In this document: positions 1 through 64,000 of the stretch, in pieces
How positions within the stretch are numbered: the first letter of the stretch is position 1
Layout: the number at the start of each line of letters is the position of its first letter
From: Blasia pusilla
Taxonomy: Eukaryota
Assembly (NCBI GenBank): GCA_050084515.1
Contig: CM114271.1
Span: 3,720,001-3,784,000 of the forward strand
DNA length: 64,000 nucleotides
Direction of reading: 5' to 3'
Translations under genes and position numbers: made by a program
The notes under the pieces: generated by a model
What the model was told of the DNA's origin: nothing
Database searches by the model: none
The model's input: only the letters and a program-made list of their open reading frames with translations

Positions 1-550
1 TCTCTATAGTTTAGTCTTTTTCTCTAGCACCATAGCTATAGACTTTAGCACCATGGCTATCGCCGCTTCTTATAGCAATTTCCCTTGTTCAACCACATAT
101 TCCCAAATTGACCCTCATGTGGGATCTCCAATTAACTATGATGTCCACCACCATTATGTTAGCCTCTATTGTCAGGCATTGGATGAGGGAATCCTAGATA
201 GAATAGTGCCACTCTCTATGCACATGGAATTAGCTCTTGCGAATCATACATAACATGCTATCCCTCACAACCTATTCTACCCCCGTTGTTTTATAAAGGA
301 ACTTACTTGGCACCCTATCGATTGCAGCAAGTCATATAGTGAACACATACATACAAGAGTGGCTAAGTGTGGATGTATTTTACCGAGATCGCATTTAGAT
401 TACAGTACATCAATAAAATTGTGGCATACGCCTCAAATTGTGGCCCCTTCCTTGTAGAATGTGGTTCCTCGTAGATTATAGTGGTAGCTTTGTTTTATAT
501 GTAATTTTTTCTATTACTATGAGTATGCCATAAATTATTATCAGAATATA

Positions 551-1564
551 CGTTGCGACCCTCATAACCAAACGAGTGCCAAGCGGAACATCAAAACTCT
601 AGCGGGCTCACACTAGGAGGGTTTGCGCGTTGGAGTGGTGTCTTGAGAGACGCAAAAGACACAAGAGATGAGACGAGAGAAAGGTCGAGTGTTTCATGCG
701 TTTATAGTAACAACTAGGAAACCTGAACCAAACATCAACCAAGACTTGAGAGGAGACGAGTCTAGGAAGAGTGGCTGCCAAAGAGGTGAGAACCGGATTT
801 GGAACGTGATTGTTATTTGGGGTTTTAACTATATTTTGGACCATTACTTTTAGTCCCAAGATGAATTTTGGACAAGTAAGGTGGCGTTGGAAAACTTATG
901 AAAAATCACTTCCAATGCACTAAAGATCTTAGAAAATGCATAAGCACAGACTGAGAAATTGCCCAAAAACAACTATATGAGGAGTTTGGTTGAGGGATAA
1001 AAAGAGGGGCTTGAATGTCTCTTCCCCAAAAGTTAGGGGGAGGTGGAGAACCCTAGAAGTACTAGTAAGGGGGAAAGGTCTCTAAGAGTGCTTGGGACTC
1101 GCACCCCACTTTGGGGCGCCACGAGGTGAACCAAGGGCACAGAATGGATTGGGAGTTTGACGTTGGGATTCCAAACCCAAACCAAGTCAGATAAAGTGGA
1201 TTTCGGTGGCCACTATTGAATTCCAACCCGCCACTCATTTAAGTGGATCTTGGTTAGGGGTTTATGCGAAGTCCATTGGATAGTTGGGATCGCTAAGCGT
1301 GCGAACGCTGTTTTAAGTGTCTAGGCTATCCAAAAAGGATGTCCCAAGTCTCAGAAGACTTGCCCATGTTGGGAAGCTAGGAACAAGGAAGGTGGAGCTT
1401 GACACATGGACGAGTTGAGAACTCGGAGAGTTGGAAGGCTGATTGGCCTAGACCTGACTAATGTGAGTGTGTTTAGGTGCAAATTAATAGTAAAAGCGTG
1501 TCCTATTAAACGTACGCTTCCGCAATAATAGAGATTGACGTTTAAGGGAAGTAGGCGCATGACA
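551..1564. mobile_element. Possible solo LTR or LTR-element relic
   Basis: ~1 kb block, more GC-rich than its flanks, starting CGTTGCG and ending GCGCATGACA; flanks ATATA/CTATA could be a decayed TSD. No coding evidence. Confidence 0.25.
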
Positions 1565-2656
1565 CTATAAGTAGCATAATTATCATTATAATTGTGCAAT
1601 GACAAGCACATGATGGCATTATTTGCCTCGAAAGTTTGACAATGCCATATTGTGGTACTAGTTTAATTGTGGTAGTTACCATTATCTTCTTAACCAAAGC
1701 TCCATTTTAGATGCAACAATCATACTATTAAGGGCTTTAGCCTTGGCTAAGAGGTTCCGTGTGAAGGCTCTCAATTTCTTAATTATTGTTTAATTTTCCC
1801 TATTCTTGGCTAAGATTTGAATAAAAAAAGGTTTTTAATAATTATTAATTAAAAAATGTTTTTTTAAAAATTTAAATTTAAAAATTGAATCTAAAAAAAC
1901 TATTTACCTCTTTTTCATTATCAGTTTCTTTATTCATTTTAGAAATTTAAACTTTTATTTCAAAATTTAGGAAAAAAACTAAAATTTTTAATTTCAAGTT
2001 AATTTTGGAAGGGAAATTACATATGACTTTAGAAATATGTCATTTAATTTTTTTTCTCAAGCTTCATTTGCGAGAGATTTTTTTAAGAATATTTTGAGAC
2101 AAACTTTGGATGAAAGCGAGTGAATTTTTTTACTAATTGAGAAAATTTACAAACCCCTATAAATTATTTCTGTAAACTCATGGGTAAGGTTTTAATAATA
2201 ATAAGTTAATTATAACTTACCCAAATTCAAACATCTTACCTAATGAAATCTTCTAGAGTCTCTTTGATTTTTTTAATATTTCCTTATTTGCAAATTTAAA
2301 ATTAAAATTTCAAGGTTCATACAAACAAATTTTGAATTTTAGTTTTGAGGGAAATTAAAATTTATTTTGGGAAAATATGAAAAGGATAATAGGAAACTAA
2401 TGGGACAAGAACTATTCTTCAAAATAAAGGAAGATATATTATTTTTAAATTTCAAGTTAGATTGGGGGAAAATTTTAATCCCTCTTTTGGGGAAAAAATT
2501 ATAAAAATTAGTCTTTTTATTTTATTTATTGAAAGATGGGGATTAGAAAAAGGATAATTATTTTCTAAAAATTAATAAAGGAAAATATATGAAAAAATTT
2601 CTTAAGCCAAGCTAGATGTGTTATGAAAAAAAATCAATCTTTCTTATTTTTTGTCA

Positions 2657-3055
2657 TCTATATTATCATGGGAGAGTGCCTTCTTGATTCGCAAACACCT
2701 CTATGCTTGACAAATGGCAATTGGGCAACAAGAAAATATTTCACATGCTACGGGCACTAAAAAAGAAATTTTAATTTATGTGCATCATCATTAATCTCTT
2801 CCCTTCACGGCCTATACATTAGCTCTTCAACCGCTTTCTTATTTCGTGTGCATCGCACTAACATCTCATCTATATTATTATGGGAGAGTGTCTTCTTGAT
2901 TTGCAAACACCTCTATGCTTGACACGTGGTAATTGGGCAGCAAGAAAAAAATTTAAATTTATATGCAACATCATTAATCTATTCCTTTCACGGGCTATAC
3001 ACTAGCTCTTCAAACACTTTTTTATTTCCCGTGCGATGCACGGGAACCTTACTAG
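2657..3055 (+). mobile_element. Non-autonomous Helitron, head-to-tail dimer (units start at 2657 and 2869)
   Basis: A|TC 5' start; two similar ~200-bp units (TCTATATTAT..GGGAGAGTG..CTTCTTGATT); subterminal hairpin CCCGTGC-GAT-GCACGGG at 3028-3044 followed by CTAG|T, the classic Helitron 3' end. Confidence 0.8.
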
Positions 3056-3105
3056 TCTTTTTAAAGATTAAACTTTATTCGTGTGTCCTCTAATTTCACA
3101 TTATG

Positions 3106-3194
3106 ATCCTCCATATATGAGTTTTTTCATTCCCAATTATCTCACCCCCTATCATCCTCCATGTATGAGTTTTTCATTCCCAATTATCTCACCC
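3106..3194. repeat. Short tandem duplication (~48-bp period, 2 copies)
   Basis: ATCCTCCATrTATGAGTTTTT(T)CATTCCCAATTATCTCACCC at 3106 and 3154. Confidence 0.85.
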
Positions 3195-3561
3195 GAGTTA
3201 CCTGGTGCATCGCAAAGGAAAAAAAATTACTAGTAATAGTTACAAGAATTGTGTATAGTAGTTGAGACTTCAAAGACCGTTTTTGGTAAGGGAACGAGTA
3301 AGTACCCTTATGAAACAATAGAAAGTGGATTGGGTGAATTGAAAGGGGGATAATCAAGTAGCATTTTTTGGAGATAGGGTGAAAGGGATGTATATTTAAA
3401 TGTGGAGGATTGTGAGCTTTCCCACATCTATACTAGAAAAAATTTAAGATTTATTTATTGGATTGGAAGTTCACAGCTATTTAAAGAAGTGAAACCTTTT
3501 TTTGAGAAGAGAAGGCTACATGATGGGCATTTCTTGCAAAGCTAACCAAGCGGGTAGACAA

Positions 3562-3703
3562 TCTATCCATATTATTAAGGGAGGATATTTTATTCATTTG
3601 AAATACTTCCATGATTGACATATGGCAAAAGGGTAGCAATTTTTTTTTGGTAATGCGAGTAGAAAGATTATTTTTTTGGAAATTTTCCTAACATGATTAC
3701 TAG
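3562..3703 (+). mobile_element. Degenerate Helitron copy related to 2657-3055
   Basis: A|TC start, TATTATTAAGGGAG..TTGACATATGGCAA similarity to the 2657 family, ends ACTAG|T. Confidence 0.4.
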
Positions 3704-6700
3704 TGTATTATTAAGGAAAGATGATTTTTTGTCGAAGGAGAAATATGGTTTAGTTCCCAAGTAACTTTCTATTATTAACTAGGATTCTTTTTCATAAATT
3801 CCTTATAGAGTCCCTTCCCTTCCACCAACCTTCTTTCTTTCCTCTTCCCTTTGTGTCATTTTAATTCATTTCTTTAGACAATTTCCTTACTTGTGAGTTA
3901 TCTTTGTTTGGCTCTTTCATTAACGTATGCCCCATCAACGATTGATGAATAATAAAACTAATTTAAGGAGGAGGAAGAGAAAACATGGAGGATCTTCATG
4001 TTTTTTACTGCTAACTATTATAAGATTTTCAATCTTTGACTCAATTTGTTCATTTTCTCAATCTTGAACTTTTGGATCTTTCTTTTTTTCCAATTGTATC
4101 AGGATTTTCCAAAGTTCTTGGGATCTTTGGATCTCCTTATCTTATATATATATATGCTCATGGATCCCTACAAATAATTTCACACATTGCAATTTGTTTA
4201 TAACACAACTATTGGTTATAATCGGATCAAAGGATTTTCTTGCTTTTCTCAATCTTTTGCTACATGTTGGGCCTAGCATTATGACTTCATTCTTTGATAT
4301 GAATCATTGGCGGGTTGTTTTCACTTTCTCTTCTCATTCTTTTTTTTTGGGTATTTCTAATTTTCTTCTTTACTTTTTTCATGGAGTATTGGTTTCGTGT
4401 GTGCTTGGTCTTGTTATAATTTTCTAGGCAAGATATTTCTTTTCATATCAAGTGGGGTTTTTTAGTTTTTGTTCCTTCTCTAATAGAGCCTCTTTTTGTG
4501 CATTGGTTTGTTCTAGGTCAATTCTTTTCATATGTCTTGTTACTTTTTCAATATTTTACCTCATTACTTCACCCTTGCTTACATTTGCTATCTCCTTAAG
4601 GGTATTCTAGATTCATGTTCTTGAGCCACTTCTTTTGATACCATATAAATTGCTTCTCCTTTTTTTTTTTCAATTTTAATGGTTTCTTTTTCAGCTTAAG
4701 GTCATTTTCAATCATAATTTTCCTTTGTCCATCCTTAGTTTTCTCCATCTAGATCTGTTCTTCGTTCATTTTATTATCCAAGGTTGCACATTGAAAAAGT
4801 TCGTGTCCATAGATTTATATCCATCCCTACGACGAACATGTTCGTCCATGGATTTTGACTTAGAACTTAACATGGAGATTTTCACGAGAGCATTTCTTTA
4901 TACTTGTTCGTTATTAATATGCATACTATAAAATATGGCTTTTTTTAACATCTTCACAATCGCTTTATCCCGACATATTCAATAAGTGGCTTTATCCCTC
5001 TATATAAGGTGTATGCACATATTATAACAAGTTGTTTGTCGTACTCTATCTTTAGGCTCTGAAGGGTTTGTCGTTTATGGGATATGGATAAGTTTATAGT
5101 GTTTTTCCTCTAGCTATTGGAGAGGTTTTATAGTGCTTGGTTACTTTCTCCCTTTGCTTGCAATTTTGTCCCTACTTTAATGCCTACTTATTTCCTTATC
5201 AATTTGGAGTGGCTACCCTTGGTCGTTGTGAGACAATAGTTCATGTGATATGCTCCACCCTTAATATTCATCTAGATTGGGTAGTGATTTAATTCATTGT
5301 GGATAATATATTCAATTCTCTTTCTCGTCTAGGCATCTTCAAGAAGTTATGCCCTATAGGAGGAGAGCTAACAAGTTTTATTCCATTTTCCACTCCTTTA
5401 TGCCTATGATACCCCCATTATCTATTCTCATCATGTTAATTTCAAAGAATACAACATTCTATAATCACCATTTGATATATGTCAAGGTTATCCCATGGAT
5501 GGCCCACTTTTTGCTATATTTTCAACGTGATAATAATAGTTCGTGTGATATACTGCATGAACTATTGCCCACTTTTTGCTATATATATATTAACCGTATT
5601 TATGTGATGCTATTTTGGTTCATGACAAGCTATTTTGCTTGTTTCTTTTGGAGGTGTAAGACTTTTCTCCATAGTGGTATATGCACCATCAATTTTTGAG
5701 GGGAATAGAGCTTTGGTTGTTCCAATTATGATTTCAAGGTTTCTCCAATGAGATACATATATCTCAATGGATCATGTGACATATATAGAGGAAGGAGATC
5801 TATTATTCCAAAAACAACTAAGATATGCTGGAACTCCTTTCCCTCTTGCTACACAAGTAATTTTATCCTATTGTAATCAATTGATTATAGAAGGATATGA
5901 TTGGTTCGAGAACTTATCTCTGAGAATTTGTCTGAAATCAACTTTTACATCATTCGTTTTGAGGCATCCTCTTGCAACGTTTAACTTGTCTATGCTCGTT
6001 TACGAAATGAAGTGCAACGACATGACTTACTACAAATCCTCTTATTCTTTCATTTTTTTTTCAATAGAATATATTCTAAACAACTTCGTGATTACGCCTT
6101 AGACTTCCTCATCTTTCTCTTCTAGGCATGTTTAAATATGTATGCCGAGAACCTGTTGATGTAAAAGATTTCAATATTTTTCGATGAGTATATGAAGGAG
6201 AATAAATTACAACCCATGATGTGGTCAAAGAGGTAATAACAGGAATGACTCCTCTTATTTTGGGGCACTCACATGTTTTTTGATATCTCATCAAATCAAA
6301 TGCTATAACATTCTCCGAAGAATCATCAACTTGTCTTTTCTTGTAATCATTCTCTTTCTGCTTTTTGATTCCTTATTTTCGTCAATTCAACTCAATAACA
6401 TTACCATACTCACAAGCAATGAAAGTAATACATCATTTGGCCAACTACTAATGTTCATGTTTCATACTATTAATTGCCTATCCCATTGAGTTGATTTGTT
6501 ATTATTTACCTTCTCTACTCCTTCCAAGTTTGGGATGTTTCTACCTTTCTTTGTCTTATTTTCAATTTTCTTTTCCATAATAAAATGCACTCTAACTCAG
6601 CAATCTGTAAATTTTCTTTAATGAAGATCTTACCAGGTTACGAAATATACACATGCTGGTATATGAAGCCAATCTAAATTCATCACATCATCCATTGTAG

Positions 6701-7342
6701 GAATTCTTCTTTGTTTGCTGTATAAGTATCAACTTCATTCCTCACGTTCTTTTGAAACCCAACTCCTTGATTTTGTGGTCCCTCTTTTCCCAAATCTTCC
6801 CCTATATATCTTCGTTTACATATGCTACAGGTAGTATTGTAAAACTTCTTCTAAAAGACTATTCTGTATATTGAAAGCTAATCTGGCCACCAACTTGATT
6901 ATGACTGAGAATATAACTATGGAGATCACTGACTTGAATTGAAGTAAATGCTAGTCCAAGGTGGATAGTTAAATTGTGCCATATGGGATGCAGCACATTT
7001 GAGTGTTGAGTTCTACGATAGTCGAGGTCTGGCGTGAGTTGGGCAAATTCTATTTGCATCCCTTGGCAGCTTATGGTGGGAGGATTACAACGTGGATGCT
7101 TCTGATTCAGGAGAGGTTAGAGCTTGGAGTAAAATACACAAAGTTGTGCAAGGGAAGAATTTTAATGTGGAAAGGTTAGCTTTAGGAGGTGAAGTTTAAT
7201 GCAACTACCCTCTAGAGGGACGGAAGGCAGAAAACTAGCAATGGATAGAAGTTCATAAAGTTAGAAAGGAATCTTACAACTTGACATCACATATTTTGGG
7301 GATGGTATCGTCGGAGTGAAGTTGTTGAGGAGAATCTATTAG

Positions 7343-8332
7343 AAGAAGAGCCCTGAGTACTGAGTGATTTCAAGCTCCTCCATGTTTCCAGAAGGAAGCA
7401 GGATGGGAAAAGAACTAAACTGTTGCACCTTGTGTGACGATGAGGATGAATCACCTAATCATTACTTGGTCTACTGCACAAAATTCTCGACACACACAGC
7501 AAGAGCGTATGCCAGTATTGCTAATCTGGTAACACCAGTATTATTCAACACATTCAGTAGCATTGATTCATTGCCCAAAGCTGCTGCACTGATCAGTAAG
7601 GTCCATTGGGGATCCCAAACAGGTAAAGTAGATGGTGTGGTGAAGAGTTTCTTGGTTGACACTTGGAAGTTCCGCACAAACATCATGTTGGGTCAGCACT
7701 CACACTACATGAGAGTCTATCCCTCCTCTCGTATGGTACATTCTTCACTTCCTCTCTCTTCACCCATCCCAGTCTCAAGCACCGTCCAACCAGAGCATGG
7801 GGTCTATGGTCGCAAGGCTGCAACAGGCACTACTTAATGAGTACAGTTTCCAGAAGGAAGTGGTGCCTCTGATGTACATAAAAGCTTGCCACAGTGGGGA
7901 CCAAGGAAGGTTTACGAAAACATTTCTTCTAACAGCTGCTGATCTGGAAGAAAAATTTCATTGCTAGGCAAAGACTGTTCCAATGGGCAATTTGGGTGCA
8001 TCAGTTACACTGTGAAATCAATAGTAGGGAGAAACACTTTTAAGCTTTTAACTTCCAGGAAGAAGAGCCCTGAGTACTCAGTGGTTTCAAGCTACACTCA
8101 GTATTTCCAGAAGGAAGTGGTGCCTCTGATGGAGTAAAAGCTTGCCAGAGTGGGGACCAAGGAAGGTTTATGAAGACATTTCTTCTAACAGCTGCTGATC
8201 TGGAAGACAGAAATTTCATAGCTAGGCAGAAGAATGTTCCAAGGGGCAACATGGGCGCATCAGTTGCACTGTGAAATCAGTTGCACTGTAGGGAGAAAAT
8301 TAGAAACACTTTAAAGCTTTTAACTTCCAGCA
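7343..8332. repeat. Tandem duplication of a ~260-bp unit; the first unit is split by a LINE fragment
   Basis: 7846-8060 matches 8103-8332 (TTTCCAGAAGGAAGTGGTGCCTCTGATG...AAGCTTTTAACTTCCAG); 7343-7398 matches 8058-8116 (GAAGAAGAGCCCTGAGTACT). Confidence 0.85.
7399..7845 (+). mobile_element. 5'-truncated non-LTR retrotransposon (LINE) 3' end
   Basis: ORF 7364-7837 contains CTLCDDEDESPNHYLVYC (CX2CX8HX4C, typical of LINE ORF2 C-termini) followed by FLVDTWKFR. It is flanked by a perfect 15-bp direct repeat GTTTCCAGAAGGAAG (7384-7398 and 7846-7860), read as the TSD. Confidence 0.75.
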
Positions 8333-8657
8333 AGCAGACGATCAAGGATAGACTGAACATTGACCCCACCATGCTGCCTAGGACAAATACAATCTTCGCC
8401 TAGGACACGGTGCAAGAATTCAAATGGATAGATTTTTTACTAATTGAATTAACAGTTACTGTACAATTGTCATTACAGTCCACACGCTGCCCTGACCTTT
8501 ACCTTCATATCATGACCTTCCTATCACTGTCTCCAAACACATTTTGGCGTCTTGATTTCCAAATGTGGCCAGCCCCACATGGACAATAACTCTGAGTGGT
8601 TTATGCACACCTGTCCTTCAATGAGACACCATACCTGAGAGTTCACGAAAACTGAGC

Positions 8658-11600
8658 TCATACACCAGTAGAAGATTCAACAACCACCACAGCCACATCC
8701 ATTCCCCCCTTTATTCCATCCTCTAAACTCCATCTTCGTGCTGGGGTGCCCAATGAACCAACTGCTGTTGATGTTGGATCTTTTTTTATTTTGCGAGCTA
8801 AATTGATTTTCTTGTTAGAGTTCAGGGGAATTCCTCCAAATTTGGACCTCTTTAAGGGTGGACCATTCTTTCCTACTGGAAGCTTCACGCCTGGACCCTT
8901 CAATCCTGGGACCTTCATCCCCAGGGCCTTTCCCACTTGGGCTTTAACACCTGGAACCTTAACCAGCTTCTTGGGTAAAGGGACCTTCCCAACCCGCTTA
9001 GGCACCTTCTCTTTTTTGGGTGGTACAGCCTCCTTAGTCTCCCCAACACTAACATGATCAGGTGCAATCTGCTCCTTTTCGCCAGGAATTTCAGTAGGCT
9101 CTGTGACAATGCCGGTTGAAATTTTAAGGGCTTCATCTGGTCTAATTTGTCTAGGACATGGGAGTGTGCTCATGGGGGATGGATAAGGCCGATCTCCAAG
9201 GTCTGTGGGAGGGTATTTAAAGTCTGGCCCAAAATTGAACACGACTTTGCTATAATCTTGAGACGGCTGGGTGTACATTGAGGCCGCTGGATAATAAGTA
9301 CCGTCATTGATGTCTTTATATGCCACTCCCATGCAAACTCCATTTTTGAAGAAGAGGATTTCACTTCCTACACTCACCACAGAAATGTCAAAATCTGAGA
9401 TTTAAAAATTCAAACAGCTGCAGTTTCTCTGTGACTAGTCTCTGCGAAGTCTAGTCTGTAAACTTCACTCCTCCATTAAACACTCCCTTACTAAATTCAA
9501 AAGTACATGTATCACTTTTGGGGTATGTGCTGAATGTTCCAAATACAAGCCAACATTCAGGTGGCTTTCGTTACATGCTGTTCTAGTTGCATACCCAGTT
9601 CATGTCATGGTGAACAAACCTCAACAAGATGTTGGCTTTAGCCTATATCATAGCCTACTATAATCAGGACTACCAACTACACGATCCACTAGAGACTGGT
9701 AGTGCCATCCCAAATTTGGAACTACTGAACCTGGAGAGTAAGATATTCCCAATCTTAAGAGCCGTAGTGGGCTCTTGTGAAGACTTGCATTGGTGTCATT
9801 CCTATGACATCTGGAAGCACACTAATTAGGAGTATGGATACCAACCTACTCCAATGCTGGCGTACTATCCAACCTAAATTTGAACTCGAAACTTAGAAAC
9901 CCTCAGAGATAGAAAAACTCTTCCACTCTTAGAAGTAATAAATTCACACATACTTGTTTATCTACTGTTGAGTGTTATGATATATCCATTTCTGTAATTG
10001 TGGAACCCAACCCCTTTATGGCATTGCGAGCTTCATTCATGCTCTTAGTTACATAAGCATCAGTGGCTATTCAGAAGTTTTTGATGAAAATGCTGAGTCA
10101 CTAAAGCGAGATCAGGAACAAAAATAGACCTAGCCAAGGAGGTAATAGAAAGAACATACATTACAGAACCTTGTTCAATTGCTATGATTTGGGCATGGAG
10201 TTTAATAAATGAATGAATGAAACTGAATCATGGAAAATGAGGTACGCACAATTTACCTGGTACAGGTTTCAGTGGGGGCTCTTCAGAAATAACAACATAA
10301 AGCTGTCCCTTGAACCCATAAACGTCTTCCTCCGGTTTCCTCTCAAAGCCGGGCTCACGAGGGAGATTGATGTAGAAACCTATATAATCCTTCTCATGGT
10401 AGGGCTCCCCACAAGGTTCCCGTATTGCAGAATGTACTCTACTGCCATCCACATCTCTGTAAGCATAGCTGTGCGCATCATATCCCACTGGCGCTTGAAT
10501 GTCCCCTTTCCGTGTGCACCATCCCAGCCGTGTGTGCCCTGTCTCACCCAACCTCTCTATGTAGATCTCAAAGTACCAAGCTCCTTGCCCAACTCCACGA
10601 GTTGCTCTGACCATCCGATAGCCTTTGCTACCGCTCGCAGCCAATCTATCAGCACTTAGCTCAATCTTTTCAGCTTTATGAACCTTCGAGAGGAGGATTG
10701 GATAAGAAGAATCGTCCTCTTGATGGAAGGGCTTCAATACAACATTGTCATCTTTGTTGTCAGAAGACCGAACCCCACCACTCTTGGAGCCATTCTTCTT
10801 GGCACCTTTACGGGACGTCGTTTTGGTCCACACATTTGTTCGCTTTTTGGATTTCTTCGTGACAGTATCACCAGGTCCATCGCCCCCAACTGCATCTCAG
10901 GGAAAATGTTATATTGTCAATTCCAGTGAGAAAACCCTAAACAAGAGCAACCAACCTGACCTAGAGAAAAATTAACACTTCTAAACTGAGAGGCCACATT
11001 TCCTTGCACGACAAAGCCTTGATGCCCAAATTTCTACTCATATGCACTTCTCTGTCCAGCCCACGGATGTTCAAGGCACAGTCGCCACGACATTTATAGA
11101 AGACTGCTACGATAGCGCAAAGGGGAAAACTGATTGAAGTAAGATATTACAAAAGGAGAAGTCGAAAACTCAAGACACACGGTGGAAGAAAGAATGTAAA
11201 GTAAATCGTATCCACACGGACTCTGGAGTCAAGAAATGGCACATAGAGGTGGTCATATTCCCATAAAATTCCTCTGCCAACAAGAGAAGGGATGAATCGG
11301 CCGAGCGGATTTTACATCAGAAAGAAATGTACAACCTAAAACCACATTGACCTAGAAGGACTTCCGAGAACTGATGCGAGACGAAGATTTTTTTTCCAAA
11401 TAATTAAGTGAACATCTCGCAAAGAGCGCTCAAGATGACGCTGGGGATCTTCACCCTGTCGGACAAGAATTCACGAGGGGCGTTGTGCAAGTAAGTACAC
11501 AAAACGACCAAAAATACAAAAAACTTTCTCAAGTATCACCTGATGCCTTCCGTGGCCGAGATCCTCCTACTGCGTTCGACTCCTCTCCGGCGATCTCCTC

Positions 11601-11825
11601 CTCCACTTCCTCTTTATTTTCCTCTAGCTCATTCGTTCCATTCTCAAGAGGAGAGCCCCACGCCTTCACTGCATCTCCCATCGGCCCAGCCTCAGGGCTC
11701 GTGCTAGCCCGGGGATCGACATCAGCTTCAGCAGGAGGAGGATCATCCAGCGCCTGCGCGGCAATAGCATGAAAGGGAGACTCTACACGCGACATAGTCC
11801 CCCACAACGCCACATCCGCACTCAT
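8658..11825 (-). CDS. TRO: TRAUCO/ASH2L-like SPRY-domain subunit of the COMPASS H3K4 methyltransferase complex; exons 11825(or 11795)-11540, 10889-10257, 9367-8658
   Basis: Translation includes [85 protein letters not shown] and FNFGPDF, matching plant TRAUCO/ASH2R. Both GT-AG introns are phase 1 and keep the frame. The start codon is uncertain. Confidence 0.93.
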
Positions 11826-12324
11826 CCACTTCCGATTCTGCAACGCACACCACCTCCTCTCAACCAAACTCCACCACCTTCAACTCCCATTTACATCCCT
11901 TCTCCACCACTCCTCCCCTCTAATTCTTGCCCTCCTCTCTCTCCTCACTACTACAGATTTCTCTCCTCTCCTCTCCTCTCATAGCATCGCATCGCAATTC
12001 GAAGTTCATTCTTCGCGCTATTGATTTGAGCACAATCGTCGAGACCCTCTGTGAGCGCCGGAGCTCCCGCACCTCTTTCGAGCCTCAGGTTCGGTAATCG
12101 GAGGTTCGTTCCCGCTGTACGGCGGAGCGAGCAACCGTACAACGTCCACGACATCCCGTAAAATTGATTTTGTCATGTCGCTATTCAAATATTCGTAATA
12201 CTAGTATTAGTAAGTGCATGTGTAAATACAAAAGTGTCAGAAGAAACGTGATTAATGATTTGATTAAAGACAGATTAATGATGATGTATATAAATTTTTA
12301 AAAAAAATTCTATTCGTAAAATGT

Positions 12325-12758
12325 AAAATTATTATTTTTTCCAATTGCTATGTGTCAAACATATAAGTATTTGCAAATCAAGAACACGTTCTCCCCTAAT
12401 AATATGGATAAATGTTTGACGAATATCTAGGTTACAAAATAATTAGATAAGTTTATTACAACCCATGGTATTAATTTATGCTATCACTAGTATAGAATCT
12501 GTGCAATGAATAAGATTGAAGGGAATGATTAAACGAGGAAGGGAAAGGCTAAACTTTGTTTAAAAAAAAATTAAAGATCACCCTGTGCATAGCACGGGTA
12601 ACACTCTAGTGTATTAACAAGGTAGGATAACTTCTTGATTTGTTTGATATGCGGCGGTGGGGTAGTAAGAAAATCATTTTATAACACCGTAACAAGAAAA
12701 TGATTTTTTTTGGAAACATAATTGTTGTCCTTGTGCAAAGCATAGATTTTCCACTAGT
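12325..12758. mobile_element. Cluster of short Helitron relics
   Basis: 12330-12410 is an inverted copy of the 2657-family 5' part; CCTGTGCATAGCACGGG..CTCTAG|T at 12582-12610 and ..CCACTAG|T near 12757 are Helitron 3' ends. Confidence 0.55.
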
Positions 12759-12911
12759 ACATGAATTAGTGTAGAGAAATTTTTCAAACAGGAATTAATT
12801 CAAGATTGGATACAAGAAAATGGTTGTCACCTCTTTTTTGGTAGAATGGAGAGTATCTGCGCGGTGCGTTAAGTAAGATCAATGATCGAAGCCAATAGGT
12901 CAAGGATGAGA

Positions 12912-14560
12912 TGTTGAGGAGTAGGGTAACCAGCATGTGGATGTTTCCCCTTGGTTTGGGCTGAATTAGAGCCTATTTAAGGAACTTAGTATTTTGAGTA
13001 TATTCCCTATTTCATGAAATTTGACTTTACATATGTAGAAAGTCACATGTGACCCACTATTTTAGGTTTAGGGTCAAGGTGATCTATGTGCACATGAACC
13101 AGGTAGAGGGCTTGCAAGAGCGAAAGAATTCCTCAAGGAGAGAATGCTTGGAAGTTGTTAAAATTAGGGGTCCTACAAACCCATGAGGAATGAAGTGTGT
13201 TAAAGGCCACCTCACTTATATAAGCATAAACTTAAAGCCATAAGACCAACATATTAGTGAGGCTCTCTTCTTAGTCTTAAGGAGGTCCTTTTCTCTCCAT
13301 AAGTGTGTCTTCTCATTTCATAAATTGAATCATACTTAAAAGTTACTAAGGGTAATCTTGTCAATGGTGATAGAACTTAGCATTATTTTCTTTGTTTATT
13401 GTGCAATTGGATTTTTATCATTATATTAGAGCTATTTTTTAACGTTAGACTTGGTAATTGCTATGTTTCAAATGTTCTTCCATTGGTTTATGTTTCTTTA
13501 CTTTCCATAGTTTTTCTTTATAGGCTTTTTTTTCTTATTCTTCTTATCCAAAATAATAGTCTTATACCTAAGATGGACTTTTGTGTCTTTTCATTGGTAA
13601 AAAAGAGACTCTACATCGCTTTTATTTCATTTCCCATAACTATGGCTTCTTCTTCATTTGATCATTGCCTTGAAAGAAACTTTAGCACATGGTCTTTTTC
13701 TATGATGTATTTATTAAGTGCTCAAAAACTCTTTCAATATGTTGACGGAAAAATCGAGAGACCAAGTGAGGAAAAGGCTCATACGAGAGATAATTGGGAT
13801 GAGGAAGAGATGGAAGCCAGAGCGCATATTATTCTTCATATAAATCCATCACAACAAAGTTATATTAGAAAGTGTAGGATTGCGAAAGAGGTGCTTGAAG
13901 TCTCAGCTGAAATCCTTGAACCATTAGGTATTGCTACATAGCTTACTTTGCAAAAGAAGCTTTACAATCTTCGTTACACAAAGGGCGAGTCCATGGAGAT
14001 ATTTTTTCATCAAATCTTTGACCTTAGGGATGAGTACATTAAGATCAGTGGAGAAAGGAGCAAGTGGAGCATGACATGGCTCATGGTGAACATTTTACTA
14101 GAATCTTGGGATATATTGGTTCAATCAATGGAATCATGGAAGAGATTGTCGAAGAAGACAAGGCGTAAAGAGAAGAGCAAACCTTTAGCTTTCACTTTTT
14201 CGGTGCAATCGACAAGAAAACCCAACCAATGCAAGAAATATGCTAGGTTGGACCAGAGAAAGAAAAGTCGACAGGGAGGATCGAACTTAAAGTTGAAAAA
14301 CATATGTCGGGCTTGTCGATAAATTGGGCATTGGAAGGGTGATTCTAAATGCTCAAAATTGAGGAACTACACAACAATTGCAAGTGTAGTTATGGACATT
14401 TCAACACAAGAGATGGTCAAATGCATTTAGCTAAATGCACCAAGATCATTGGTAGATTTTATCTACATGGATTCTGATATCGATATGCATATCGAAGGGG
14501 ATTAAAGAAAGATCCAAAATTTGCATGAAAGTACATCAATCCAATTATAAGACTAGTATG
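12912..14560 (+). mobile_element. Decayed Ty1/copia element: probable LTR, gag, zinc knuckle and protease start
   Basis: ORFs 13399-13941 and 13948-14322 contain NFSTWSFSMMYLLSAQKLFQYVDG, WDEEEMEARAHIILHI and LQKKLYNLRY; then CRACR*IGHWKGD and YMDSD (a decayed DSG). A TGTTG start at 12912 and TGGTGATAGAAC near 13365 (like an iMet PBS) are tentative. Confidence 0.7.
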
Positions 14561-14629
14561 GAGGTATGAATAAATCATGCAGATCATGAGAGATGAATCT
14601 CACAATTTTGGATTCTAAGATAAGAATAT

Positions 14630-15012
14630 CATCTTTATAATACCATAAAAAATCCAAGCTAGACAAACTCCTATCCATCACTCTTAGAAACTCCGTATGG
14701 GTGTTCTTACATCCAAATAGTAAGAACCGCCACTAATATAAGCAATGTCTCCCAAACCAATGTATTCCCCAAAATGTTGTCTTCTTCCTTTCCTCCATCT
14801 TCATAAGAAGCTAATGAGAGCCACCATGGAGATCTAAAGTACTCAAGATCTTTGCATGCTCTATCGCATCAAAGATCTCCTCAAGAGTAGGCATGGCATA
14901 CAGATCTAACCTCGTATGCCGGTTGATACAATAGTAATCGCAACATATCGGTCTATCTATCCAATTGCCATACATGTTCTTCTTCGTTGGCATGACTGTG
15001 GCAAATGCATAC
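14630..15012 (-). pseudogene. RT fragment of an older family-A-like copy (left part of the target into which 15013-23618 inserted)
   Basis: Homologous to 17070-17420 (MPTKKNMYGNW..YAMPTLEEIFDAIEHAKILSTLDL). It resumes at 23619 after the ATAC duplication. Confidence 0.85.
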
Positions 15013-15440
15013 TGTCGTGCGCATACATATCGCTGGTCACATCTACACCACACAACACCGATCTTCCCCACACACGGGTCGATCCACACATGTACAAAAA
15101 TCAACTCATACATATACATGGAGATCAAACAACAAAAAAAAGAGTAGTAAAAACGGCACACCTGGCCTAAAACTCCACTCCGCAATCTACATCGGCATAT
15201 CGAGCCTCATCCACCCTTTGCTATCAAGGAATCCGGACGCTAGCACCCTAGTCCTATCTCACACACATACAAGAGAGGTGCTCCAACAGCCCAACATGAG
15301 AAAGATGGCTTAGGAAATCCATCTTCCTCTCTTATATAGAGTTGGGAAGAGCCAAAAGGCTCTTCCCCCAAAAATATCCATCCACTTGGTAACCTGCGCG
15401 CACAGGTTATCAGGGGCGGTGACCTGGTCAACAAGTCATC
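15013..15440 (-). repeat. Family A 3' terminal repeat (partial) plus unique terminal segment 15013-15135
   Basis: 15137-15440 matches 23148-23446 directly and 15612-15915 as an inverted copy; 15013-15135 has no counterpart in the 5' copies. Confidence 0.85.
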
Positions 15441-16287
15441 AGTCACATCTGAGTAGCCGATATGCCGAGATCTATCGTGGATAGGGCGAAGGAGCCAGCG
15501 GACTATCTTGAGTGTAACTTTGTCCCACGGTGTCGGATGAGGTTGAGGATAGGTCCATTGTGTCGGGAACGTTGTTTCTCACAACTTTCATGTTGAGGTC
15601 TTTTACAGCCAGATGACTTGTTGAATAGGTCATCCACCCCTGGTAACCTATGCACGCAGGTTACCAAGGGGAGGGCTATTTTTAGGGGAAGAGCCTTTTG
15701 GCTCTTCCCAACCCTATATAAGAGAGGAAGATGGCTTTCCTAAGCCATCTTTCTCATGTTGGGCCGTTGGAGCACCTCCCTTGTATGTGTGTGAGATAGG
15801 ACTAGGGTGCTAGCGTCCGGATTCCTTGATAGCACAGGGTGGACGAGGCTCGATAGGCCGATGTAGATTGAGGAGTGGAGTTTTAGGCCGGGTGTGCCGT
15901 TTTTACTACTCTTTATTTTTACATGAGACAGATGTCAGGGGGCTGATGGGAATTCGTTTTTTGCAGGTAGGCAAGCGAGTTGCCTTGGTCGGGAGCCCCT
16001 GGAGACGCGTGTGTTGCGGGTGTTTGTCATTTTTCTGTTTGGAAGGCCGTGGGCGGAAGCGCTGTCCGTTTTTCTTAGATTTTTTTGGTGCACAGGGATT
16101 GGGGACAGCAACAGAGTGAAGTACGGAGTGGGCGTCGGGTGTACGTGAGTGAGGGTGTCAAGAGAGAAAAGAAAAGAGAGTTAGGGCATTGCAGCCACCG
16201 GGGGCGCTGACGGGCGTTTAGGTCAGCGGGCGCTGGCAGACGGCGGCGGACGGCAGACAGCGGCGGACAGCAGACGGCGGGCGCGAC
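15441..16287 (+). mobile_element. Inverted family A 5' end (terminal repeat plus leader) replacing the integrase region
   Basis: Starts (A)GTCACATCTGAGTAGCCGA and is colinear with 61608-62480; joins the RNase H coding end at about 16288. Confidence 0.85.
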
Positions 16288-16907
16288 ATGGGTTACGACT
16301 CAACCCATCCCCATCCTGGTTCAGCCGACCTAGCCTATGAACCACCTCAAACTCATACTCCTGTAGTAATAGAGCCCACATGGCAAGCTTTCCCGTAATC
16401 AGTGATAAGTGTGAAAGGATTGCCAAATAAATAGCACTTGAAATGTGCCAGGGCCCACACTGCAACCAAGCACTCTCCCTCGTAGGAGTTGTACTTTGCC
16501 TCTGCAATGTTGTTCGATCGGCTCGTGTAAGCCACAACGAACTCCCTCTCCTTGTCATCCCTCTGAGTAAGCATTGCTCCTAGACCCAACATGCTCCAAT
16601 CCGTATATAACTGGAATAGGCGACCCCTAACCGGTCTCTGTAAAATGGGTGAGGACGTCAACCTGTCCTTGAGCTCCCAAAATGCTTGCTCCTGATCATC
16701 TCCCCACAACCAAACCTGATCAAGTCTCCTCAACAAGGTCAAAGACTTTGCGATCGCACTAAAACCCTTGACATACCGTCGATAGAAGTTCGTCAGTCCA
16801 AGAAATGCTCGGTCTCGACTCACATCTGTAGGGCATGGAATCTGCGCAATAGCCTCTATCTTCGTCTGCTGAACGCCTAACCCACTCGGGTATATGGTGT
16901 GTCCCAA
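16288..16907 (-). pseudogene. Gypsy RT connection and RNase H (frameshifted near the end)
   Basis: YLGHTI, RAFLGLTNFYRRYVKGFSAIAK, LYTDWSMLGLGAML, YNSYEGECLVAVWAL, WALLLQEYEFEVVHR, DGLSRNP. Confidence 0.92.
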
Positions 16908-16910
16908 GTA

Positions 16911-17690
16911 CTAAATCTGCTCTTGAAAGAATATGCACTTGCCTAGATGTAACTTCAGTCCATGTAACTCCAATCGCCGCAACACCTCCTCCAGGTGTCG
17001 CTCATGCTCCTCAACCGTGGAACTGAAGATAAGAATATCATCTATGTAACATCGTACAAAATCCAAGCCAACTAGAATCCTATCCATCACTCTGTGAAAC
17101 TCTGCAGGCGCGTTCTTCAACCCAAATGGTAAGAACCGCCACTGATACAAGCAATCTCTCCCAAACCAATCTATCCCCCAAAATGTTGTCTTCTCCGTGT
17201 CCTCCAACCTGATGGGAAGCTGATGATAGCCAGCACGGAGATCTAAAGTACTGAAGATATTTGCATGCCCTACCGCATCAAAGATCTCCTCAAGAGTAGG
17301 CATGGCGTATCGATCTGATCTCGTCTGTCGGTTGATAGGACGGTAATCTCCACACATCCGCCTATGTGTCCAATTTCCATACATATCCTTCTTCGCCGGC
17401 ATGAATGTGGGAGATGCATACCCCCCATGTGATAACTCCACAAGTCTTGCTTCCAACAAGTCCTGACTCCTACCCCGAATCAAGGCTCGCTCCATATCGG
17501 AATACCTGTAGGGTCGACGAAAGATTGGCGTATCACTAGCCAACTCAATACGTATCCCGGGACCCTTTAGCGTACCCAAGTCTCTCATACTAAAGGCAAA
17601 ACAATTGACATGCCCTCTTAGAAACCTATGAACTCGCCGTCGCTCTCCTCCTATCAACTTGAGACCTATCACAGGCTCCCAAGTCTCCAT
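16911..17690 (-). pseudogene. Ty3/gypsy reverse transcriptase
   Basis: RMCGDYRPIN, FSTLDLRAGYHQL, LPFGLKNAPAEFHRVMD, YIDDILIFS; same frame as the upstream DNMT and the downstream RNase H. Confidence 0.95.
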
Positions 17691-17969
17691 TGTGACCTCA
17701 CTTGGAGAGGACGCAACCTCCGCCTTTGGTTGCTATGTAGCAACCCTAGCCACCTCCGCAAGAGCCTCTCCACTCTGACATCCTACACCATGCTCCACAT
17801 CCAAAAAATGAACATGTGCTACTCTGGCCGCCTTCGCACTCTCCGCTCGAATGACATCCCAGGACGTCCATGGGTGCCTATCTCTCCTCGTCTCGCCCCC
17901 ATCCAATGCCTGTACAGACGCTGTAGGCAATGGTCCAACTCGTGGACGTGACGGCATCGATGACACTCA

Positions 17970-18945
17970 AATCTGTCTCTGCTCAGCCATACCTAGGCTG
18001 ACTATCCATGTGAGACAATTGAGGTCCATCGCCTGCCCCAACACTTGTCTCCGGGATGCCTCAGTCATCCCTGGCACCGTCGTAGTACCTGTAACGAACC
18101 CCATGGCGCACTCGCGCTCATCTGCTGTAGGCTCCTCCAATGCTCCGGTCACCTCATCCCAAATCATGCTTGGCCCACCTTGACGAAAGGCATGGGATGC
18201 TGGGAAGCTCACCAACGTAGGTAAGGCTGCCCTCAACTCCCCCACCCTATTGGTCATGGCCAACAGTGGTCTATCATCCCGTGTCACCACCTGAGATCGA
18301 CGCCCTGAGCCCAAAATAGCATCCCCTGTGAGATCTGGTGCTCTCTGGACTCCATCGTATGCTCGACTCAATACCTCTAATGGTATCAGGTTCGTCCACC
18401 ACAGTCATGGACGATGGGCACGTGATCCAACTCTCGCTGCATCTAACAACACAGCAAGTCCCAACCAGGACCTCACCTGATGCACACTCGTCATTACACG
18501 TGCATGAGTGTCCCCCAACAACGGCACGTTCTCCAAAATGTACGTTGGAGAACATGTCTGACTCTCCTGCAAGTGTCGTACTACTCGCAGCATCTTCCAA
18601 AACATCCCTGACCTCGGATCCTGCAATCCAAATCCTCGGCCAGCTGATGAATGACCTTGACATGGCCATCCAGCAATAACCAAATGAATGGTGCCAACTC
18701 TATCCAAATCCTACGCCCCCACCAAAGAGATGTCGGCGGGTAGTGTATGTTGATATCCTTGTACTACAGATACCAGCAACGACTCAGGATACCTCTGGAC
18801 CAATCTTGCCACGTGACGTAATGATACTTGCCCCGCGGTCTCATCTCTCTCCACATAAAGGTACTGATGCACCCGTATGCCCACCTGCAATACTGCAGCC
18901 AATCCGGTGCTTATCCCTCCAAAGAGATCTAACACCCTAACACCC
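17970..18945 (-). pseudogene. DNMT3-like cytosine-5 DNA methyltransferase domain within pol (two internal stops)
   Basis: Motif I VRVLDLFGGIS, II YVERD, IV HLVIAGWPCQGHSSAG (PC at ~18660), VI YILENV (~18530), VIII AHRP*LWWTN, IX ERECAMGF, X SRRQVLGQAMD, in canonical order and one frame. Confidence 0.92.
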
Positions 18946-19289
18946 TCCTCTGGGCACTGCCACACAACGGGTGTGGTATCTAGTGGGGTCAACGTCTCCA
19001 CTCCAAGAGCCCGATCACCACGTGACTCTTGCTGCTCCGGGATAAAGGCATGACTCCATGCCTGCCTCACGAGGTCGTCAACACTCCTCTGTAGCTCTCG
19101 AGTCGTACCCCACAATGGTGAAGAGGTCTCGCCAACATGGGAAGAGACACCCGCCATGGCCTGTCTCTCAGTGGGACTATCTGCTAATGGGACATCCTCC
19201 GCATGTGCGTTCCCCTCCAACAACTCTCATGGCCAGCTAACACTACCTGTGAAAGCTGCCAACGTGGTCATAGACTCACCTCGTGATCA

Positions 19290-19760
19290 ACCACCTCGTC
19301 CCGCAAATTGCACGGATAACTGACTCATCCGCCCATCACCTAACCGCCACCCTGGCCGATAAGCAACGGTCTCCTCCCAAAAGTCAAGGATGAATCCTAG
19401 GGGATATAACATTGTACTCCCCACCAACACATCGTACGACTCATCTGGTGTCGTAATCGCACGTGTGCGCACCATAGAACTATCCGTCGCATGCTCTGGC
19501 TGGACTCTGACAACTTTTTCCTGTCGATTCATATACTACGTGGGTGACACGCCCCCAATCAAGGTCTGTATGTGGAAGGGACAAGGCTCAATGTCGGCCT
19601 TCCGTAACCCCAACGCTAAACACGCCGCCTTCCCTAACATCAAGGGTTGCGCTCCCGAATCAAGTAGGACATGCTGCGGGTGGTATACTTTCCCCGTCGG
19701 ACTAACCAAGCAAAATTCTCCAGCTTGATTATCCAGTAATACTACTCCAGGTGTCACCAC
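19290..19760 (-). pseudogene. Retroviral-type aspartic protease
   Basis: VLLDSGAQPLMLGK active-site motif and downstream YDVLVGSTML; same frame as DNMT and RT. Confidence 0.8.
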
Positions 19761-20109
19761 TGCTCATTCTATGGCCGGTTGAGCTGGCAGATCTACCAAC
19801 TTTTCCGCCGCCGCATGCCATGACTCTGTGGGGAACGTCCCGAGCACCAGCTCTGAGGGCAAGTCCACCACCTCCTCAACTACCTCTGAGGAGGTGGTGG
19901 ACTTCCACCTCTCCACGCTCACACAACATGGCGGCCAGCCGGAACACCTCAGCTGATCCAACTTCCAACGTCGCCAACTCTATGGTGGAGAATAGTGGAA
20001 TCTGACTCACTCTGGTGGCCACCTTCAACACTATGGTTGATACTGACTCCACTCGAGCTGGCATAGGAGTTGTCACTCCAACTCCTCATGACGTCTACGC
20101 ACCTGCCTG

Positions 20110-21670
20110 AGCTATAGGCACCGCTGGTTTTCGAGGCACCATCGATGGTGTGTGTAGTGCCTCCGACAATGTGAATGACTGTGGAACCCTGGCCTCCCGC
20201 CCATCAGTCCCCTCTAGTGGGTCAATCTCAACTCCACCTCTCGATGGCTTGGTGCCTCTCGCAGCACCCTAAGTCACCACTGCAATTGCCTCAACGTGGA
20301 CTACACTACACATAAACACCATACTGGCGAGATCCTCACCCGGGTCAGGGTAAGAGGTAGAAGCTGGAGTCACACTAGCTGCTCGCAGCTCCGTGCCTTC
20401 CCTAAGCTGCATCATCGTCATGGCAACAATCCTTTGCTCCAACTGATTGATGTGTGAGAGAAGTGACGGCTCTGGTGCTCCTGCTCCATCTCCTCTGGCT
20501 GGTGGTGGTGCTCTACCACCACGTCCAAGAAGGACTCCCCGACCTCCTCGAGGACGACCGCCCCCAGGCCCTCGGCCTACCTCTGGACGTGCATCTCGGC
20601 GAAGGTCAAAACATCTATCCCTAGTGTGACTATATGTGTGGCAATAGTCACACTGGGGCTGTGGTGGGGCCATCCTCTATGGTTCTTGAGCAATCAGAGG
20701 CGCTTGTGGTCCTCTTCCATGTTGTGGGCAATCTCTCTGCCTATGGGCCCCTCCACACGTCCAACAAGACCACATCGGTCCCTGTTGGGCAACATATGTA
20801 GGTACGGGTCATTGCCTCATAGGCTCACGATGCCTGACCCGCTCTCTGGGCACACCGGCCCGCTCCCGTGGTACTAGTGCTGGCTGTGGCACCTGTGGGG
20901 TCATTGTCGCTCGTGGACCCGTCGACTCTCGAGAAAATCCAGCGGTCACTACCTGCTCCTCACTCATGTTGAGCTCAATACGCTCAAAAAACTCAAAGAC
21001 CACCTTCAATATGGGCTTCACAGTGTGAATTAGCACCGCATCTCGGACTCTCCTCCGTATTTCTTGGCCCAGAACCCCGTACCAATACTGGACTGACTAC
21101 ACCTCAGTCACTCCATACGTAGCGATGATCAGCCTCCTCATGCGTGTGAATGCCTCTCTCAGACTCTCATCCGATCGTCGCTGAAAATCCTGTAGACTCT
21201 TCAGCTTGTCGTGCGTACGCTCTAGTAGCTCTTCCCCAACTGGCGGAAGAACTCCACTGTGGGGCTAAAGCTCGGTGACCCTCTACCACAAGAGGTCTCT
21301 GCCACATCGCCTATCTCACTTCCCTCCTCTCCATCTAGTCTCCGGGATGATGGTGTGGGTCTATCTCCTCTCACAATCCCATCATATGCCTCGTGACCAC
21401 TAGTGGACACATACCATGAAGCCCAATACGTCCTCCAAGCATCGATCTCTACTGAATATAGTGATCAAAACTCCATGTAGTCATCCATCGTAGGACCCTC
21501 CAAGTGCTGGAACAACCCCTTCCATGCCATGAAAGGGTTGAACCGTGTCGGGTCCGTATCTCCTAGAAGTCGCACCACGTGTTGAACTCTTGGATAAAAT
21601 CATCTAAGTCGATGGTGCGCACTGCAACCGAGAAATGACACATGCCCCGATGGCCCATGTCGTCCATCTC
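20110..21670 (-). pseudogene. gag of family A with CCHC zinc knuckle
   Basis: CDYCHTYSHTRDRC (CX2CX4HX4C) at ~20610-20652 followed by an RGG-rich tract; the N-terminus is homologous to 63437-64000 and 29700-30595. Confidence 0.8.
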
Positions 21671-23145
21671 CTGCCAAGTGATACTGCCTCCGTCTGCGAT
21701 CTCGTCACCAGACCCAATGTCTAGTGATGACGATCCACCCACGGATGGATATCAAGGTAGATCCTAACTGGTAACCCCTCGGTATCTCACTCCGCTCCGT
21801 GTGACTCCACTACTACTGCTCGCACTACCCCGTTCTTCCGAACCTTGGAAGAACGCTATGATGACAACCCTGTCTCACCCGCTCAAGCACTCAGACTCAC
21901 CGAGAGTCTCCCACAATCCTCACTAGCTCACCTATGCTAATATCAATCTTGTGATGACATACCCGGCCTCACGCACACTCAACACTCGGGCTCACCATGA
22001 GCCTCCCAACTGACTCACCTAACCTAGCGATACTCTCTCGGGCCATACACGCGACCCCTACTCGGCAACTGCCGTATATCCACCAACATGCTACACATGA
22101 AAAGAATCTACACTCGTCACCATCATTGCACCCACCTAGCACCAGCTACTACTCGATATCCAACTCTCTCAATCACATATGACAAGTGCGGGAAAAGGGA
22201 CTCGAATGGGTAACCTGATCACGCCCTCCAACCTACGGTATTGTCAACATGCACTCCCCCATGTGACACGGCAACCTCATGACTGACAAACTCCCGTCGC
22301 AAATCCCATCCACGCTTGCGAATCACCAAATGCAGAAACGAGCTGCGACTGCACCACTCGCCTCAACCACGTCCAATTGCTCAACCTCGTAGCCTGAGTC
22401 AACCTGGTATGGCTCCACTCCTACCACGTATGCCCTTTCCGGCCCCATCAACATGACCCCGACCACATCCGGCCATCCACGTCCGTTGTCCAACTATGTA
22501 GGTCACTTACCACGTCGGTATCCTCACCGCCACCACGTTACCTAAATGGGGGGGGCCTTGGCTCACACCCCTATGGCTCCTTGGGCCCTAAATGCGGGGG
22601 GGGGGCCTTACAGGCCCACCTTATGGCGCTTCAATGGGATGGCGCGCAACCCTATGCGGGCCTCCCAACTGTGGGAAAGGGGGATAAATGCAGGGGGGGG
22701 GGGGCTTACGGCCTCCCCAAATTGCGGGAAAGGGGTGCGTCTCGCAGCCTCTCCGCCTCCGCGCTCGGCTGCCTCCGCCTCCGCCTCTGCACCCTAAACC
22801 TAGCCGCGCCTAGCCCTAGCCATCCTTGCAACCCTAGCCTTGGCGGCTATAAACTCTCAACGTTTCCTTTCTACACTCCCGCCGTGCACCGTTCTCTCGA
22901 CGCTCCAACACTCTGCGTTGCACTCGAACGCTCGTGCATAACCCCCACTCTGTTTTTGTCCCTCGTTAATTCGCACCAACAAAATCTGAGAAAAAACGGA
23001 CAGCGCTTCCGCCCATGACCTTCCGAACAGAAAAATGACCAACATCCGCAATACATGCGTCTCCAAGGCTCTTGACCAAGGCAACTCGCTTGCCTACTTG
23101 CAAAAAACGAATTCCTACCAGCCCCCTAACATCTTTCTCATTTAA

Positions 23146-23618
23146 AAATAAAGAGTAGTAAAAATGGCACACCCGGCCTAAAACTCCTCAATCTACATTG
23201 GCATATTGAGCCTCGTCCACCCTGTGTTATCAAGGAATCCGGATGCTAGCACCCTAATCCTATCTCACACACATACAAGAGAGGTGCTCCAACGGCCCAA
23301 CATGAGAAAGATGGTTTAGGAAAGCCATCTTCCTCTCTTATATAGGGTTAGGAAGAGCCAAAAGGCTCTTCCCCCAAAAATAACCATCCCCTTGGTAACC
23401 TGCACGCACAGGTTACTAGGGGCGGGTGACATGGTCAACAAGTCACGCGGCTGTGAAATACCTCAACATGAAAGTTGTCAGAAACGAAGTTCCTGACACA
23501 ATGGACCTATCCTCAATCTCATCCGACACCGTGGGACAAAGTTGCACTCAAGATAGTTCGTTGGTTCCTACACCCTATCCACGATAGATCTCGGCCTATC
23601 GACTACTCAGATGTGTCA
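23146..23618 (-). repeat. Family A 5' terminal repeat (~470 bp) with TATA box
   Basis: Reverse complement of 15441-15915 and 61608-62088; CTATATAAG on the minus strand at ~23337-23345. Confidence 0.9.
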
Positions 23619-23800
23619 ATACTCCCCATGAGATAACTCCATAAGTCATGTCTTCCAAAATTCCTAACTCCTATTGTGAATCAAGGCTCGTTCCATGTCG
23701 GAATACCTGTAGGGTCGACGGAAGATCGGCGTATCACTAGCCAAATCAATCCGTATCTCGGGACCCTTCAAAGTACCCAGGTCTCTCATAATGAAGGAAA
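23619..23800 (-). pseudogene. Continuation of the older copy's RT (right part of the target)
   Basis: Homologous to 17418-17600; joins 15012 seamlessly once the insertion is removed. Confidence 0.85.
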
Positions 23801-23802
23801 AA

Positions 23803-24285
23803 AATCCAACATTGTTGGGAGACACTCGTGCAAAGTTGATGACGAGTTTGTATTAGGCAGGTCGTGGTTGGGACCTACCGAATTGTTGGATGCGGCGAGA
23901 GTTGGATCGCGCGCACATCATCCATAATTATGGTGGACAAAAATTCTACAATCGAAGGTATTGAAGCGAGCTTATGATGGAGTTCAAAAAGCACCACACT
24001 TGACAATGGATATTATCTTGGGTTTCGGGCGTCCGTCTCAAGTGGTGACACAGAATGATAGGCCATCGTTGGTGGTAGCCAATAGGATGGGGGAGTTGAG
24101 GGCAACCTTACCTATGTTGGTGAGCTTCCCAAAATCCTATGTCTTTCGTCAAGGAGGGCCATGCATGATTTCGGATGAGGAGACCCAAGCACCGAAGGAG
24201 CCCATTAGTGATGAGTGTGAGCGCTCCATGGGGTTTGTTGCGAGCACTACGGCGGTGCTAGACATGATAGAGGTATCACGCCCCA
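23803..24285 (+). pseudogene. Second DNMT fragment (from just after motif VI to the start of motif X), inverted within the older copy
   Basis: LLDAARVGSRAHHP*LWWTK, RAYDGVQKAP, LPMLVSFPKS and DECERSMGFV align with 18050-18525. Confidence 0.88.
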
Positions 24286-24289
24286 AAAA

Positions 24290-24890
24290 GGTTCAACTAC
24301 GTAGGGGCTTGTATCTCTTGGAAGTCGCACCATGTGTTAAACTCATGGATGAAAATTTCAAGATCTATGGTGCCTATTGCACCCAAGAAACAACGCATGC
24401 CCTAGTGGCCCATGTTATCTATCTCCCTCCACGTGACACTCTCTCCGTATGCAATCTTGTTACTAGATCCGTTGTATAGTTATGACAATCCAACCATTAA
24501 TGGGAGTTGAGGTAGCTCCTCACTTGAAATCCCTTGGTATCTCAAACCACTACCACTGATCAAACTACCCCGTTCTTCCCAACCTTAAAATAATATCGTG
24601 ATGAAAAACATGCCTCACACACTCAAACGCATAGATTCACTAAGAGTCTCCCACACTCCTCACTAGCTCATTTATGCTAATGCTAATCCTGTGACAACCC
24701 ACTTGGCCTCATGTGCACTCAACATTTAGGCTCACCATGCGCCTCCTAAACTAACTCACCTAAGCTACTTACACTCTCTCTCGGGTCACACACGCGACCC
24801 CTACTTAGGAAAAATGTCATATATCCACAATACGCTACCCATATAAGGAGTCTACACTCGTCACCATCACTACATCCATCTAGCTTAAGC
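24290..24890 (-). mobile_element. Leader and gag N-terminus of the older family-A-like copy
   Basis: Colinear with 21555-22140 (GAAGTCGCACCA..., CACTCGTCACCATC). Confidence 0.8.
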
Positions 24891-24923
24891 TCTACCAATG
24901 TCGTATAGTAAAATCATCCACAA

Positions 24924-26600
24924 TGTAAACTCCTCTATCATTAAGTGTTAGAGAGAGTTTTATTATATAAAGGAAATTAACCTAGGAAAATGAAATTCTT
25001 ATGTTTAAACCTCTTTAAGATGGTTCATTTGTGCGGACCCAACTTGAGAAAAAGAGGTTATAAATAAAAGATGAGATTATAAAGTAAAATAGTGGGGTTG
25101 GTGCTTTAATGAAAGAAAAACAAAAGTAGTCTTGGTTGGTGGTTAGGGTAGTTGGGATAGTTTTGAAGATATGAAGTGAGTAAAGGAGGATATTTTGGAA
25201 GAGATAAGAGGTAATCTACTTATGTCAAAATATGATTGTCTAAGCCTTGAGAGAAAGCCATGTGGCACAAGATAAGATTAGTCATATTTTGTACTCTTGT
25301 GGATCCCTTGTGAGTATATAAAGAGGAGGGACCTTCAAAGGTTCATCATCTTCTACTCCATTTCTTGAGTTCTCGTGTCACTCTTGAATGGATGGCATTG
25401 GGATTTCTTGCTCTTCCAATGAAAGTGGATTATTCTTCTTGGGAGAGTAACTTGACCATGGTCTATTCTTCGAAAGATTTATAGAGTGTGGTATGTGTGG
25501 GGATGAAAGACTTGTCATACTAGAGATAATGGATGGTTTTGGCTTGTTATTTTTCCAATGAGAGTGGATTACCCCTCTTGGGAGAGCAACTCCGCCAAAA
25601 ACCATTATTGAGGAGAGTAGAGGATATTCGTCAACTATGGATAGAGGTGGACCACGAGTTGTACCTGATTTTCCTTTCCTTAACCTGTACCATGTGAAGA
25701 TTCTCTTCGCAGATAGACATTGGTTTACTCGCTATCTAGTTTATCACTTTGGGGAGGCATTCATGAACCAGGTCATGCAATCTTCAACTCGAGTGATTCT
25801 TCCTATTATCACGTATGGGAGGACATGGGATTGTACGTTGTATGTTCTTATATAGCGATCCATGGATGTTAATACGCTTGCTCAAATAGGATTTAATACT
25901 AGTTATGCTATTTTTCTTGTTTAGAAGCGCAAAGTAGTTTACAGAGACTTTATAGTTATGAATTTTGGTTTTCAAGGTTATAAAGAAATGATCGCCTCAG
26001 CTCTACTATTTGCGATTCCTATCGTGAGAGAAGAAAGGGTTTATATAATAATTTTGTATTGAAAAAATGGAATTTCTTATAGAGTTCACCTTGCATCAAC
26101 CACGTCTGCCACAACTAGAAGGTCCGCCCTTACTCAAAGAAAAGCTCTGGACATGACACATGGTGCTTCCATTGAAAGCTCTTTGAGGCATTAGATTGTG
26201 TTTGTAAGTTGGAGTCTAATCAAGATGACTACTTTTGGTACTATTTCATCAATGGGAACTAAGGGAGTGGAGGATCTTCTCCAAACTTTGACAATATTAT
26301 TGAGCCAGCAAAACGGAGTTCACATAGGAGAGCAAAGATCAACAAGGGCTCTCTAAGAGATTGTAAAGAAGTTGGGGAGATTTGATGGGAGGAACATCAC
26401 CAAGCATGTTCGAGAGTACGTTTGTGAGATGGAGGTAAACCGTGTACCCGAAGGTGATGTGGTGTCAAGTTTTGAGTTAGTTGTAATACCAAAAATTCGT
26501 AGTCAAGCAAAAAAGTTGAGAGCAGAAAATCCAACCTCGTATGAGGAGTATGAGCAATTGCTGAAAGGAGAATTCTTCGATGATGATGTGGATGGAGTGC
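24924..26600 (+). mobile_element. Unrelated decayed gypsy-like element: probable LTR, PBS and gag start
   Basis: ...GACATGACACA is followed by TGGTGCTTCCATTGA at 26161 (PBS-like), then gag-like RFDGRNITKHVREYVCEME. The left boundary is a guess. Confidence 0.5.
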
Positions 26601-26794
26601 TCCTACTTGTCCATGCTCTTGATGGGGAAGGGAATAGAGGTGGGGAAGGAAGAAATGGGAATGAAACATAGAGGCAAGTGGGGGAATTAGAAAGTAGGGG
26701 GAGGTGGGGCTCATATGGACAAGTCCTTCCATAGAATGGACCTAAGTCCACGGACACGGACTTTCTCCACATGGAGCCTTGATTTTGAGTGTTT

Positions 26795-26930
26795 GTGATT
26801 TATTGGAGATATTTTGGTACTCGATCATCTCAATGTTTAGATCCCATGAGTGAATATGGTATCTTGTATGTTTGTGGGTGTATTTGATAACAATGATGTA
26901 TGTTGTGTAGCAATGTGTATGCACATGAAA
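26795..26930 (+). repeat. Isolated, decayed family B 3'-terminal segment
   Basis: TTATTGGAGATATTTTGGTACT...TGTATGTTGTGTAGCAATGTGTATGCACATGA is the reverse complement of 27576-27707. Confidence 0.75.
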
Positions 26931-27575
26931 ATTACAATATGTCACTTTCTTGACTCTTTGATGTGCTCCCCATCTCCCTTGTCACCAACCATAATCACAA
27001 GTACTAAACAAGGATCCCACTCCTCCAGGATGCCTTATGATGAATGGTACATGATTTTCCTTTTGTGAGTCAAAGAATTCCAATTATGAGTCTTTTGTGA
27101 CTCAAGTGCAAGATCCCATAGTCGTAAAGTATGATTCTATGTAGCTCTTGCCTACTTTCAATTTGTGAGTAAAACTTGCAATCATGTTTGTAAGTCCATT
27201 GTGAGCTTAGTGCAATTCTCTACAATTGCACTTGTAAAATGGATGTCACGACTCGTAAAAAAATTTGACTCCCAAATTTGAGTCGAGTCGCAATTTACTC
27301 ACAATAGAATCACAAAAAGTGGACTTAGGACTGAAATTATGCCCATGCGAGTACCACTCTCGTTCAACCCATTGGTCGAGTTCTTTCCAAGGTAGAGGAG
27401 GAACTATAAGGGAGCTAGTAAGGACCAACAAGTTAAAGTTGATTTATGAGATTCAAAGGATAGTGGGGGAGCATTTTTAACATGCGTGCATGCATTTTTA
27501 ATGATTGATCTCAATGACTCAAGGTGTGACATAAGCAAAAAGAGTTCCATTTGGTATGTAATGCTACATCGCAAG

Positions 27576-28208
27576 TGTCGTGCGCATACACATTGCTACA
27601 CAACATACATCGCTGTCACCGAACACACACACAAATACGCATGATCCCTATGCTAACTCATGGCATCCAAAAAACGAGACAAGAAGTACCAAAATATCTC
27701 CAATAAAGTAAGATCCAATCTCTCTCTCCACCATCTCACGCCATAGCTCTCAAAGGTGTGCACTCTCTCTCATGTCAAACCAAACCCACTCTCCTAATGA
27801 GAGGCTTGGGTTACACTCACAAGGCAAGGTACCATAGCTCCGCCGCCTCATGCCAAGAGGTTCAACAAAGAGAGAATGAGCTCTCAAGCTCTCTCTCCTT
27901 GAGGTATACCCCTCCCCTCTCCCAAGCTCTCTCCATGGTAACCTATTCTCCCAAGTCACCTCCTTGGCTCTTGACCTGATGTAGGAGGTCAAGGGCCACT
28001 TACCAAAAATAGTAAATAGATCATATACTCAAAATGGTACGTACCTAAAATAATAAGTTGGCTCCAAATGAGCCGAAACAAAGGGGAAACCTGCTATCTC
28101 AGGTTTCCAAGGGCCTCAGCAGGTCACCCTCGACCTACTGGGCGTGTCCTCCACTACTCATGAAGGCGCTCTATTAGATCCCACCGATCTATCCTAAAAG
28201 ACGTGACA
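27576..28208 (-). mobile_element. Family B solo terminal repeat
   Basis: Minus-strand ends TGTCACGTC...GCGCACGACA; perfect 4-bp TSD CAAG (27572-27575 and 28209-28212); matches 28728-29365. Confidence 0.92.
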
Positions 28209-29365
28209 CAAGTTGCAAAAGAGAATATGTGATAAGACTCTCTTATATGTTGGTTTATTCTCAAGTTAGAGTTTTTGTTGGCTCCATTACTTAGAGGTAG
28301 TGGAGGGATTGTGCACGAGGCAACCATGGTGAGGATTGCTGAGTTGGAGCAACACCGTGAGACACTCATGATCCAACAAACATCCAAATTATGTAAGTGA
28401 AGAACATTGAATTTTGTATGTGCCTATGCACATGACATAAAAAATCTAGGAGGCATGGGATTTCTTTGTAAGATCACACAAATGGATGTAGATGTAGTGA
28501 TGAATCTAAGCACGTTAAGGGCATCCAAGTCACAAGGATGTAAAGTACAGTTTGATCCATTGAGAGGAGAAAGTGGCAAGCATGTCACACTTCCTTAATC
28601 TTTTCATTGTGAAAGGCTCTTTGAACATTGTCAATGGACATTGTCAATGGACCCTTAATGACCTCTTCATAGTGTTGTTATCTTTACATGCAAATATATT
28701 GAGAGGATCGAGTGAGATGATTACGTTTGTCGTGCGCTTACACATCGCTACACAACATATATCACTATCATCGAATATACCCACAAACACGCACGATTCC
28801 ATGCTAACTCATGGCATCCAAACAACGAGACGAGAAGTACCAAAATATCTCCAAGAAATCAAGTAGATCTCACATCAGATCTCTCACACCAAACTCTCAA
28901 TGGTGTGCATTCTCTTTCATGTCAAACCAAACCCATTCTCCTAATGAGAGGCTTGGGTTACACACACAAGGCAACCAAGACCATAGCTCTGCCGCCTCAT
29001 GCCAAGAGGTTCAACAAAGAGAGAATGATCTCTCAAGCTCTCTCTCTTGGAGGTATACCCCCTTCCCTCTCCCAAGCTCTCTCCTCGGTAACCTATGCTC
29101 GCAAGTCACTTCCTTGGCTCTTGATTTGCTGTAGCAGATCAAGGGCCACTTCCTAAAGTGGAAAGTAAACTATATTCCAAATATAAACTTACCCTAAACA
29201 GTAAGTTTCTCTATATGGTTCCAAATGAACCGAAACAAAAGGGAAACCTGCTCTCTCAAGATACCCGTGGCCTCAGCAGATCATCCTCAACATCGTGAGG
29301 CTGTCCTCTAGTATCTCTAAAGGCGATCTACTAGATCTCGCTGATCTATCCTAAAAATCGTGACA

Positions 29366-29592
29366 AGATCCAACATTCGAATATCCTCCTCTGGGATACA
29401 CCACACAATCGAGGTGGTGTCCAAAGGGATCATAGTAGCACTCGTGGCTACCTCGGGTTCCTTTGACCAGTCACGCTTGGGTGCAAATTCCTGACTCCAC
29501 GCCGTCTGTACGTGCTCATCAGATAAACGTCGGAGCTCCTCGCTCGAGCCCAACAGCGGCACCTCTCCTCCATAGAATGATGCTACTACCAT
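29366..29592 (-). pseudogene. Family B linker and the start of DNMT motif I
   Basis: PLLGSSEELRRLSDEHVQTAWSQEF..IPLDTTSIVWCIPEEDIRMLDL aligns with family A PLWGTTRELQRSVDDLVRQAWSHAF..TPLDTTPVVWQCPEEGVRVLDLF. Confidence 0.8.
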
Positions 29593-29699
29593 AACACTCC
29601 TCTCCCTAGAAGTGTCAAGCGCGGGGGTGTCTCCATGGACATGCCCCTAAATCAAATTAGAAGGCCACTAGATGGCGCTCATGAATGCTGCTAAAGTCA

Positions 29700-30595
29700 C
29701 AATCTCTCTCGTGGTGCCATAGACTTATCTCGGAATCCACGTTGCTGCACTGGTGGTGCAGGCAATCGTGACTGCTCTTGCCTAGAACTTATGGTGGCTA
29801 CGCTCTCCTCCGCCATGTCGTGCTCAATGTTTTTGGCGGTCCTAAAAACATCTCTCAACGTGGGTGAGATGTTCATAAGAAGCACCCCCTCCCGCACCCG
29901 TGTCCGCAGGGTTCGATTCAGCATCACGTACCATAACTGGATATCCTATGACTGTGTCACCCTTGAATGATGTTCATCAACCGGTGCAAGCAAGTGTAGG
30001 CCTCACGCAAACTCTCACCCGGGCGCCTCTCGAAGTCGTGGATGCTCCGCAACTTCTCAGTCCGTACCCCCTTGTAGCTCGTCCTCAACTCCGCAAAGAA
30101 CTCAACCACGGGGTTGAACCTGGGACGAACCCGAATGGACGGTAAAACTACTCCAGTGCAAGCTACCCCTCCTAAAACATCACTGGTGGAAGAGGAAGTA
30201 GTCTCTCTTGAATCCTCCTCCTCATCTGGGAACGGCTCCGTCCATGACACATAATGTGGGTCATAGTAGAGTCGCCATGCCTCAATCTCCTTTGCATATC
30301 TGTGGGAGAACTCATGGTAATCGTCCATGGGCGCTCCCTCCAAATACTAGAACGTACCGTTCCATGGTGTAAACAAGTTGAACTCTCTAGAGTTCCTAGC
30401 CCGCTGTGAGTCACACCAACTCCTAAACTCCACAATGAAGTCGTGTAACTCTATAGTGCCTTTAGCACCCGAAAACCTTCGCGGTCCTCTACCTCGGTCA
30501 TCCATTTCATACGCCCAACTGGTAGGACCACTCACGGTGTGCGGTGATGCACCAACAAACTCATATACACTCTCCCTCTCGTCTGAAGATGACAC
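29700..30595 (-). pseudogene. gag of family B
   Basis: MDDRGRGPRRFSGAKGTIELHDFIVEFRSWCD, EGAPMDDYHEF and FERRPGESLREAY are homologous to family A gag; interrupted by stops. Confidence 0.82.
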
Positions 30596-33500
30596 AGAAG
30601 GAGATCGAGGTGGTCTCTCACGTGGAGACCCTCGAAACCTCGTGCCACTCCGCGTGAACCCTCTATAGCTACTCTCATGTCCACCACCTCGCCTCTCAAA
30701 GTCCCGAAAGGACGCCGTGATGACCCTCGTGCCTCTCTCACACGATCACTCTCAATCCCGCAAGTAATCACTCAAACTAAATATACGACACTCAATCTAC
30801 ACTCTCTCATTGAGACGTGTGTTGTGCGGCAACAAGCGGCATGGTGCGGTAATCGGCTACTGTCCTATCATCTCATCGACAGGACATATCCTCAACTGTG
30901 GACATCCCACACATGTCTATGTCTCCTAAACCCATACATCAACGATGCTCTCAACATCTGCACGAAACCCAATATCCCCAAATAACTACCCAATATCCGG
31001 AAATCCCTAATACGTGTAGGGCAAAAAATCAGAATGGGTAACCTGACAACAAATGTCGATGTCGCTCCTCGAAAATTGCAAACTCGATCCCAACTTGGTG
31101 TGAAGACAAACTCCTCCAAACAACAAGTACCACTCCCCTGACGATGCTCAAATCTCCTCGATGTGCGGTGGAGGTCCAGCGTACGGTGAGGCATTGGCAG
31201 CATGAAACGGCTACAAACGGCAAGGCACTAGGAAATGGGATACGGCACTTGGCGGCATACCCTCCTTAATCAACCAAACATAATCTACTCCAATGATGGT
31301 GTGGCTCCCTGATTGAGACGGTGCGGTGCGGCCACAATCGGCGGCACGTTGCGACTACGGTACTCAATCGTCGTCAAACGACACACAATTATGACCCCAT
31401 CAATCCAAAAAGATAACATGTCATCAATGTCAAAGCTGTGGCCGGCAACTGTGAGGCGGCGGCGGCCGAACTGTTGTAGATGACGTGTACGGACCGTTGA
31501 TAGTAGAACGATCGTCAATTGACTAACAGCGCTGGTAGACGGTGTCGGACGGGAATGGACGGCCGTCCGTCGGACAGAAGCAGCTGGTCAAAGACAAAAC
31601 TGCGCAGTCGATTCAGATGCTGGAGTGTCTGCCGGCCGGAGAGCGTGGCAACTTCAGGCAACGTCGCGGTCAGTGCCGGGTAGACGGACCGCGGCTAGGG
31701 TTGCGGCTAAGGCGCCCACGGCTGAACGGATGGTGGCTAGGCCAAAACGGCATCATTTAACCGGGCCAGCTCCGGAAACTACGGCTACGGGTCTTGCAGT
31801 CTTCGGCTACGGCTACGGATACGGGGGCAAAAGGGGGGGAAAACGCACTACAGGGGCGCAGCAAGGCAGTAGAGCTGCGTGGCTAAGCGGCAAGTTGAGG
31901 GCCGAGCTAGCTAGTTGGGTCGCCGCAAGGCGGCAAGGATTTATAGCGGCTGCTGTCAGGAGCGGGTACCATAGCTAAACGCGACCCTTTCTAAAAGGGG
32001 ATTTTGTTTTTTAAGGCAGGACCCGGATGGCTAAGGGACGCGGCGGAGGCGGACCAGCAAGAACCATGGCTGGTCGGAAGCGACGACCTCGCGGTGGCTC
32101 CGCGACAACAGTGGGCTGGCAACGTATGCGCTCCAACCTCGGTTAAGGCAGCGTGAACTGCGGCTCGCCAAGACTACGTTGTTGACACTTAACTTGATCA
32201 CCCCCTACAAGCTGGCGTAGTATTTTGTCTCTAACTAGGAATTCCCCCCACAAATAGGGTCAACTCCCTAACATGACTTCCACTTGCCATTCACCCTCAA
32301 CTTAAAACTTATTCTTTGTCCTATCCAATACAATAAAAGGCTTTTTTATTTCTGTATCCCTCACGAAAGGAGTTACCAAAGGTTTTGAAATTACTTCTCC
32401 CACCCGGTGGCACACTGGGTTGGACACTGGGTATGGCAGCTTGCTAAAACTGTCATAACTTCATGCTCCAATGATGAAATTGTGCACCGTTTTTTCAGGA
32501 GCGTACACAGATTTTTGATCTACGACCTAACCAAGTTTGTTTCTTCATTCAACCTTCCAATAAAAACTGACGGGGACTTTTGTGCAACTCCTTATCTCTT
32601 TATCCTACGCAAAATTTGGCAGCTCTTCCGTGCTGATTTCTCCCAAAAAAATCGGAAACCTGTGAAAACAAAAATCAGAGAGCTACATGGAGCAACCCGC
32701 CCCCATACTCAATCTCTAATGAAAATTGGGCAACGCTTCCGCGTGCCACTCTTCCACACGAAAAATCAACAAAGGAATTAGCTCCCGTGAGCACTCTCAT
32801 GAGCCACTGAACGGGAAACACAGTCCCCAACCTGCACCAACAGCAAGTGACCAGCGAGCTCCTCCATTCAGGCTCTCTCAATCTCTCTTTGTAAATCAAG
32901 TAGATCTCTTACATCATCTCACACAAGGTTCTCCATGGTGTGCACTCTCTCTTATGTCAAACCAAACCCACTCTCCTAATGATAGGCTTGGGTTACACAC
33001 ACAAGGCAAGCAAGACCATAGCTCCGCCGCCTCATGCCAAGAGGTTCAACAAAGAGAGAATGAGCTCTCAATCTCTCTCTCTTGGAGGTATAACCCCTTC
33101 CCTCTCCCAAACCCTCTCCACGATAACCTATGCTCGTAGGTCACCTCCTTGGCTCTTGACCTGCTGTAGCGGTTCAAGGGACACTTCCCAAAGTGTAAAG
33201 TCAACTATATTCCAAATGGAAACTTACCTAAAATAGTAAGTATCTCTATATGACTCAAAATCAGCCAAAACAAAGGGGAAACCTACTCTCTCAGGTGATC
33301 CGTAGCCTCAACAAGTCATCCTCGAACTCATGAGGCTATCCTCCAGTATCTCTGAAGGCGCTCTACTAGATCTCGCCGATCTATTCTAAAAGACGTGACA
33401 CGTCTGTGAGCATCAAGGAGAATGGTATGGGAGGGCTGGACCTCTTATGAGAGGCCTTTCCTTAATGACCATGCATATCTTATTTCATTAGAGGATAAGA

Positions 33501-36500
33501 GGTAGTTGAGGGAGAGCACATAATATACCCCACACCAATAGTTACCTATTCTTAGAGTGATAACCTTTGCACATAGGTTACTATGGAGTTGGTCATGGGG
33601 GATAGACCCTTCAAGAGGCTCGATTGGAGTTGATATTTAGATATGAAACCCTAAGAATAGAATCCATGGTGCATTGCAACAAGGTAATGTTGGCATATTG
33701 AGCTTGGAGTCTCTTTAGTGGATTATGATTTATGTTGAGCTCACGTATTGATATGTATTTGTTGTGTTTTTTTTTTCACTCGGATCTCTTTATTGAATGA
33801 CATATATATGTAGTACATTTGAGCCACATAGGGTATAAATGTAGTGCTAGAACATTGGACGGTATTAGCCTTTAAGAGAATTTTTTATTTCTAAATATTT
33901 GAATTCAACATCAAAGATTACATAGCATATTTTCATTGGGTGTGTCTTATTGGACACATATAAATCCTCTAGGATTCATATGATAGATGGATCTTAAACA
34001 TGTGTTGTTGACAAGTAATATTTGTTGGTTAGTGATGTATTCTTGCACTACACCTACTACAAATATTAAAAACTTCTAACAAATATCTTCTTGTCAATGC
34101 TATTTAACCTGGATTTTGTGAAGTCTCTTTCCAAATGTGAGGATATTTTTTCTCAATTTGCATTGATTTGTTTTAGTAGTGGTCAAATTTTGCTTCCAAA
34201 ATAAACACAAGTTTGCTCCAATCTTGCCACTTACTCCATTGCCTCTTATATTAGGCAAGTGGTCTACTCCATGAAGAGGTTATCTCATATTTGCACATAA
34301 CCTAGCTCTTATACCATATTAGAAAAAAGAAGAAGGAATCACAATCATAAATACAAGGTGAGGAATGAACAAAAGACACAATTAGGATATGAAGGGAGGG
34401 AGTGCATATACATCTTCACTCCTATTGGTTGTGAGCTTTGGTGCATCCCTAAGAGATTACAAATGTGGATTGACACTACACACGTGGTTCATTCCTATCC
34501 TCCTGATTTTACTTGTGATGAAATGCATCCTAATATATATTATTATTGGAGAGTCTCTCTTCACTTTGAAATCTCCTTTTGACATATCATTTTTAATCAA
34601 TAAAATTGCTCGCTCAAAATTATACATCATTGCATCATACCTACACCAGCTTGTTACTCTAAGAGCACAATAGGAAATAGGAGACTTATATGTTCACTCA
34701 TGAAATATCGAGCACACGTCACAAATGGGAGGCTTCATGTCCACTATCAACACCTTGCGATAAACATTGATGCAATCTATTAAATTTTGAAGAGTGGATA
34801 GCATGGCAGTTACAAACTGCATTTCGTAGGTGCTTAACTTACACCTCACTTACAAGCTTTGTAATGACAACGGCTCACTCCAAATTTATGCCTAATCTAA
34901 GACTCTAGTCGGCATGAGACTTATTCTAAGGCCATCCACAAGTTGTGGGAGGGCATTTGATGGCTAAAGCTCACACCTGAAAATGTTTATATGCTATGGG
35001 AGGGATGCTCTTAACCATAGCGGTTACTTCTGGTGTTAAATGAAAGGCTGCTAAGTATCCGTTTCGTTCAGTTAAAAGAATTCTTGAGTTAAGCGCACAC
35101 ATCGGCGATCGGCCCTTAAGTCACCGTCCCTGGGAAGTCATCTGTTTAGTGACGGAGGTACCCGACGACTCACTCCGATTTCATTCCGATGGACGCGCTG
35201 CTCTGGCTATCTTTCCAAGTGCACTAGTATTCCAAGTGAAGTTAGTTAGACTTGTTCCGGTTGCCTCTAAGGTGACAACTTCGGCTTAGGGCACACCGTA
35301 ATCAGGAGCGTCTAATTAATAATTTTCAGTCGGTGGTGGGGCCGGACGAGTCGGCAGTGCGTTTGCGTACGTGCGTGCATGCATGCGATGGAATCGGAAG
35401 AGCGCGTGCTGCAGGGCAGGGAAGATCGGAGGACTCGGTTAGTGACGGTCCGCGATATGTCGCGTACAGATGCTGAAACGCCTTACGCCTACGGAATATG
35501 GAACAGGCGCCGACGGTCGCCCCAGGTGTGAGTCTTGAGAGAGTGGAAAAAGATCCCCCCGGGAGCAGCTCCGTCCGTTCAATCACCGCGTGACGTGGGA
35601 AGGAGTCCGAGCGCAGTCCGTGCGGATAGGGTGACTCAACCCTCTGTCTGGCACGCAGGAGCGTCTGGAACCGCAGTTAGTTCGGAAGTCGCCGGCAAGA
35701 TCCCCGACCACCTTCAAAACACAGCAGACGCCAACAGTTCACGAAACGCGGAAGAAGGTGACGCACGCACGCACGAGAGAGAGAGAGAGAGAGACGAGCA
35801 CAAGGTTTGCACTATCCACCGTGATCGGAGCTCCCTGACACGCAAGAGCTTACGACCTTGTGCTTGTGCGCTATGGTGGTGAGTCTCCATCGTCTCATGA
35901 GTAGACAAACCGCAGGTGAAAACGGATGGTTGATGCAAAACTCCCAGGTGAGAAGCTGATCTGTCAGATTGTGGATCCCATCGTTGAGTGCTCTGGTCTC
36001 CTGAAGATGGATGGCCCAGGCATGAAAGAAGCACAACTTCATTATTTATATATGAACAAGAGTCTTTTATTTTTTTAAAACAATTCAATGAATGAATGAC
36101 GAATCTGCGCCATTCAGCATTAAGAAGCTCGCAGTGAGAGAGTGCAGCCGAGTTCAGAATCACGCGGCTGAGGAAAAGAAGTAGGTCCATTTGGGTGTAG
36201 CAGGGCCTTTTCCTTCTTCATTTTATGAGGCCCTGGACCTTCGCGGCTGATCACACTACACTACCTACCTACCAGTCCCAATCTTGGAAAAATGTTGTGA
36301 ACATAATATAGATGGCAAGAAAGAAAACGCGGAAGATGCTCACCTGAAGCATAAGCACTCTGAGTTACGGGCCTGCGCGCGGATCGGAGCAGGCAGGACG
36401 ACGCAAGAGAGGGTGAGCAACAGAACTTCTGGACAAACATGGCGCTGGAGGATAGATAGCAGCAACGCCATCGTCACCACGACCGCCACCATCATCAACC

Positions 36501-37470
36501 CACTAAGAAGACCTCACGCTATTCCGATTCAACGATGCGACGACTGCAGCAAGAAGTGCAAGAGGAAAGAAAAATGAATGGCAAGAAGCAGGCAGGGACT
36601 ATGATTTGGGTGGAAGAAGTTTCTGTGGCCGGATTTGGATTCAATTGCTTCAAGAAACCTGTCCAGAGGTTCCCACCTGCCTGGGCGTACACACAATATG
36701 AGGGATTATTCCATGGTTCTGTACCGTCAATCTCTGGCAGGACTATCGAACTCAAAAGAGCTAGCTGACTGATCTAGTTCGACTACTTGAAAGAGGCGGA
36801 GAGAGGAGATGTCAGCTTAGACGACCTATATGGAATCGTAGGACGACGACTTCTTGTGCTCTATCTCGTCTTGTCAATGGTGCTCTGCAGACCTGACTTG
36901 TATAGAAACCGACATCTCCCGTGCAGTTCTCGGTGCTTCCTCGTAGTGAGGGGCGTCGCCCTTCCGCTCTCATCGTCACAGCATTGTTCCCACAAACCTA
37001 TCGCTGCTGTTCTGGACTACGAATGTGAGTAGACGAATACAAGGGGAGGGCGGTTTCGGGCAGAGACACTAGAGGCCGAGGAGGACCTACTGGGATTTAA
37101 TTAATTTACATGGAACTGCAAAGCTCGTCTTTAGTCTACAAGGACGGACCTCTTCGGATAAAGTCACATCCATGTGTCGGTACCATATCCTCTGCCTCGG
37201 GCTATGTGTAGCAAAAGTCTCTTATGTTTTCATCGATGGGCCCAAGAGGCTAGATGCTGGCGTAAAAGTGTTCCGCACAATCGCTGCCAGTTTTCGGGGT
37301 GCCACGGAGTCTACTGCTACGCCATGAGGCTCATGAGTGGGCTCGGCTCCTTTTACTCGAACACACAAAATGGAGCTCAAAAAGTGGTCGAACAATCTTC
37401 CGCAGCTAGAAAAGGGACAAATCGAAAGGAAAAGGAAAATCCAGGCAGCAAGTGTTACCATTCTGGCAGA

Positions 37471-40029
37471 TCAGGTCGCGATTGGTGAAGGAGAGGGTGG
37501 CATAGGTAGACCTCCGATTGGTAAACTACGTCTCACGGTCTCGTCGTTACTGAGAGGCTCCGCGACGTCGACGTGGGTCTTCAAGCTTTCGAAGGCGTTG
37601 ACCAGACTGCGCACTCTTCCCCCGACGATGTTTTTCGGAAGACTGCTCACTACCAACATATGATCTGTCATGTACTCTTCCGACAGTCGCCTCTCTGCAG
37701 TATCGCCCTTCTTCAACTCCACAGTCTCATTCGTGTTCACCGTCTCCAGCCATGTGGTCTGCCCTCGCTTTCCGAACTTCAGAGAGATCTCTTTCCCCAC
37801 TTCGTTCTCCTTCTCCTGCGCGCTCGCAGGTCTGTCGAGCTTCACGGGAGGACCTGCGATCGGGGGGTCCCTGGAGTCCGACTGGTGCGGGTTCTTGGAT
37901 GCGAGAGTCAAGGGGAAGCCAGGATCCACGTGCTTTTCTGCAGAGCTTTCTGGAATGGGCACGGTCATGTGCTGAGCAAGAGCAGAGACCGAGTTGCTGG
38001 GAGAGACGGGCGTCGTTGAGCTCCTGCCCTTGCCTCTGAGGTCGTTTTGGGTCGCGGGCGCTTTGCTGCCAGTTTTTCGAGCTATGGGACTGTCTCTCAG
38101 CTCAACGATGAATTTCTTCGCAGTCTTCACGGCTCCTTGTTCAGGCTTTGAGTAGCTGTATGGTGCAGGTGCGGCCGTGACTGTGGAGGAGTTCCACGAA
38201 GGCCTCGCCAAGAGCTTGGAGTCGGGCCTGGATCCGGCGGCCGCATTCGGGCTGTCCTTCAATTTGGACAAGGATTTCTTCGCTAGACTCGAAGTCACTG
38301 ATGGAGGAGTCGCGGAGGTGACTGAAATGTTTGGGGTGGGACTCCGTGATGACTTGGAGCTGGCGGATCCCTTGGTCGATTGCGAAACACGAACAGACGA
38401 GAATGTGGAGGAAAGTCTCGTGAGCTTGGACGCGACCGCTTCGGTGCTCTTGCGGCGTCCCTCTCTGTGCACTTCCTTGTCGATGCTGTTGACGACGGAA
38501 GATGTTGATTCAAAAGGAGACACCGAAGAACTGGTGACACAAGTTGATTCAGGTGAATGCTGCTGTTGTTCCGGTTGTTGCCACATTTCTTTGGAGGTGG
38601 CGGTGCGATTGGAACCAACCGAAACAGCAGGTGAATCTTCTACCCCATTTCCTTCGGCAGCGACCCGGGATGAGTTTCCCCTCTCCTCAGTCAAACATGA
38701 AACAGTGGGACTCCCATTCTCAAAACTGCTGCTGGAGGTAATGCAGTGCACATTGGGATCGTCTTCGGAGGTGATTGAGCTTCTCCTCCGGTCGACTGTG
38801 GTTACCTGGGAGGAGCAGGAACTTCTCCTCGGCTTCCGTTGCCGATCTTCCAAGATCGAGGATTCCGTAGTGCTCCGACGAGAGCATTGCAAGCGATCAC
38901 CCTTGCGGCCAGATTTGGCAGCTCCTGAAGGACTGACGAATTTGTTCTGCTCTGGTCTCTCTCCCCCTTTCTTCTCGATCGCAACAGATCCGCTCCAAGC
39001 GTCCTGCTTCTTATCAATTGCGACAGATCCATTCCAAGATCTGTGCTTACTTCCACTTGAGGTGCTCTTCCTCCGTTGGGGTGCCGCTCCCGCCGAACTG
39101 CTGAGAGACTGGAGTACATGACTCCTATCGTGATCACAAGAGTTGCTCTTTACTTTCTCACGCACTCCTCCATAAGCGTGTTTTCTCGCGACAAGGTACT
39201 GCTTCGGAGGGAGGGGAGCCTTCATCGCGTAATCGGGATTGTTTGCAGCGCACCGTGCATGATTGCAAGCATGATGGTGTCCATATAGACGTTCCACGAT
39301 TTCCATTCTCGAACATGGGGATCTCCATTTCCTCGGACGATTACTTTCAGAACTCTGGTCGCCATCAGAATTACGACCATCGCTGAGTGACGATGTTCCA
39401 CACTTCTTCCCGTCCGAACAGGAGCCACCTTCCACCATTCGACTAACCGTCCTTCCGTTCCGAGATTCACCATTTACTGATTTTTCAGGTATCCTGCCAT
39501 CCACATGAAACCCGTTTTCGGTCCTTTCCTTGCTCATCCGAAGACTGGTCTGGGACAGCTTCTCAGATATCTTGCCTACAAAGCCTGTGCTTCCTCTGGG
39601 CGTCGCTTCCATTCGCGGTCCTTTGCGAATCGACTTCTCCAATGTCTTGTCGTCCAGATGAAACCAGGGATCAGTCATTCCTTCGGCCATCTTTCCATAA
39701 CGGGGTCCGCTCTGGATCGACATCTCGCATTTCTTGAGATCAGAAAAGCGTTCACCCTCATCCCTCTTCTCGACGGCCGATCGATCGTGAGGTTCACTAC
39801 CGCCAGACTTTTCGGGGATTCTGATATCCTCGAAGCTCATATCGTCTGCTTTATCCTCGATGATTAATCCGTCACGAAGTCCACAACCGAAAGACTGGCG
39901 GGAAGCTTTACCAGCGATTGCGGTCTTGTCGCTGAGAAGCTCGTTTCGAGGTCCGCCATTGACCGACTTCTCGGACCTTTTGCACTCGTCCAAACAGGCG
40001 CCAGCCTCCGCCATCACTCTGATCGTCAT
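37471..40029 (-). CDS. 852-aa Ser-rich, largely disordered protein with a C-terminal plant calmodulin-binding-like domain
   Basis: Long uninterrupted ORF. The C-terminal LKF..VELKK..SEEYMTDHML..RVRSLVNAFESL resembles the plant CaM-binding domain (KV+xLVxAFE). A likely 5'UTR intron acceptor (TTTACAG) lies near 40178. Confidence 0.8.
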   Translation of the reverse strand: MTIRVMAEAGACLDECKRSEKSVNGGPRNELLSDKTAIAGKASRQSFGCGLRDGLIIEDKADDMSFEDIRIPEKSGGSEPHDRSAVEKRDEGERFSDLKKCEMSIQSGPRYGKMAEGMTDPWFHLDDKTLEKSIRKGPRMEATPRGSTGFVGKISEKLSQTSLRMSKERTENGFHVDGRIPEKSVNGESRNGRTVSRMVEGGSCSDGKKCGTSSLSDGRNSDGDQSSESNRPRKWRSPCSRMEIVERLYGHHHACNHARCAANNPDYAMKAPLPPKQYLVARKHAYGGVREKVKSNSCDHDRSHVLQSLSSSAGAAPQRRKSTSSGSKHRSWNGSVAIDKKQDAWSGSVAIEKKGGERPEQNKFVSPSGAAKSGRKGDRLQCSRRSTTESSILEDRQRKPRRSSCSSQVTTVDRRRSSITSEDDPNVHCITSSSSFENGSPTVSCLTEERGNSSRVAAEGNGVEDSPAVSVGSNRTATSKEMWQQPEQQQHSPESTCVTSSSVSPFESTSSVVNSIDKEVHREGRRKSTEAVASKLTRLSSTFSSVRVSQSTKGSASSKSSRSPTPNISVTSATPPSVTSSLAKKSLSKLKDSPNAAAGSRPDSKLLARPSWNSSTVTAAPAPYSYSKPEQGAVKTAKKFIVELRDSPIARKTGSKAPATQNDLRGKGRSSTTPVSPSNSVSALAQHMTVPIPESSAEKHVDPGFPLTLASKNPHQSDSRDPPIAGPPVKLDRPASAQEKENEVGKEISLKFGKRGQTTWLETVNTNETVELKKGDTAERRLSEEYMTDHMLVVSSLPKNIVGGRVRSLVNAFESLKTHVDVAEPLSNDETVRRSLPIGGLPMPPSPSPIAT

Positions 40030-43000
40030 GTCAGCTAAGCAGCCGCACGTCGAATCAAAGCTTCTGCTTCATCGGTGGACCTGTCCTTCTTGGGGCTGTA
40101 GGTAGCTCTTGATCCGATCGAGCACTCCTAACTTGAGTCACCTACACACTCGATTCCGCTCCTGCATTCAATCCAACCTGTAAAAATCAACCAGTGCTAG
40201 ATCACTTCTCCGGCCATAAACAACTACTTTCTGTCGTTCACGTGCACTCAGGTCAATTGCGATCGATCCACTTCCTTACACATTTAGCATCACATCGAAG
40301 ATCACCTTGAGCCCAGTAAGCTTCCGATTCGCTGCCGGTCAACACACTTCTTCTAAGAAGACACCGAGTGACTGAATCTCGGACCGAACGCTCACCGTAT
40401 CAAGCTGGCGTTCGTGAGCGGCGACTTGTGACAGTGAGAGACAGGAATGCACGACTTCGCACATCTGAACTTCAAACGACAGCGAACGAGTAATTGGACT
40501 AATCCCAACGGGGAACCAGAAAAAATCTTCCAGACGCCAAATCTATCGGCAGAAGAATCAGCACGCGAATTGCGCAAATTAAATGATGGACACCTGTTCT
40601 TGCGAACAAGCTTCTGATGATCACAACCACCGGTCACGAAGTCCGCTCTTTGAGTGCAGGACTGCGGAAATGAGGTCCAGCGACAGGCATTGCACATTCC
40701 ACCAATTAGACGATCCATAGCCCGACCTACGTGTGTGCTTAGGACCGTGGAGCGGGGCGCATTGACTTCATTCCCAACTCGCGGACTAAAAACATGAGCG
40801 CGCGGAACGACACGAATAAGCGATAAAAGAATTGAATCCCCATCAACGACTCACCTGCTCGAGAATTGCAGACGCTGCTCGAATCGACCCTCGCCAATTG
40901 AAGTGCACTCTCAGGTCCAAGCGAGTCGAGCAACACCCTCTCACTCCCTTATCCGCCTCTTCTGCCGCGACCGGCCCAAGCTTGAACTGACAGCGACTTA
41001 CTACTCCACCAAATGTCAGATCACTGCGAGAGCAAGCTCCCTCCCTCGCTCATGTGACGGATATCAACTGGAAAGATCAGTCAGACGCTGCTGCGTCCCA
41101 CAGGGAACTGCTGGAACGCGACGCAACAAAACGTGTTATCTCTCAAGGCAAATCTACAAATTCGTGCTTCCGAGAAACAAACCAGTACTCCAGTCTCGCA
41201 AAGAAAATCAACGCACTGCACTCTTCCAAGAACGACTACCTAGATTGACCGTAAACCCGACAAGAAGTCGGGTCCTGACGAGCGATTGAATGATAATGTA
41301 CAGACGACCGCACAAGGTGTTCCACCAGGTGCACGCCAAGAAGAGAAGACAAAACTCAACAAAATCCCCGACACTCACCCCTTCGCTACCTCCCTCCCGC
41401 TACCTCTACTCTCGCGTGTCCGTGTCCCTCTCTGTCTGTCACACTGTCTACTATTTATTCCCTCCATGTCTCCACCCGCAACCACACACCGTCGCATTCA
41501 AGTCGACGATTCTCGCTCCGCTCAAACCTATTTATTTACTTCGATTTTCGGATCTGCGCTTATGCTCACCTGCTCCGGTGACTGAGCCCAAACGCTGCGT
41601 TGCTCGAGCACCTCGAATTCACGCCAAAGACGCCATTTTCATGTCCAGGAGACGCAGGATGCCTGCGTTGGCTCCAGCCTCCAGGAAAGCACGGGCTGGC
41701 TGGCTGGCCCCGCGTAGGCTCCTGCCCCCAGACGCCCGGCGGCAGCACGGGCCGGCCCGGACCTTCAGCCGCCCCGGCGCGCGCGCCTGCGTGCGTGCGT
41801 GCGTGCGTGCGATCGAGCGTGCGTACGTACGTACCTACGCTCCTTCTGAACTTCTGTTTTTTTTCGCTACTCAGGACTCAGGAGTACTCAGAACTACTCA
41901 CTCCGTCAACCAAACTACATGTTTCTTCCGTCTCCGTTTCTTTTTCCTGTCCGATCTTCTCGGGCTAATTACACTCCAACTCTCCCTCCGAGACTCCAAC
42001 TTCGATCCACCGCTAAAAAAAGCGGCGGCTACAACCTCGCACCTCGAAGTACGTACTTTCGATGTACGACTTACTTTGGAGCAAATATTGCCCTCGATTC
42101 GCCTTTGTTTGAATATGAAGCAGATTTGGAAGCAAGATATTCGAACCCGTTATCCGATGGAAATATATTCAACCGGTATGTTCACTCAAAGTCAAGTCTT
42201 TAAAGGAGGGGGGCGCTGAGCCGCTGATATTGTCTTAAGGCGGGGGCCGATGAGCCGCTGATATTCAAAGATAGGAGTGTTCTAGGCCAAAGTTTTAAAA
42301 TTCTAGTTTAGCTAAACCCTCCTCTCCCTTCCTCATTTATTTGTCTTCTCTTAATTTACTTTCAAAACCAAAAGAATCCTTAGCACGATTTTTCCTAATT
42401 CCATTCTCTTTAATTATATAGGTTTGCCTACTTTCATGAATCATATAAACTAGCGAAAGTTAAACTTTTTACGTAAGTCGGGGTTTGCGAGAAGCATTTT
42501 TCATTTTGTGCCTCCATATATTATGGGGCATGGACGTTCTCGCATCCCCATCAATATATACCATAGATGGAGGTGTGAGATGGTGGGATGGTCTCACAAG
42601 GCCCTACAATAAATCTTATTTTATAGCCTTTTTAAAGTCATGTGTATGGACTAGAGAGTTTTTTTATTTGTTCGGACTAGTATATAGTCACGTATAGTAG
42701 TGTGATTATTAAATAGTATACAAAATTTAATTATCATGCATGGCTTTGGCACTCCAAAATGACCCTCCTCAACCAAGACCCATGCTTTTTTTTTATGAAA
42801 CTACTTATCTCCCTAGTTGGATAAACACATGTACTATATTTTCTCAAAGTCAGCAATTTTTTTAAGAGGATAAAAATGGATAAATTAGTTTCCAAAAAAA
42901 TTAGAAAGTTTCAAGTAAGGATCGGAAATTCGTGATTTGAATGACCGACCATACTTAGGGCGAGATCCCAAGGATGGCTGCTCAAGTAAGGCCGACCTCG

Positions 43001-45649
43001 TCCGACTAGGAAGGTCGCCAAGACGCTGGACATTTTTCGCGCTTACAAATTTGGACTCGAAAATTTTGAAAATCTTCTCGCGATAGTTAACGACCTTACG
43101 ATTAAAGGTGCCCATGAGATCTAGCTCCTAAGAACCTCTGGGATTCTTCTTGGACTTGAGATTCCTGAGACCCTTATAAACCATCTCCATAGTAAGGATC
43201 ATTTTGGATTTAAAAAACACTTGAATGTTTTGATCATAAAAAATTATGAAAAAAAATTTCAAATCATTCAAATAGTAAATGTTCCTTCCCCCGGACTATT
43301 AGGTTTTGAAATCATCAATACATATTAATAAAAAAATATTCTATCATTACTCTTATTTTTCAAATTTAAATATTCCTTTCATATACTACCCGCCGCCGTC
43401 GACCTCATACGCCGTCGTCGTCCTGATACGAGGTCTCTCGAAGCTGCCCGGATTCTTAATAGCTAATGCAGTATTATTATTACTTTTATACCTTCTCCAA
43501 TTTTATTTAACTATAATGAATAATTCTAATTCTAAATTCCATTATGTCCGTCTTAGGATTGCCGGCTGGACGTAACTGCCCTTACAGTTCCTGTCACCTT
43601 TTGGATATATAGGAGGGCCGCGATGGACGGACGCTGTGCCTTGAACATGCTCATGTACAGTTGTCCGAAGGCCCCGTGTCAGGTTGGTAGAGGCTGGCAA
43701 GAGAAAGCGGCAACGGAGACAAGGACGGAGCCACAGCACAGGTATGTAGAGGACGCGTGTCACGAAATTATCCATCATAAGAATATATATATCGTTGAGA
43801 AAATTTTATTGCTAATTTTAATTGTTGACTTTTTTTTTCCCCTGTTTGTTAAGTTACTAAGCTACTCTCGTCTCCCTCTTCCATATAGTGTTTTCTAGTT
43901 AAATATTCTCTTGTTATTTATTTTTCTTTCTATTAGGGCCATTGATTGCCGGAGTTGGGAGGACCCCGCGAGTCGTGGCTACGGCCAATGCCCGTTTGAA
44001 GAAACGGGTACCTACACACGGCTCCCGTTTCTGGGAACGGCAATCTTTAGGGACGTCCGAAAGAAATTTTTGTCCTCTTTCGGACGATAACAATTTTTAA
44101 ATTATTGTTTATAAAAAATTTATTATTATTATTCAATAAAGTCCATTCGTGTGGACTACACAGGAATTTCCTCCGTCCCCGTATTTGTTCCTCTTCGGGA
44201 GGAAATGAGTGGCCCTATTGTCCCTCGTGGTTTTGAGTTTTATATCCCATTCACTACCCGGATAGAACCGGCATTCTTTGTAAAAGGTGCCGGTTCCCAA
44301 AGGTGTTTTACCGATTTGAAACTTATATTCACGGAAGGATCATCGGCCATGAAAGTTAGAGTATAGGAAATCATCCGCCAATAGTCTTGACGATTGAGAG
44401 TAGAAGTAGTCAGAAATTTTAGAGGGTTATCAGGAATAGTAGGGGTTGTAATGGGAGTTAACAGAGGTTAGTGAGGAGTTAATAGAGGTTAGTAAGGTTT
44501 TAATAGAGCTTTCACGTTAATTTTGTGAGTGAACACATGAAAAACTAACGCGGAGGCCTATTATCCGCTGGACAAAACTTCTGTCCACCCAAAGAAAACG
44601 GGAGACAACAAAGCCTTGTAGGAACGGGAGTGGATCAAATTTTTAAAAAGTGTGTTACCATGTACATATCCAGTGAAAAATGGACAGAATAAAATAAATT
44701 GTCCGAGCCTTGATCCCATTATGTTTGGAGGTTAAGAGAACACGAATAGAATCGTAGTTACATGGCGAGAGGAAGGCATGGAATAACAGGCTAGTATATT
44801 CTATTCCGTATTAATGAGAGTATTAACACTAACACGATGGACTCTAACATCGTGGGAGTAATTGGGAAAGTTTGTATCCATCGAATCGTTAAAAAATTCA
44901 TATCCGAGGGGTTGAGAACCCTACAAAATAGCTTCTATTCTCCAAGCTATGCACTCAAAGTCGAATGTTGTAGGGGCCGTAACCAATGTGTGGTCCTTTG
45001 AGAGGGGTGTCAAAGAAAGTTATTAATATATACATGTAGAGGACACGTGGATAGTCTAGATGGCCAAAAAAAAGACCAACAAGAATCCATAGGGGCCGTA
45101 AATATTTTTGACATAAATCTATTGGCACGTGGCACATAGAAGAGCAACCACAAAAAATTGCATCCTCCAATCAGTATATAGTTTTTCATAGGACGCAAAA
45201 TGAACGAATATGAACAAATCTGCGTAGTGGGTAAGAATGCATTGGATACATGCTTCCCATTCTTTCCCTTTTTCTCACTCGGTTTGATTGGTTTAGGGCA
45301 CAGTATGGAGTGTGGGTTGAGAGGAACATACACTTACTTCCATAGTAGTTCATTTTGTCATCCACCCTAGAGAAATTTGATCATTATTCATGTTTTGTAG
45401 ATGAGATTCTCGATAGTGATTGAATTTTAAACTATATAAATTATCTCATGTCTATTAGAATGAGAATGACAACAATGAAAATATCTTAAACTTTTTAATA
45501 TTTTTAAGTGAGGATGGGTTTAGAGAAACCCTCCTACGGTGTTGACACCTGTCTTTTTTAACCTATTTTGCTATTGACACGTATCAATTTTGAGGAATAG
45601 TTAAATTAAGAGGACCAAGGACCTAAGGGATGCAAACAAAATTTCCCAT

Positions 45650-45852
45650 CACCCATGCATAGCACGATATATATAAAATGGGAGAGTGCCTTCTTGATTT
45701 GTAAACACCTCTTTGCTTGACACGTGGCAATTGGGCAACAAGAAAAAAAATTGAAATTTTGTGTAGCATCATTAATCTCTTCCCTTCACGGGTTATACAC
45801 TAGCTCTTCAAACATTTTTTTATTTCTCGTGCATCACATGGGCTTTTACTTA
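45650..45852 (+). mobile_element. Helitron copy of the 2657 family
   Basis: ATGGGAGAGTGCCTTCTTGATTTGTAAACACCTC...CTCGTGCATCACATGGG closely matches 2880-3044; followed by (TA)n. Confidence 0.75.

Positions 45853-45859
<7 letters not shown>

Positions 45860-45898
<39 letters not shown>
45860..45898. repeat. (TA)n microsatellite
   Basis: Direct reading. Confidence 0.95.
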
Positions 45899-45905
<7 letters not shown>

Positions 45906-46685
45906 AGTCATTACTTTCAAAACAAAATATTTCGATAATAAATTTAATCATATGATATTTTTATGTTTTGGAGGTGTAAGAATCTTCATGGTTCACACAA
46001 TCATGATTACAAGTGTCTCACAATATACACTCATAAATGGTTGATAAATGGCTCCACTCATAAAAAACAATGAAAAAGAAAAAGATCTATAAGTTTCATG
46101 ATAATCAATTTTCCACCACTCTACCAATTTTGTGCTACTTTTTCTTAAGCATGTATGATGATCTTGATGATAATAAATATTTTTTACCCATTTTCAAATC
46201 CCATTACTCTAAAAAGACCAAAATTTGAGTAGGGTAAAGAAAATAAAAGGAATTTTCTTGGATTTGTTTAAAGTATTCAGTGTCTTGTACATATACATCG
46301 CTACAAGATCTACATTGTTGCTCCCATCCTTATGAAAAACACCATTGATATTCCCTACATATGGGAAGATTCATACACACAAAAGTACACCAAGACGTCT
46401 TAACTGAAATCCAGTAAAAAAAAATAGCACCCATGACCATTTACACTCTTAACAATATACATAATTGTCAAACCACATCAATCTATGAGGGAATGAATCT
46501 AGAATCTTGCACTCTATCTCCTCCCAAACCTTAGACGAGAAAGTATTGCCAAGACTTAACATGATAAATATTGCTCTTCAAAGGTATCTCCTCTCCCCAT
46601 ATATCCCCGTTAAGAGCCAAAAGAGCCCTCCATTCAAATAAAGCCCAAATTAGTAACCAAGATACACATGTTACTAGGTGACCAT

Positions 46686-47413
<728 letters not shown>

Positions 47414-48059
47414 CCATCAACTCAATCAACAGGTTTCCAAATCCAAAATAGAAAAGTATGGACATCTTCAAAAAAATTGATCCCAATATACTCGATGCCT
47501 AAGTAAACTCATCTAACTACTTAAGAAAAACTTATAGCAAAAAATTTTACTAACTCCATCCAGTGTCGACACAAAGAGAACTCTAATGATCAACTAACCA
47601 TGATGTTACACTTTATCGCGTGCATACAAATGGTTACACAATCTAGCTACACTGTTTTTCACATCTACATAAAAAAACATCAATCTTCCTAACTCAAGGG
47701 AATATTCATAAACACACAAAAATATACTTACATATATGCATGTATATAAATATTTCAAAGGCTTAGGTTTGGGGCAATAGGATCGATATCTAAAATCCTT
47801 TGCACATGCCTTCAAGGCATAAAATTGTTAAGGCTGCAAAGAGTTAGAAAATTCAAGTGTTCACTATAGAAGTGAGTTAGTAGTAAGGGGTTTCTTGCAA
47901 TATATTGTTATTGATTTGGCAATTGTGGATCCAGAAGTCCAATCATTTAAGCTTATGACCATAAATGAATGGAAAGATAAGAACCTTTTTTTAATTTCTA
48001 GGTTATGGTAAGTTGGATTCTATCTCTACAATAAAAGTTGCGTAATTTTCTTGTGTTGG

Positions 48060-48260
48060 AAGATGTTGCAAGGGTTCAATTTATTGGTAACTTAGTACGA
48101 CTATATGTGAGAGAGCTTTTTCAATCCATAATATAATGGAGAGTAAGTTCGGTAATAGACTTGGCACTAAACACTTATATTTTGTTATGGGGATTGGTTC
48201 AAAAGTAAATATATTTGATTATGAGGACTTGATAGTTGAATCTATTGTGATTTGGGAAAA
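48060..48260 (+). pseudogene. hAT-type transposase C-terminal dimerisation domain relic
   Basis: From 48094 reads STTICERAFSIHNIMESKFGNRLGTKHLYFVMGI (CERxFS...NRL pattern). Confidence 0.6.
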
Positions 48261-51200
48261 CTCTCCAAAATTTGAGGTATATTTATGCTAATCTTGAGAA
48301 ATATGTGGATTCTCAACCAAAGTTTGTTTATAAGGATGCTCGCAATATTAAAAAAAATTCTTCCTATGAGAATCCTATCCCTCCCAAATGCTTGAAGCTC
48401 TAAGAAGAGAGCTCCAAACTAGGTTACAATACATTGAAGTCATTTTCTCATAGCTTCAAATATTTTGGAAGGGTAGGATTCTTGGTTTCCATCTAGTGGG
48501 AGGCTTGGCCATGTTCAAATTCTTGCCAAAGATATTCCAATACTTCACAGGTTAAGTGAGAAATATTTCCGGCACTTTGTGGTGATTTAAAAAAAAAAAC
48601 TATGAAGAAGAAGAAGAAGAAGTTTAGAAGAAGTATCTAGACTTGGAAGAAACAAAAATAGAACCTATCCTATCCTTTTGACCATTATCATAAGATTTAT
48701 CTAAAGATTGGACACTTCCCTGGCTCAGGGAATATTTTTCTAGAAATTGCCTAAATGGTTAGTGAAAACCACGGAAATGCAATGAGTTTTAGAGGTATCC
48801 TGAAACCTATTGAGTAAATTACTACATGGCAAAAGAAACATGTTGATAGCAAGTTAACAAGTTAATATGGTCGAGTTGGTCTAAGAGGCGCCATATGAAG
48901 GTTCTGGTCTGAAAGGGTGTGGGTTCAGATACCACTGTCAACACCTTGAATTTATTTTTTCTCCCACCTTTTAAAAATTCCGGATGGGTTTTCCATTATC
49001 CGCTTTTTCTCGAGTCCTCTCTTATTCCAAAAGAAACTCCCCATTCCCTGAGCTCTAAATGGATTCAAGACCGACCTTCCTTCAAAATTTACGGGCGTCT
49101 CTTGTAAAATATCCATTTCTTGCTGGCATGAGAAAAAAATCCCAAGACCTTGGCATCACTCTGGTTATGGCCCCTACTACTAGGCACTTATCATTTCTTC
49201 GCTTTCTCCTTATGTCACATAGACTTTTGGTGCAGGCTTGGGGGAGTGAATTCGGAGTGTAGAGACAGCATAAGAGTGAAAATTCTTTTGCAAATGATTT
49301 TCAACCGTGGATGGATTCTCCTTTGAATCAAAGATATGAATCTAATAAAAAACAAATTCACTCTTCCATATTAATTAATTCCTCTATCATGTTACTCCCG
49401 TGGTTCTCTTTTCCTTTTTATTTCTTATATCTCCGAACCCAAAATCTGAGCAGCGGTGAGCTTAATTGTGATGAATGAGAGGGGACCACATTACGTTTGT
49501 CAACAAAATTAAATTACGGAACTGAATAAGCCTCAAACTCCGAAAAAAATTAAAAAATGTAAAAAAAATTAAAAATTCATCGCATAAAAAAAAGAGGGGC
49601 ATAAAGAGCCAACAAATAAACCTCAAGAAAAAAAATGCACTTCGATAAAAACGAGTATGAAAAACTCATCGGAAGTACAAAAGAATCCAACTCTTTTGTA
49701 CTTTTGAAGGTCACAACAAGACCAGAAAAGGAAGAAGGGGCATTCAAAAGGCCGTAAGGCAAGACTCCATAGTGTTCTCGTAGCACAGCGTGTTAAGTTC
49801 GCCTGCCACAAGAAATAAATTCGTGGAAGTTTTAAATTTTCAAAAGTCCGACAGAGAGAATTGGGCCATAAATGATCGCGCGGTATTGGGTACCATACCA
49901 TCAGCACCACCCGCTAACAACTCTCCGGACGACTCCGGATACCGGAACCCTAAACCGCCACATCAAATCGCACAGGCTGCCCCTCACACAAAGGAAAGTA
50001 GAGCTCGGCGGGCAGTGCACTGCACTGTGCGCAGCTGATATATATCCTCCTGTCAGCGCATCGCGGATCCCGTGAGAGAGGAGGATGCAGCCGGTCAATC
50101 TGCCCCTAAACGCATGAGCCGCTGCCCTAAATGAAGAGCCTTTCTGATGACCGGTGCCCGTTCGCTGCTGCCCAGTCCCGGACTCCCGGGTGGCACTAGA
50201 ACCATGTGACACATGGTTCTAACTGGCTCCGGAGCGTTCCCCGTGGCTGCTGTCCATCAACGTTCGCGTACGTGCATTCATGTCGCTACACGTGGTCTCT
50301 TTAGCTGCAAAGTGCAAACTGAAGCTTGTAGCTCAAGCGGACGGACGGACGGACGGACTTCTTCAGCGTATGAGAAGTTGAGAAGTACTCTAAACGCAAG
50401 TACGATACGTAGAGAAGGTATGCTTTAGTATGGGAACTCGGGAATCCCGCAGACCCGCGATATATTCGACGGCTGTCTTTATGGCGTACGTAAGGAACGG
50501 TCGCTAGTATTTTGGAACGCAACCCGTCCGCCGTCGTCGTAATATCAAGGGTCGGGTGGGGAAAATGAACAGAGTCTAGACGCTCTGGAAACCCGGAAGG
50601 TGGAAGAGTCCGAGTTTGGCTGCTCCGTCAGTTTGACGCGAATCTAGCGACAATCGAAAAGGGCATAGCAGACAGAAACGGAAAGACTATTCAGAAACAC
50701 ATCCGTTAATGATGATCCTGTTTACGATCCTGTTTAGGTTCGGTTTACTTAAGTGGGAGAGGGAACTATAGATTTGACGCAATTAATGGCGAGCATCATT
50801 CTTCTATTGTAAGAGAACCCGATCACGTGATGATCCAGAGATCTTGTGGATCCATTTAGCCTAAACTTTGCCGGAAAATCTCTCTAGAACGTGATTAATA
50901 GTGTTTATATAGATTAGTGTGATGTGATGGTTACTCGGGTCTATAACTTTCTTACGAGTCAATATAATAACATTATAATTTTTTTGGGAAAATGTCATAT
51001 GTTCATCTCACGACGGAATTTAATTAAATACGGTAGAAAAACGGTCAACAAGGGAACTCGCATTTAAGTTTAGAATTAGTTAGTCATTTTTTCAAATCAC
51101 GATGAAGAAATAATCGAATAAATGTATGGTTTTTGAAAGATTTATATTTTATTCATAGGAAGTTTTATAATATTAAAATTTAAACTTATGTTTTGTTTAG

Positions 51201-54199
51201 GATTTCACACATGTAATTTTTGCCTTTGGCTAAGAAAATAACTAATTAGTAGTAAGGATTGTGAGGGACCAATGCACGTTCTTTGGGAATGTCATCTTGC
51301 GGCAAAGCCACGCGTCATGCATTCTTGAGTTTGAAACGACACATGGTGAATATTCAACTGTCTTCATTTGAAAAAGTGTAAGTGAATTTTTTTTTTTCAA
51401 ATACCAAAGAATGTAAGTGATTTTTTTTTTTCAGATTTTCATCACCAAAGAATAGTTCCATAAAAATTTAATCCCATTTTCCCTTATGGAAATTTCGTGT
51501 CCTCTTTAGGGCAACTCCACCATGGAAATTATGCACAAAATTTGGGAGGGTCTTCATAAGTGTGTGAGAAAATAAAAATTCACACGGAATATTATTGGTG
51601 TTCAAAATACGAATGTCATATGGTCTAGTTGAAAACCCTTAATATGGCCATATTGATGCAAAAAAAAAATGAAAGGATTTCTCAAAGATAAAAGAAAACT
51701 CAAAAGCAAGAAGCTCCAAGACAATAATTGTCCACATGCAAAAATTATGCTCTTTTCATTTATATCAACTCACTTGCCCTTTGATTCATTATTTGATGGT
51801 TTGATTCACCCCCAAAAAACTTCATTTGAGCTCTTTCATCTCCTTTAATTTTGTGAACTTCTTGCGACCCCTCCCCCCACCCCTTCCAAAAAAAAGAAGA
51901 AGAACTAGACCAAATTGAACTCCAATAGAATAATCAAGAGAGCTCCACCCATATGTAAACCTTAACTACCCTAGATAACTCTTTAGCAATGTTGGACCTC
52001 ATGTATAGTATAATAGGCATAATCTAGAGTGTAACGAGAGTTTATTATACTAATAATTTATTGTCTGTGCGATACACTAGATCAGATAGATGGAAATAAA
52101 TGACCCAACATATCACTACTACATTCATAGCCAATTTTTGAGTCATGGGAACCGCAACTTAGCCATAGTATCATTGCACTTGACTTGCGACTGACTGGTA
52201 AACATGAGAATTGGACTTGCCAATTGCGAGAGTCGCGGGGATTAAATTCAAGGTTCCTTTTTCTTACTCTCCAAAGTCAATCATAGTTTAGTTGTAGTTC
52301 AATCACTTAATACTTGTAAACGACTCGCAACTTTTTCGTAGCTTTACAGTTTATTTGTGGTTGATTGCAAGTCTGAGTAGTTGCAAAAAATGATTCTCAA
52401 CTCACTCGCAAAAAAAATGCAAAATAGTCACAAAAAGTTATAAAATAGTGAGTCCAAGTAATGGGTTTTTGTACTCACAAAGTAATGGTTTTAGACTCTT
52501 AAGGGACTTGCAAAGTAGTGGTTTTCTACACTCACAATCATTTTCCATATCTCTTTTGTTCAATTTGGACTCATTCTTGGGGGGTCTACAAAACACTCTT
52601 TCACTAGAGATTTAACTCCTCCAAATTTTTTCTTAGGGATAATTTTTTTTCCATCGAGTTTAGAACCAAAAAAATTACAAAAAAAGTGATATTATGAACT
52701 TCACACGTATAAATTTCCTTCAACATCTAATTTTTTTCTAACCTAAAAGACCTAAGACTTAGCTCCATTACAGAAAGAAACTAGTTGCAAAGTGAGGAGA
52801 CGAATCTCAAAAAAGTTGAGTGGAAAGAAAAACTAGAACGGTTTGGAGGCAAAAAAGAGAAATTAATGGCTAAGGTTTTTTTGGTTTGCAAGTGCCTTTG
52901 TAAGTTTGTTTGTAGTGCCATGTACTCGCACTTTGTGAGTCACTTTCAAGTCTGATTCACAAATCTTAATACATGGTGCTTTCAAGATATTTGCGTCTTG
53001 CGTGACTTGGAACTTACTTGCAATTGACTCACAAGCTTTGAAATATTAGTAAACTAGAGTCGACTTCCATTGGACTCACAAATGGTCCATAATTTATTCC
53101 CATGAAGTGGACTCATAAACTAGTTAAAAAGTAGTCGCAGACGCCAAAAAGAACTCATAAGATGACAAATGAATGCCTCTCATCCTTAGTAGTGTGTGGA
53201 GAATCATAAAGTAAATCTGTTGAAGCCATTGGACACACATTTAATTTTTAGAGTTTAACATAAAGAAACTAACTTAAAATAATAAAGATACATTTCTGCT
53301 TGAATATGAATGATAATGAAACTCTTCCTTTGCTAAAAAGGAACTTTCATATCTTTTCCCTTATTAATTTGGGTTAAAAGAAGTTATGGTCTCCTTTTCC
53401 ATGAAGTCATGAAGTATTCTTCTTTGGAATACTTCATGGAGATTGAGATTTTTTTCTAAAAAATCTATTTTTCAAAATAAAATTATTAAAATCCCACTCA
53501 ACTTTTAGCTTAATATAAGATAAAATAGAAGATAATTTTGAGAGATTTCAGACTTGATAAGCATGGCGTTCACTTAAAGTTTCTCAACATGAGCTAATGC
53601 ATATGGTGTGAATCTATTCCAACTCATGTGCATCTTAACTAGCAATGAAGAAAATGTCTGGTTTGGTAATTACAATGTAGGGTCTTCAATTGCCTACTTC
53701 TTCCCATAAGTAAGTTCTTTAATTCCCTACTACTTTGAGAACTCTTCTCCTCTTAACATGTATCATTTTAAGAATTTAAGTTAAAGATATGGTGTTATGT
53801 TCAGCGAGAAGAAAGGAAGAATGTATACTCCTATATACTACTTGGGCAATTCACTAATGATAGTTTTATTCCGGTATCGTGGAAAACTTGTTTTAATTGC
53901 CTACTACTTCCCATAATTGCCCCGTCCCTAACTTTATTTTAAAATGAAAATGTGAATTTTTTTTTATAAATCTACATATCAATGGGAATTGCAATTTTCT
54001 TTCAAAAACACCTTTGATCACATTAATTGGGGACAATACAAAGATATTGGTAAGGAGAATGAATTCTTAAATAGGGACCCTTGCGGGTTTAGGGAACAAA
54101 TATGAATGGTGTATGATGTTCTTCTTTGAAAAATTAAAATAAAACCTAAACCATTTGGGTGGCAAAGGAAAAAAATGAAGGCTCAATTAAAAGCGGGCG

Positions 54200-55010
54200 A
54201 TGGAAAACCCATCGAGTGTACAAAAGAGGGGGACTCAAAGAGTCGAGTACGTGAAGGCCACAACCGGCCCGAAAAAAGAAAAGGGGGCACGCCCTACCGA
54301 CTAAAATCACCAACAAACAGAGACAATATCAACCAGCACCATCATCTCCCACAACCTAATCCCGTTGCAAAAGCCCATTAGCCTAGGCACGCAGTACCCC
54401 ATTGCCTACAATCAAGAATCGCGTAGCCAAAGACAACCCATTTCGCGACTGGAGCTGGAGCTGATGAGCGCAATCCGTAACAAACGAGTCAAACCTCTCC
54501 CCCATAACCCCATACATCTCTATCTAATCGATGTCCATCATGAAATCGACTCTATAGACGGGTCATCTTCACCGTCGTCACCGCCCCTTAAGTAATCTCC
54601 CTTATGCCACCTCTCAGGCTCGCACCTCAAAGTAACGCAACTTCGTTCCACAAGACTTTACCGGCTCATGGCCGCAATGTTCTCATGGGCCCCACGACCT
54701 CCAACCTATAGGGTGCTCTTTCGGTACACACAGGGAGAGAAAAAATTACGGTTTCTGTTGAATGAAGAAATGACCTCAATATACATGCATGATAGAAAAC
54801 CCAACAGAAAAACAATAGAAGGGGACTCAAAGAGTCAAGTATCCAAAACCCACAACCGGCCTTGAAAAAGAAGAACGGGGCATTCCCCCTATCGACTAAA
54901 CTCACCAACAGCAGAAACAATACCAACAACTTCTAATGAATTGCGGGTCTCTACTGCCGGCATCTCCAACGGCATGAACCCACCTCAATAACCCCTTAGC
55001 CTAGGCACGC
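54200..55010. repeat. Degenerate direct duplication (~590-620-bp spacing)
   Basis: GGGGACTCAAAGAGTC..CCACAACCGGCC..CGACTAAA.TCACCAACA at ~54230-54315 and ~54820-54910; TTAGCCTAGGCACGC at 54378 and 54996. Confidence 0.75.
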
Positions 55011-55267
55011 TTCAAAGCTATGGCCAAAAGCTATGGGCACAATGTGCCCATCCCTTGGAAAAGCACCGAGATGAGGAATGGTATCTTCGATGCGGTTGGG
55101 GTCGATGGCGTACGATGAAAGGCCTCGATTAGGGAGAGAACAAACGCGGATCGGATGCGGGTGAGTTTTCGAGTTTGCGGTTTTCGTTCGCCGTCTCGAA
55201 TGGAGTGTGCAGTGGTTCTGCCCGACTGACTGAGTCTTTTCCATCTTCTTCTTCTTCTTCTTCTTTT

Positions 55268-55765
55268 TCTGGAGCGGATCCGAAAAGCGAAGTCAGTCTC
55301 TTCCTTCGTCTTCTTATTGTGGAGCGGATCCGAAAAGCGAAGTCAGTCTCTTCTTTTTTCTTACTCTGGATCGGATCCGAAACAGCGAAGTCAGTTCTCT
55401 TCTTTTTTCTTACTCTGGATCGGATCCGAAAAAGCGAAGTCAGTTCTCATGTTTTTTCTTACTCTGGATCGGATCCGAAAAAGCGAAGTCAGTTCTCATG
55501 TTTTTTCTTACTCTGGATCGGATCCGAAGTGCGAAGTGAGGAGGAGGAGAAGGATGTGCTGCGTCCGAGATGCTTCGCACGCGAGCTGCTGGCGATGGTT
55601 GGCTGGAATTTCTAGAAGGTGGAAGGTCTCTTTTTTTTTCTTACTCTGGATCGGATCCGAAAAGCGAAGTGAGGAGGAGGAGGAGGAGGGGGAGGATGTG
55701 CTGCTTCGAAATGACTCGCACGCGAGCTGCTGGCGATGGTTGGCTGAAGTTTCTAGAAGGTGGAA
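55268..55765. repeat. Tandem array of ~49-bp units with a (T/G)CGGATCCGA core, plus a ~125-bp duplication
   Basis: TGGAkCGGATCCGAA recurs at ~55270, 55320, 55367, 55416, 55465, 55514 and 55647; 55500-55625 repeats at 55635-55765. Confidence 0.9.
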
Positions 55766-56942
55766 GGGAGGGGTGTAGGTCGAAGGTCGGCAGAGGCGAA
55801 GCGTGAAGGAGGGAGATTGGAGACGAGGACTGCGTAAACGCTCGCTGCGTCGAGAGCGGGATGAAAGAGGGTGAAGCGTGGTGCGAATTCGAGCGGAGAA
55901 TCGAGGAGACAATCGGTTTTCGAGACGAAAAGCTTGGAAATTGAGTGAACTTTTACGGTGGTGATGAGAAAAAGCACTCACCACTGCATGTGAGGTGAGA
56001 GGATGGCGGATAGACATGCCGGTCCGAGAATTTCGCGGGGCTTACCTGCTCCATCTTTGGGACGAAGTTTGTGGTGGTCCAAGCTAGAAGCGGCTATGAG
56101 CGCTGCAAGAGTCCAAGGAGACAGCATTGTGTGCGCTTTAGTAAATCCATTTCATCCCTTGTGATCGTGGAGAAAGGAAAACAACCCTCACCATTCCCCA
56201 GTTGACGAGGCTTGATACTTTCCGCGCAAGATCTGGACAATTCACCTTCAAGGTATCAGTGACCAGGAGCGCCACGGCATCCAAACAATGGCCCGCTCTG
56301 CCCTGTTGCCAATCCCATATCTGACACTCTCCTCGCACATTCCCAAACCCTTCCATGGAAGACCATTCCACACGACTTGAAGTGCTTTTGCTTTTGCTCT
56401 TACCGTCCTAGGGAGAATCCGAGTCCTCATTCCGAGCGGGGCCGGGGAATGAGGTGTGCACAGGTTTGGCTATGAGAAAGAAAGCCAACGAAGTCCGCCC
56501 CTACTCCTTCCGTGTCCCAATTCTCCTCGCGCAAACATCGTTCATGTCCTCTCTCAGAGCTCGAGTGCAACAAATGGACCAAGTTTCACCATCGTCGCTA
56601 TGGTGACTCTGGCGGTTTTGGGTACCTTATAGAGCGTTGATGCAACCCTCTGTCTTTGTCAGAAAAATCCTTACAGCGCATAGACAAACGTTGACACTCA
56701 GAGAACGATTTGAAAAGCTCTGTAGATGAAAACAAACTTCTGAGGGAATAATGTGGAACAAGCTCGCCCACTTTCAGAGGGGCGTGTGAAAAGTCGAGAG
56801 AGTACAAACCGCGATGATTCTACATATATATGAACAATGAGGTCCTTAAAACATGATCAGGAACACATCAGAAGCACATCCTGCGGGGGCGTTAGCTTTT
56901 CCACCAGGCAAGAGAAGATCAAAATTGAGCTGCTGGTGAGAT

Positions 56943-59900
56943 TCAATGTTCCAAATGGAAAACATATTCTGTTAAGCTTTGCAACTGACTGGAATCAGTC
57001 TTCTGCTCTACACTTGCTAAATTTGGGCTAACGGTAAGCATTTTTGCCACAGGATCCAAGGTCCATCCATGCTGAGTGGTATCTGCAACCCACAAAACAT
57101 ATGCATGAAATTAGCGCAGCTTCATAATCAGCTATCTGTACAGCAATCATGACAACCTAGAATAGCACAAGAATACATATGACCTACATAGTTCGGTACA
57201 GCAAATGCATTTCTAAGACAACTTAGTTTTGAGATTCCTTTGGGCAAGTGAATTACTCACAATTCACGACGTCATTCTCTGTCATACCCAAAAACCCTGC
57301 TGCATCTGCGACACTAATGGTTGAGTACGCTGTGTAAAGAAGCTTCAATATTTTGCTTGAGTAATCCTCTGACAGTTCACAGAGCCAATATGTTAGCATA
57401 ATATTTTCTCGTGCAACTAAATCAATCAGACTCAGCAAGAGGATAGTGTCAGATGAACAGGGTGAACAATTCAACTTACCCAATTAGTGCACATGGGTCC
57501 ATCATGAAATATAGTGCATGTGACAAGATCACTCACTTCCTTTATAATGAGTGGGGTCAGTGTAATACATATCCCTTACATGCAGAGTCTGCAGAAAGAC
57601 TTTGCAGTAGACTCCTGCTTAGGTTGAGAGGAACTAGAAACAGGGTGGGCATATCTTCATGTTCATCACATTCAAGTTCTGTCACAGCGACACAACGCAT
57701 GCTTACCAGCTACAGCAGAAATCACTTGCTGAACTTCTGCACTCCAGCTGTAGCTCCTAAGAGCCTCATGCACAGCAGCATGGTCATGAGCCCATAGACA
57801 TTTCACAATCTTCCAAGCCGCTGTTAGCTCTAAATTGTTCTGTTTCACTAGAGCTGGAGTTCGCCTCCACAGAAATCGGGCACTGTCTCTGGGGACAATA
57901 AATAAACCCACGAAATTTCACATAAATAGTCCCACGAGGATGATAATGGAAGTACAACTCTCCACATGTTTCACAAACAGAATTCAATAATCTTGATAGT
58001 AGATTCACCACCACCTTTTACTGTCTGAATTAGAACTATACACTATAATTAGGAAGTGGAAAAATGTACAAAACAGGAGCATTCTGACCGATACCACAAT
58101 TCTATGAAGACATCAAGCAAGAGCAGATTTACTAGAACAGACTCCCAAATACTGCAGATCTCTTCCATTGGCCCTTAGTCTCAATGGACAATTAAAGTCG
58201 CTCATTCTTGACATATCAAAGAGTTGACAGCAAAATGAATGCACAGCATGATTAACTTACAAATCACCAACAACAACATGAGCGAGAAGGTGTATCGTAT
58301 AAGGCCAATCTTGAGGAATTCCTGCTCCAGCTGCAGCTGTCTGTAGGAATTGTGTTTAAGATGACCAGAGACAAGATTAGTTTACATCCGGAAATATGGC
58401 GTTTGATCAAAACTTTAGTATCCATTATTTTCCACCCTAATGTTGAACAAGTAGGACGTTCTGCTCCTCCTACTTCATTCCTCACTCAGTTGAATCAGCC
58501 TGACACTCACACAGAACCAAGCAGGACGAAGACAAACACAATCGCCAGAGACTAAAGCATTCACACTTGACATTTCATGCTTAATTGAGGTGACAAATTA
58601 TAGAACAGAGGTGCCAGCAACTAACAACACACAGAACATGAAACACAAAGGTATAAAACTTTTACTCAAATAATGATTTGAGCCATCACAATTGCATCAA
58701 CAGAATCATCGCTTTAAGTCCCATCCAAGTCAAAACAACTATAAATTCTCTATCAAGAGCACAGACAAGAAGTAAGATGTGAAAGTCAAGGTTATGTGTT
58801 CATGAACTGCTTCATCCCAAACCATTCCTCAGGATCTAGTGTTAGCATAGTCCCACTGGAAACACACGACCTTAACAAAGATTCCAAAGTTTCTCCAGCA
58901 TCTGAAGGACATCAAATCTAACGATCCTAATCACGTATCTGCAACAGGTTTCAAAGCTCCTGGGGAGGACAATGCTCTTGCTGGTGCCGACAACTGGTAC
59001 TGTGACTGCAAAGAAGAGCTTCGCAATGCCATGCCAATTGATGACCTGCCTAAAAATACTTGCAAGAGTCTCTCAGAAGAGCGGCGCAACACAGATGTCT
59101 TTACCAGATGGGGAATTTATCCAACACGATGAGGGAGATGGGTCTAGGAGAGCACAGGGAAGGGGGACTAGCTGAAAAGATGCACCATAACCATGAATTT
59201 CAAGAGCCTTCATCAACAAGCATCTTCCCCCTCGTTCCCTATGCCTGCTAGACAGCAGCAATGAAGCAATCGGGGGCACCTCCTCTACAACACTACAATA
59301 CAATGAAAGTCATCGATGAGATTACCAAGAGAATTATGGACAAACGAGATTACTAAAAATAACCAGGAGAGCCCGTATGATATTCCAACCTCTAAAAGAT
59401 TCTTCATAAAGCAGATGTGACATGAGACGGGGAGTATTTGTGAAACGGATCCAGTTCTTATGACATCAATCGGAGCACGTCTGAAAATTCCAGCAATCAG
59501 ATAAAAGTCTTCAATTTGTCTTCACCTTCACACAACCCTAGAACAATGATTTCAAAATGTCTCGCAGACCCAAATTGAATCATATACGATTGGCAAAAGG
59601 CTGCCAAAATGTGACATTCTCTCTTGGGGGTATCGACTTGAAAAATCCACTCGGTTCACAGCATTGAATTTCTAGGGCGGCAGCAACTATGCAGCAGTGC
59701 CAAACACCACTCGGAAAACAAGACAGAAAACTCACTCATGGCGATTCGCTCAAATTTGGCCCTTCTCCAACACTCAATCACATCAGCACTCCAAGAAACC
59801 CATCTCGCTACGCTCGAGCTGAAATTGCAAACTTGCCAAAAAACGCACTAAGAATCACACCCAGACGTCCACAGCTCGGAGCAATCAAACCTTAAAACGC

Positions 59901-60131
59901 TGGAAAGATCCAAACAGAAAACCCTGATATATATGCCCGTATCTCCCGTCCCGAAATACTCACGCTCACAATTCTGAAAACGCCCCCTGACTCCCTACTC
60001 CTTACCTCAAGTTCAAGAACGTCGAGCAAATCCGCCAGCTCCCCAAACCGCTGCGCCTTGATCGCCTCGTGCGCTGCACTCAAACTTGCTTCAGTGGAAC
60101 CACCACCCCTCCCATTCACCGACACGGCCAT
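56943..60131 (-). CDS. CSN8: COP9 signalosome subunit 8; exons 60131-60006, 58340-58261, 57888-57707, 57368-57261, 57082-56943 (211 aa)
   Basis: The spliced translation contains DWPYTIHLLAH, DSARFLWR, AAWKIVKCLW, LLYTAYSTISVADAAGFLGM, GWTLD and the C-terminus LQSLTEYVFHLEH*, typical of plant CSN8. All introns are GT-AG with consistent phases. Confidence 0.95.
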
Positions 60132-60172
60132 AACCAGAAACGCAAACACAATCCTCCCAAATTCTCCAGAGC

Positions 60173-60268
60173 GCTCTCTTTCTCTCTCTGCGCGCTCTCT
60201 GTTTCTCTCTCTCTCTCTCCTCTCTCTGTTTCTCTCTCTCTCTGCGCTCTCTGTTTCTCTCTCTCTTT
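60173..60268. repeat. Imperfect (CT)n/(GA)n microsatellite upstream of the CSN8 ATG
   Basis: Direct reading; such GA tracts are common in plant 5'UTRs. Confidence 0.85.
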
Positions 60269-60818
60269 CTTGTGTCTGATTAAGAACTCCGCGTCTCTAA
60301 AGTAAAGTAAAGGAACCGGAGGGTGAGTCTCTTTATATGGATGGGGTGAGGCTCACTAACCATGATTACATACTCCTAGACATATTGCTTCAATGCGGCA
60401 GATGACCAAGCGGTTAGTTGAATAGACATAAGGTCTTCTTGAAGAGGTCTTGGGTTCAACTCTCCCTTTGGACAAGTGGGGCGGTATCAACCCCCAGGGC
60501 ATGGGTGGTCAATGTTTGAGAGAGAACGTGTTGTGTGCCTTTCATGTGCGTGCTTTGACTATGCTCCCGGGTTAAAAATCTGGATAAAATTTCCACGCCT
60601 TCACAAAGAAAAAAAAAGAAAAACCAAATCTCCTCAGTGAGAACCCCAAATTTAGATGTGAAGGTGTCTGTTGGATGCGATGTCAACTTCACATATGTGG
60701 AAGGGGTCCCCATAAGCGAGATCGGCTTCCCGTGGACTAAAAATCTACTCTACTCTGTTCTCAATGAGGGGAAGGGAGTTGGAGTAGAAATGGACAGTGC
60801 CACGTCATGTACATATTA

Positions 60819-61146
60819 GGAGGTGTCAAAGACCACCCTATCCGGGATTGTATGGGTGTGAGACCTGGAAAGTCATGAGGTTGCTTTCGGAAGAGGAGGG
60901 GGTGGGAACTTTATGATGCCGTGCATAGCAAAGAAATGGGAGAAAAAACATCACCCTTCCTTGCACCACAAAAGGACTAAACTCGAGTCAAGGTACTGGG
61001 CAAAATCCAGAGCGGGCACTTCACGACCTCTTTGAGAGCGCCAAAGCGGGAAGCTAGAGAGCAACACGTTTCCCGACCGGCATAAACATCCTAGGATGTC
61101 TTTGGATTAACACACTACCTTGGATAGGGTGGTCTTTGACACGACC
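60819..61146. mobile_element. MITE with ~25-bp terminal inverted repeats
   Basis: GGAGGTGTCAAAGACCACCCTATCC versus GGATAGGGTGGTCTTTGACACGACC; flanks TTA and TAA (TA or TWA target; Tourist- or Stowaway-like). Confidence 0.8.
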
Positions 61147-61607
61147 TAATGACTAGTGTGTATGGAAGGGCCGAAAGGATACTTATTTAGCTTGGAAAAC
61201 CGCTTTGGCTTTACAACATCCACGGACTTCAGAAGTGCACAATGCCTTTGGGAGAGGAAGAAATTTGTGTGGGAAGAGATTGTGAGTGGTTAGAGTTCCT
61301 CTGAGAAAACCAACATTTTCACCTTGGGTGACCTAAAATTAATGTTGACGAACTCAATAAATCCCAAAGCAATGTGTATACGCCTATGCATATTTTCATG
61401 GTATTTCCTAAACTTAATTTGTATTTTCAAATAGGGTCTCTCTATATTAGATGAACTTATTGCAATAGCCAGCAGCATTGGTGGCTTCGCCCACGGTGCT
61501 AGAGGAAACAAAAGTGGCTGAAGCCGGACTGCTCGAACATCCTCAGTAAGACCAGGCGCAAGGGACGCTAAGAAGCGCATGCTTCCAAGCGGTTCTAAAG
61601 ACACTAG

Positions 61608-64000
61608 TGTCACATCTGAGTAGCCGATAGGCCGAGATCTATCGTGGATAGGGCGTAGGAGCCAACCGACTATCTTGAGTGTAACTTTGTCCCATAGTGT
61701 CGGATGAGGTTGAGGATAGGTCCATTGTGTCAGGAACGTCGTTTTTGACGACTTTCATGTTGAGGTCTTTTACAGCCGGGTGACTTGTTGACGGAGTCAC
61801 ACCGCCTGTGGTAAACTGTCAGGCGCCAAGACGTTACCAAGGGAAGGGATATTCTTAGGAGAAGAGCCTTTTGGCTCTTCCCAACCTATATAAGAGAGGA
61901 AGATGGCTTTCCTAAGCCATCTTTCTCATGTTGGGCCGTTGGAGCACCTCCCTTGTATGTGTGTGAGCTAGGAGTAGGGTGCTAGCGTCCGGATTCTTTG
62001 ATAGCACAGGGTGGACGAGGCTCGATATGCCGATGTAGATTGAGGAGTGGAGTTTTAGGCCGGGTGTGCCGGTTTTACTACTCTTTATTTTTACATGAGA
62101 AAGATGTCAGGGGGCTGGTGGGAATTCGTTGTTTGCTGGTAGGCAAGCGAGTTGCCTTGGTCGGGAGCCCTTGGAGACGTGTGTGTGACGTTGTGTGTCA
62201 TTTTTTCTGTTCGGAAGGCCGTGGGCGGAAGCGTTGTCCGTTTTTCTCAGATTTTGCTGGTGCGGATTGATGGGGGATAGCAGCCGAGTGTAGCGTGTGG
62301 TGGGGCGTCGCGTGTACGCAAGTAAGGGTGTCGAGAGAGAAGGAAAGGGCAGGTTTGGGTCTTGCAGCCGCCGGGGGGCTGTCAAGTAAAGACGGCTAGG
62401 TTAGGTTGCGAAGTTTAGGGTTAGGGCACGGACGGCAGGGCGCGGACAGCAGGGCGCGGACGGCGGACGGCAAGGGCGCGGACGCCGCGGGCCTCCCCCC
62501 CCCCGCATTTAGGGCCCAAGGGCCGCATAGGGCAGCGGGCATAGTCGGTCGGACAGTTGTCGCATACGTGGTTGGCAGGACAGACGAGGTTAGTCGGGCG
62601 AACGTGAGTGGAGATTTTCCAGACATGAGTGGGAGCCGACCAGGGTGAGTCACGTTACATACCGCGCGTGGGGATAGACAGAGAGGTTTGCACGACATGA
62701 TGTTTTGGGGCGCGACAGGGTTGCGAGAGTTTACGATGGAGGGGCAGTGTGCATGATGCCGACGGGTTGTCCGCATCTGTTGACGGGAGGATCGACGTGT
62801 TGGTCGAGGGGAGTGTTATGTGGCGGAGATTGTCATATCATGTGGAGGAGTGCATATTGACGGTGCAGCAGGTTGGAGGGCGTGATCAGGTTATCCATTC
62901 GAGTCCCTTTTCCCGCACTTGTCGTGTATGATTGAGAGTGCTGGGTATCGGGTAGTAGCTGGTGCTAGATGGGTGCAGTGATGGTGACGAGTGTAGATTC
63001 TTTTCATGTGTAGCATGTTGGTGGATATACGGCGGTTGCCGAGTAGGGGTCGCGTTTATGACCCGAGAGTGTGTCGCTAGGTTAGGTGAGTCAGTTGGGA
63101 GGCTCATGGTGAGCCCGAGTGTTGAGCGTGCGTGAGGCCGGGTATGTCATCATGGGATTGATGTTAGCATAGGTGAGCTAGTGAGGCGTGTGGGAGACTC
63201 TCGGTGAGTCTGAGTGCTTGAGCGGGTGAGACAGGGTTTGTCATCACGACGTTCTTCCAGGGTTCGGAAGAACGGGGTAGTGCGAGCAGTGGTAGTGGTG
63301 TGACACGGAGTGGAGTGAGATACTGAGGGGTTACCACTGAGGAGCTCCCTCGACATCCATCTCGGATGGATCGTCATCATCGGACCGGGTCCGGTGACGA
63401 GATCACCGGCGAGAGATAGTAGTACTTGGCAGGAGATGGACGACATGGGCCATCGAGGCATGCGTCGTTTCTCGGGTGCAGTGGGCACCATCGACTTAGA
63501 TGATTTCATCCAGGAGTTTGACACATGGTGCGACTTCCAAGAGATACGGACCCCGACACGGTTCAACCCTTTCATGGCATGGAGGGGTTGTTCCAAAGAT
63601 TTGGAGGGTCCTCCGATGGATGACTACATGGAGTTTCGATCACTATATTCAGAGAGATCGATGCCTGGAGGATGTATTGGGCTCGGGGTATGTGTCCACT
63701 AGTGGTCGAGGCATATGATGGGATTGTGAGAGAGAGAGACCCACACCATCAGCCCGGAGACTAGATGGAGAGGAGGGCGGTGACACAAAGCGATGTGGCG
63801 AGACCTCGGTGGTAGGGGGCCACCGGCTTCAGCCCCACAATGGAGTTCTTCCGACGGTTGGGGAAGAGCTACCAGCGTGCACGCACCGACAAGCTGAAGA
63901 GTCTCAGGATTTTCAACGGCGATCGGGTGAGAGTGCGAGAGAGGCCTTCACATGCATGAGGAGGCTGATCATTGCTACGTTTGGAGGATCGAGGCGCGAT
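61608..64000 (+). mobile_element. Further family A element (5' repeat, leader, gag start), running off the window
   Basis: Starts TGTCACATCTGAGTAG after CTAG; colinear with the reverse complement of 23618-21110. Confidence 0.92.
63437..64000 (+). pseudogene. gag N-terminus of the 61608 element (frameshifted)
   Basis: MDDMGHRGMRRFSGAVGTIDLDDFIQEFDTWCDFQEIRTPTRFNPFMAW..EGPPMDDYMEF. Confidence 0.8.

What the first reader, a model, noticed from the sequence alone, without database searches (positions are those of the whole stretch)
16288..21670. Gypsy-type retrotransposon encoding its own DNMT3-like cytosine methyltransferase inside pol
Seen: the minus-strand ORF pieces starting at 19961, 19760, 19532, 19223, 18707, 18371, 17966, 17690 and 16907 are all in one frame. 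They read protease (LDSGA), linker, a C5-MTase with motifs I, II, IV, VI, VIII, IX and X (LDLFGGI, GWPCQG, ENV, AHRP-LWWTN, ERECAMGF, RRQVLGQAM), RT (YIDD) and RNase H. Known: motifs VIII-X here resemble DNMT3 (AHRARYFWGN, EMERVFGF, ARQRLLGRSW), and the I-to-X order is unlike the permuted plant DRMs. From memory, DNMT-bearing retrotransposons were reported in dinoflagellates and the charophyte Klebsormidium (de Mendoza et al. 2018); I do not know of a described case in a land plant. Inference: the MTase was made as part of the polyprotein and could have methylated the cDNA or the insertion site.
Basis: partly seen in the sequence, partly recalled or inferred. Interest (0 to 1): 0.93.

Follow-up and report, generated by a model that had tools for sequence, protein, structure and literature searches.

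The report
Liverwort retrotransposon carrying DNMT3-like methyltransferase
This is a decayed copy of a jumping gene in a liverwort that carries its own DNA-methylating enzyme, a kind of element described so far only in algae, and its family is very abundant in this plant.

Summary
On the minus strand, 19979 to 16223 is one frame holding protease, a colinear C5-methyltransferase (MT), reverse transcriptase (RT) and RNase H. The MT is DNMT3-like by sequence profile and by fold.

It is not a one-off. Related proteins occur in Marchantia, Calypogeia, Sphagnum and Closterium. In a genomic run carrying the same coded organism label as the run that holds the window's gene (share 0.95), MT, gag and PR lie at about the same very high read depth. 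By its ASH2/TRAUCO exon the host is a liverwort, so a land plant.

This copy is dead. It has premature stops and frameshifts, a 37-nt deletion in RNase H, and no integrase. It sits nested inside an older copy, with a 4-bp target duplication.

Three refinements:
- One "stop" (TAG, 17733-17735) is native and conserved, so the MT ends ORF1 (gag-PR-MT) and RT-RH-INT probably needs readthrough.
- The family has split direct repeats (A1...B1-A2-B2) together with a DDE integrase, as reported for KnitGypsy-Dnmt3 of Klebsormidium.
- MT activity is untested, and the Klebsormidium domain gave no methylation in yeast.

Verdict: a new member of a known kind, in a new host group.

The parts
15009..15012 (.). 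Left copy of the 4-bp target-site duplication (ATAC) of the nested element. The right copy is at 23619-23622.
   Evidence: The older copy's RT sequence ends in ATAC at 15012 and resumes with ATAC at 23619. Both align to main-copy positions 17418-17421.
15013..15133 (-). B2, the 3' terminal repeat segment. The element ends here in ...CA on its sense strand.
   Evidence: The terminal letters closely match the B2 end of locus L027. Genomic read depth here is about 1100 (table 4).
15134..15438 (-). Remnant of A2, covering about offsets 170-477 of repeat A.
   Evidence: 90.85% identical over 306 nt to A1 (23145-23445), in the same orientation.
15441..16209 (+). Inverted A repeat plus leader. Most likely the 5' end of a second element of the family that inserted into A2. 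A later deletion would then have removed its body together with the main copy's integrase, B1 and the start of A2.
   Evidence: 88.9% identical to 23615-22946 (inverted) and 88.4% to 61609-62381 (direct); 782 genomic reads have loose, unlike ends before 15442 (agreement 0.36), which marks a true element terminus. The insertion-then-deletion scenario is inference.
16286..16910 (-). RNase H domain, broken by a 37-nt deletion at 16398 and truncated. No integrase follows.
   Evidence: RT_RNaseH_2, residues 1092-1191; relatives align down to 16286; 410 reads carry 37 extra letters at 16398; no integrase match.
16911..17732 (-). Reverse transcriptase. The RVT_1 core is at 16893-17360 and YIDD at 17037-17048.
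17727..17735 (-). Conserved in-frame stop TAG (17733-17735) followed by CAA CCA. This is the native end of ORF1 (gag-PR-MT) and a putative leaky stop.
   Evidence: the same position carries a stop in the window and in 14 metagenome loci; at least 22 of 37 database ORFs end 78-202 residues after MT motif X. The CAR YYA context is described in PMC2754532 (passages).
17970..18977 (-). DNMT3-like C5 cytosine methyltransferase domain with motifs I, IV, VI, VIII, IX and X in the normal order. It carries three premature stops (18711-18713, 18405-18407, 17967-17969).
19536..19763 (-). Aspartic protease region, with LLDSGAQP at 19644-19667.
   Evidence: for the motif. Pfam did not report a protease on this copy. 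The relative P0025 gives Asp_protease_2 at E 8.8e-5, 23.6 bits, just under the 24.3 cut-off.
19980..21667 (-). gag, with two CCHC zinc knuckles (within 20269-20808). It is broken by frameshifts.
   Evidence: four tblastn pieces in different frames; one-base insertions at 21210 and 21549 and small deletions at 19890-19905 in a third to a half of the family reads.
21668..23140 (-). 5' leader. It includes a stretch (22326-22876) that is nearly private to this copy.
   Evidence: 21111-22278 is 88.8% identical to 63986-62826; depth is about 15 in 22326-22876 against about 1140 beside it.
23141..23618 (-). A1, the 5' terminal repeat. The element starts with TG on its sense strand at 23618.
14577..15012 (-). 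Downstream half of the RT of an older copy of the family, split by the insertion of the main copy. The upstream half is at 23619-23802.
   Evidence: 14617-15012 is 82% identical to 17026-17421, and 23619-23802 is 86% identical to 17418-17601.
23812..24281 (+). C-terminal MT fragment (motifs VIII-X) of another, scrambled copy.
   Evidence: 77% identical to 18521-18052, inverted.
61605..64000 (+). 5' part of a further copy (A repeat, leader, gag start at 63436), cut by the end of the window.

Best explanation
The finding is a dead, rearranged copy (15013-23618, minus strand) of a high-copy Ty3/Gypsy-like retrotransposon family of a liverwort. The family carries a DNMT3-like cytosine-5 methyltransferase.

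Shown:
- The family order is A1, leader, gag(CCHC), PR, MT, in-frame stop, RT, RNase H, integrase, B1, A2, B2.
- The MT is the last domain of ORF1 and keeps all catalytic motifs across very diverged relatives.
- Insertion makes a 4-bp target duplication, and the element ends in TG...CA.
- This copy inserted into the RT of an older copy. It then lost its integrase and accumulated stops, frameshifts and a deletion.
- The family is transcribed in sense.

Inferred:
- RT-RH-INT is made by readthrough of the conserved stop, so the MT is produced in Gag-like amounts (about 0.6).
- In intact members the MT is an active DNA methyltransferase (about 0.6).
- It methylates the element's own new cDNA in the particle or pre-integration complex, so copies arrive already methylated (about 0.35).

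The lineage is the same kind as KnitGypsy-Dnmt3 of Klebsormidium.
For: Domains
- Pfam finds RVT_1, RT_RNaseH_2, RT_RNaseH and DNA_methylase in one frame.

DNMT3 likeness
- The window's MT best matches DNMT3A (E 1.6e-7). HhaI and DRM2 score 0.01-0.03.
- A profile of nine family MT domains gives DNMT3A 4.3e-23, DRM-type 5e-12 and HaeIII 7e-8. The top 29 of 55 PDB sequences are DNMT3A/B/C.
- The AlphaFold model of the uninterrupted MT reading frame of relative L003 has pLDDT 83.2 and pTM 0.80. Every row listed among the top 50 Foldseek ranks is DNMT3A/B/C, with target TM up to 0.84.

A family trait
- 46 proteins match at E<=0.001 among 8000 candidates scored: 14 Marchantia, 1 Calypogeia, 1 Sphagnum, 7 Closterium and 23 unnamed.
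- Marchantia P0008 reads PR-MT-RT-RH in one gene model.
- The eight metagenome loci that still align to integrase and have no large interruption (L002, L003, L004, L009, L010, L011, L026, L027; some are the same element from two samples) read (gag-)PR-MT-RT-RH-INT in one orientation.
- The L027 integrase carries Integrase_H2C2 plus rve.
- Marchantia has at least 5 ORF1 proteins of 1278-1281 aa in one 90%-identity cluster.

Abundance and transcription
- In about 1% of a genomic run (X14, same coded organism label as the holders of the window's gene), 83,188 of 12,434,590 records lay on 8000-24500 at 80% likeness or more.
- Depth is 1166-1402 over MT, 1116-1227 over gag and 2215 over RT. It is about 0.24 over the spliced host gene.
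- RNA depth over MT is 5-23, almost all in the same mate orientation as the minus-strand host gene (all).

Selection
- Catalytic motifs are invariant in the alignment of nine diverged MT domains, which has 46 invariant columns.
- Window against L003, L011 and L006: pN 0.22, pS 0.70-0.73, dN/dS 0.10-0.13. dS is near saturation.

Native stop
-.

Repeats and insertion
-.

Host
- The ASH2/TRAUCO exon is 77% identical to Marchantia, 78% to Calypogeia and 74% to Riccia. The next best hits are 56-59%.
Against: - This copy cannot make anything. It has eight premature stops between PR and RH besides the native one, and it has frameshifts, a 37-nt deletion and no integrase.
- No intact copy was shown in this host, because no genome is held.
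- All metagenome copies I checked for long ORFs (L003, L010, L027) are also broken.
- No MT of this lineage has been shown to be active. The KnitGypsy-Dnmt3 domain gave no methylation in yeast, which the authors call inconclusive (PMC5890265, section 10 read whole).
- Readthrough is inferred from conservation only. 4 of 15 copies fit CAR YYA fully, 10 have CAA CCC and one has two stops.
- Orthology with the Klebsormidium elements could not be tested. No Klebsormidium protein appeared, each of which scored only about 8000 candidates.
- The copy number is rough, because the single-copy depth rests on a handful of reads.
Confidence: 0.85

Rival explanations
1. The MT domain is kept by the family but does not methylate DNA. 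It could act as a regulatory or decoy partner of host DNMT3 (as DNMT3L does), tether the particle to chromatin, or methylate RNA.
For: The KnitGypsy-Dnmt3 MT domain, like SymbioLINE-Dnmt, gave no de novo methylation in yeast (PMC5890265, section 10). The authors themselves raise RNA methylation for the LINE case (passages). Placement in ORF1 means Gag-like amounts, which would suit a structural or binding role.
Against: The catalytic residues are invariant across MT domains only 36-71% identical: motif I glycines, the motif IV cysteine, ENV and the motif VIII arginines. Non-synonymous change is far below synonymous change between lineages. Human DNMT3B was also negative in the same yeast assay, so that negative result says little.
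Confidence: 0.25
2. The MT is a one-off: a host DNMT3 fragment captured by this single copy, or an assembly chimera.
For: None beyond the fact that most plant Gypsy elements have no such domain.
Against: Genomic read depth over MT (1166-1402) equals that over gag and PR and is thousands of times that of the host gene. The same domain order is found in Marchantia, Sphagnum and Closterium proteins and in the metagenome loci. A second MT fragment lies in the same window at 23812-24281.
Confidence: 0.02
3. It is a DIRS-like (tyrosine-recombinase) element rather than a Gypsy element, as its repeat arrangement might suggest.
For: The A1...B1-A2-B2 arrangement is the one known from DIRS-like elements (PMC5890265 figure legends).
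Against: No Pfam recombinase appears in any of the six frames of the element or its flanks. The full-length relative L027 has Integrase_H2C2 plus rve. There are 4-bp target duplications and TG...CA ends in the window and in L027. RT and RNase H match the Gypsy-type Pfam models.
Confidence: 0.02
4. The family was acquired by horizontal transfer among bryophytes and algae rather than inherited since an early streptophyte.
For: In the MT tree the window's MT is about equally far from Calypogeia (72%), Marchantia and Sphagnum-type sequences. The base of the liverwort-plus-Sphagnum clade is unresolved.
Against: Synonymous sites are near saturation between the lineages (pS 0.70), which fits long separate histories. 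The Marchantia sequences form one clade (99) and the Closterium sequences lie outside the bryophyte clade. The tree is unrooted, quick and built on 80 of 130 rows, so neither history is shown.
Confidence: 0.2

Closest known systems
KnitGypsy-Dnmt3 of the charophyte Klebsormidium nitens (de Mendoza et al. 2018, PMC5890265; abstract, passages and section 10 read; supplements not seen)
   Same: A non-permuted DNMT3-type MT inside the polyprotein of an intronless Gypsy-type element. [quoted passage not shown] Key catalytic residues are conserved and the MT is under purifying selection (their Ka/Ks < 0.2; here dN/dS 0.10-0.19 between lineages).
   Different: The host here is a land plant (a liverwort), with relatives in Marchantia, Calypogeia and Sphagnum. 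The family is very abundant (0.67% of sampled genomic reads lay on the stretch), whereas the paper speaks of few copies in K. nitens. The conserved stop between MT and RT and the 4-bp target duplication are not mentioned in the text I read. Sequence orthology was not tested, because no K. nitens sequence was available.
SymbioDIRS-Dnmt3 of Symbiodinium (same paper)
   Same: A DNMT3-type MT sharing an ORF with RT, and A/B split repeats. For these elements de novo CG methylation in yeast was shown.
   Different: They are DIRS elements with a tyrosine recombinase in a dinoflagellate host, and the authors hold the acquisition to be independent.
Host DNMT3 enzymes (animal DNMT3A/B/C; plant DNMT3)
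   Same: The best sequence-profile and fold matches are DNMT3A/B/C, and motifs I-X run in the normal order.
   Different: No PWWP, ADD or plant companion domain was reported by Pfam. Only 20-23% identity to human DNMT3 in the structural alignments. The domain is embedded after a protease in a retroelement ORF.
Green-algal Gypsy elements with a related MT (named hits: Haematococcus lacustris, Chromochloris zofingiensis, Monoraphidium neglectum)
   Same: The MT is of the same type (30-42% identity, profile E down to 1e-135), on a Gypsy RT/RH/integrase backbone.
   Different: The order is RT, RNase H, MT, integrase, PHD finger, not PR-MT-RT. They form a separate clade in the MT tree (97).
TMV-type leaky stop (UAG CAR YYA; PMC2754532, passages)
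   Same: The window has TAG CAA CCA, and L021 and L023 have TAG CAG TTA, at the conserved ORF1 end.
   Different: 10 of 15 copies have CAA CCC, which misses the last position. No readthrough was measured.

Membership tests
Ty3/Gypsy (Metaviridae-like) LTR retrotransposon | Gypsy-type RT followed by RNase H | tested here: met
   RVT_1 4.3e-28, RT_RNaseH_2 1.4e-27 and RT_RNaseH 3.1e-19 on the window's frame.
Ty3/Gypsy (Metaviridae-like) LTR retrotransposon | DDE integrase downstream of RNase H (order PR-RT-RH-INT) | tested here: inconclusive
   Absent from the window copy. Present in full-length relatives: L027 has Integrase_H2C2 1.5e-14 and rve 1.2e-12 after RNase H. The family meets the feature; this copy has lost it.
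Ty3/Gypsy (Metaviridae-like) LTR retrotransposon | Two plain direct long terminal repeats | tested here: not met
   The repeats are split. In L027, A is 1676-2017 and 10350-10691, and B is 10238-10350 and 10693-10805. The window has A1 at the 5' end and A2-B2 at the 3' end. About 317 genomic reads join the B end to the A start.
Ty3/Gypsy (Metaviridae-like) LTR retrotransposon | Short target-site duplication and TG...CA termini | tested here: met
   ATAC in the window, AAGG in L027, TG...CA ends in both.
Gypsy-DNMT3 elements (KnitGypsy-Dnmt3 type) | Non-permuted DNMT3-type MT within the retroelement polyprotein | tested here: met
Gypsy-DNMT3 elements (KnitGypsy-Dnmt3 type) | DIRS-like repeat arrangement combined with Gypsy domains | tested here: met
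   The feature is taken from the Fig. 4c legend of PMC5890265.
Gypsy-DNMT3 elements (KnitGypsy-Dnmt3 type) | Common descent with the Klebsormidium elements (MT and RT trees) | not testable with these tools
   No Klebsormidium sequence could be obtained. None appeared among the named hits.
DNMT3 family of C5 methyltransferases | Catalytic motifs I, IV, VI, VIII, IX, X in the normal order, closest to DNMT3 rather than DNMT1, DNMT2, DRM or bacterial enzymes | tested here: met
   Profile against PDB: DNMT3A 4.3e-23, DRM-type 5e-12, HaeIII 7e-8, DNMT2 2.6e-4, and no DNMT1 row among the 55. Fold search. A tree with host DNMT3 was not made.
DNMT3 family of C5 methyltransferases | Cytosine-5 DNA methyltransferase activity | not testable with these tools
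The only published test of a Gypsy-DNMT3 domain was negative and inconclusive.
DRM (domains-rearranged methyltransferase) | Circularly permuted motif order (VI-X before I-V) | tested here: not met
   The motifs run I to X. DRM2 matches only the motif I-IV half, and more weakly.
DIRS-like retroelements | Tyrosine recombinase instead of DDE integrase; no target duplication | tested here: not met
   No recombinase in the six frames. rve integrase in L027. Target duplications present.

The most novel reading that the evidence does not exclude
Gypsy-DNMT3 elements are an ancient streptophyte lineage that crossed onto land with the bryophytes and is still intact in the model liverwort Marchantia polymorpha. 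Their Gag-PR-DNMT3 protein, made in Gag-like amounts ahead of a leaky stop, methylates the new cDNA before an integrase inserts it. Because it is made in bulk, it may also add de novo methylation to host DNA in trans. A transposon-borne DNMT3 would then be a real contributor to bryophyte methylomes.
Probability: 0.12. Interest if true: 0.85.

Novelty: new member of a known kind. Interest (0 to 1): 0.6.

Why it matters
- Retrotransposons that carry a cytosine methyltransferase are described in print, as far as my searches reach, only for dinoflagellates and the alga Klebsormidium. One paper states that methylase-encoding transposons are absent from land plants 'such as tracheophytes'. This window and its relatives place the kind in liverworts and in Sphagnum.
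- In this liverwort about 0.4% of sampled genomic letters are gag-to-RNase H sequence of the family.
- Marchantia polymorpha, which is genetically tractable, holds several near-identical full-length gag-PR-MT reading frames. The open question of what a transposon gains from its own DNMT could therefore be tested there.
- The copies also inflate DNMT counts in bryophyte annotations. One is named 'DNA (cytosine-5-)-methyltransferase' by UniRef.

Tried and rejected
- Whole-genome search of the host: no genome is held.
A second call sent in the same turn returned an error. No earlier finding was seen.
- The look-up of sequencing runs on 37471-40068: no RNA holder listed.
- Primer-binding-site search with four recalled tRNA-complement motifs: no match in the window.
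- Decay signature:
  - Only 3 of the 9 in-frame stops align with Arg, Gln or Trp in relatives.
  - CpG observed/expected of the element (0.60-0.69) lies within the range of the host exons (0.29-0.96).
  - I therefore make no claim of methylation-driven decay from these.
  - Among the listed read differences, places where this copy has A or T against family G or C (496) outnumber the reverse (319). That is only suggestive.
- Intact copies in metagenome loci: L003, L010 and L027 have no ORF longer than 449 codons.
- Protein atlas: returned only generic PF00145 clusters, from streptophytes and phages, so it adds nothing.
The tree is midpoint-drawn, 'quick', and built on 80 of the 130 MT domains. 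I kept all named rows, all loci and all MT-before-RT rows, and dropped every second one of the remaining unnamed rows.
- Gene identifiers of the Marchantia copies: found in no main text. Supplements are closed and could hold them.

Full report
**1. What is in the sequence**

Between 19979 and 16353 the minus strand holds nine contiguous stop-to-stop pieces in one frame. I read this frame through with X at each stop (P0001). Pfam then finds RVT_1 (E 4.3e-28), RT_RNaseH_2 (1.4e-27), RT_RNaseH (3.1e-19) and DNA_methylase PF00145 (1.6e-8; 34.8 bits against a cut-off of 22). Intact relatives align from gag residue 1 at 21667 to the end of RNase H at 16286.

**2. The methyltransferase is DNMT3-like**

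- The window's own MT region matches the DNMT3A catalytic domain best (E 1.6e-7). HhaI and DRM2 score 0.01-0.03.
- A profile of nine MT domains of the family (alignment A1) gives DNMT3A 4.3e-23, DRM-type 5e-12, HaeIII 7e-8 and DNMT2 2.6e-4. The first 29 of the 55 matched PDB sequences are all DNMT3A/B/C.
- One relative, L003, has an uninterrupted MT reading frame of 449 codons. It folds with mean pLDDT 83.2 and pTM 0.80. Every row listed among the top 50 Foldseek ranks in the PDB is DNMT3A/B/C, with target TM 0.76-0.84 for the catalytic-domain chains.
- The motifs run I to X, so this is not a permuted DRM.
- No PWWP, ADD or other companion domain was reported.
- I could not make a rooted tree with host DNMT3.

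**3. It is a family trait, not a one-off**

- The MT region finds 46 proteins among 8000 scored candidates: 14 from Marchantia polymorpha, 1 from Calypogeia fissa (71% identity, the best hit), 1 from Sphagnum fallax, 7 from Closterium and 23 unnamed.
- Marchantia P0008 reads PR-MT-RT-RNase H.
- Of 66 metagenome loci I examined 15 for element structure. Eight of them (L002, L003, L004, L009, L010, L011, L026, L027) show (gag-)PR-MT-RT-RH-INT in one orientation without a large interruption. The others are truncated or rearranged. Several loci are the same element from two samples, for example L026/L027 and L008/L009.
- An exhaustive HMMER search with the L003 MT frame finds 236 cluster representatives at E<=1e-30, 796 at <=1e-10 and 2974 at <=0.001. 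Many of these are polyproteins of 1000-3456 residues.

**4. Abundance and transcription in the host**

I laid about 1% of a genomic run (X14) and 6-12% of three RNA runs on 8000-24500 at 80% likeness. These runs carry the same coded organism label as the runs that hold the window's gene at 37471-40068 (share 0.95).

- Of 12,434,590 genomic records, 83,188 lay on the stretch (0.67%). Nearly all lie on 14612-22325 and 22877-23978.
- Summed depth is 1166 and 1402 in the two MT bins, 1116-1227 over gag, 2215 over the RT core, and about 0.24 over the spliced host gene at 8000-11305.
- The mean depth of about 1340 over 16265-22325 amounts to about 0.4% of the letters read.
- Copy number is therefore in the hundreds to thousands. 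The single-copy depth rests on very few reads, so I give no finer figure.
- Only 353 reads are 99% alike or more and 6613 are 95-99% alike. This copy is 5-20% away from most of its family.
- RNA reads cover MT at depth 5-23 and RT/RNase H at 24-88. They lie almost wholly in the mate orientation shown by the minus-strand host gene, so the transcripts are sense. Most of these reads are under 95% alike, so they come from other copies.

**5. The host is a liverwort**

An exon at 10258-10887 belongs to an ASH2/TRAUCO gene. RNA reads show it is spliced on the minus strand, with introns at 9367-10255 and 10890-11539. The exon is 77% identical to Marchantia, 78% to Calypogeia and 74% to Riccia. The next best hits are 56-59% (lycophytes, ferns, seed plants). 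In all, 404 hits reach E<=1e-20 among 1464 candidates. I did not try to name the species.

**6. State of this copy**

The PR-to-RNase H frame has nine in-frame stops. Eight are premature and three of those lie in the MT. gag aligns in four pieces in different frames, and many family reads differ there by one- or two-base indels. RNase H has a 37-nt deletion at 16398 that 410 reads do not share. No integrase is found in the window by Pfam or by tblastn with integrase-bearing relatives, and no Pfam family lies on the plus strand.

The element is bounded by TG at 23618 and CA at 15013 on its sense strand. It is flanked by the duplication ATAC and splits the RT of an older copy (14577-15012 and 23619-23802).

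Its 3' part reads RNase H, then an inverted A-plus-leader segment (15441-16209), then A2 offsets 170-477 (15134-15438), then B2 (15013-15133). The simplest history, which is inference, has two steps. A second element inserted into A2. One deletion then removed that element's body together with the main copy's integrase, B1 and the start of A2.

A1 and the A2 remnant are 90.85% identical over 306 nt, so the insertion is old. I give no date because I have no rate for this lineage.

**7. A native stop between MT and RT**

The stop at 17733-17735 is not damage. At the same place, 99-136 codons after MT motif X, an in-frame stop followed by a Gln codon (a Pro codon after a double stop in L019) is present in the window and in 14 loci. 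I looked at 24 loci: four lacked the motif in frame and six had lost the frame before that point. The stop is TAG in 10 copies and TAA in 5.

The next six bases are:
- CAA CCA in the window and L011;
- CAG TTA in L021 and L023;
- CAA CCC in 10 copies;
- TAG CCA in L019.

RT is in the same frame in every locus where both parts align. At least 22 of 37 database proteins, including contiguous metagenome ORFs of 1228-1775 residues, end 78-202 residues after motif X without reaching RT. UAG CAR YYA is the context needed for readthrough of the tobacco mosaic virus stop (PMC2754532, passages). I therefore read the MT as the last domain of ORF1 (gag-PR-MT), with RT-RH-INT made by readthrough. The readthrough itself is inferred. 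Closterium P0035 has one open frame through MT and RT, so the stop is a trait of the bryophyte-type clade.

**8. Split direct repeats with an integrase**

- In L027 the repeats are A 1676-2017 and 10350-10691 (92%) and B 10238-10350 and 10693-10805 (94%). That is A1, coding region, B1-A2-B2.
- Its ends are TGTCATG...CATGACA. It is flanked by AAGG on both sides, and the B1|A2 junction is a palindrome around two bases.
- It encodes Integrase_H2C2 plus rve.
- L027 belongs with L003 by their almost identical MT-RT linker sequences. L003's MT sits next to Sphagnum fallax P0034 in the tree.
- In the window's host the same arrangement follows from the genomic reads. About 317 reads join the B end (15011-15029) to the A start (15442/15443), about 100 join A offset 477 to B, and 782 have unlike loose ends at the A start.
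- This is the arrangement that de Mendoza et al. describe for KnitGypsy-Dnmt3 (Fig. 4c legend).
- How reverse transcription regenerates such ends for an integrase is unexplained.

**9. Selection and relationships**

The nine-sequence MT alignment has 46 invariant columns, including the catalytic motifs, at 36-71% identity to its first sequence.

| Comparison (Nei-Gojobori) | pN | pS | dN/dS |
|---|---|---|---|
| Window vs L003, L011, L006 | 0.22 | 0.70-0.73 | 0.10-0.13 (dS near saturation) |
| Among decayed copies of the L003 group | not quoted | not quoted | 0.59-0.83 |

The within-group values are as expected for neutral decay.

A quick, midpoint-drawn MT tree was built on 80 of 130 domains, with every second unnamed row outside the MT-before-RT class left out. 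It places the window in a clade of 19 rows with Calypogeia, Marchantia, Sphagnum and unnamed sequences (SH-aLRT 100). That clade sits inside a bryophyte-type clade of 28 (98), beside a Closterium clade (96). A separate clade of 42 (97) holds green-algal sequences whose order is RT-RH-MT-INT-PHD.

**10. Comparison with print**

- KnitGypsy-Dnmt3 is the closest described system (PMC5890265: abstract, passages and section 10 read; supplements closed).
- Later papers cite it as 'streptophytes (Gypsy-DNMT3)' (preprint 10.64898/2026.05.21.726589, passages) or simply repeat it (PMC12344493, passages).
- PMC6338049 says such transposons are not present in land plants 'such as tracheophytes' (passages).
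- PMC6453930 and PMC11982613 say nothing on the matter in the passages found.
- Searches found no description in a bryophyte. Subscription journals and supplements were not searchable.
- The Marchantia proteins are public but are labelled hypothetical, CCHC-type, or by UniRef 'DNA (cytosine-5-)-methyltransferase'. At least five of 1278-1281 residues fall in one 90% cluster, two of them on the V chromosome.

**11. Verdict**

The element is a new member of a known kind in a new host group. The copy in the window is dead. What the MT does is still unknown: the only published test of a Gypsy-DNMT3 domain was negative and inconclusive.

Noticed in passing
window 17727-17735; loci L001, L003, L004, L008-L011, L014, L015, L019, L021, L023, L026, L027: A conserved in-frame stop (TAG or TAA) lies about 100-136 codons after the MT, followed by CAA CCN or CAG TTA. 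This puts the MT in ORF1 and suggests programmed readthrough into RT-RH-INT.
   Followed up: yes
L027 1676-10805; window 15013-23618: Split direct repeats A1...B1-A2-B2 occur together with a DDE integrase, a 4-bp target duplication and a palindromic B|A junction. The replication mechanism is unexplained.
   Followed up: partly
window 14577-24896: The same family is nested at least three levels deep: an older copy's RT is split by the main copy, and the main copy's A2 is hit by a further element. Beside it lies a scrambled copy: an RT N-terminal piece on the minus strand (23619-23802), an MT C-terminal piece on the plus strand (23812-24281), and gag/leader on the minus strand (24286-24896).
   Followed up: partly
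proteins P0036, P0185, P0214, P0227: Green-algal and unnamed metagenome Gypsy polyproteins carry a related MT in a different place (RT-RH-MT-INT) and end in a PHD finger. P0214 also has a G-patch. They form their own clade in the MT tree.
   Followed up: partly
window 8658-11540 and beyond, minus strand: A host ASH2/TRAUCO (SPRY-domain) gene. It is expressed and spliced in three RNA runs, with introns at 9367-10255 and 10890-11539.
   Followed up: partly
window 37471-40068, minus strand: An open frame of 865 codons, serine-rich and probably a large host exon. Contigs of four runs hold 92-95% of its sampled words.
   Followed up: no
window 27576-29365, 32893-33401, 46961-47414: Another repeat family. 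The left ends of its copies at 27576 and 28728, and a site at 46686-46703, carry the same 15-22 nt terminal motif as the B2 end of the main element. gag-like fragments of a more distant relative lie at 29341-30508 (minus strand).
   Followed up: no
window 22326-22876: A stretch of the 5' leader that almost no other family read shares (depth about 15 against about 1140 beside it). A 206-codon plus-strand open frame (22398-23018) overlaps it.
   Followed up: no
window 13381-13941, plus strand: An open frame that looks to me, from recall, like a Copia-type gag. It lies just beside the older Gypsy-DNMT3 fragment and was not tested.
   Followed up: no
cluster of P0004: Marchantia polymorpha has near-identical 1278-1281 aa gag-PR-MT genes on chromosomes 4 and 5 and on the V sex chromosome (Mp_Vg00370, Mp_Vg00540), which hints at recent activity there.
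   Followed up: no

Follow-up and report, generated by a model that had tools for sequence, protein, structure and literature searches.

The retroelements in a 64,000-nt stretch of the Blasia pusilla genome (contig CM114271.1, positions 3,720,001 to 3,784,000; hereafter the window) are old, damaged streptophyte Gypsy-DNMT3 retrotransposons, and the terminal repeat of this lineage is split. The lineage is of Ty3/gypsy type with the order gag-DNMT3-RT-RNaseH-integrase-PHD, and its intact layout is A1, self-primer site, leader and genes, G-run polypurine tract (PPT), B1, 2 nt, A2 and B2. The 5' repeat thus lacks B by design, since B is stored internally as B1. Textbook LTR replication requires two identical LTRs. 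The elements described here break this rule and yet keep a DDE integrase, TG..CA ends and 4-bp TSDs, and as the piece "missing" from the split repeat is found inside the element, their copying and insertion depart from the textbook retrovirus scheme. Taken as a whole, the observations are best explained, with a probability of roughly 0.55, by split-repeat Gypsy-DNMT3 elements that are self-primed, produce cDNA with a B-nn-A repeat and insert in permuted form.

Table 1. Coordinates of the retroelement features in the window.
Feature	Position	Strand	Remarks
Family A element, Gypsy-DNMT3 type	15013..23618	-	TSD GTAT/GTAT at 23619-23622 and 15009-15012
Family A 5' repeat A1	23140..23618	-	TATA 23337-23344; predicted R start 23300-23313; PBS-like 23130-23141
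Family A C5 cytosine DNA methyltransferase domain fragment in pol	18405..18710	-	PF00145, E 7e-10
Family A reverse transcriptase	16911..17732	-	within 16353..17732
Family A RNase H	16353..16910	-	within 16353..17732
Family A inverted A and leader (family A 5' end)	15442..16209	+	
Family A 3' repeat	15013..15440	-	partial A2 15134-15440 (A offsets about 170-478), then B2 15013-15133
Third family A 5' end, runs off window end	61608..62106	+	A 61608-62092; TATA 61887-61894; predicted R start 61918-61931; 14-nt PBS-like site 62093-62106
Family B element	28728..33400	-	asymmetric terminal repeats
Family B 5' repeat A1	32893..33400	-	A alone, without B; starts TGTCACG
Family B stretch in A1 complementary to leader start	33049..33059	-	predicted RNA 5' end, R start
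Family B self-primer binding site (PBS-like)	32882..32892	-	directly 3' of A1; 11-nt exact complement
Family B leader and internal region	29367..32881	-	
Family B 3' repeat	28728..29366	-	639 nt in total, A2 and B2
Family B 3' repeat, A2 part	28856..29366	-	repeat alignment
Family B terminal segment B2	28728..28855	-	GT-rich, last 128 nt, end GCGCACGACA
Solo A-B copy of family B	27576..28208	-	TSD CTTG/CTTG at 28209-28212 and 27572-27575
Mini-element, family B type	46686..47413	-	TSD ATGG/ATGG
Isolated B-type segment	26796..26931	+	upstream: gag-like sequence, with no more than about 30 nt resembling the end of A

The 5' repeat of the family B element is 86.5% identical to positions 2-511 only of the 3' repeat (window self-comparison), and no counterpart of its segment B was found at the 5' end. 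This bears out the sequence-only reading, in which the 5' repeat was described as lacking a 3'-terminal segment. Segment B2 has a G+T content of 0.66 and 6.2 TGT per 100 nt, compared with 2.2 in A. The solo copy matches positions 2-639 of the same 3' repeat with 82.1% identity and has TSDs of its own, in line with the claimed layout of A...A-B with solo A-B copies. Gag-like ORFs in the internal region (about 29957-30745) are degenerate, and an insert at 31374-32541 is low-copy (read depth near 0); neither pol nor any Pfam match, nor a G-run PPT or internal B1, was found in this region, and family B has lost B1 along with the entire pol region. The TSD of this element is GACG/AACG (3 of 4 bases).

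The asymmetry claimed for family A was likewise recovered. Its three 5' ends (15442+, 23618- and 61608+) all pass ...TACTACTCTTT into one common leader, whereas the copy at 15440-15013 (minus strand) continues from A not into the leader but into a GT-rich B of 121 nt with the same end, GCGCACGACA, as in family B. The element sits within a sister copy, the uninterrupted paralogous site being 17418-17421. Its inverted copy of the 5' end joins the 3' A at about offset 168, where integrase, PPT and B1 are expected, and B1 was lost through the rearrangement that placed the inverted 5' end there.

Segment B measures 121-128 nt, and the versions in the two families are homologous over the last ~25-65 nt. 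In the mini-element (47413-46686) the order is A, a PBS-like start, (CT)n/(TA)n microsatellites and then the 3' part of B. Three of the four copies tested in the window have perfect 4-bp TSDs and the fourth matches in 3 of 4 bases. A search of both strands found no B inside either window element, with local-alignment scores of 20-21 against a shuffle baseline with means of 18.6-22.5 and maxima of 25-30, and the window copies showed neither a B1 remnant above shuffles nor a G-run. For families A and B the intact layout would be that of their relatives and of the short reads, and the latter may derive from sister families.

In intact relatives and in the organism's own reads an internal B, which the sequence-only reading had proposed to look for, is present directly upstream of the 3' A. 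The resulting DIRS-like layout, A-coding-B-A-B, was seen in 21 related loci and in the reads; the two window elements are without B1. A map of 80 related loci contains 26 B1-A2 junctions, 21 of which are followed by B2, and in 11 of the 14 loci whose pol is flanked by repeats, A1/A2 are accompanied by a B1/B2 pair (the sequences of two of these 11 being identical). The identity between B1 and B2 (85-95%) tracks that between A1 and A2 (81-91%), showing that both pairs date from one insertion. The spacer between B1 and A2 is 2 nt in all 26 junctions and purine-pyrimidine in 23, which makes the junction CA-RY-TG, in many cases the palindrome GACAGCTGTC. Five or more G in a row precede B1 in 23 of the 26 junction loci, and B in 13 of 14 loci with pol followed by B only. 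The TG..CA ends with 4-bp TSDs that had been reported for the window copies extend to these elements: among 15 with TSDs examined, all 4 bases agree in six and 3 of 4 in five more.

B follows A at none of the 5' ends, neither in the window (0/5) nor among the relatives (0/20). The asymmetry is therefore a heritable design feature rather than the product of deletion or recombination. The order A-B-nn-A is likewise absent from the 20 related 5' ends, A..B-A-B being the sole permutation seen.

ORFs in the window matched the RVT_1, RNase H and DNA_methylase profiles. The best named RT matches are liverwort proteins, from Calypogeia fissa (76-78% identity) and Marchantia, and charophyte (Closterium, Chara) and bryophyte proteins are among the matches. 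Judged from such similarities, the RT, RNase H and DNMT genes place the window elements in the streptophyte Gypsy-DNMT3 lineage. RT and RNase H are the only parts of the RT-RH-Integrase_H2C2/rve-PHD series left in the window itself; the series is found in loci L006 and L045 and in further relatives. Rve, Integrase_H2C2 and PHD are present in the relatives, and PF00145 in some but not others, with matches in the window, L006 and L045. For relative P0015 the closest counterparts were DNMT3A/3B for the DNMT part, Ty3 for RT and PFV integrase for the integrase. No Phage_integrase (tyrosine recombinase) match was obtained in 46 ORFs of the window, L006 and L045, an absence that is not absolute as the ORFs are degenerate.

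The elements thus combine canonical Ty3/gypsy traits, namely RT, RNase H and DDE integrase in gypsy order (integrase from relatives, L006 and L045) and TG..CA ends with a short TSD, with three departures. The two identical U3-R-U5 LTRs are lacking, B being missing at every 5' end; the G-run adjoins B1, 115-181 nt upstream of the 3' A, rather than standing as a PPT beside the 3' LTR; and there is, judged by TGG, no tRNA PBS. As had been claimed, TGG does not occur within 23-26 nt after the 5' repeat, the first one lying 24-27 nt into the leader.

Tf1 is known for its self-priming mechanism. A comparable arrangement is suggested here by a primer site of the self-complementary kind, another feature that the sequence-only reading had proposed to look for: the first nucleotides of the leader complement part of A. 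In 9 of 23 5' ends the exact complement spans 10 nt or more, with none of 300 control windows as good; in the other 14, which belong to a set of degenerate copies, complementarity above controls was absent. In nine elements the complement starts 30-34 nt downstream of the TATA box. Family B has an 11-nt exact complement (equalled by 3 of 300 control windows), and its motif recurs in A2 (29014-29024) and in the solo copy (27865-27875). Four families carry four distinct complementary sequence pairs, two compensatory changes separate L053 from L018, and the 11-nt complement in L045 lies at another offset than that in L053. In predicted folds the site abutting A1 is base-paired to the 5' end of the RNA, as in the centroid structure of family B and the minimum-energy fold of the third family A 5' end (z -3.7). 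Together, the complement about 31 nt after TATA and its covariation suggest a Tf1-like self-priming. Of the earlier proposal that priming is non-canonical and may occur at the RNA 3' end, the first part is upheld by the missing tRNA site, and the second is disfavoured, the leader start being complementary to the predicted RNA 5' end.

DNA and RNA reads of the same organism were mapped to window positions 28600-32950. At least 373 DNA reads join the end of B back to the start of A, and the consensus of 2392 loose-end DNA reads at the B end is a 2-nt spacer followed by the A start. The start of B is joined to a G-run region, as in L018 and L045, in 2270 DNA reads and in 100 and 159 RNA reads, the RNA reads being sense-stranded. 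The ratio of A/B to PPT/B junctions was 0.13-0.16 in RNA (16:100 and 20:159) versus 0.71 in DNA (1609:2270). The A/B junction is thus depleted about 5-fold in RNA, showing that most transcripts are without the terminal B; as a minority of RNA reads do contain it, a read-through RNA may be the true template. A join from the B end to the leader was absent among the best-supported joints listed. Steps in RNA depth did not coincide with the predicted transcription start, and for the repeats no pile-up of starts or ends was reported.

On the preferred reading, transcription would start in A1, about 31 nt after the TATA box, and mostly end near the end of A2, and the RNA would have the order R-leader...PPT-B1-nn-U3-R. 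Complementarity and covariation suggest that the minus strand would be self-primed as in Tf1, with the RNA 5' end on the site abutting A1, and by its position the G-run abutting B1 is the probable start of the plus strand. Given such a start, the repeat duplicated by reverse transcriptase would be B-nn-A. Integrase-type ends, ...CA and TG..., abut inside B-nn-A, and the genomic copies end exactly there, with 4-bp TSDs. An inserted copy would thereby be a circular permutation of the cDNA, in which circle formation or an end-to-end switch of template has joined the A end to the B start, and integrase would then open one CA-nn-TG junction. A possible pay-off is that GT-rich B, standing only after the 3' A, would favour polyadenylation there and let it be avoided at the 5' copy. 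The step of circle formation and junction opening predicts two permutations; only A..B-A-B was found, and the model gives no reason for this. More tentatively, with the odds somewhat against it, cDNA ends and integration ends may differ throughout the lineage, joining or circle formation being obligatory and one junction being opened, by a logic that in a eukaryotic retroelement would resemble that of bacterial IS circles and perhaps evolved to place B after the 3' poly(A) site.

The same repeat layout as in PAT, Ngaro and Viper (PMC4157794, in its accessible text; legend in PMC5890265) could also arise by a DIRS/PAT-like route, with an RNA from inside A1 to inside or past B2, completion of the unfinished cDNA ends on B1-nn-A2, a step that has been put forward for tyrosine-recombinase elements with split repeats, and integrase acting on linear ends. 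We regard this as unlikely, albeit the route would account for the single permutation and A/B junction reads do exist in RNA (depth 16 and 20). The scanned ORFs yielded no tyrosine recombinase, ends and TSDs are of integrase type, a B-nn-A repeat is what a PBS next to A1 and a PPT next to B1 predict, and the A/B junction is depleted in RNA; a primer site beyond B2 is impossible since flanks differ between copies. It is also quite improbable that A..B-A-B is secondary, the primary insertion being A-internal-B (by two junctions or a unit circle) with an extra A-B acquired later. Copies of A-internal-B with TSDs are common, six loci having both ends and three of these (L001, L038 and L057) perfect TSDs, but such copies are equally expected from recombination between B1 and B2. 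Without a downstream R they could not be copied further, and yet A..B-A-B dominates (21 junction loci with B2), and the invariant 2-nt spacing in every junction does not fit an independent secondary event.

Priming at the RNA 3' end after B2, with one late jump restoring U3 at the 5' end, would yield A...A-B directly and agrees with the absence of a tRNA primer site. We nevertheless hold it to be very improbable, as it accounts neither for the internal B1, the G-run abutting it and the 2-nt junction, nor for the conserved and co-varying complementarity between the leader start and the predicted RNA 5' end, and as the A/B junction is missing from most RNA. Scarcely credible is the view that recombination or deletion produced the window copies from canonical elements, whose LTRs would both contain A-B and whose PBS would be normal. 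Damage is indeed evident in the two window elements, family B having no pol and family A an inverted fragment, but the absence of B from all related and window 5' ends speaks against it, as does an A-to-leader junction that is identical in three family A copies with different flanks. Moreover, the asymmetry is common to families whose A parts can no longer be aligned, and a join from the B end to the leader is not among the best-supported joints listed.

That the layout had gone unrecognised, as first thought, is weakened by the literature: it is already known, noted once in the legend of Fig. 4c of de Mendoza et al. 2018 (PMC5890265), where KnitGypsy-Dnmt3 of Klebsormidium is given DIRS-like repeats and a gypsy domain composition. 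Like the present elements, KnitGypsy-Dnmt3 has a gypsy-type pol with a DNMT3-like domain, and the repeat structure of the legend, likened by description, is the A-coding-B-A-B of the relatives here. The host there is a charophyte alga and here a bryophyte with the nearest named matches in liverworts, and the window copies themselves are without B1. Primer site, polypurine tract, junction, TSD anatomy and a replication model were not found in the accessible text of PMC5890265, nor was anything on the mechanism of the split-repeat Gypsy-DNMT3 layout found in the accessible parts of the literature searched.

PAT, Toc/TOC1, Kangaroo, Ngaro and Viper are split-direct-repeat tyrosine-recombinase retrotransposons (PMC4157794, accessible text), and TOC1 is a non-autonomous DIRS element (PMC9940879). 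This group, Kangaroo included, shares the order A1 ... B1 A2 B2, in which the genes are followed by the internal pair, but uses a tyrosine recombinase where the present elements have a DDE integrase (rve), TG..CA ends and 4-bp TSDs. We know of no integrase-type TSD in split-direct-repeat tyrosine-recombinase elements, and the repeat order of TOC1 was reportedly described by Day et al. in 1988. Self-priming has been reported for the plant Tcn1 and TAR lineages (PMC6317226, accessible text). With Tf1/sushi and Tcn1-type elements the present ones share the absence of a tRNA primer site and a site abutting A1 that complements the transcript start as predicted. The differences lie in the LTRs, which in Tf1/sushi and Tcn1-type elements are two identical U3-R-U5 units but here lack U5 on the 5' side; in the integrase, which has a chromodomain there and a PHD finger here; and in the PPT, which here adjoins B1 rather than the TG end of the 3' repeat. 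Abutted ends serve as integrase or recombinase substrates in the transposon circles of IS3, IS30 and IS911 and at retroviral 2-LTR circle junctions. There too, DDE-recombinase ends (..CA, TG..) abut with a short spacer, often as a palindrome, but the junction is transient and confined to the circle, whereas here it is permanent in genomic copies and RNA and its cleavage is putative.

The anatomy of these elements turns the position of the cDNA ends and the site of integrase cutting into a testable question, which rests on the self-primer site abutting A1, the polypurine tract abutting B1, the invariant 2-nt junction, an RNA poor in the A/B junction and the single permutation. For annotation, an LTR finder built around identical LTRs, a tRNA PBS and a PPT beside the 3' LTR will miss this lineage in bryophyte and charophyte genomes or misplace its boundaries, and solo A-B and A-internal-B copies are also open to misreading.

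The elements in the window are read as damaged Gypsy-DNMT3 retrotransposons with a split terminal repeat. Here A is the repeat part common to both element ends and B the segment that follows A at the 3' end only, with A1/A2 and B1/B2 as upstream and downstream copies. The intact layout, as seen in related loci, is A1, putative self-primer site, leader and genes, a G-run polypurine tract (PPT), B1, two spacer nucleotides (nn), A2 and B2. Metagenome loci carrying related elements are given L numbers, and related proteins P numbers.

The asymmetry of the terminal repeats in families A and B, claimed in the sequence-only reading, was borne out by repeat scan, BLAST and an alignment of four ends. 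In family B, only positions 2-511 of the 639-nt 3' repeat (29366-28728, minus strand) match the 5' repeat (33400-32893; 86.5%; repeat scan of 27500-34500 and BLAST against the window), and segment B, the last 128 nt (28855-28728), has no counterpart in the 5' repeat. A solo copy at 28208-27576 matched positions 2-639 of the same 3' repeat in BLAST against the window (82.1%). In family A, the four-end alignment gave one common leader after three 5' ends (15442+, 23618-, 61608+), and the copy at 15440-15013 runs into a GT-rich B of 121 nt with the end GCGCACGACA. Over the last 25-65 nt, B of family A and B of family B are homologous. In the window families and L045 the G+T content of B is 0.66-0.68 and TGT is 3-4 times denser in B than in A; in L006, B is not GT-rich and TGT is not enriched in this way. 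A role of B as a 3'-only polyadenylation element is speculation.

The 4-bp target site duplications (TSDs) noted earlier were likewise recovered at the window copies, perfect except at the family B element (Table), and the element ends are TG..CA. The family A element is nested in a sister copy, and because an uninterrupted paralogous site exists (17418-17421), the unit from A start to B end was transposed as one piece. When 23619-24896 and 14617-15012 were compared with 17026-18521 and 21556-22140, the outer sister copy was found to lack about 3 kb (18522-21555 equivalents) and to carry 23812-24277 inverted relative to 18055-18521.

Window elements with their 4-bp TSDs, coding features of the family A element, and domain orders of related proteins
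Feature	Position	Strand	TSD or domain order
Solo copy			CTTG/CTTG
Family A element	23618-15013	(-)	GTAT/GTAT
Family B element	33400-28728	(-)	GACG/AACG
Mini-element	47413-46686	(-)	ATGG/ATGG
C5 DNA-methylase fragment, family A element	18405-18710	(-)	
RVT_1, family A element	16911-17732	(-)	
RNase H, family A element	16353-16910	(-)	
Protein P0034 (rescan)			CCHC-DNMT-RT-RH-IN
Protein P0015 (rescan)			DNMT-RT-RH-IN
Protein P0002 (rescan)			RT-RH-IN-PHD

The DNA methyltransferase fragment of the family A element sits upstream of the reverse transcriptase (RT), a liverwort-type instance of a DNMT-carrying gypsy element; ten further family A ORFs gave no match in a single-ORF Pfam scan. With the RT ORF as query 638 proteins were retrieved, the best named matches being from liverworts (Calypogeia fissa, 76-78% identity, and Marchantia), followed by Sphagnum, Closterium and Chara. 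Their precomputed domains comprise RT, RNase H, Integrase_H2C2, rve and PHD, with PF00145 in several. Compared with solved structures, P0015 comes closest to Ty3 in its RT, to PFV integrase in its integrase and to DNMT3A/3B in its DNMT part. Both L006 and L045 contain DNMT, RT, RNase H and Integrase_H2C2, and L045 also PHD, and no tyrosine recombinase was found in the scanned ORFs of the window, L006 and L045. The window elements are of the streptophyte Gypsy-DNMT3 kind, reported from Klebsormidium by de Mendoza et al. 2018 (PMC5890265); the name is also used in a 2026 preprint.

The split-repeat layout with an internal B, a search for which had been suggested, was found in related loci, with 26 B1-A2 junctions, and not in the window elements. 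Eighty metagenome loci were gathered with an alignment of 15 relatives, and the 38 with long flanks were compared with themselves. Direct repeats flanked pol in 14 of these, all 14 with repeat ends that are asymmetric in the same way as in the window. A second repeat pair was present in 11 of the 14 (two of which, L035 and L050, are identical in sequence), consisting of a full B1 directly upstream of the 3' A (56-181 nt aligned) and the terminal B2, at 85-95% identity; the remaining three were cut by the contig end or had lost B2. When A and B were mapped across the 80 loci, the B1-A2 junction was located in 26, with B2 next in 21 of them, while six loci showed A...B only and ten pol...B only. 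Among the 20 covered 5' ends of related loci, B after A1 and the arrangement A-B-nn-A were both absent (0/20 each). The canonical layout, with B in both LTRs and a tRNA primer binding site (PBS), had no example among the 20 related and 5 window 5' ends. Since B1/B2 identity tracks A1/A2 identity (e.g. 92/90 in L006, 86/81 in L010, 93/91 in L045), both pairs were made in one insertion event. In 15 related elements, the TSDs agreed at 4/4 bases in six (L016, L023, L045, L001, L038, L057) and at 3/4 bases in five, and were ambiguous in four. Solo A-B copies and inverted A pairs adjoin the element ends at L052 5586-6524 and L051 4214-4744, and nesting within the lineage is therefore frequent.

In the window elements, searched on both strands, no internal B scored above shuffles, nor did the sequence upstream of A2 in family B hold a significant remnant of B1 or PPT (scores 18-25 versus shuffle maxima of 33-39). 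The family B element lacks pol as well as any detectable B1 remnant. In family A, the place of integrase, PPT and B1 is taken by an inverted A-plus-leader fragment (15442-16209), which meets the 3' A near its offset 168. The join of 15442-16209 (+) to 15134-15440 (-) is head-to-middle, the 5' end being A plus 289 nt of leader, and its arms share 93% identity; the arrangement may stem from a nested insertion with later deletion or from aberrant replication. Inside the family B element, 31374-32541 is GC-rich and read depth drops there from hundreds to about 0-2 per strand; the stretch is low-copy, and probably captured or inserted sequence.

Four runs with the species label of the window, by which the RNA runs were chosen, were mapped on 28600-32950, where each repeat part is present once. 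At least 373 DNA reads link the B end (28727-28730) back to the A start (29363-29366) across 1-4 letters, and 2392 loose-end DNA reads at the B end gave the reverse complement of an A start beyond a 2-nt spacer as consensus, in one family-B-like and one family-A-like version. From the B start, 2270 DNA reads, and 100 and 159 RNA reads, continue into one common sequence (agreement 0.74-0.95), which is the G-run region found upstream of B1 in L018, L045 and L053. The RNA reads over 28600-32950 were sense-stranded. Depth across the A|B joint (28855) was 1609 in DNA versus 16 and 20 in two RNA runs, and the ratio of A|B to G-run|B was 0.71 in DNA versus 0.16 and 0.13 in RNA; the low RNA ratio means that most transcripts hold B1 then A2, not A2 then B2. 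RNA depth did not mark a transcription start, as its steps follow subfamily divergence and no pile-up of starts or ends was reported in the repeats. Where the DNA run departs from the window over 28600-32950, C>T (335 places) and G>A (326 places) predominate, with 30-141 places for other types, as would fit methylated cytosines being deaminated in the repeat copies.

A stretch of five or more G extends right up to B1 in 23/26 junction loci and 13/14 pol...B loci, and nothing like it abuts A2. Every one of the 26 junctions follows the pattern ...(A/G)(C/T)A - 2 nt - T(G/A)T(C/T)ATG. In 23 of them the spacer is a purine followed by a pyrimidine (GC 7, AC 7, AT 6, GT 3), and with a GC spacer the junction is the palindrome GACAGCTGTC. 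Copying of the spacer dinucleotide from the TSD of the element itself was unsupported on inspection.

As had been noticed, a TGG-type tRNA PBS is absent, with no TGG within 23-26 nt of the A1 end. Complementarity to A was assessed for 40 nt across the A1 end in 23 5' ends and 300 control windows. An exact complement of 10-16 nt was present in nine of the 23 and reached by none of the controls; the window family B 5' end has an 11-nt complement, equalled by 3/300 controls, and in 14/23 5' ends complementarity between the A1-end region and A was not above controls. In nine elements the complement begins 30-34 nt past a TATA box (e.g. window 61887 to 61918). Each of the four families has its own pair of sequences, still complementary, L053 and L018 being distinguished by two compensatory changes, and L045 has its best complement at another offset because its homologous site has mutated. 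In the minimum-energy fold of the predicted R plus primer site (61918-62112) the 5' end pairs with the site (z -3.7), as it does in the family B centroid fold (z -2.9). Judged from sequence, the complementarity between leader start and A is the pattern of Tf1/sushi self-priming, a known mechanism. Plant elements of the Tcn1 and TAR lineages are likewise predicted to be self-priming (PMC6317226). An inverted repeat in A surrounds the predicted transcription start (61895-61931; 33049-33090 on the minus strand; offsets of about 150-185 in L053 and L045). Of its two arms, the downstream one is the primer-site complement and the upstream one is similar to the primer site; self-priming may be regulated by this repeat acting as a competing stem.

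In the proposed replication route, the RNA would read R-leader...PPT-B1-nn-U3-R, with a predicted start about 31 nt past the TATA box (window equivalents 61918, 23313 and 33059) and a predicted main poly(A) site at the end of A2 rather than of B2, minus-strand DNA would be self-primed and start at the A1 end, and plus-strand DNA would start at B1. With priming at these two places, B-nn-A would be duplicated by reverse transcription. The linear cDNA would have the B start and the A end as its termini, although neither resembles an integrase end, and the genomic copy, A start through B end, would be a circular permutation of this cDNA, so that the A end must join the B start, with integrase opening one CA-nn-TG junction. 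Two versions of the A2|B2 joint, 2 nt apart in length, are present among L006-type elements: the joint reads AAT-ATACATG in L006, L010, L031 and L047 and is 2 nt shorter in L016, L023 and L027, and in L016 and L023 the A1 end and B1 start read as in the longer-joint elements. These sequences fit a joint made anew, with inherited differences as the conceivable alternative. Opening of either of two identical junctions predicts two permutations, and only one was observed (other form 0/20). A kinetic preference for the first double-stranded junction, or a directed end-to-end template switch, are our guesses for the single permutation. Homology as a guide for a template jump between A end and B start was considered and set aside, since the overlap of the B1/B2 repeat with the A end is inconsistent (0-10 nt).

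Several other features were seen in the window. The 728-bp mini-element consists of A, a PBS-like start, (CT)n and (TA)n, and the last ~75 nt of B; it is possibly a TRIM-like derivative, or else an A-internal-B copy that has collapsed. At 26200-26931 (+), a gag-like stretch is followed by about 30 nt resembling the A end and then by B, with no G-run, a rearranged 3' end. Host-like features lie at 8658-10896 (-), 37471-40068 (-) and 55246-55767; this set includes SPRY-domain ORFs, an 865-aa ORF with a weak plant calmodulin-binding match below the Pfam cut-off, and a tandem array with a unit of about 49 bp.

In the literature, split direct repeats count as a hallmark of tyrosine-recombinase retrotransposons (PMC4157794), and TOC1 has been termed a non-autonomous DIRS element (PMC9940879). 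The elements described here are like tyrosine-recombinase elements in their split direct repeats, but no such recombinase was found in the ORFs scanned. For split repeats in gypsy elements, the sole statement found was one figure legend in PMC5890265, which gives the Klebsormidium element a DIRS-like repeat structure together with a gypsy domain composition; the supplements of that paper may describe these repeats further. The literature searches gave no paper on primer sites, polypurine tract, junction or TSDs of such elements. The window elements are new members, from a bryophyte, of a kind that was already known but scarcely described, and what is new here is the anatomy of the element and the model derived from that anatomy.
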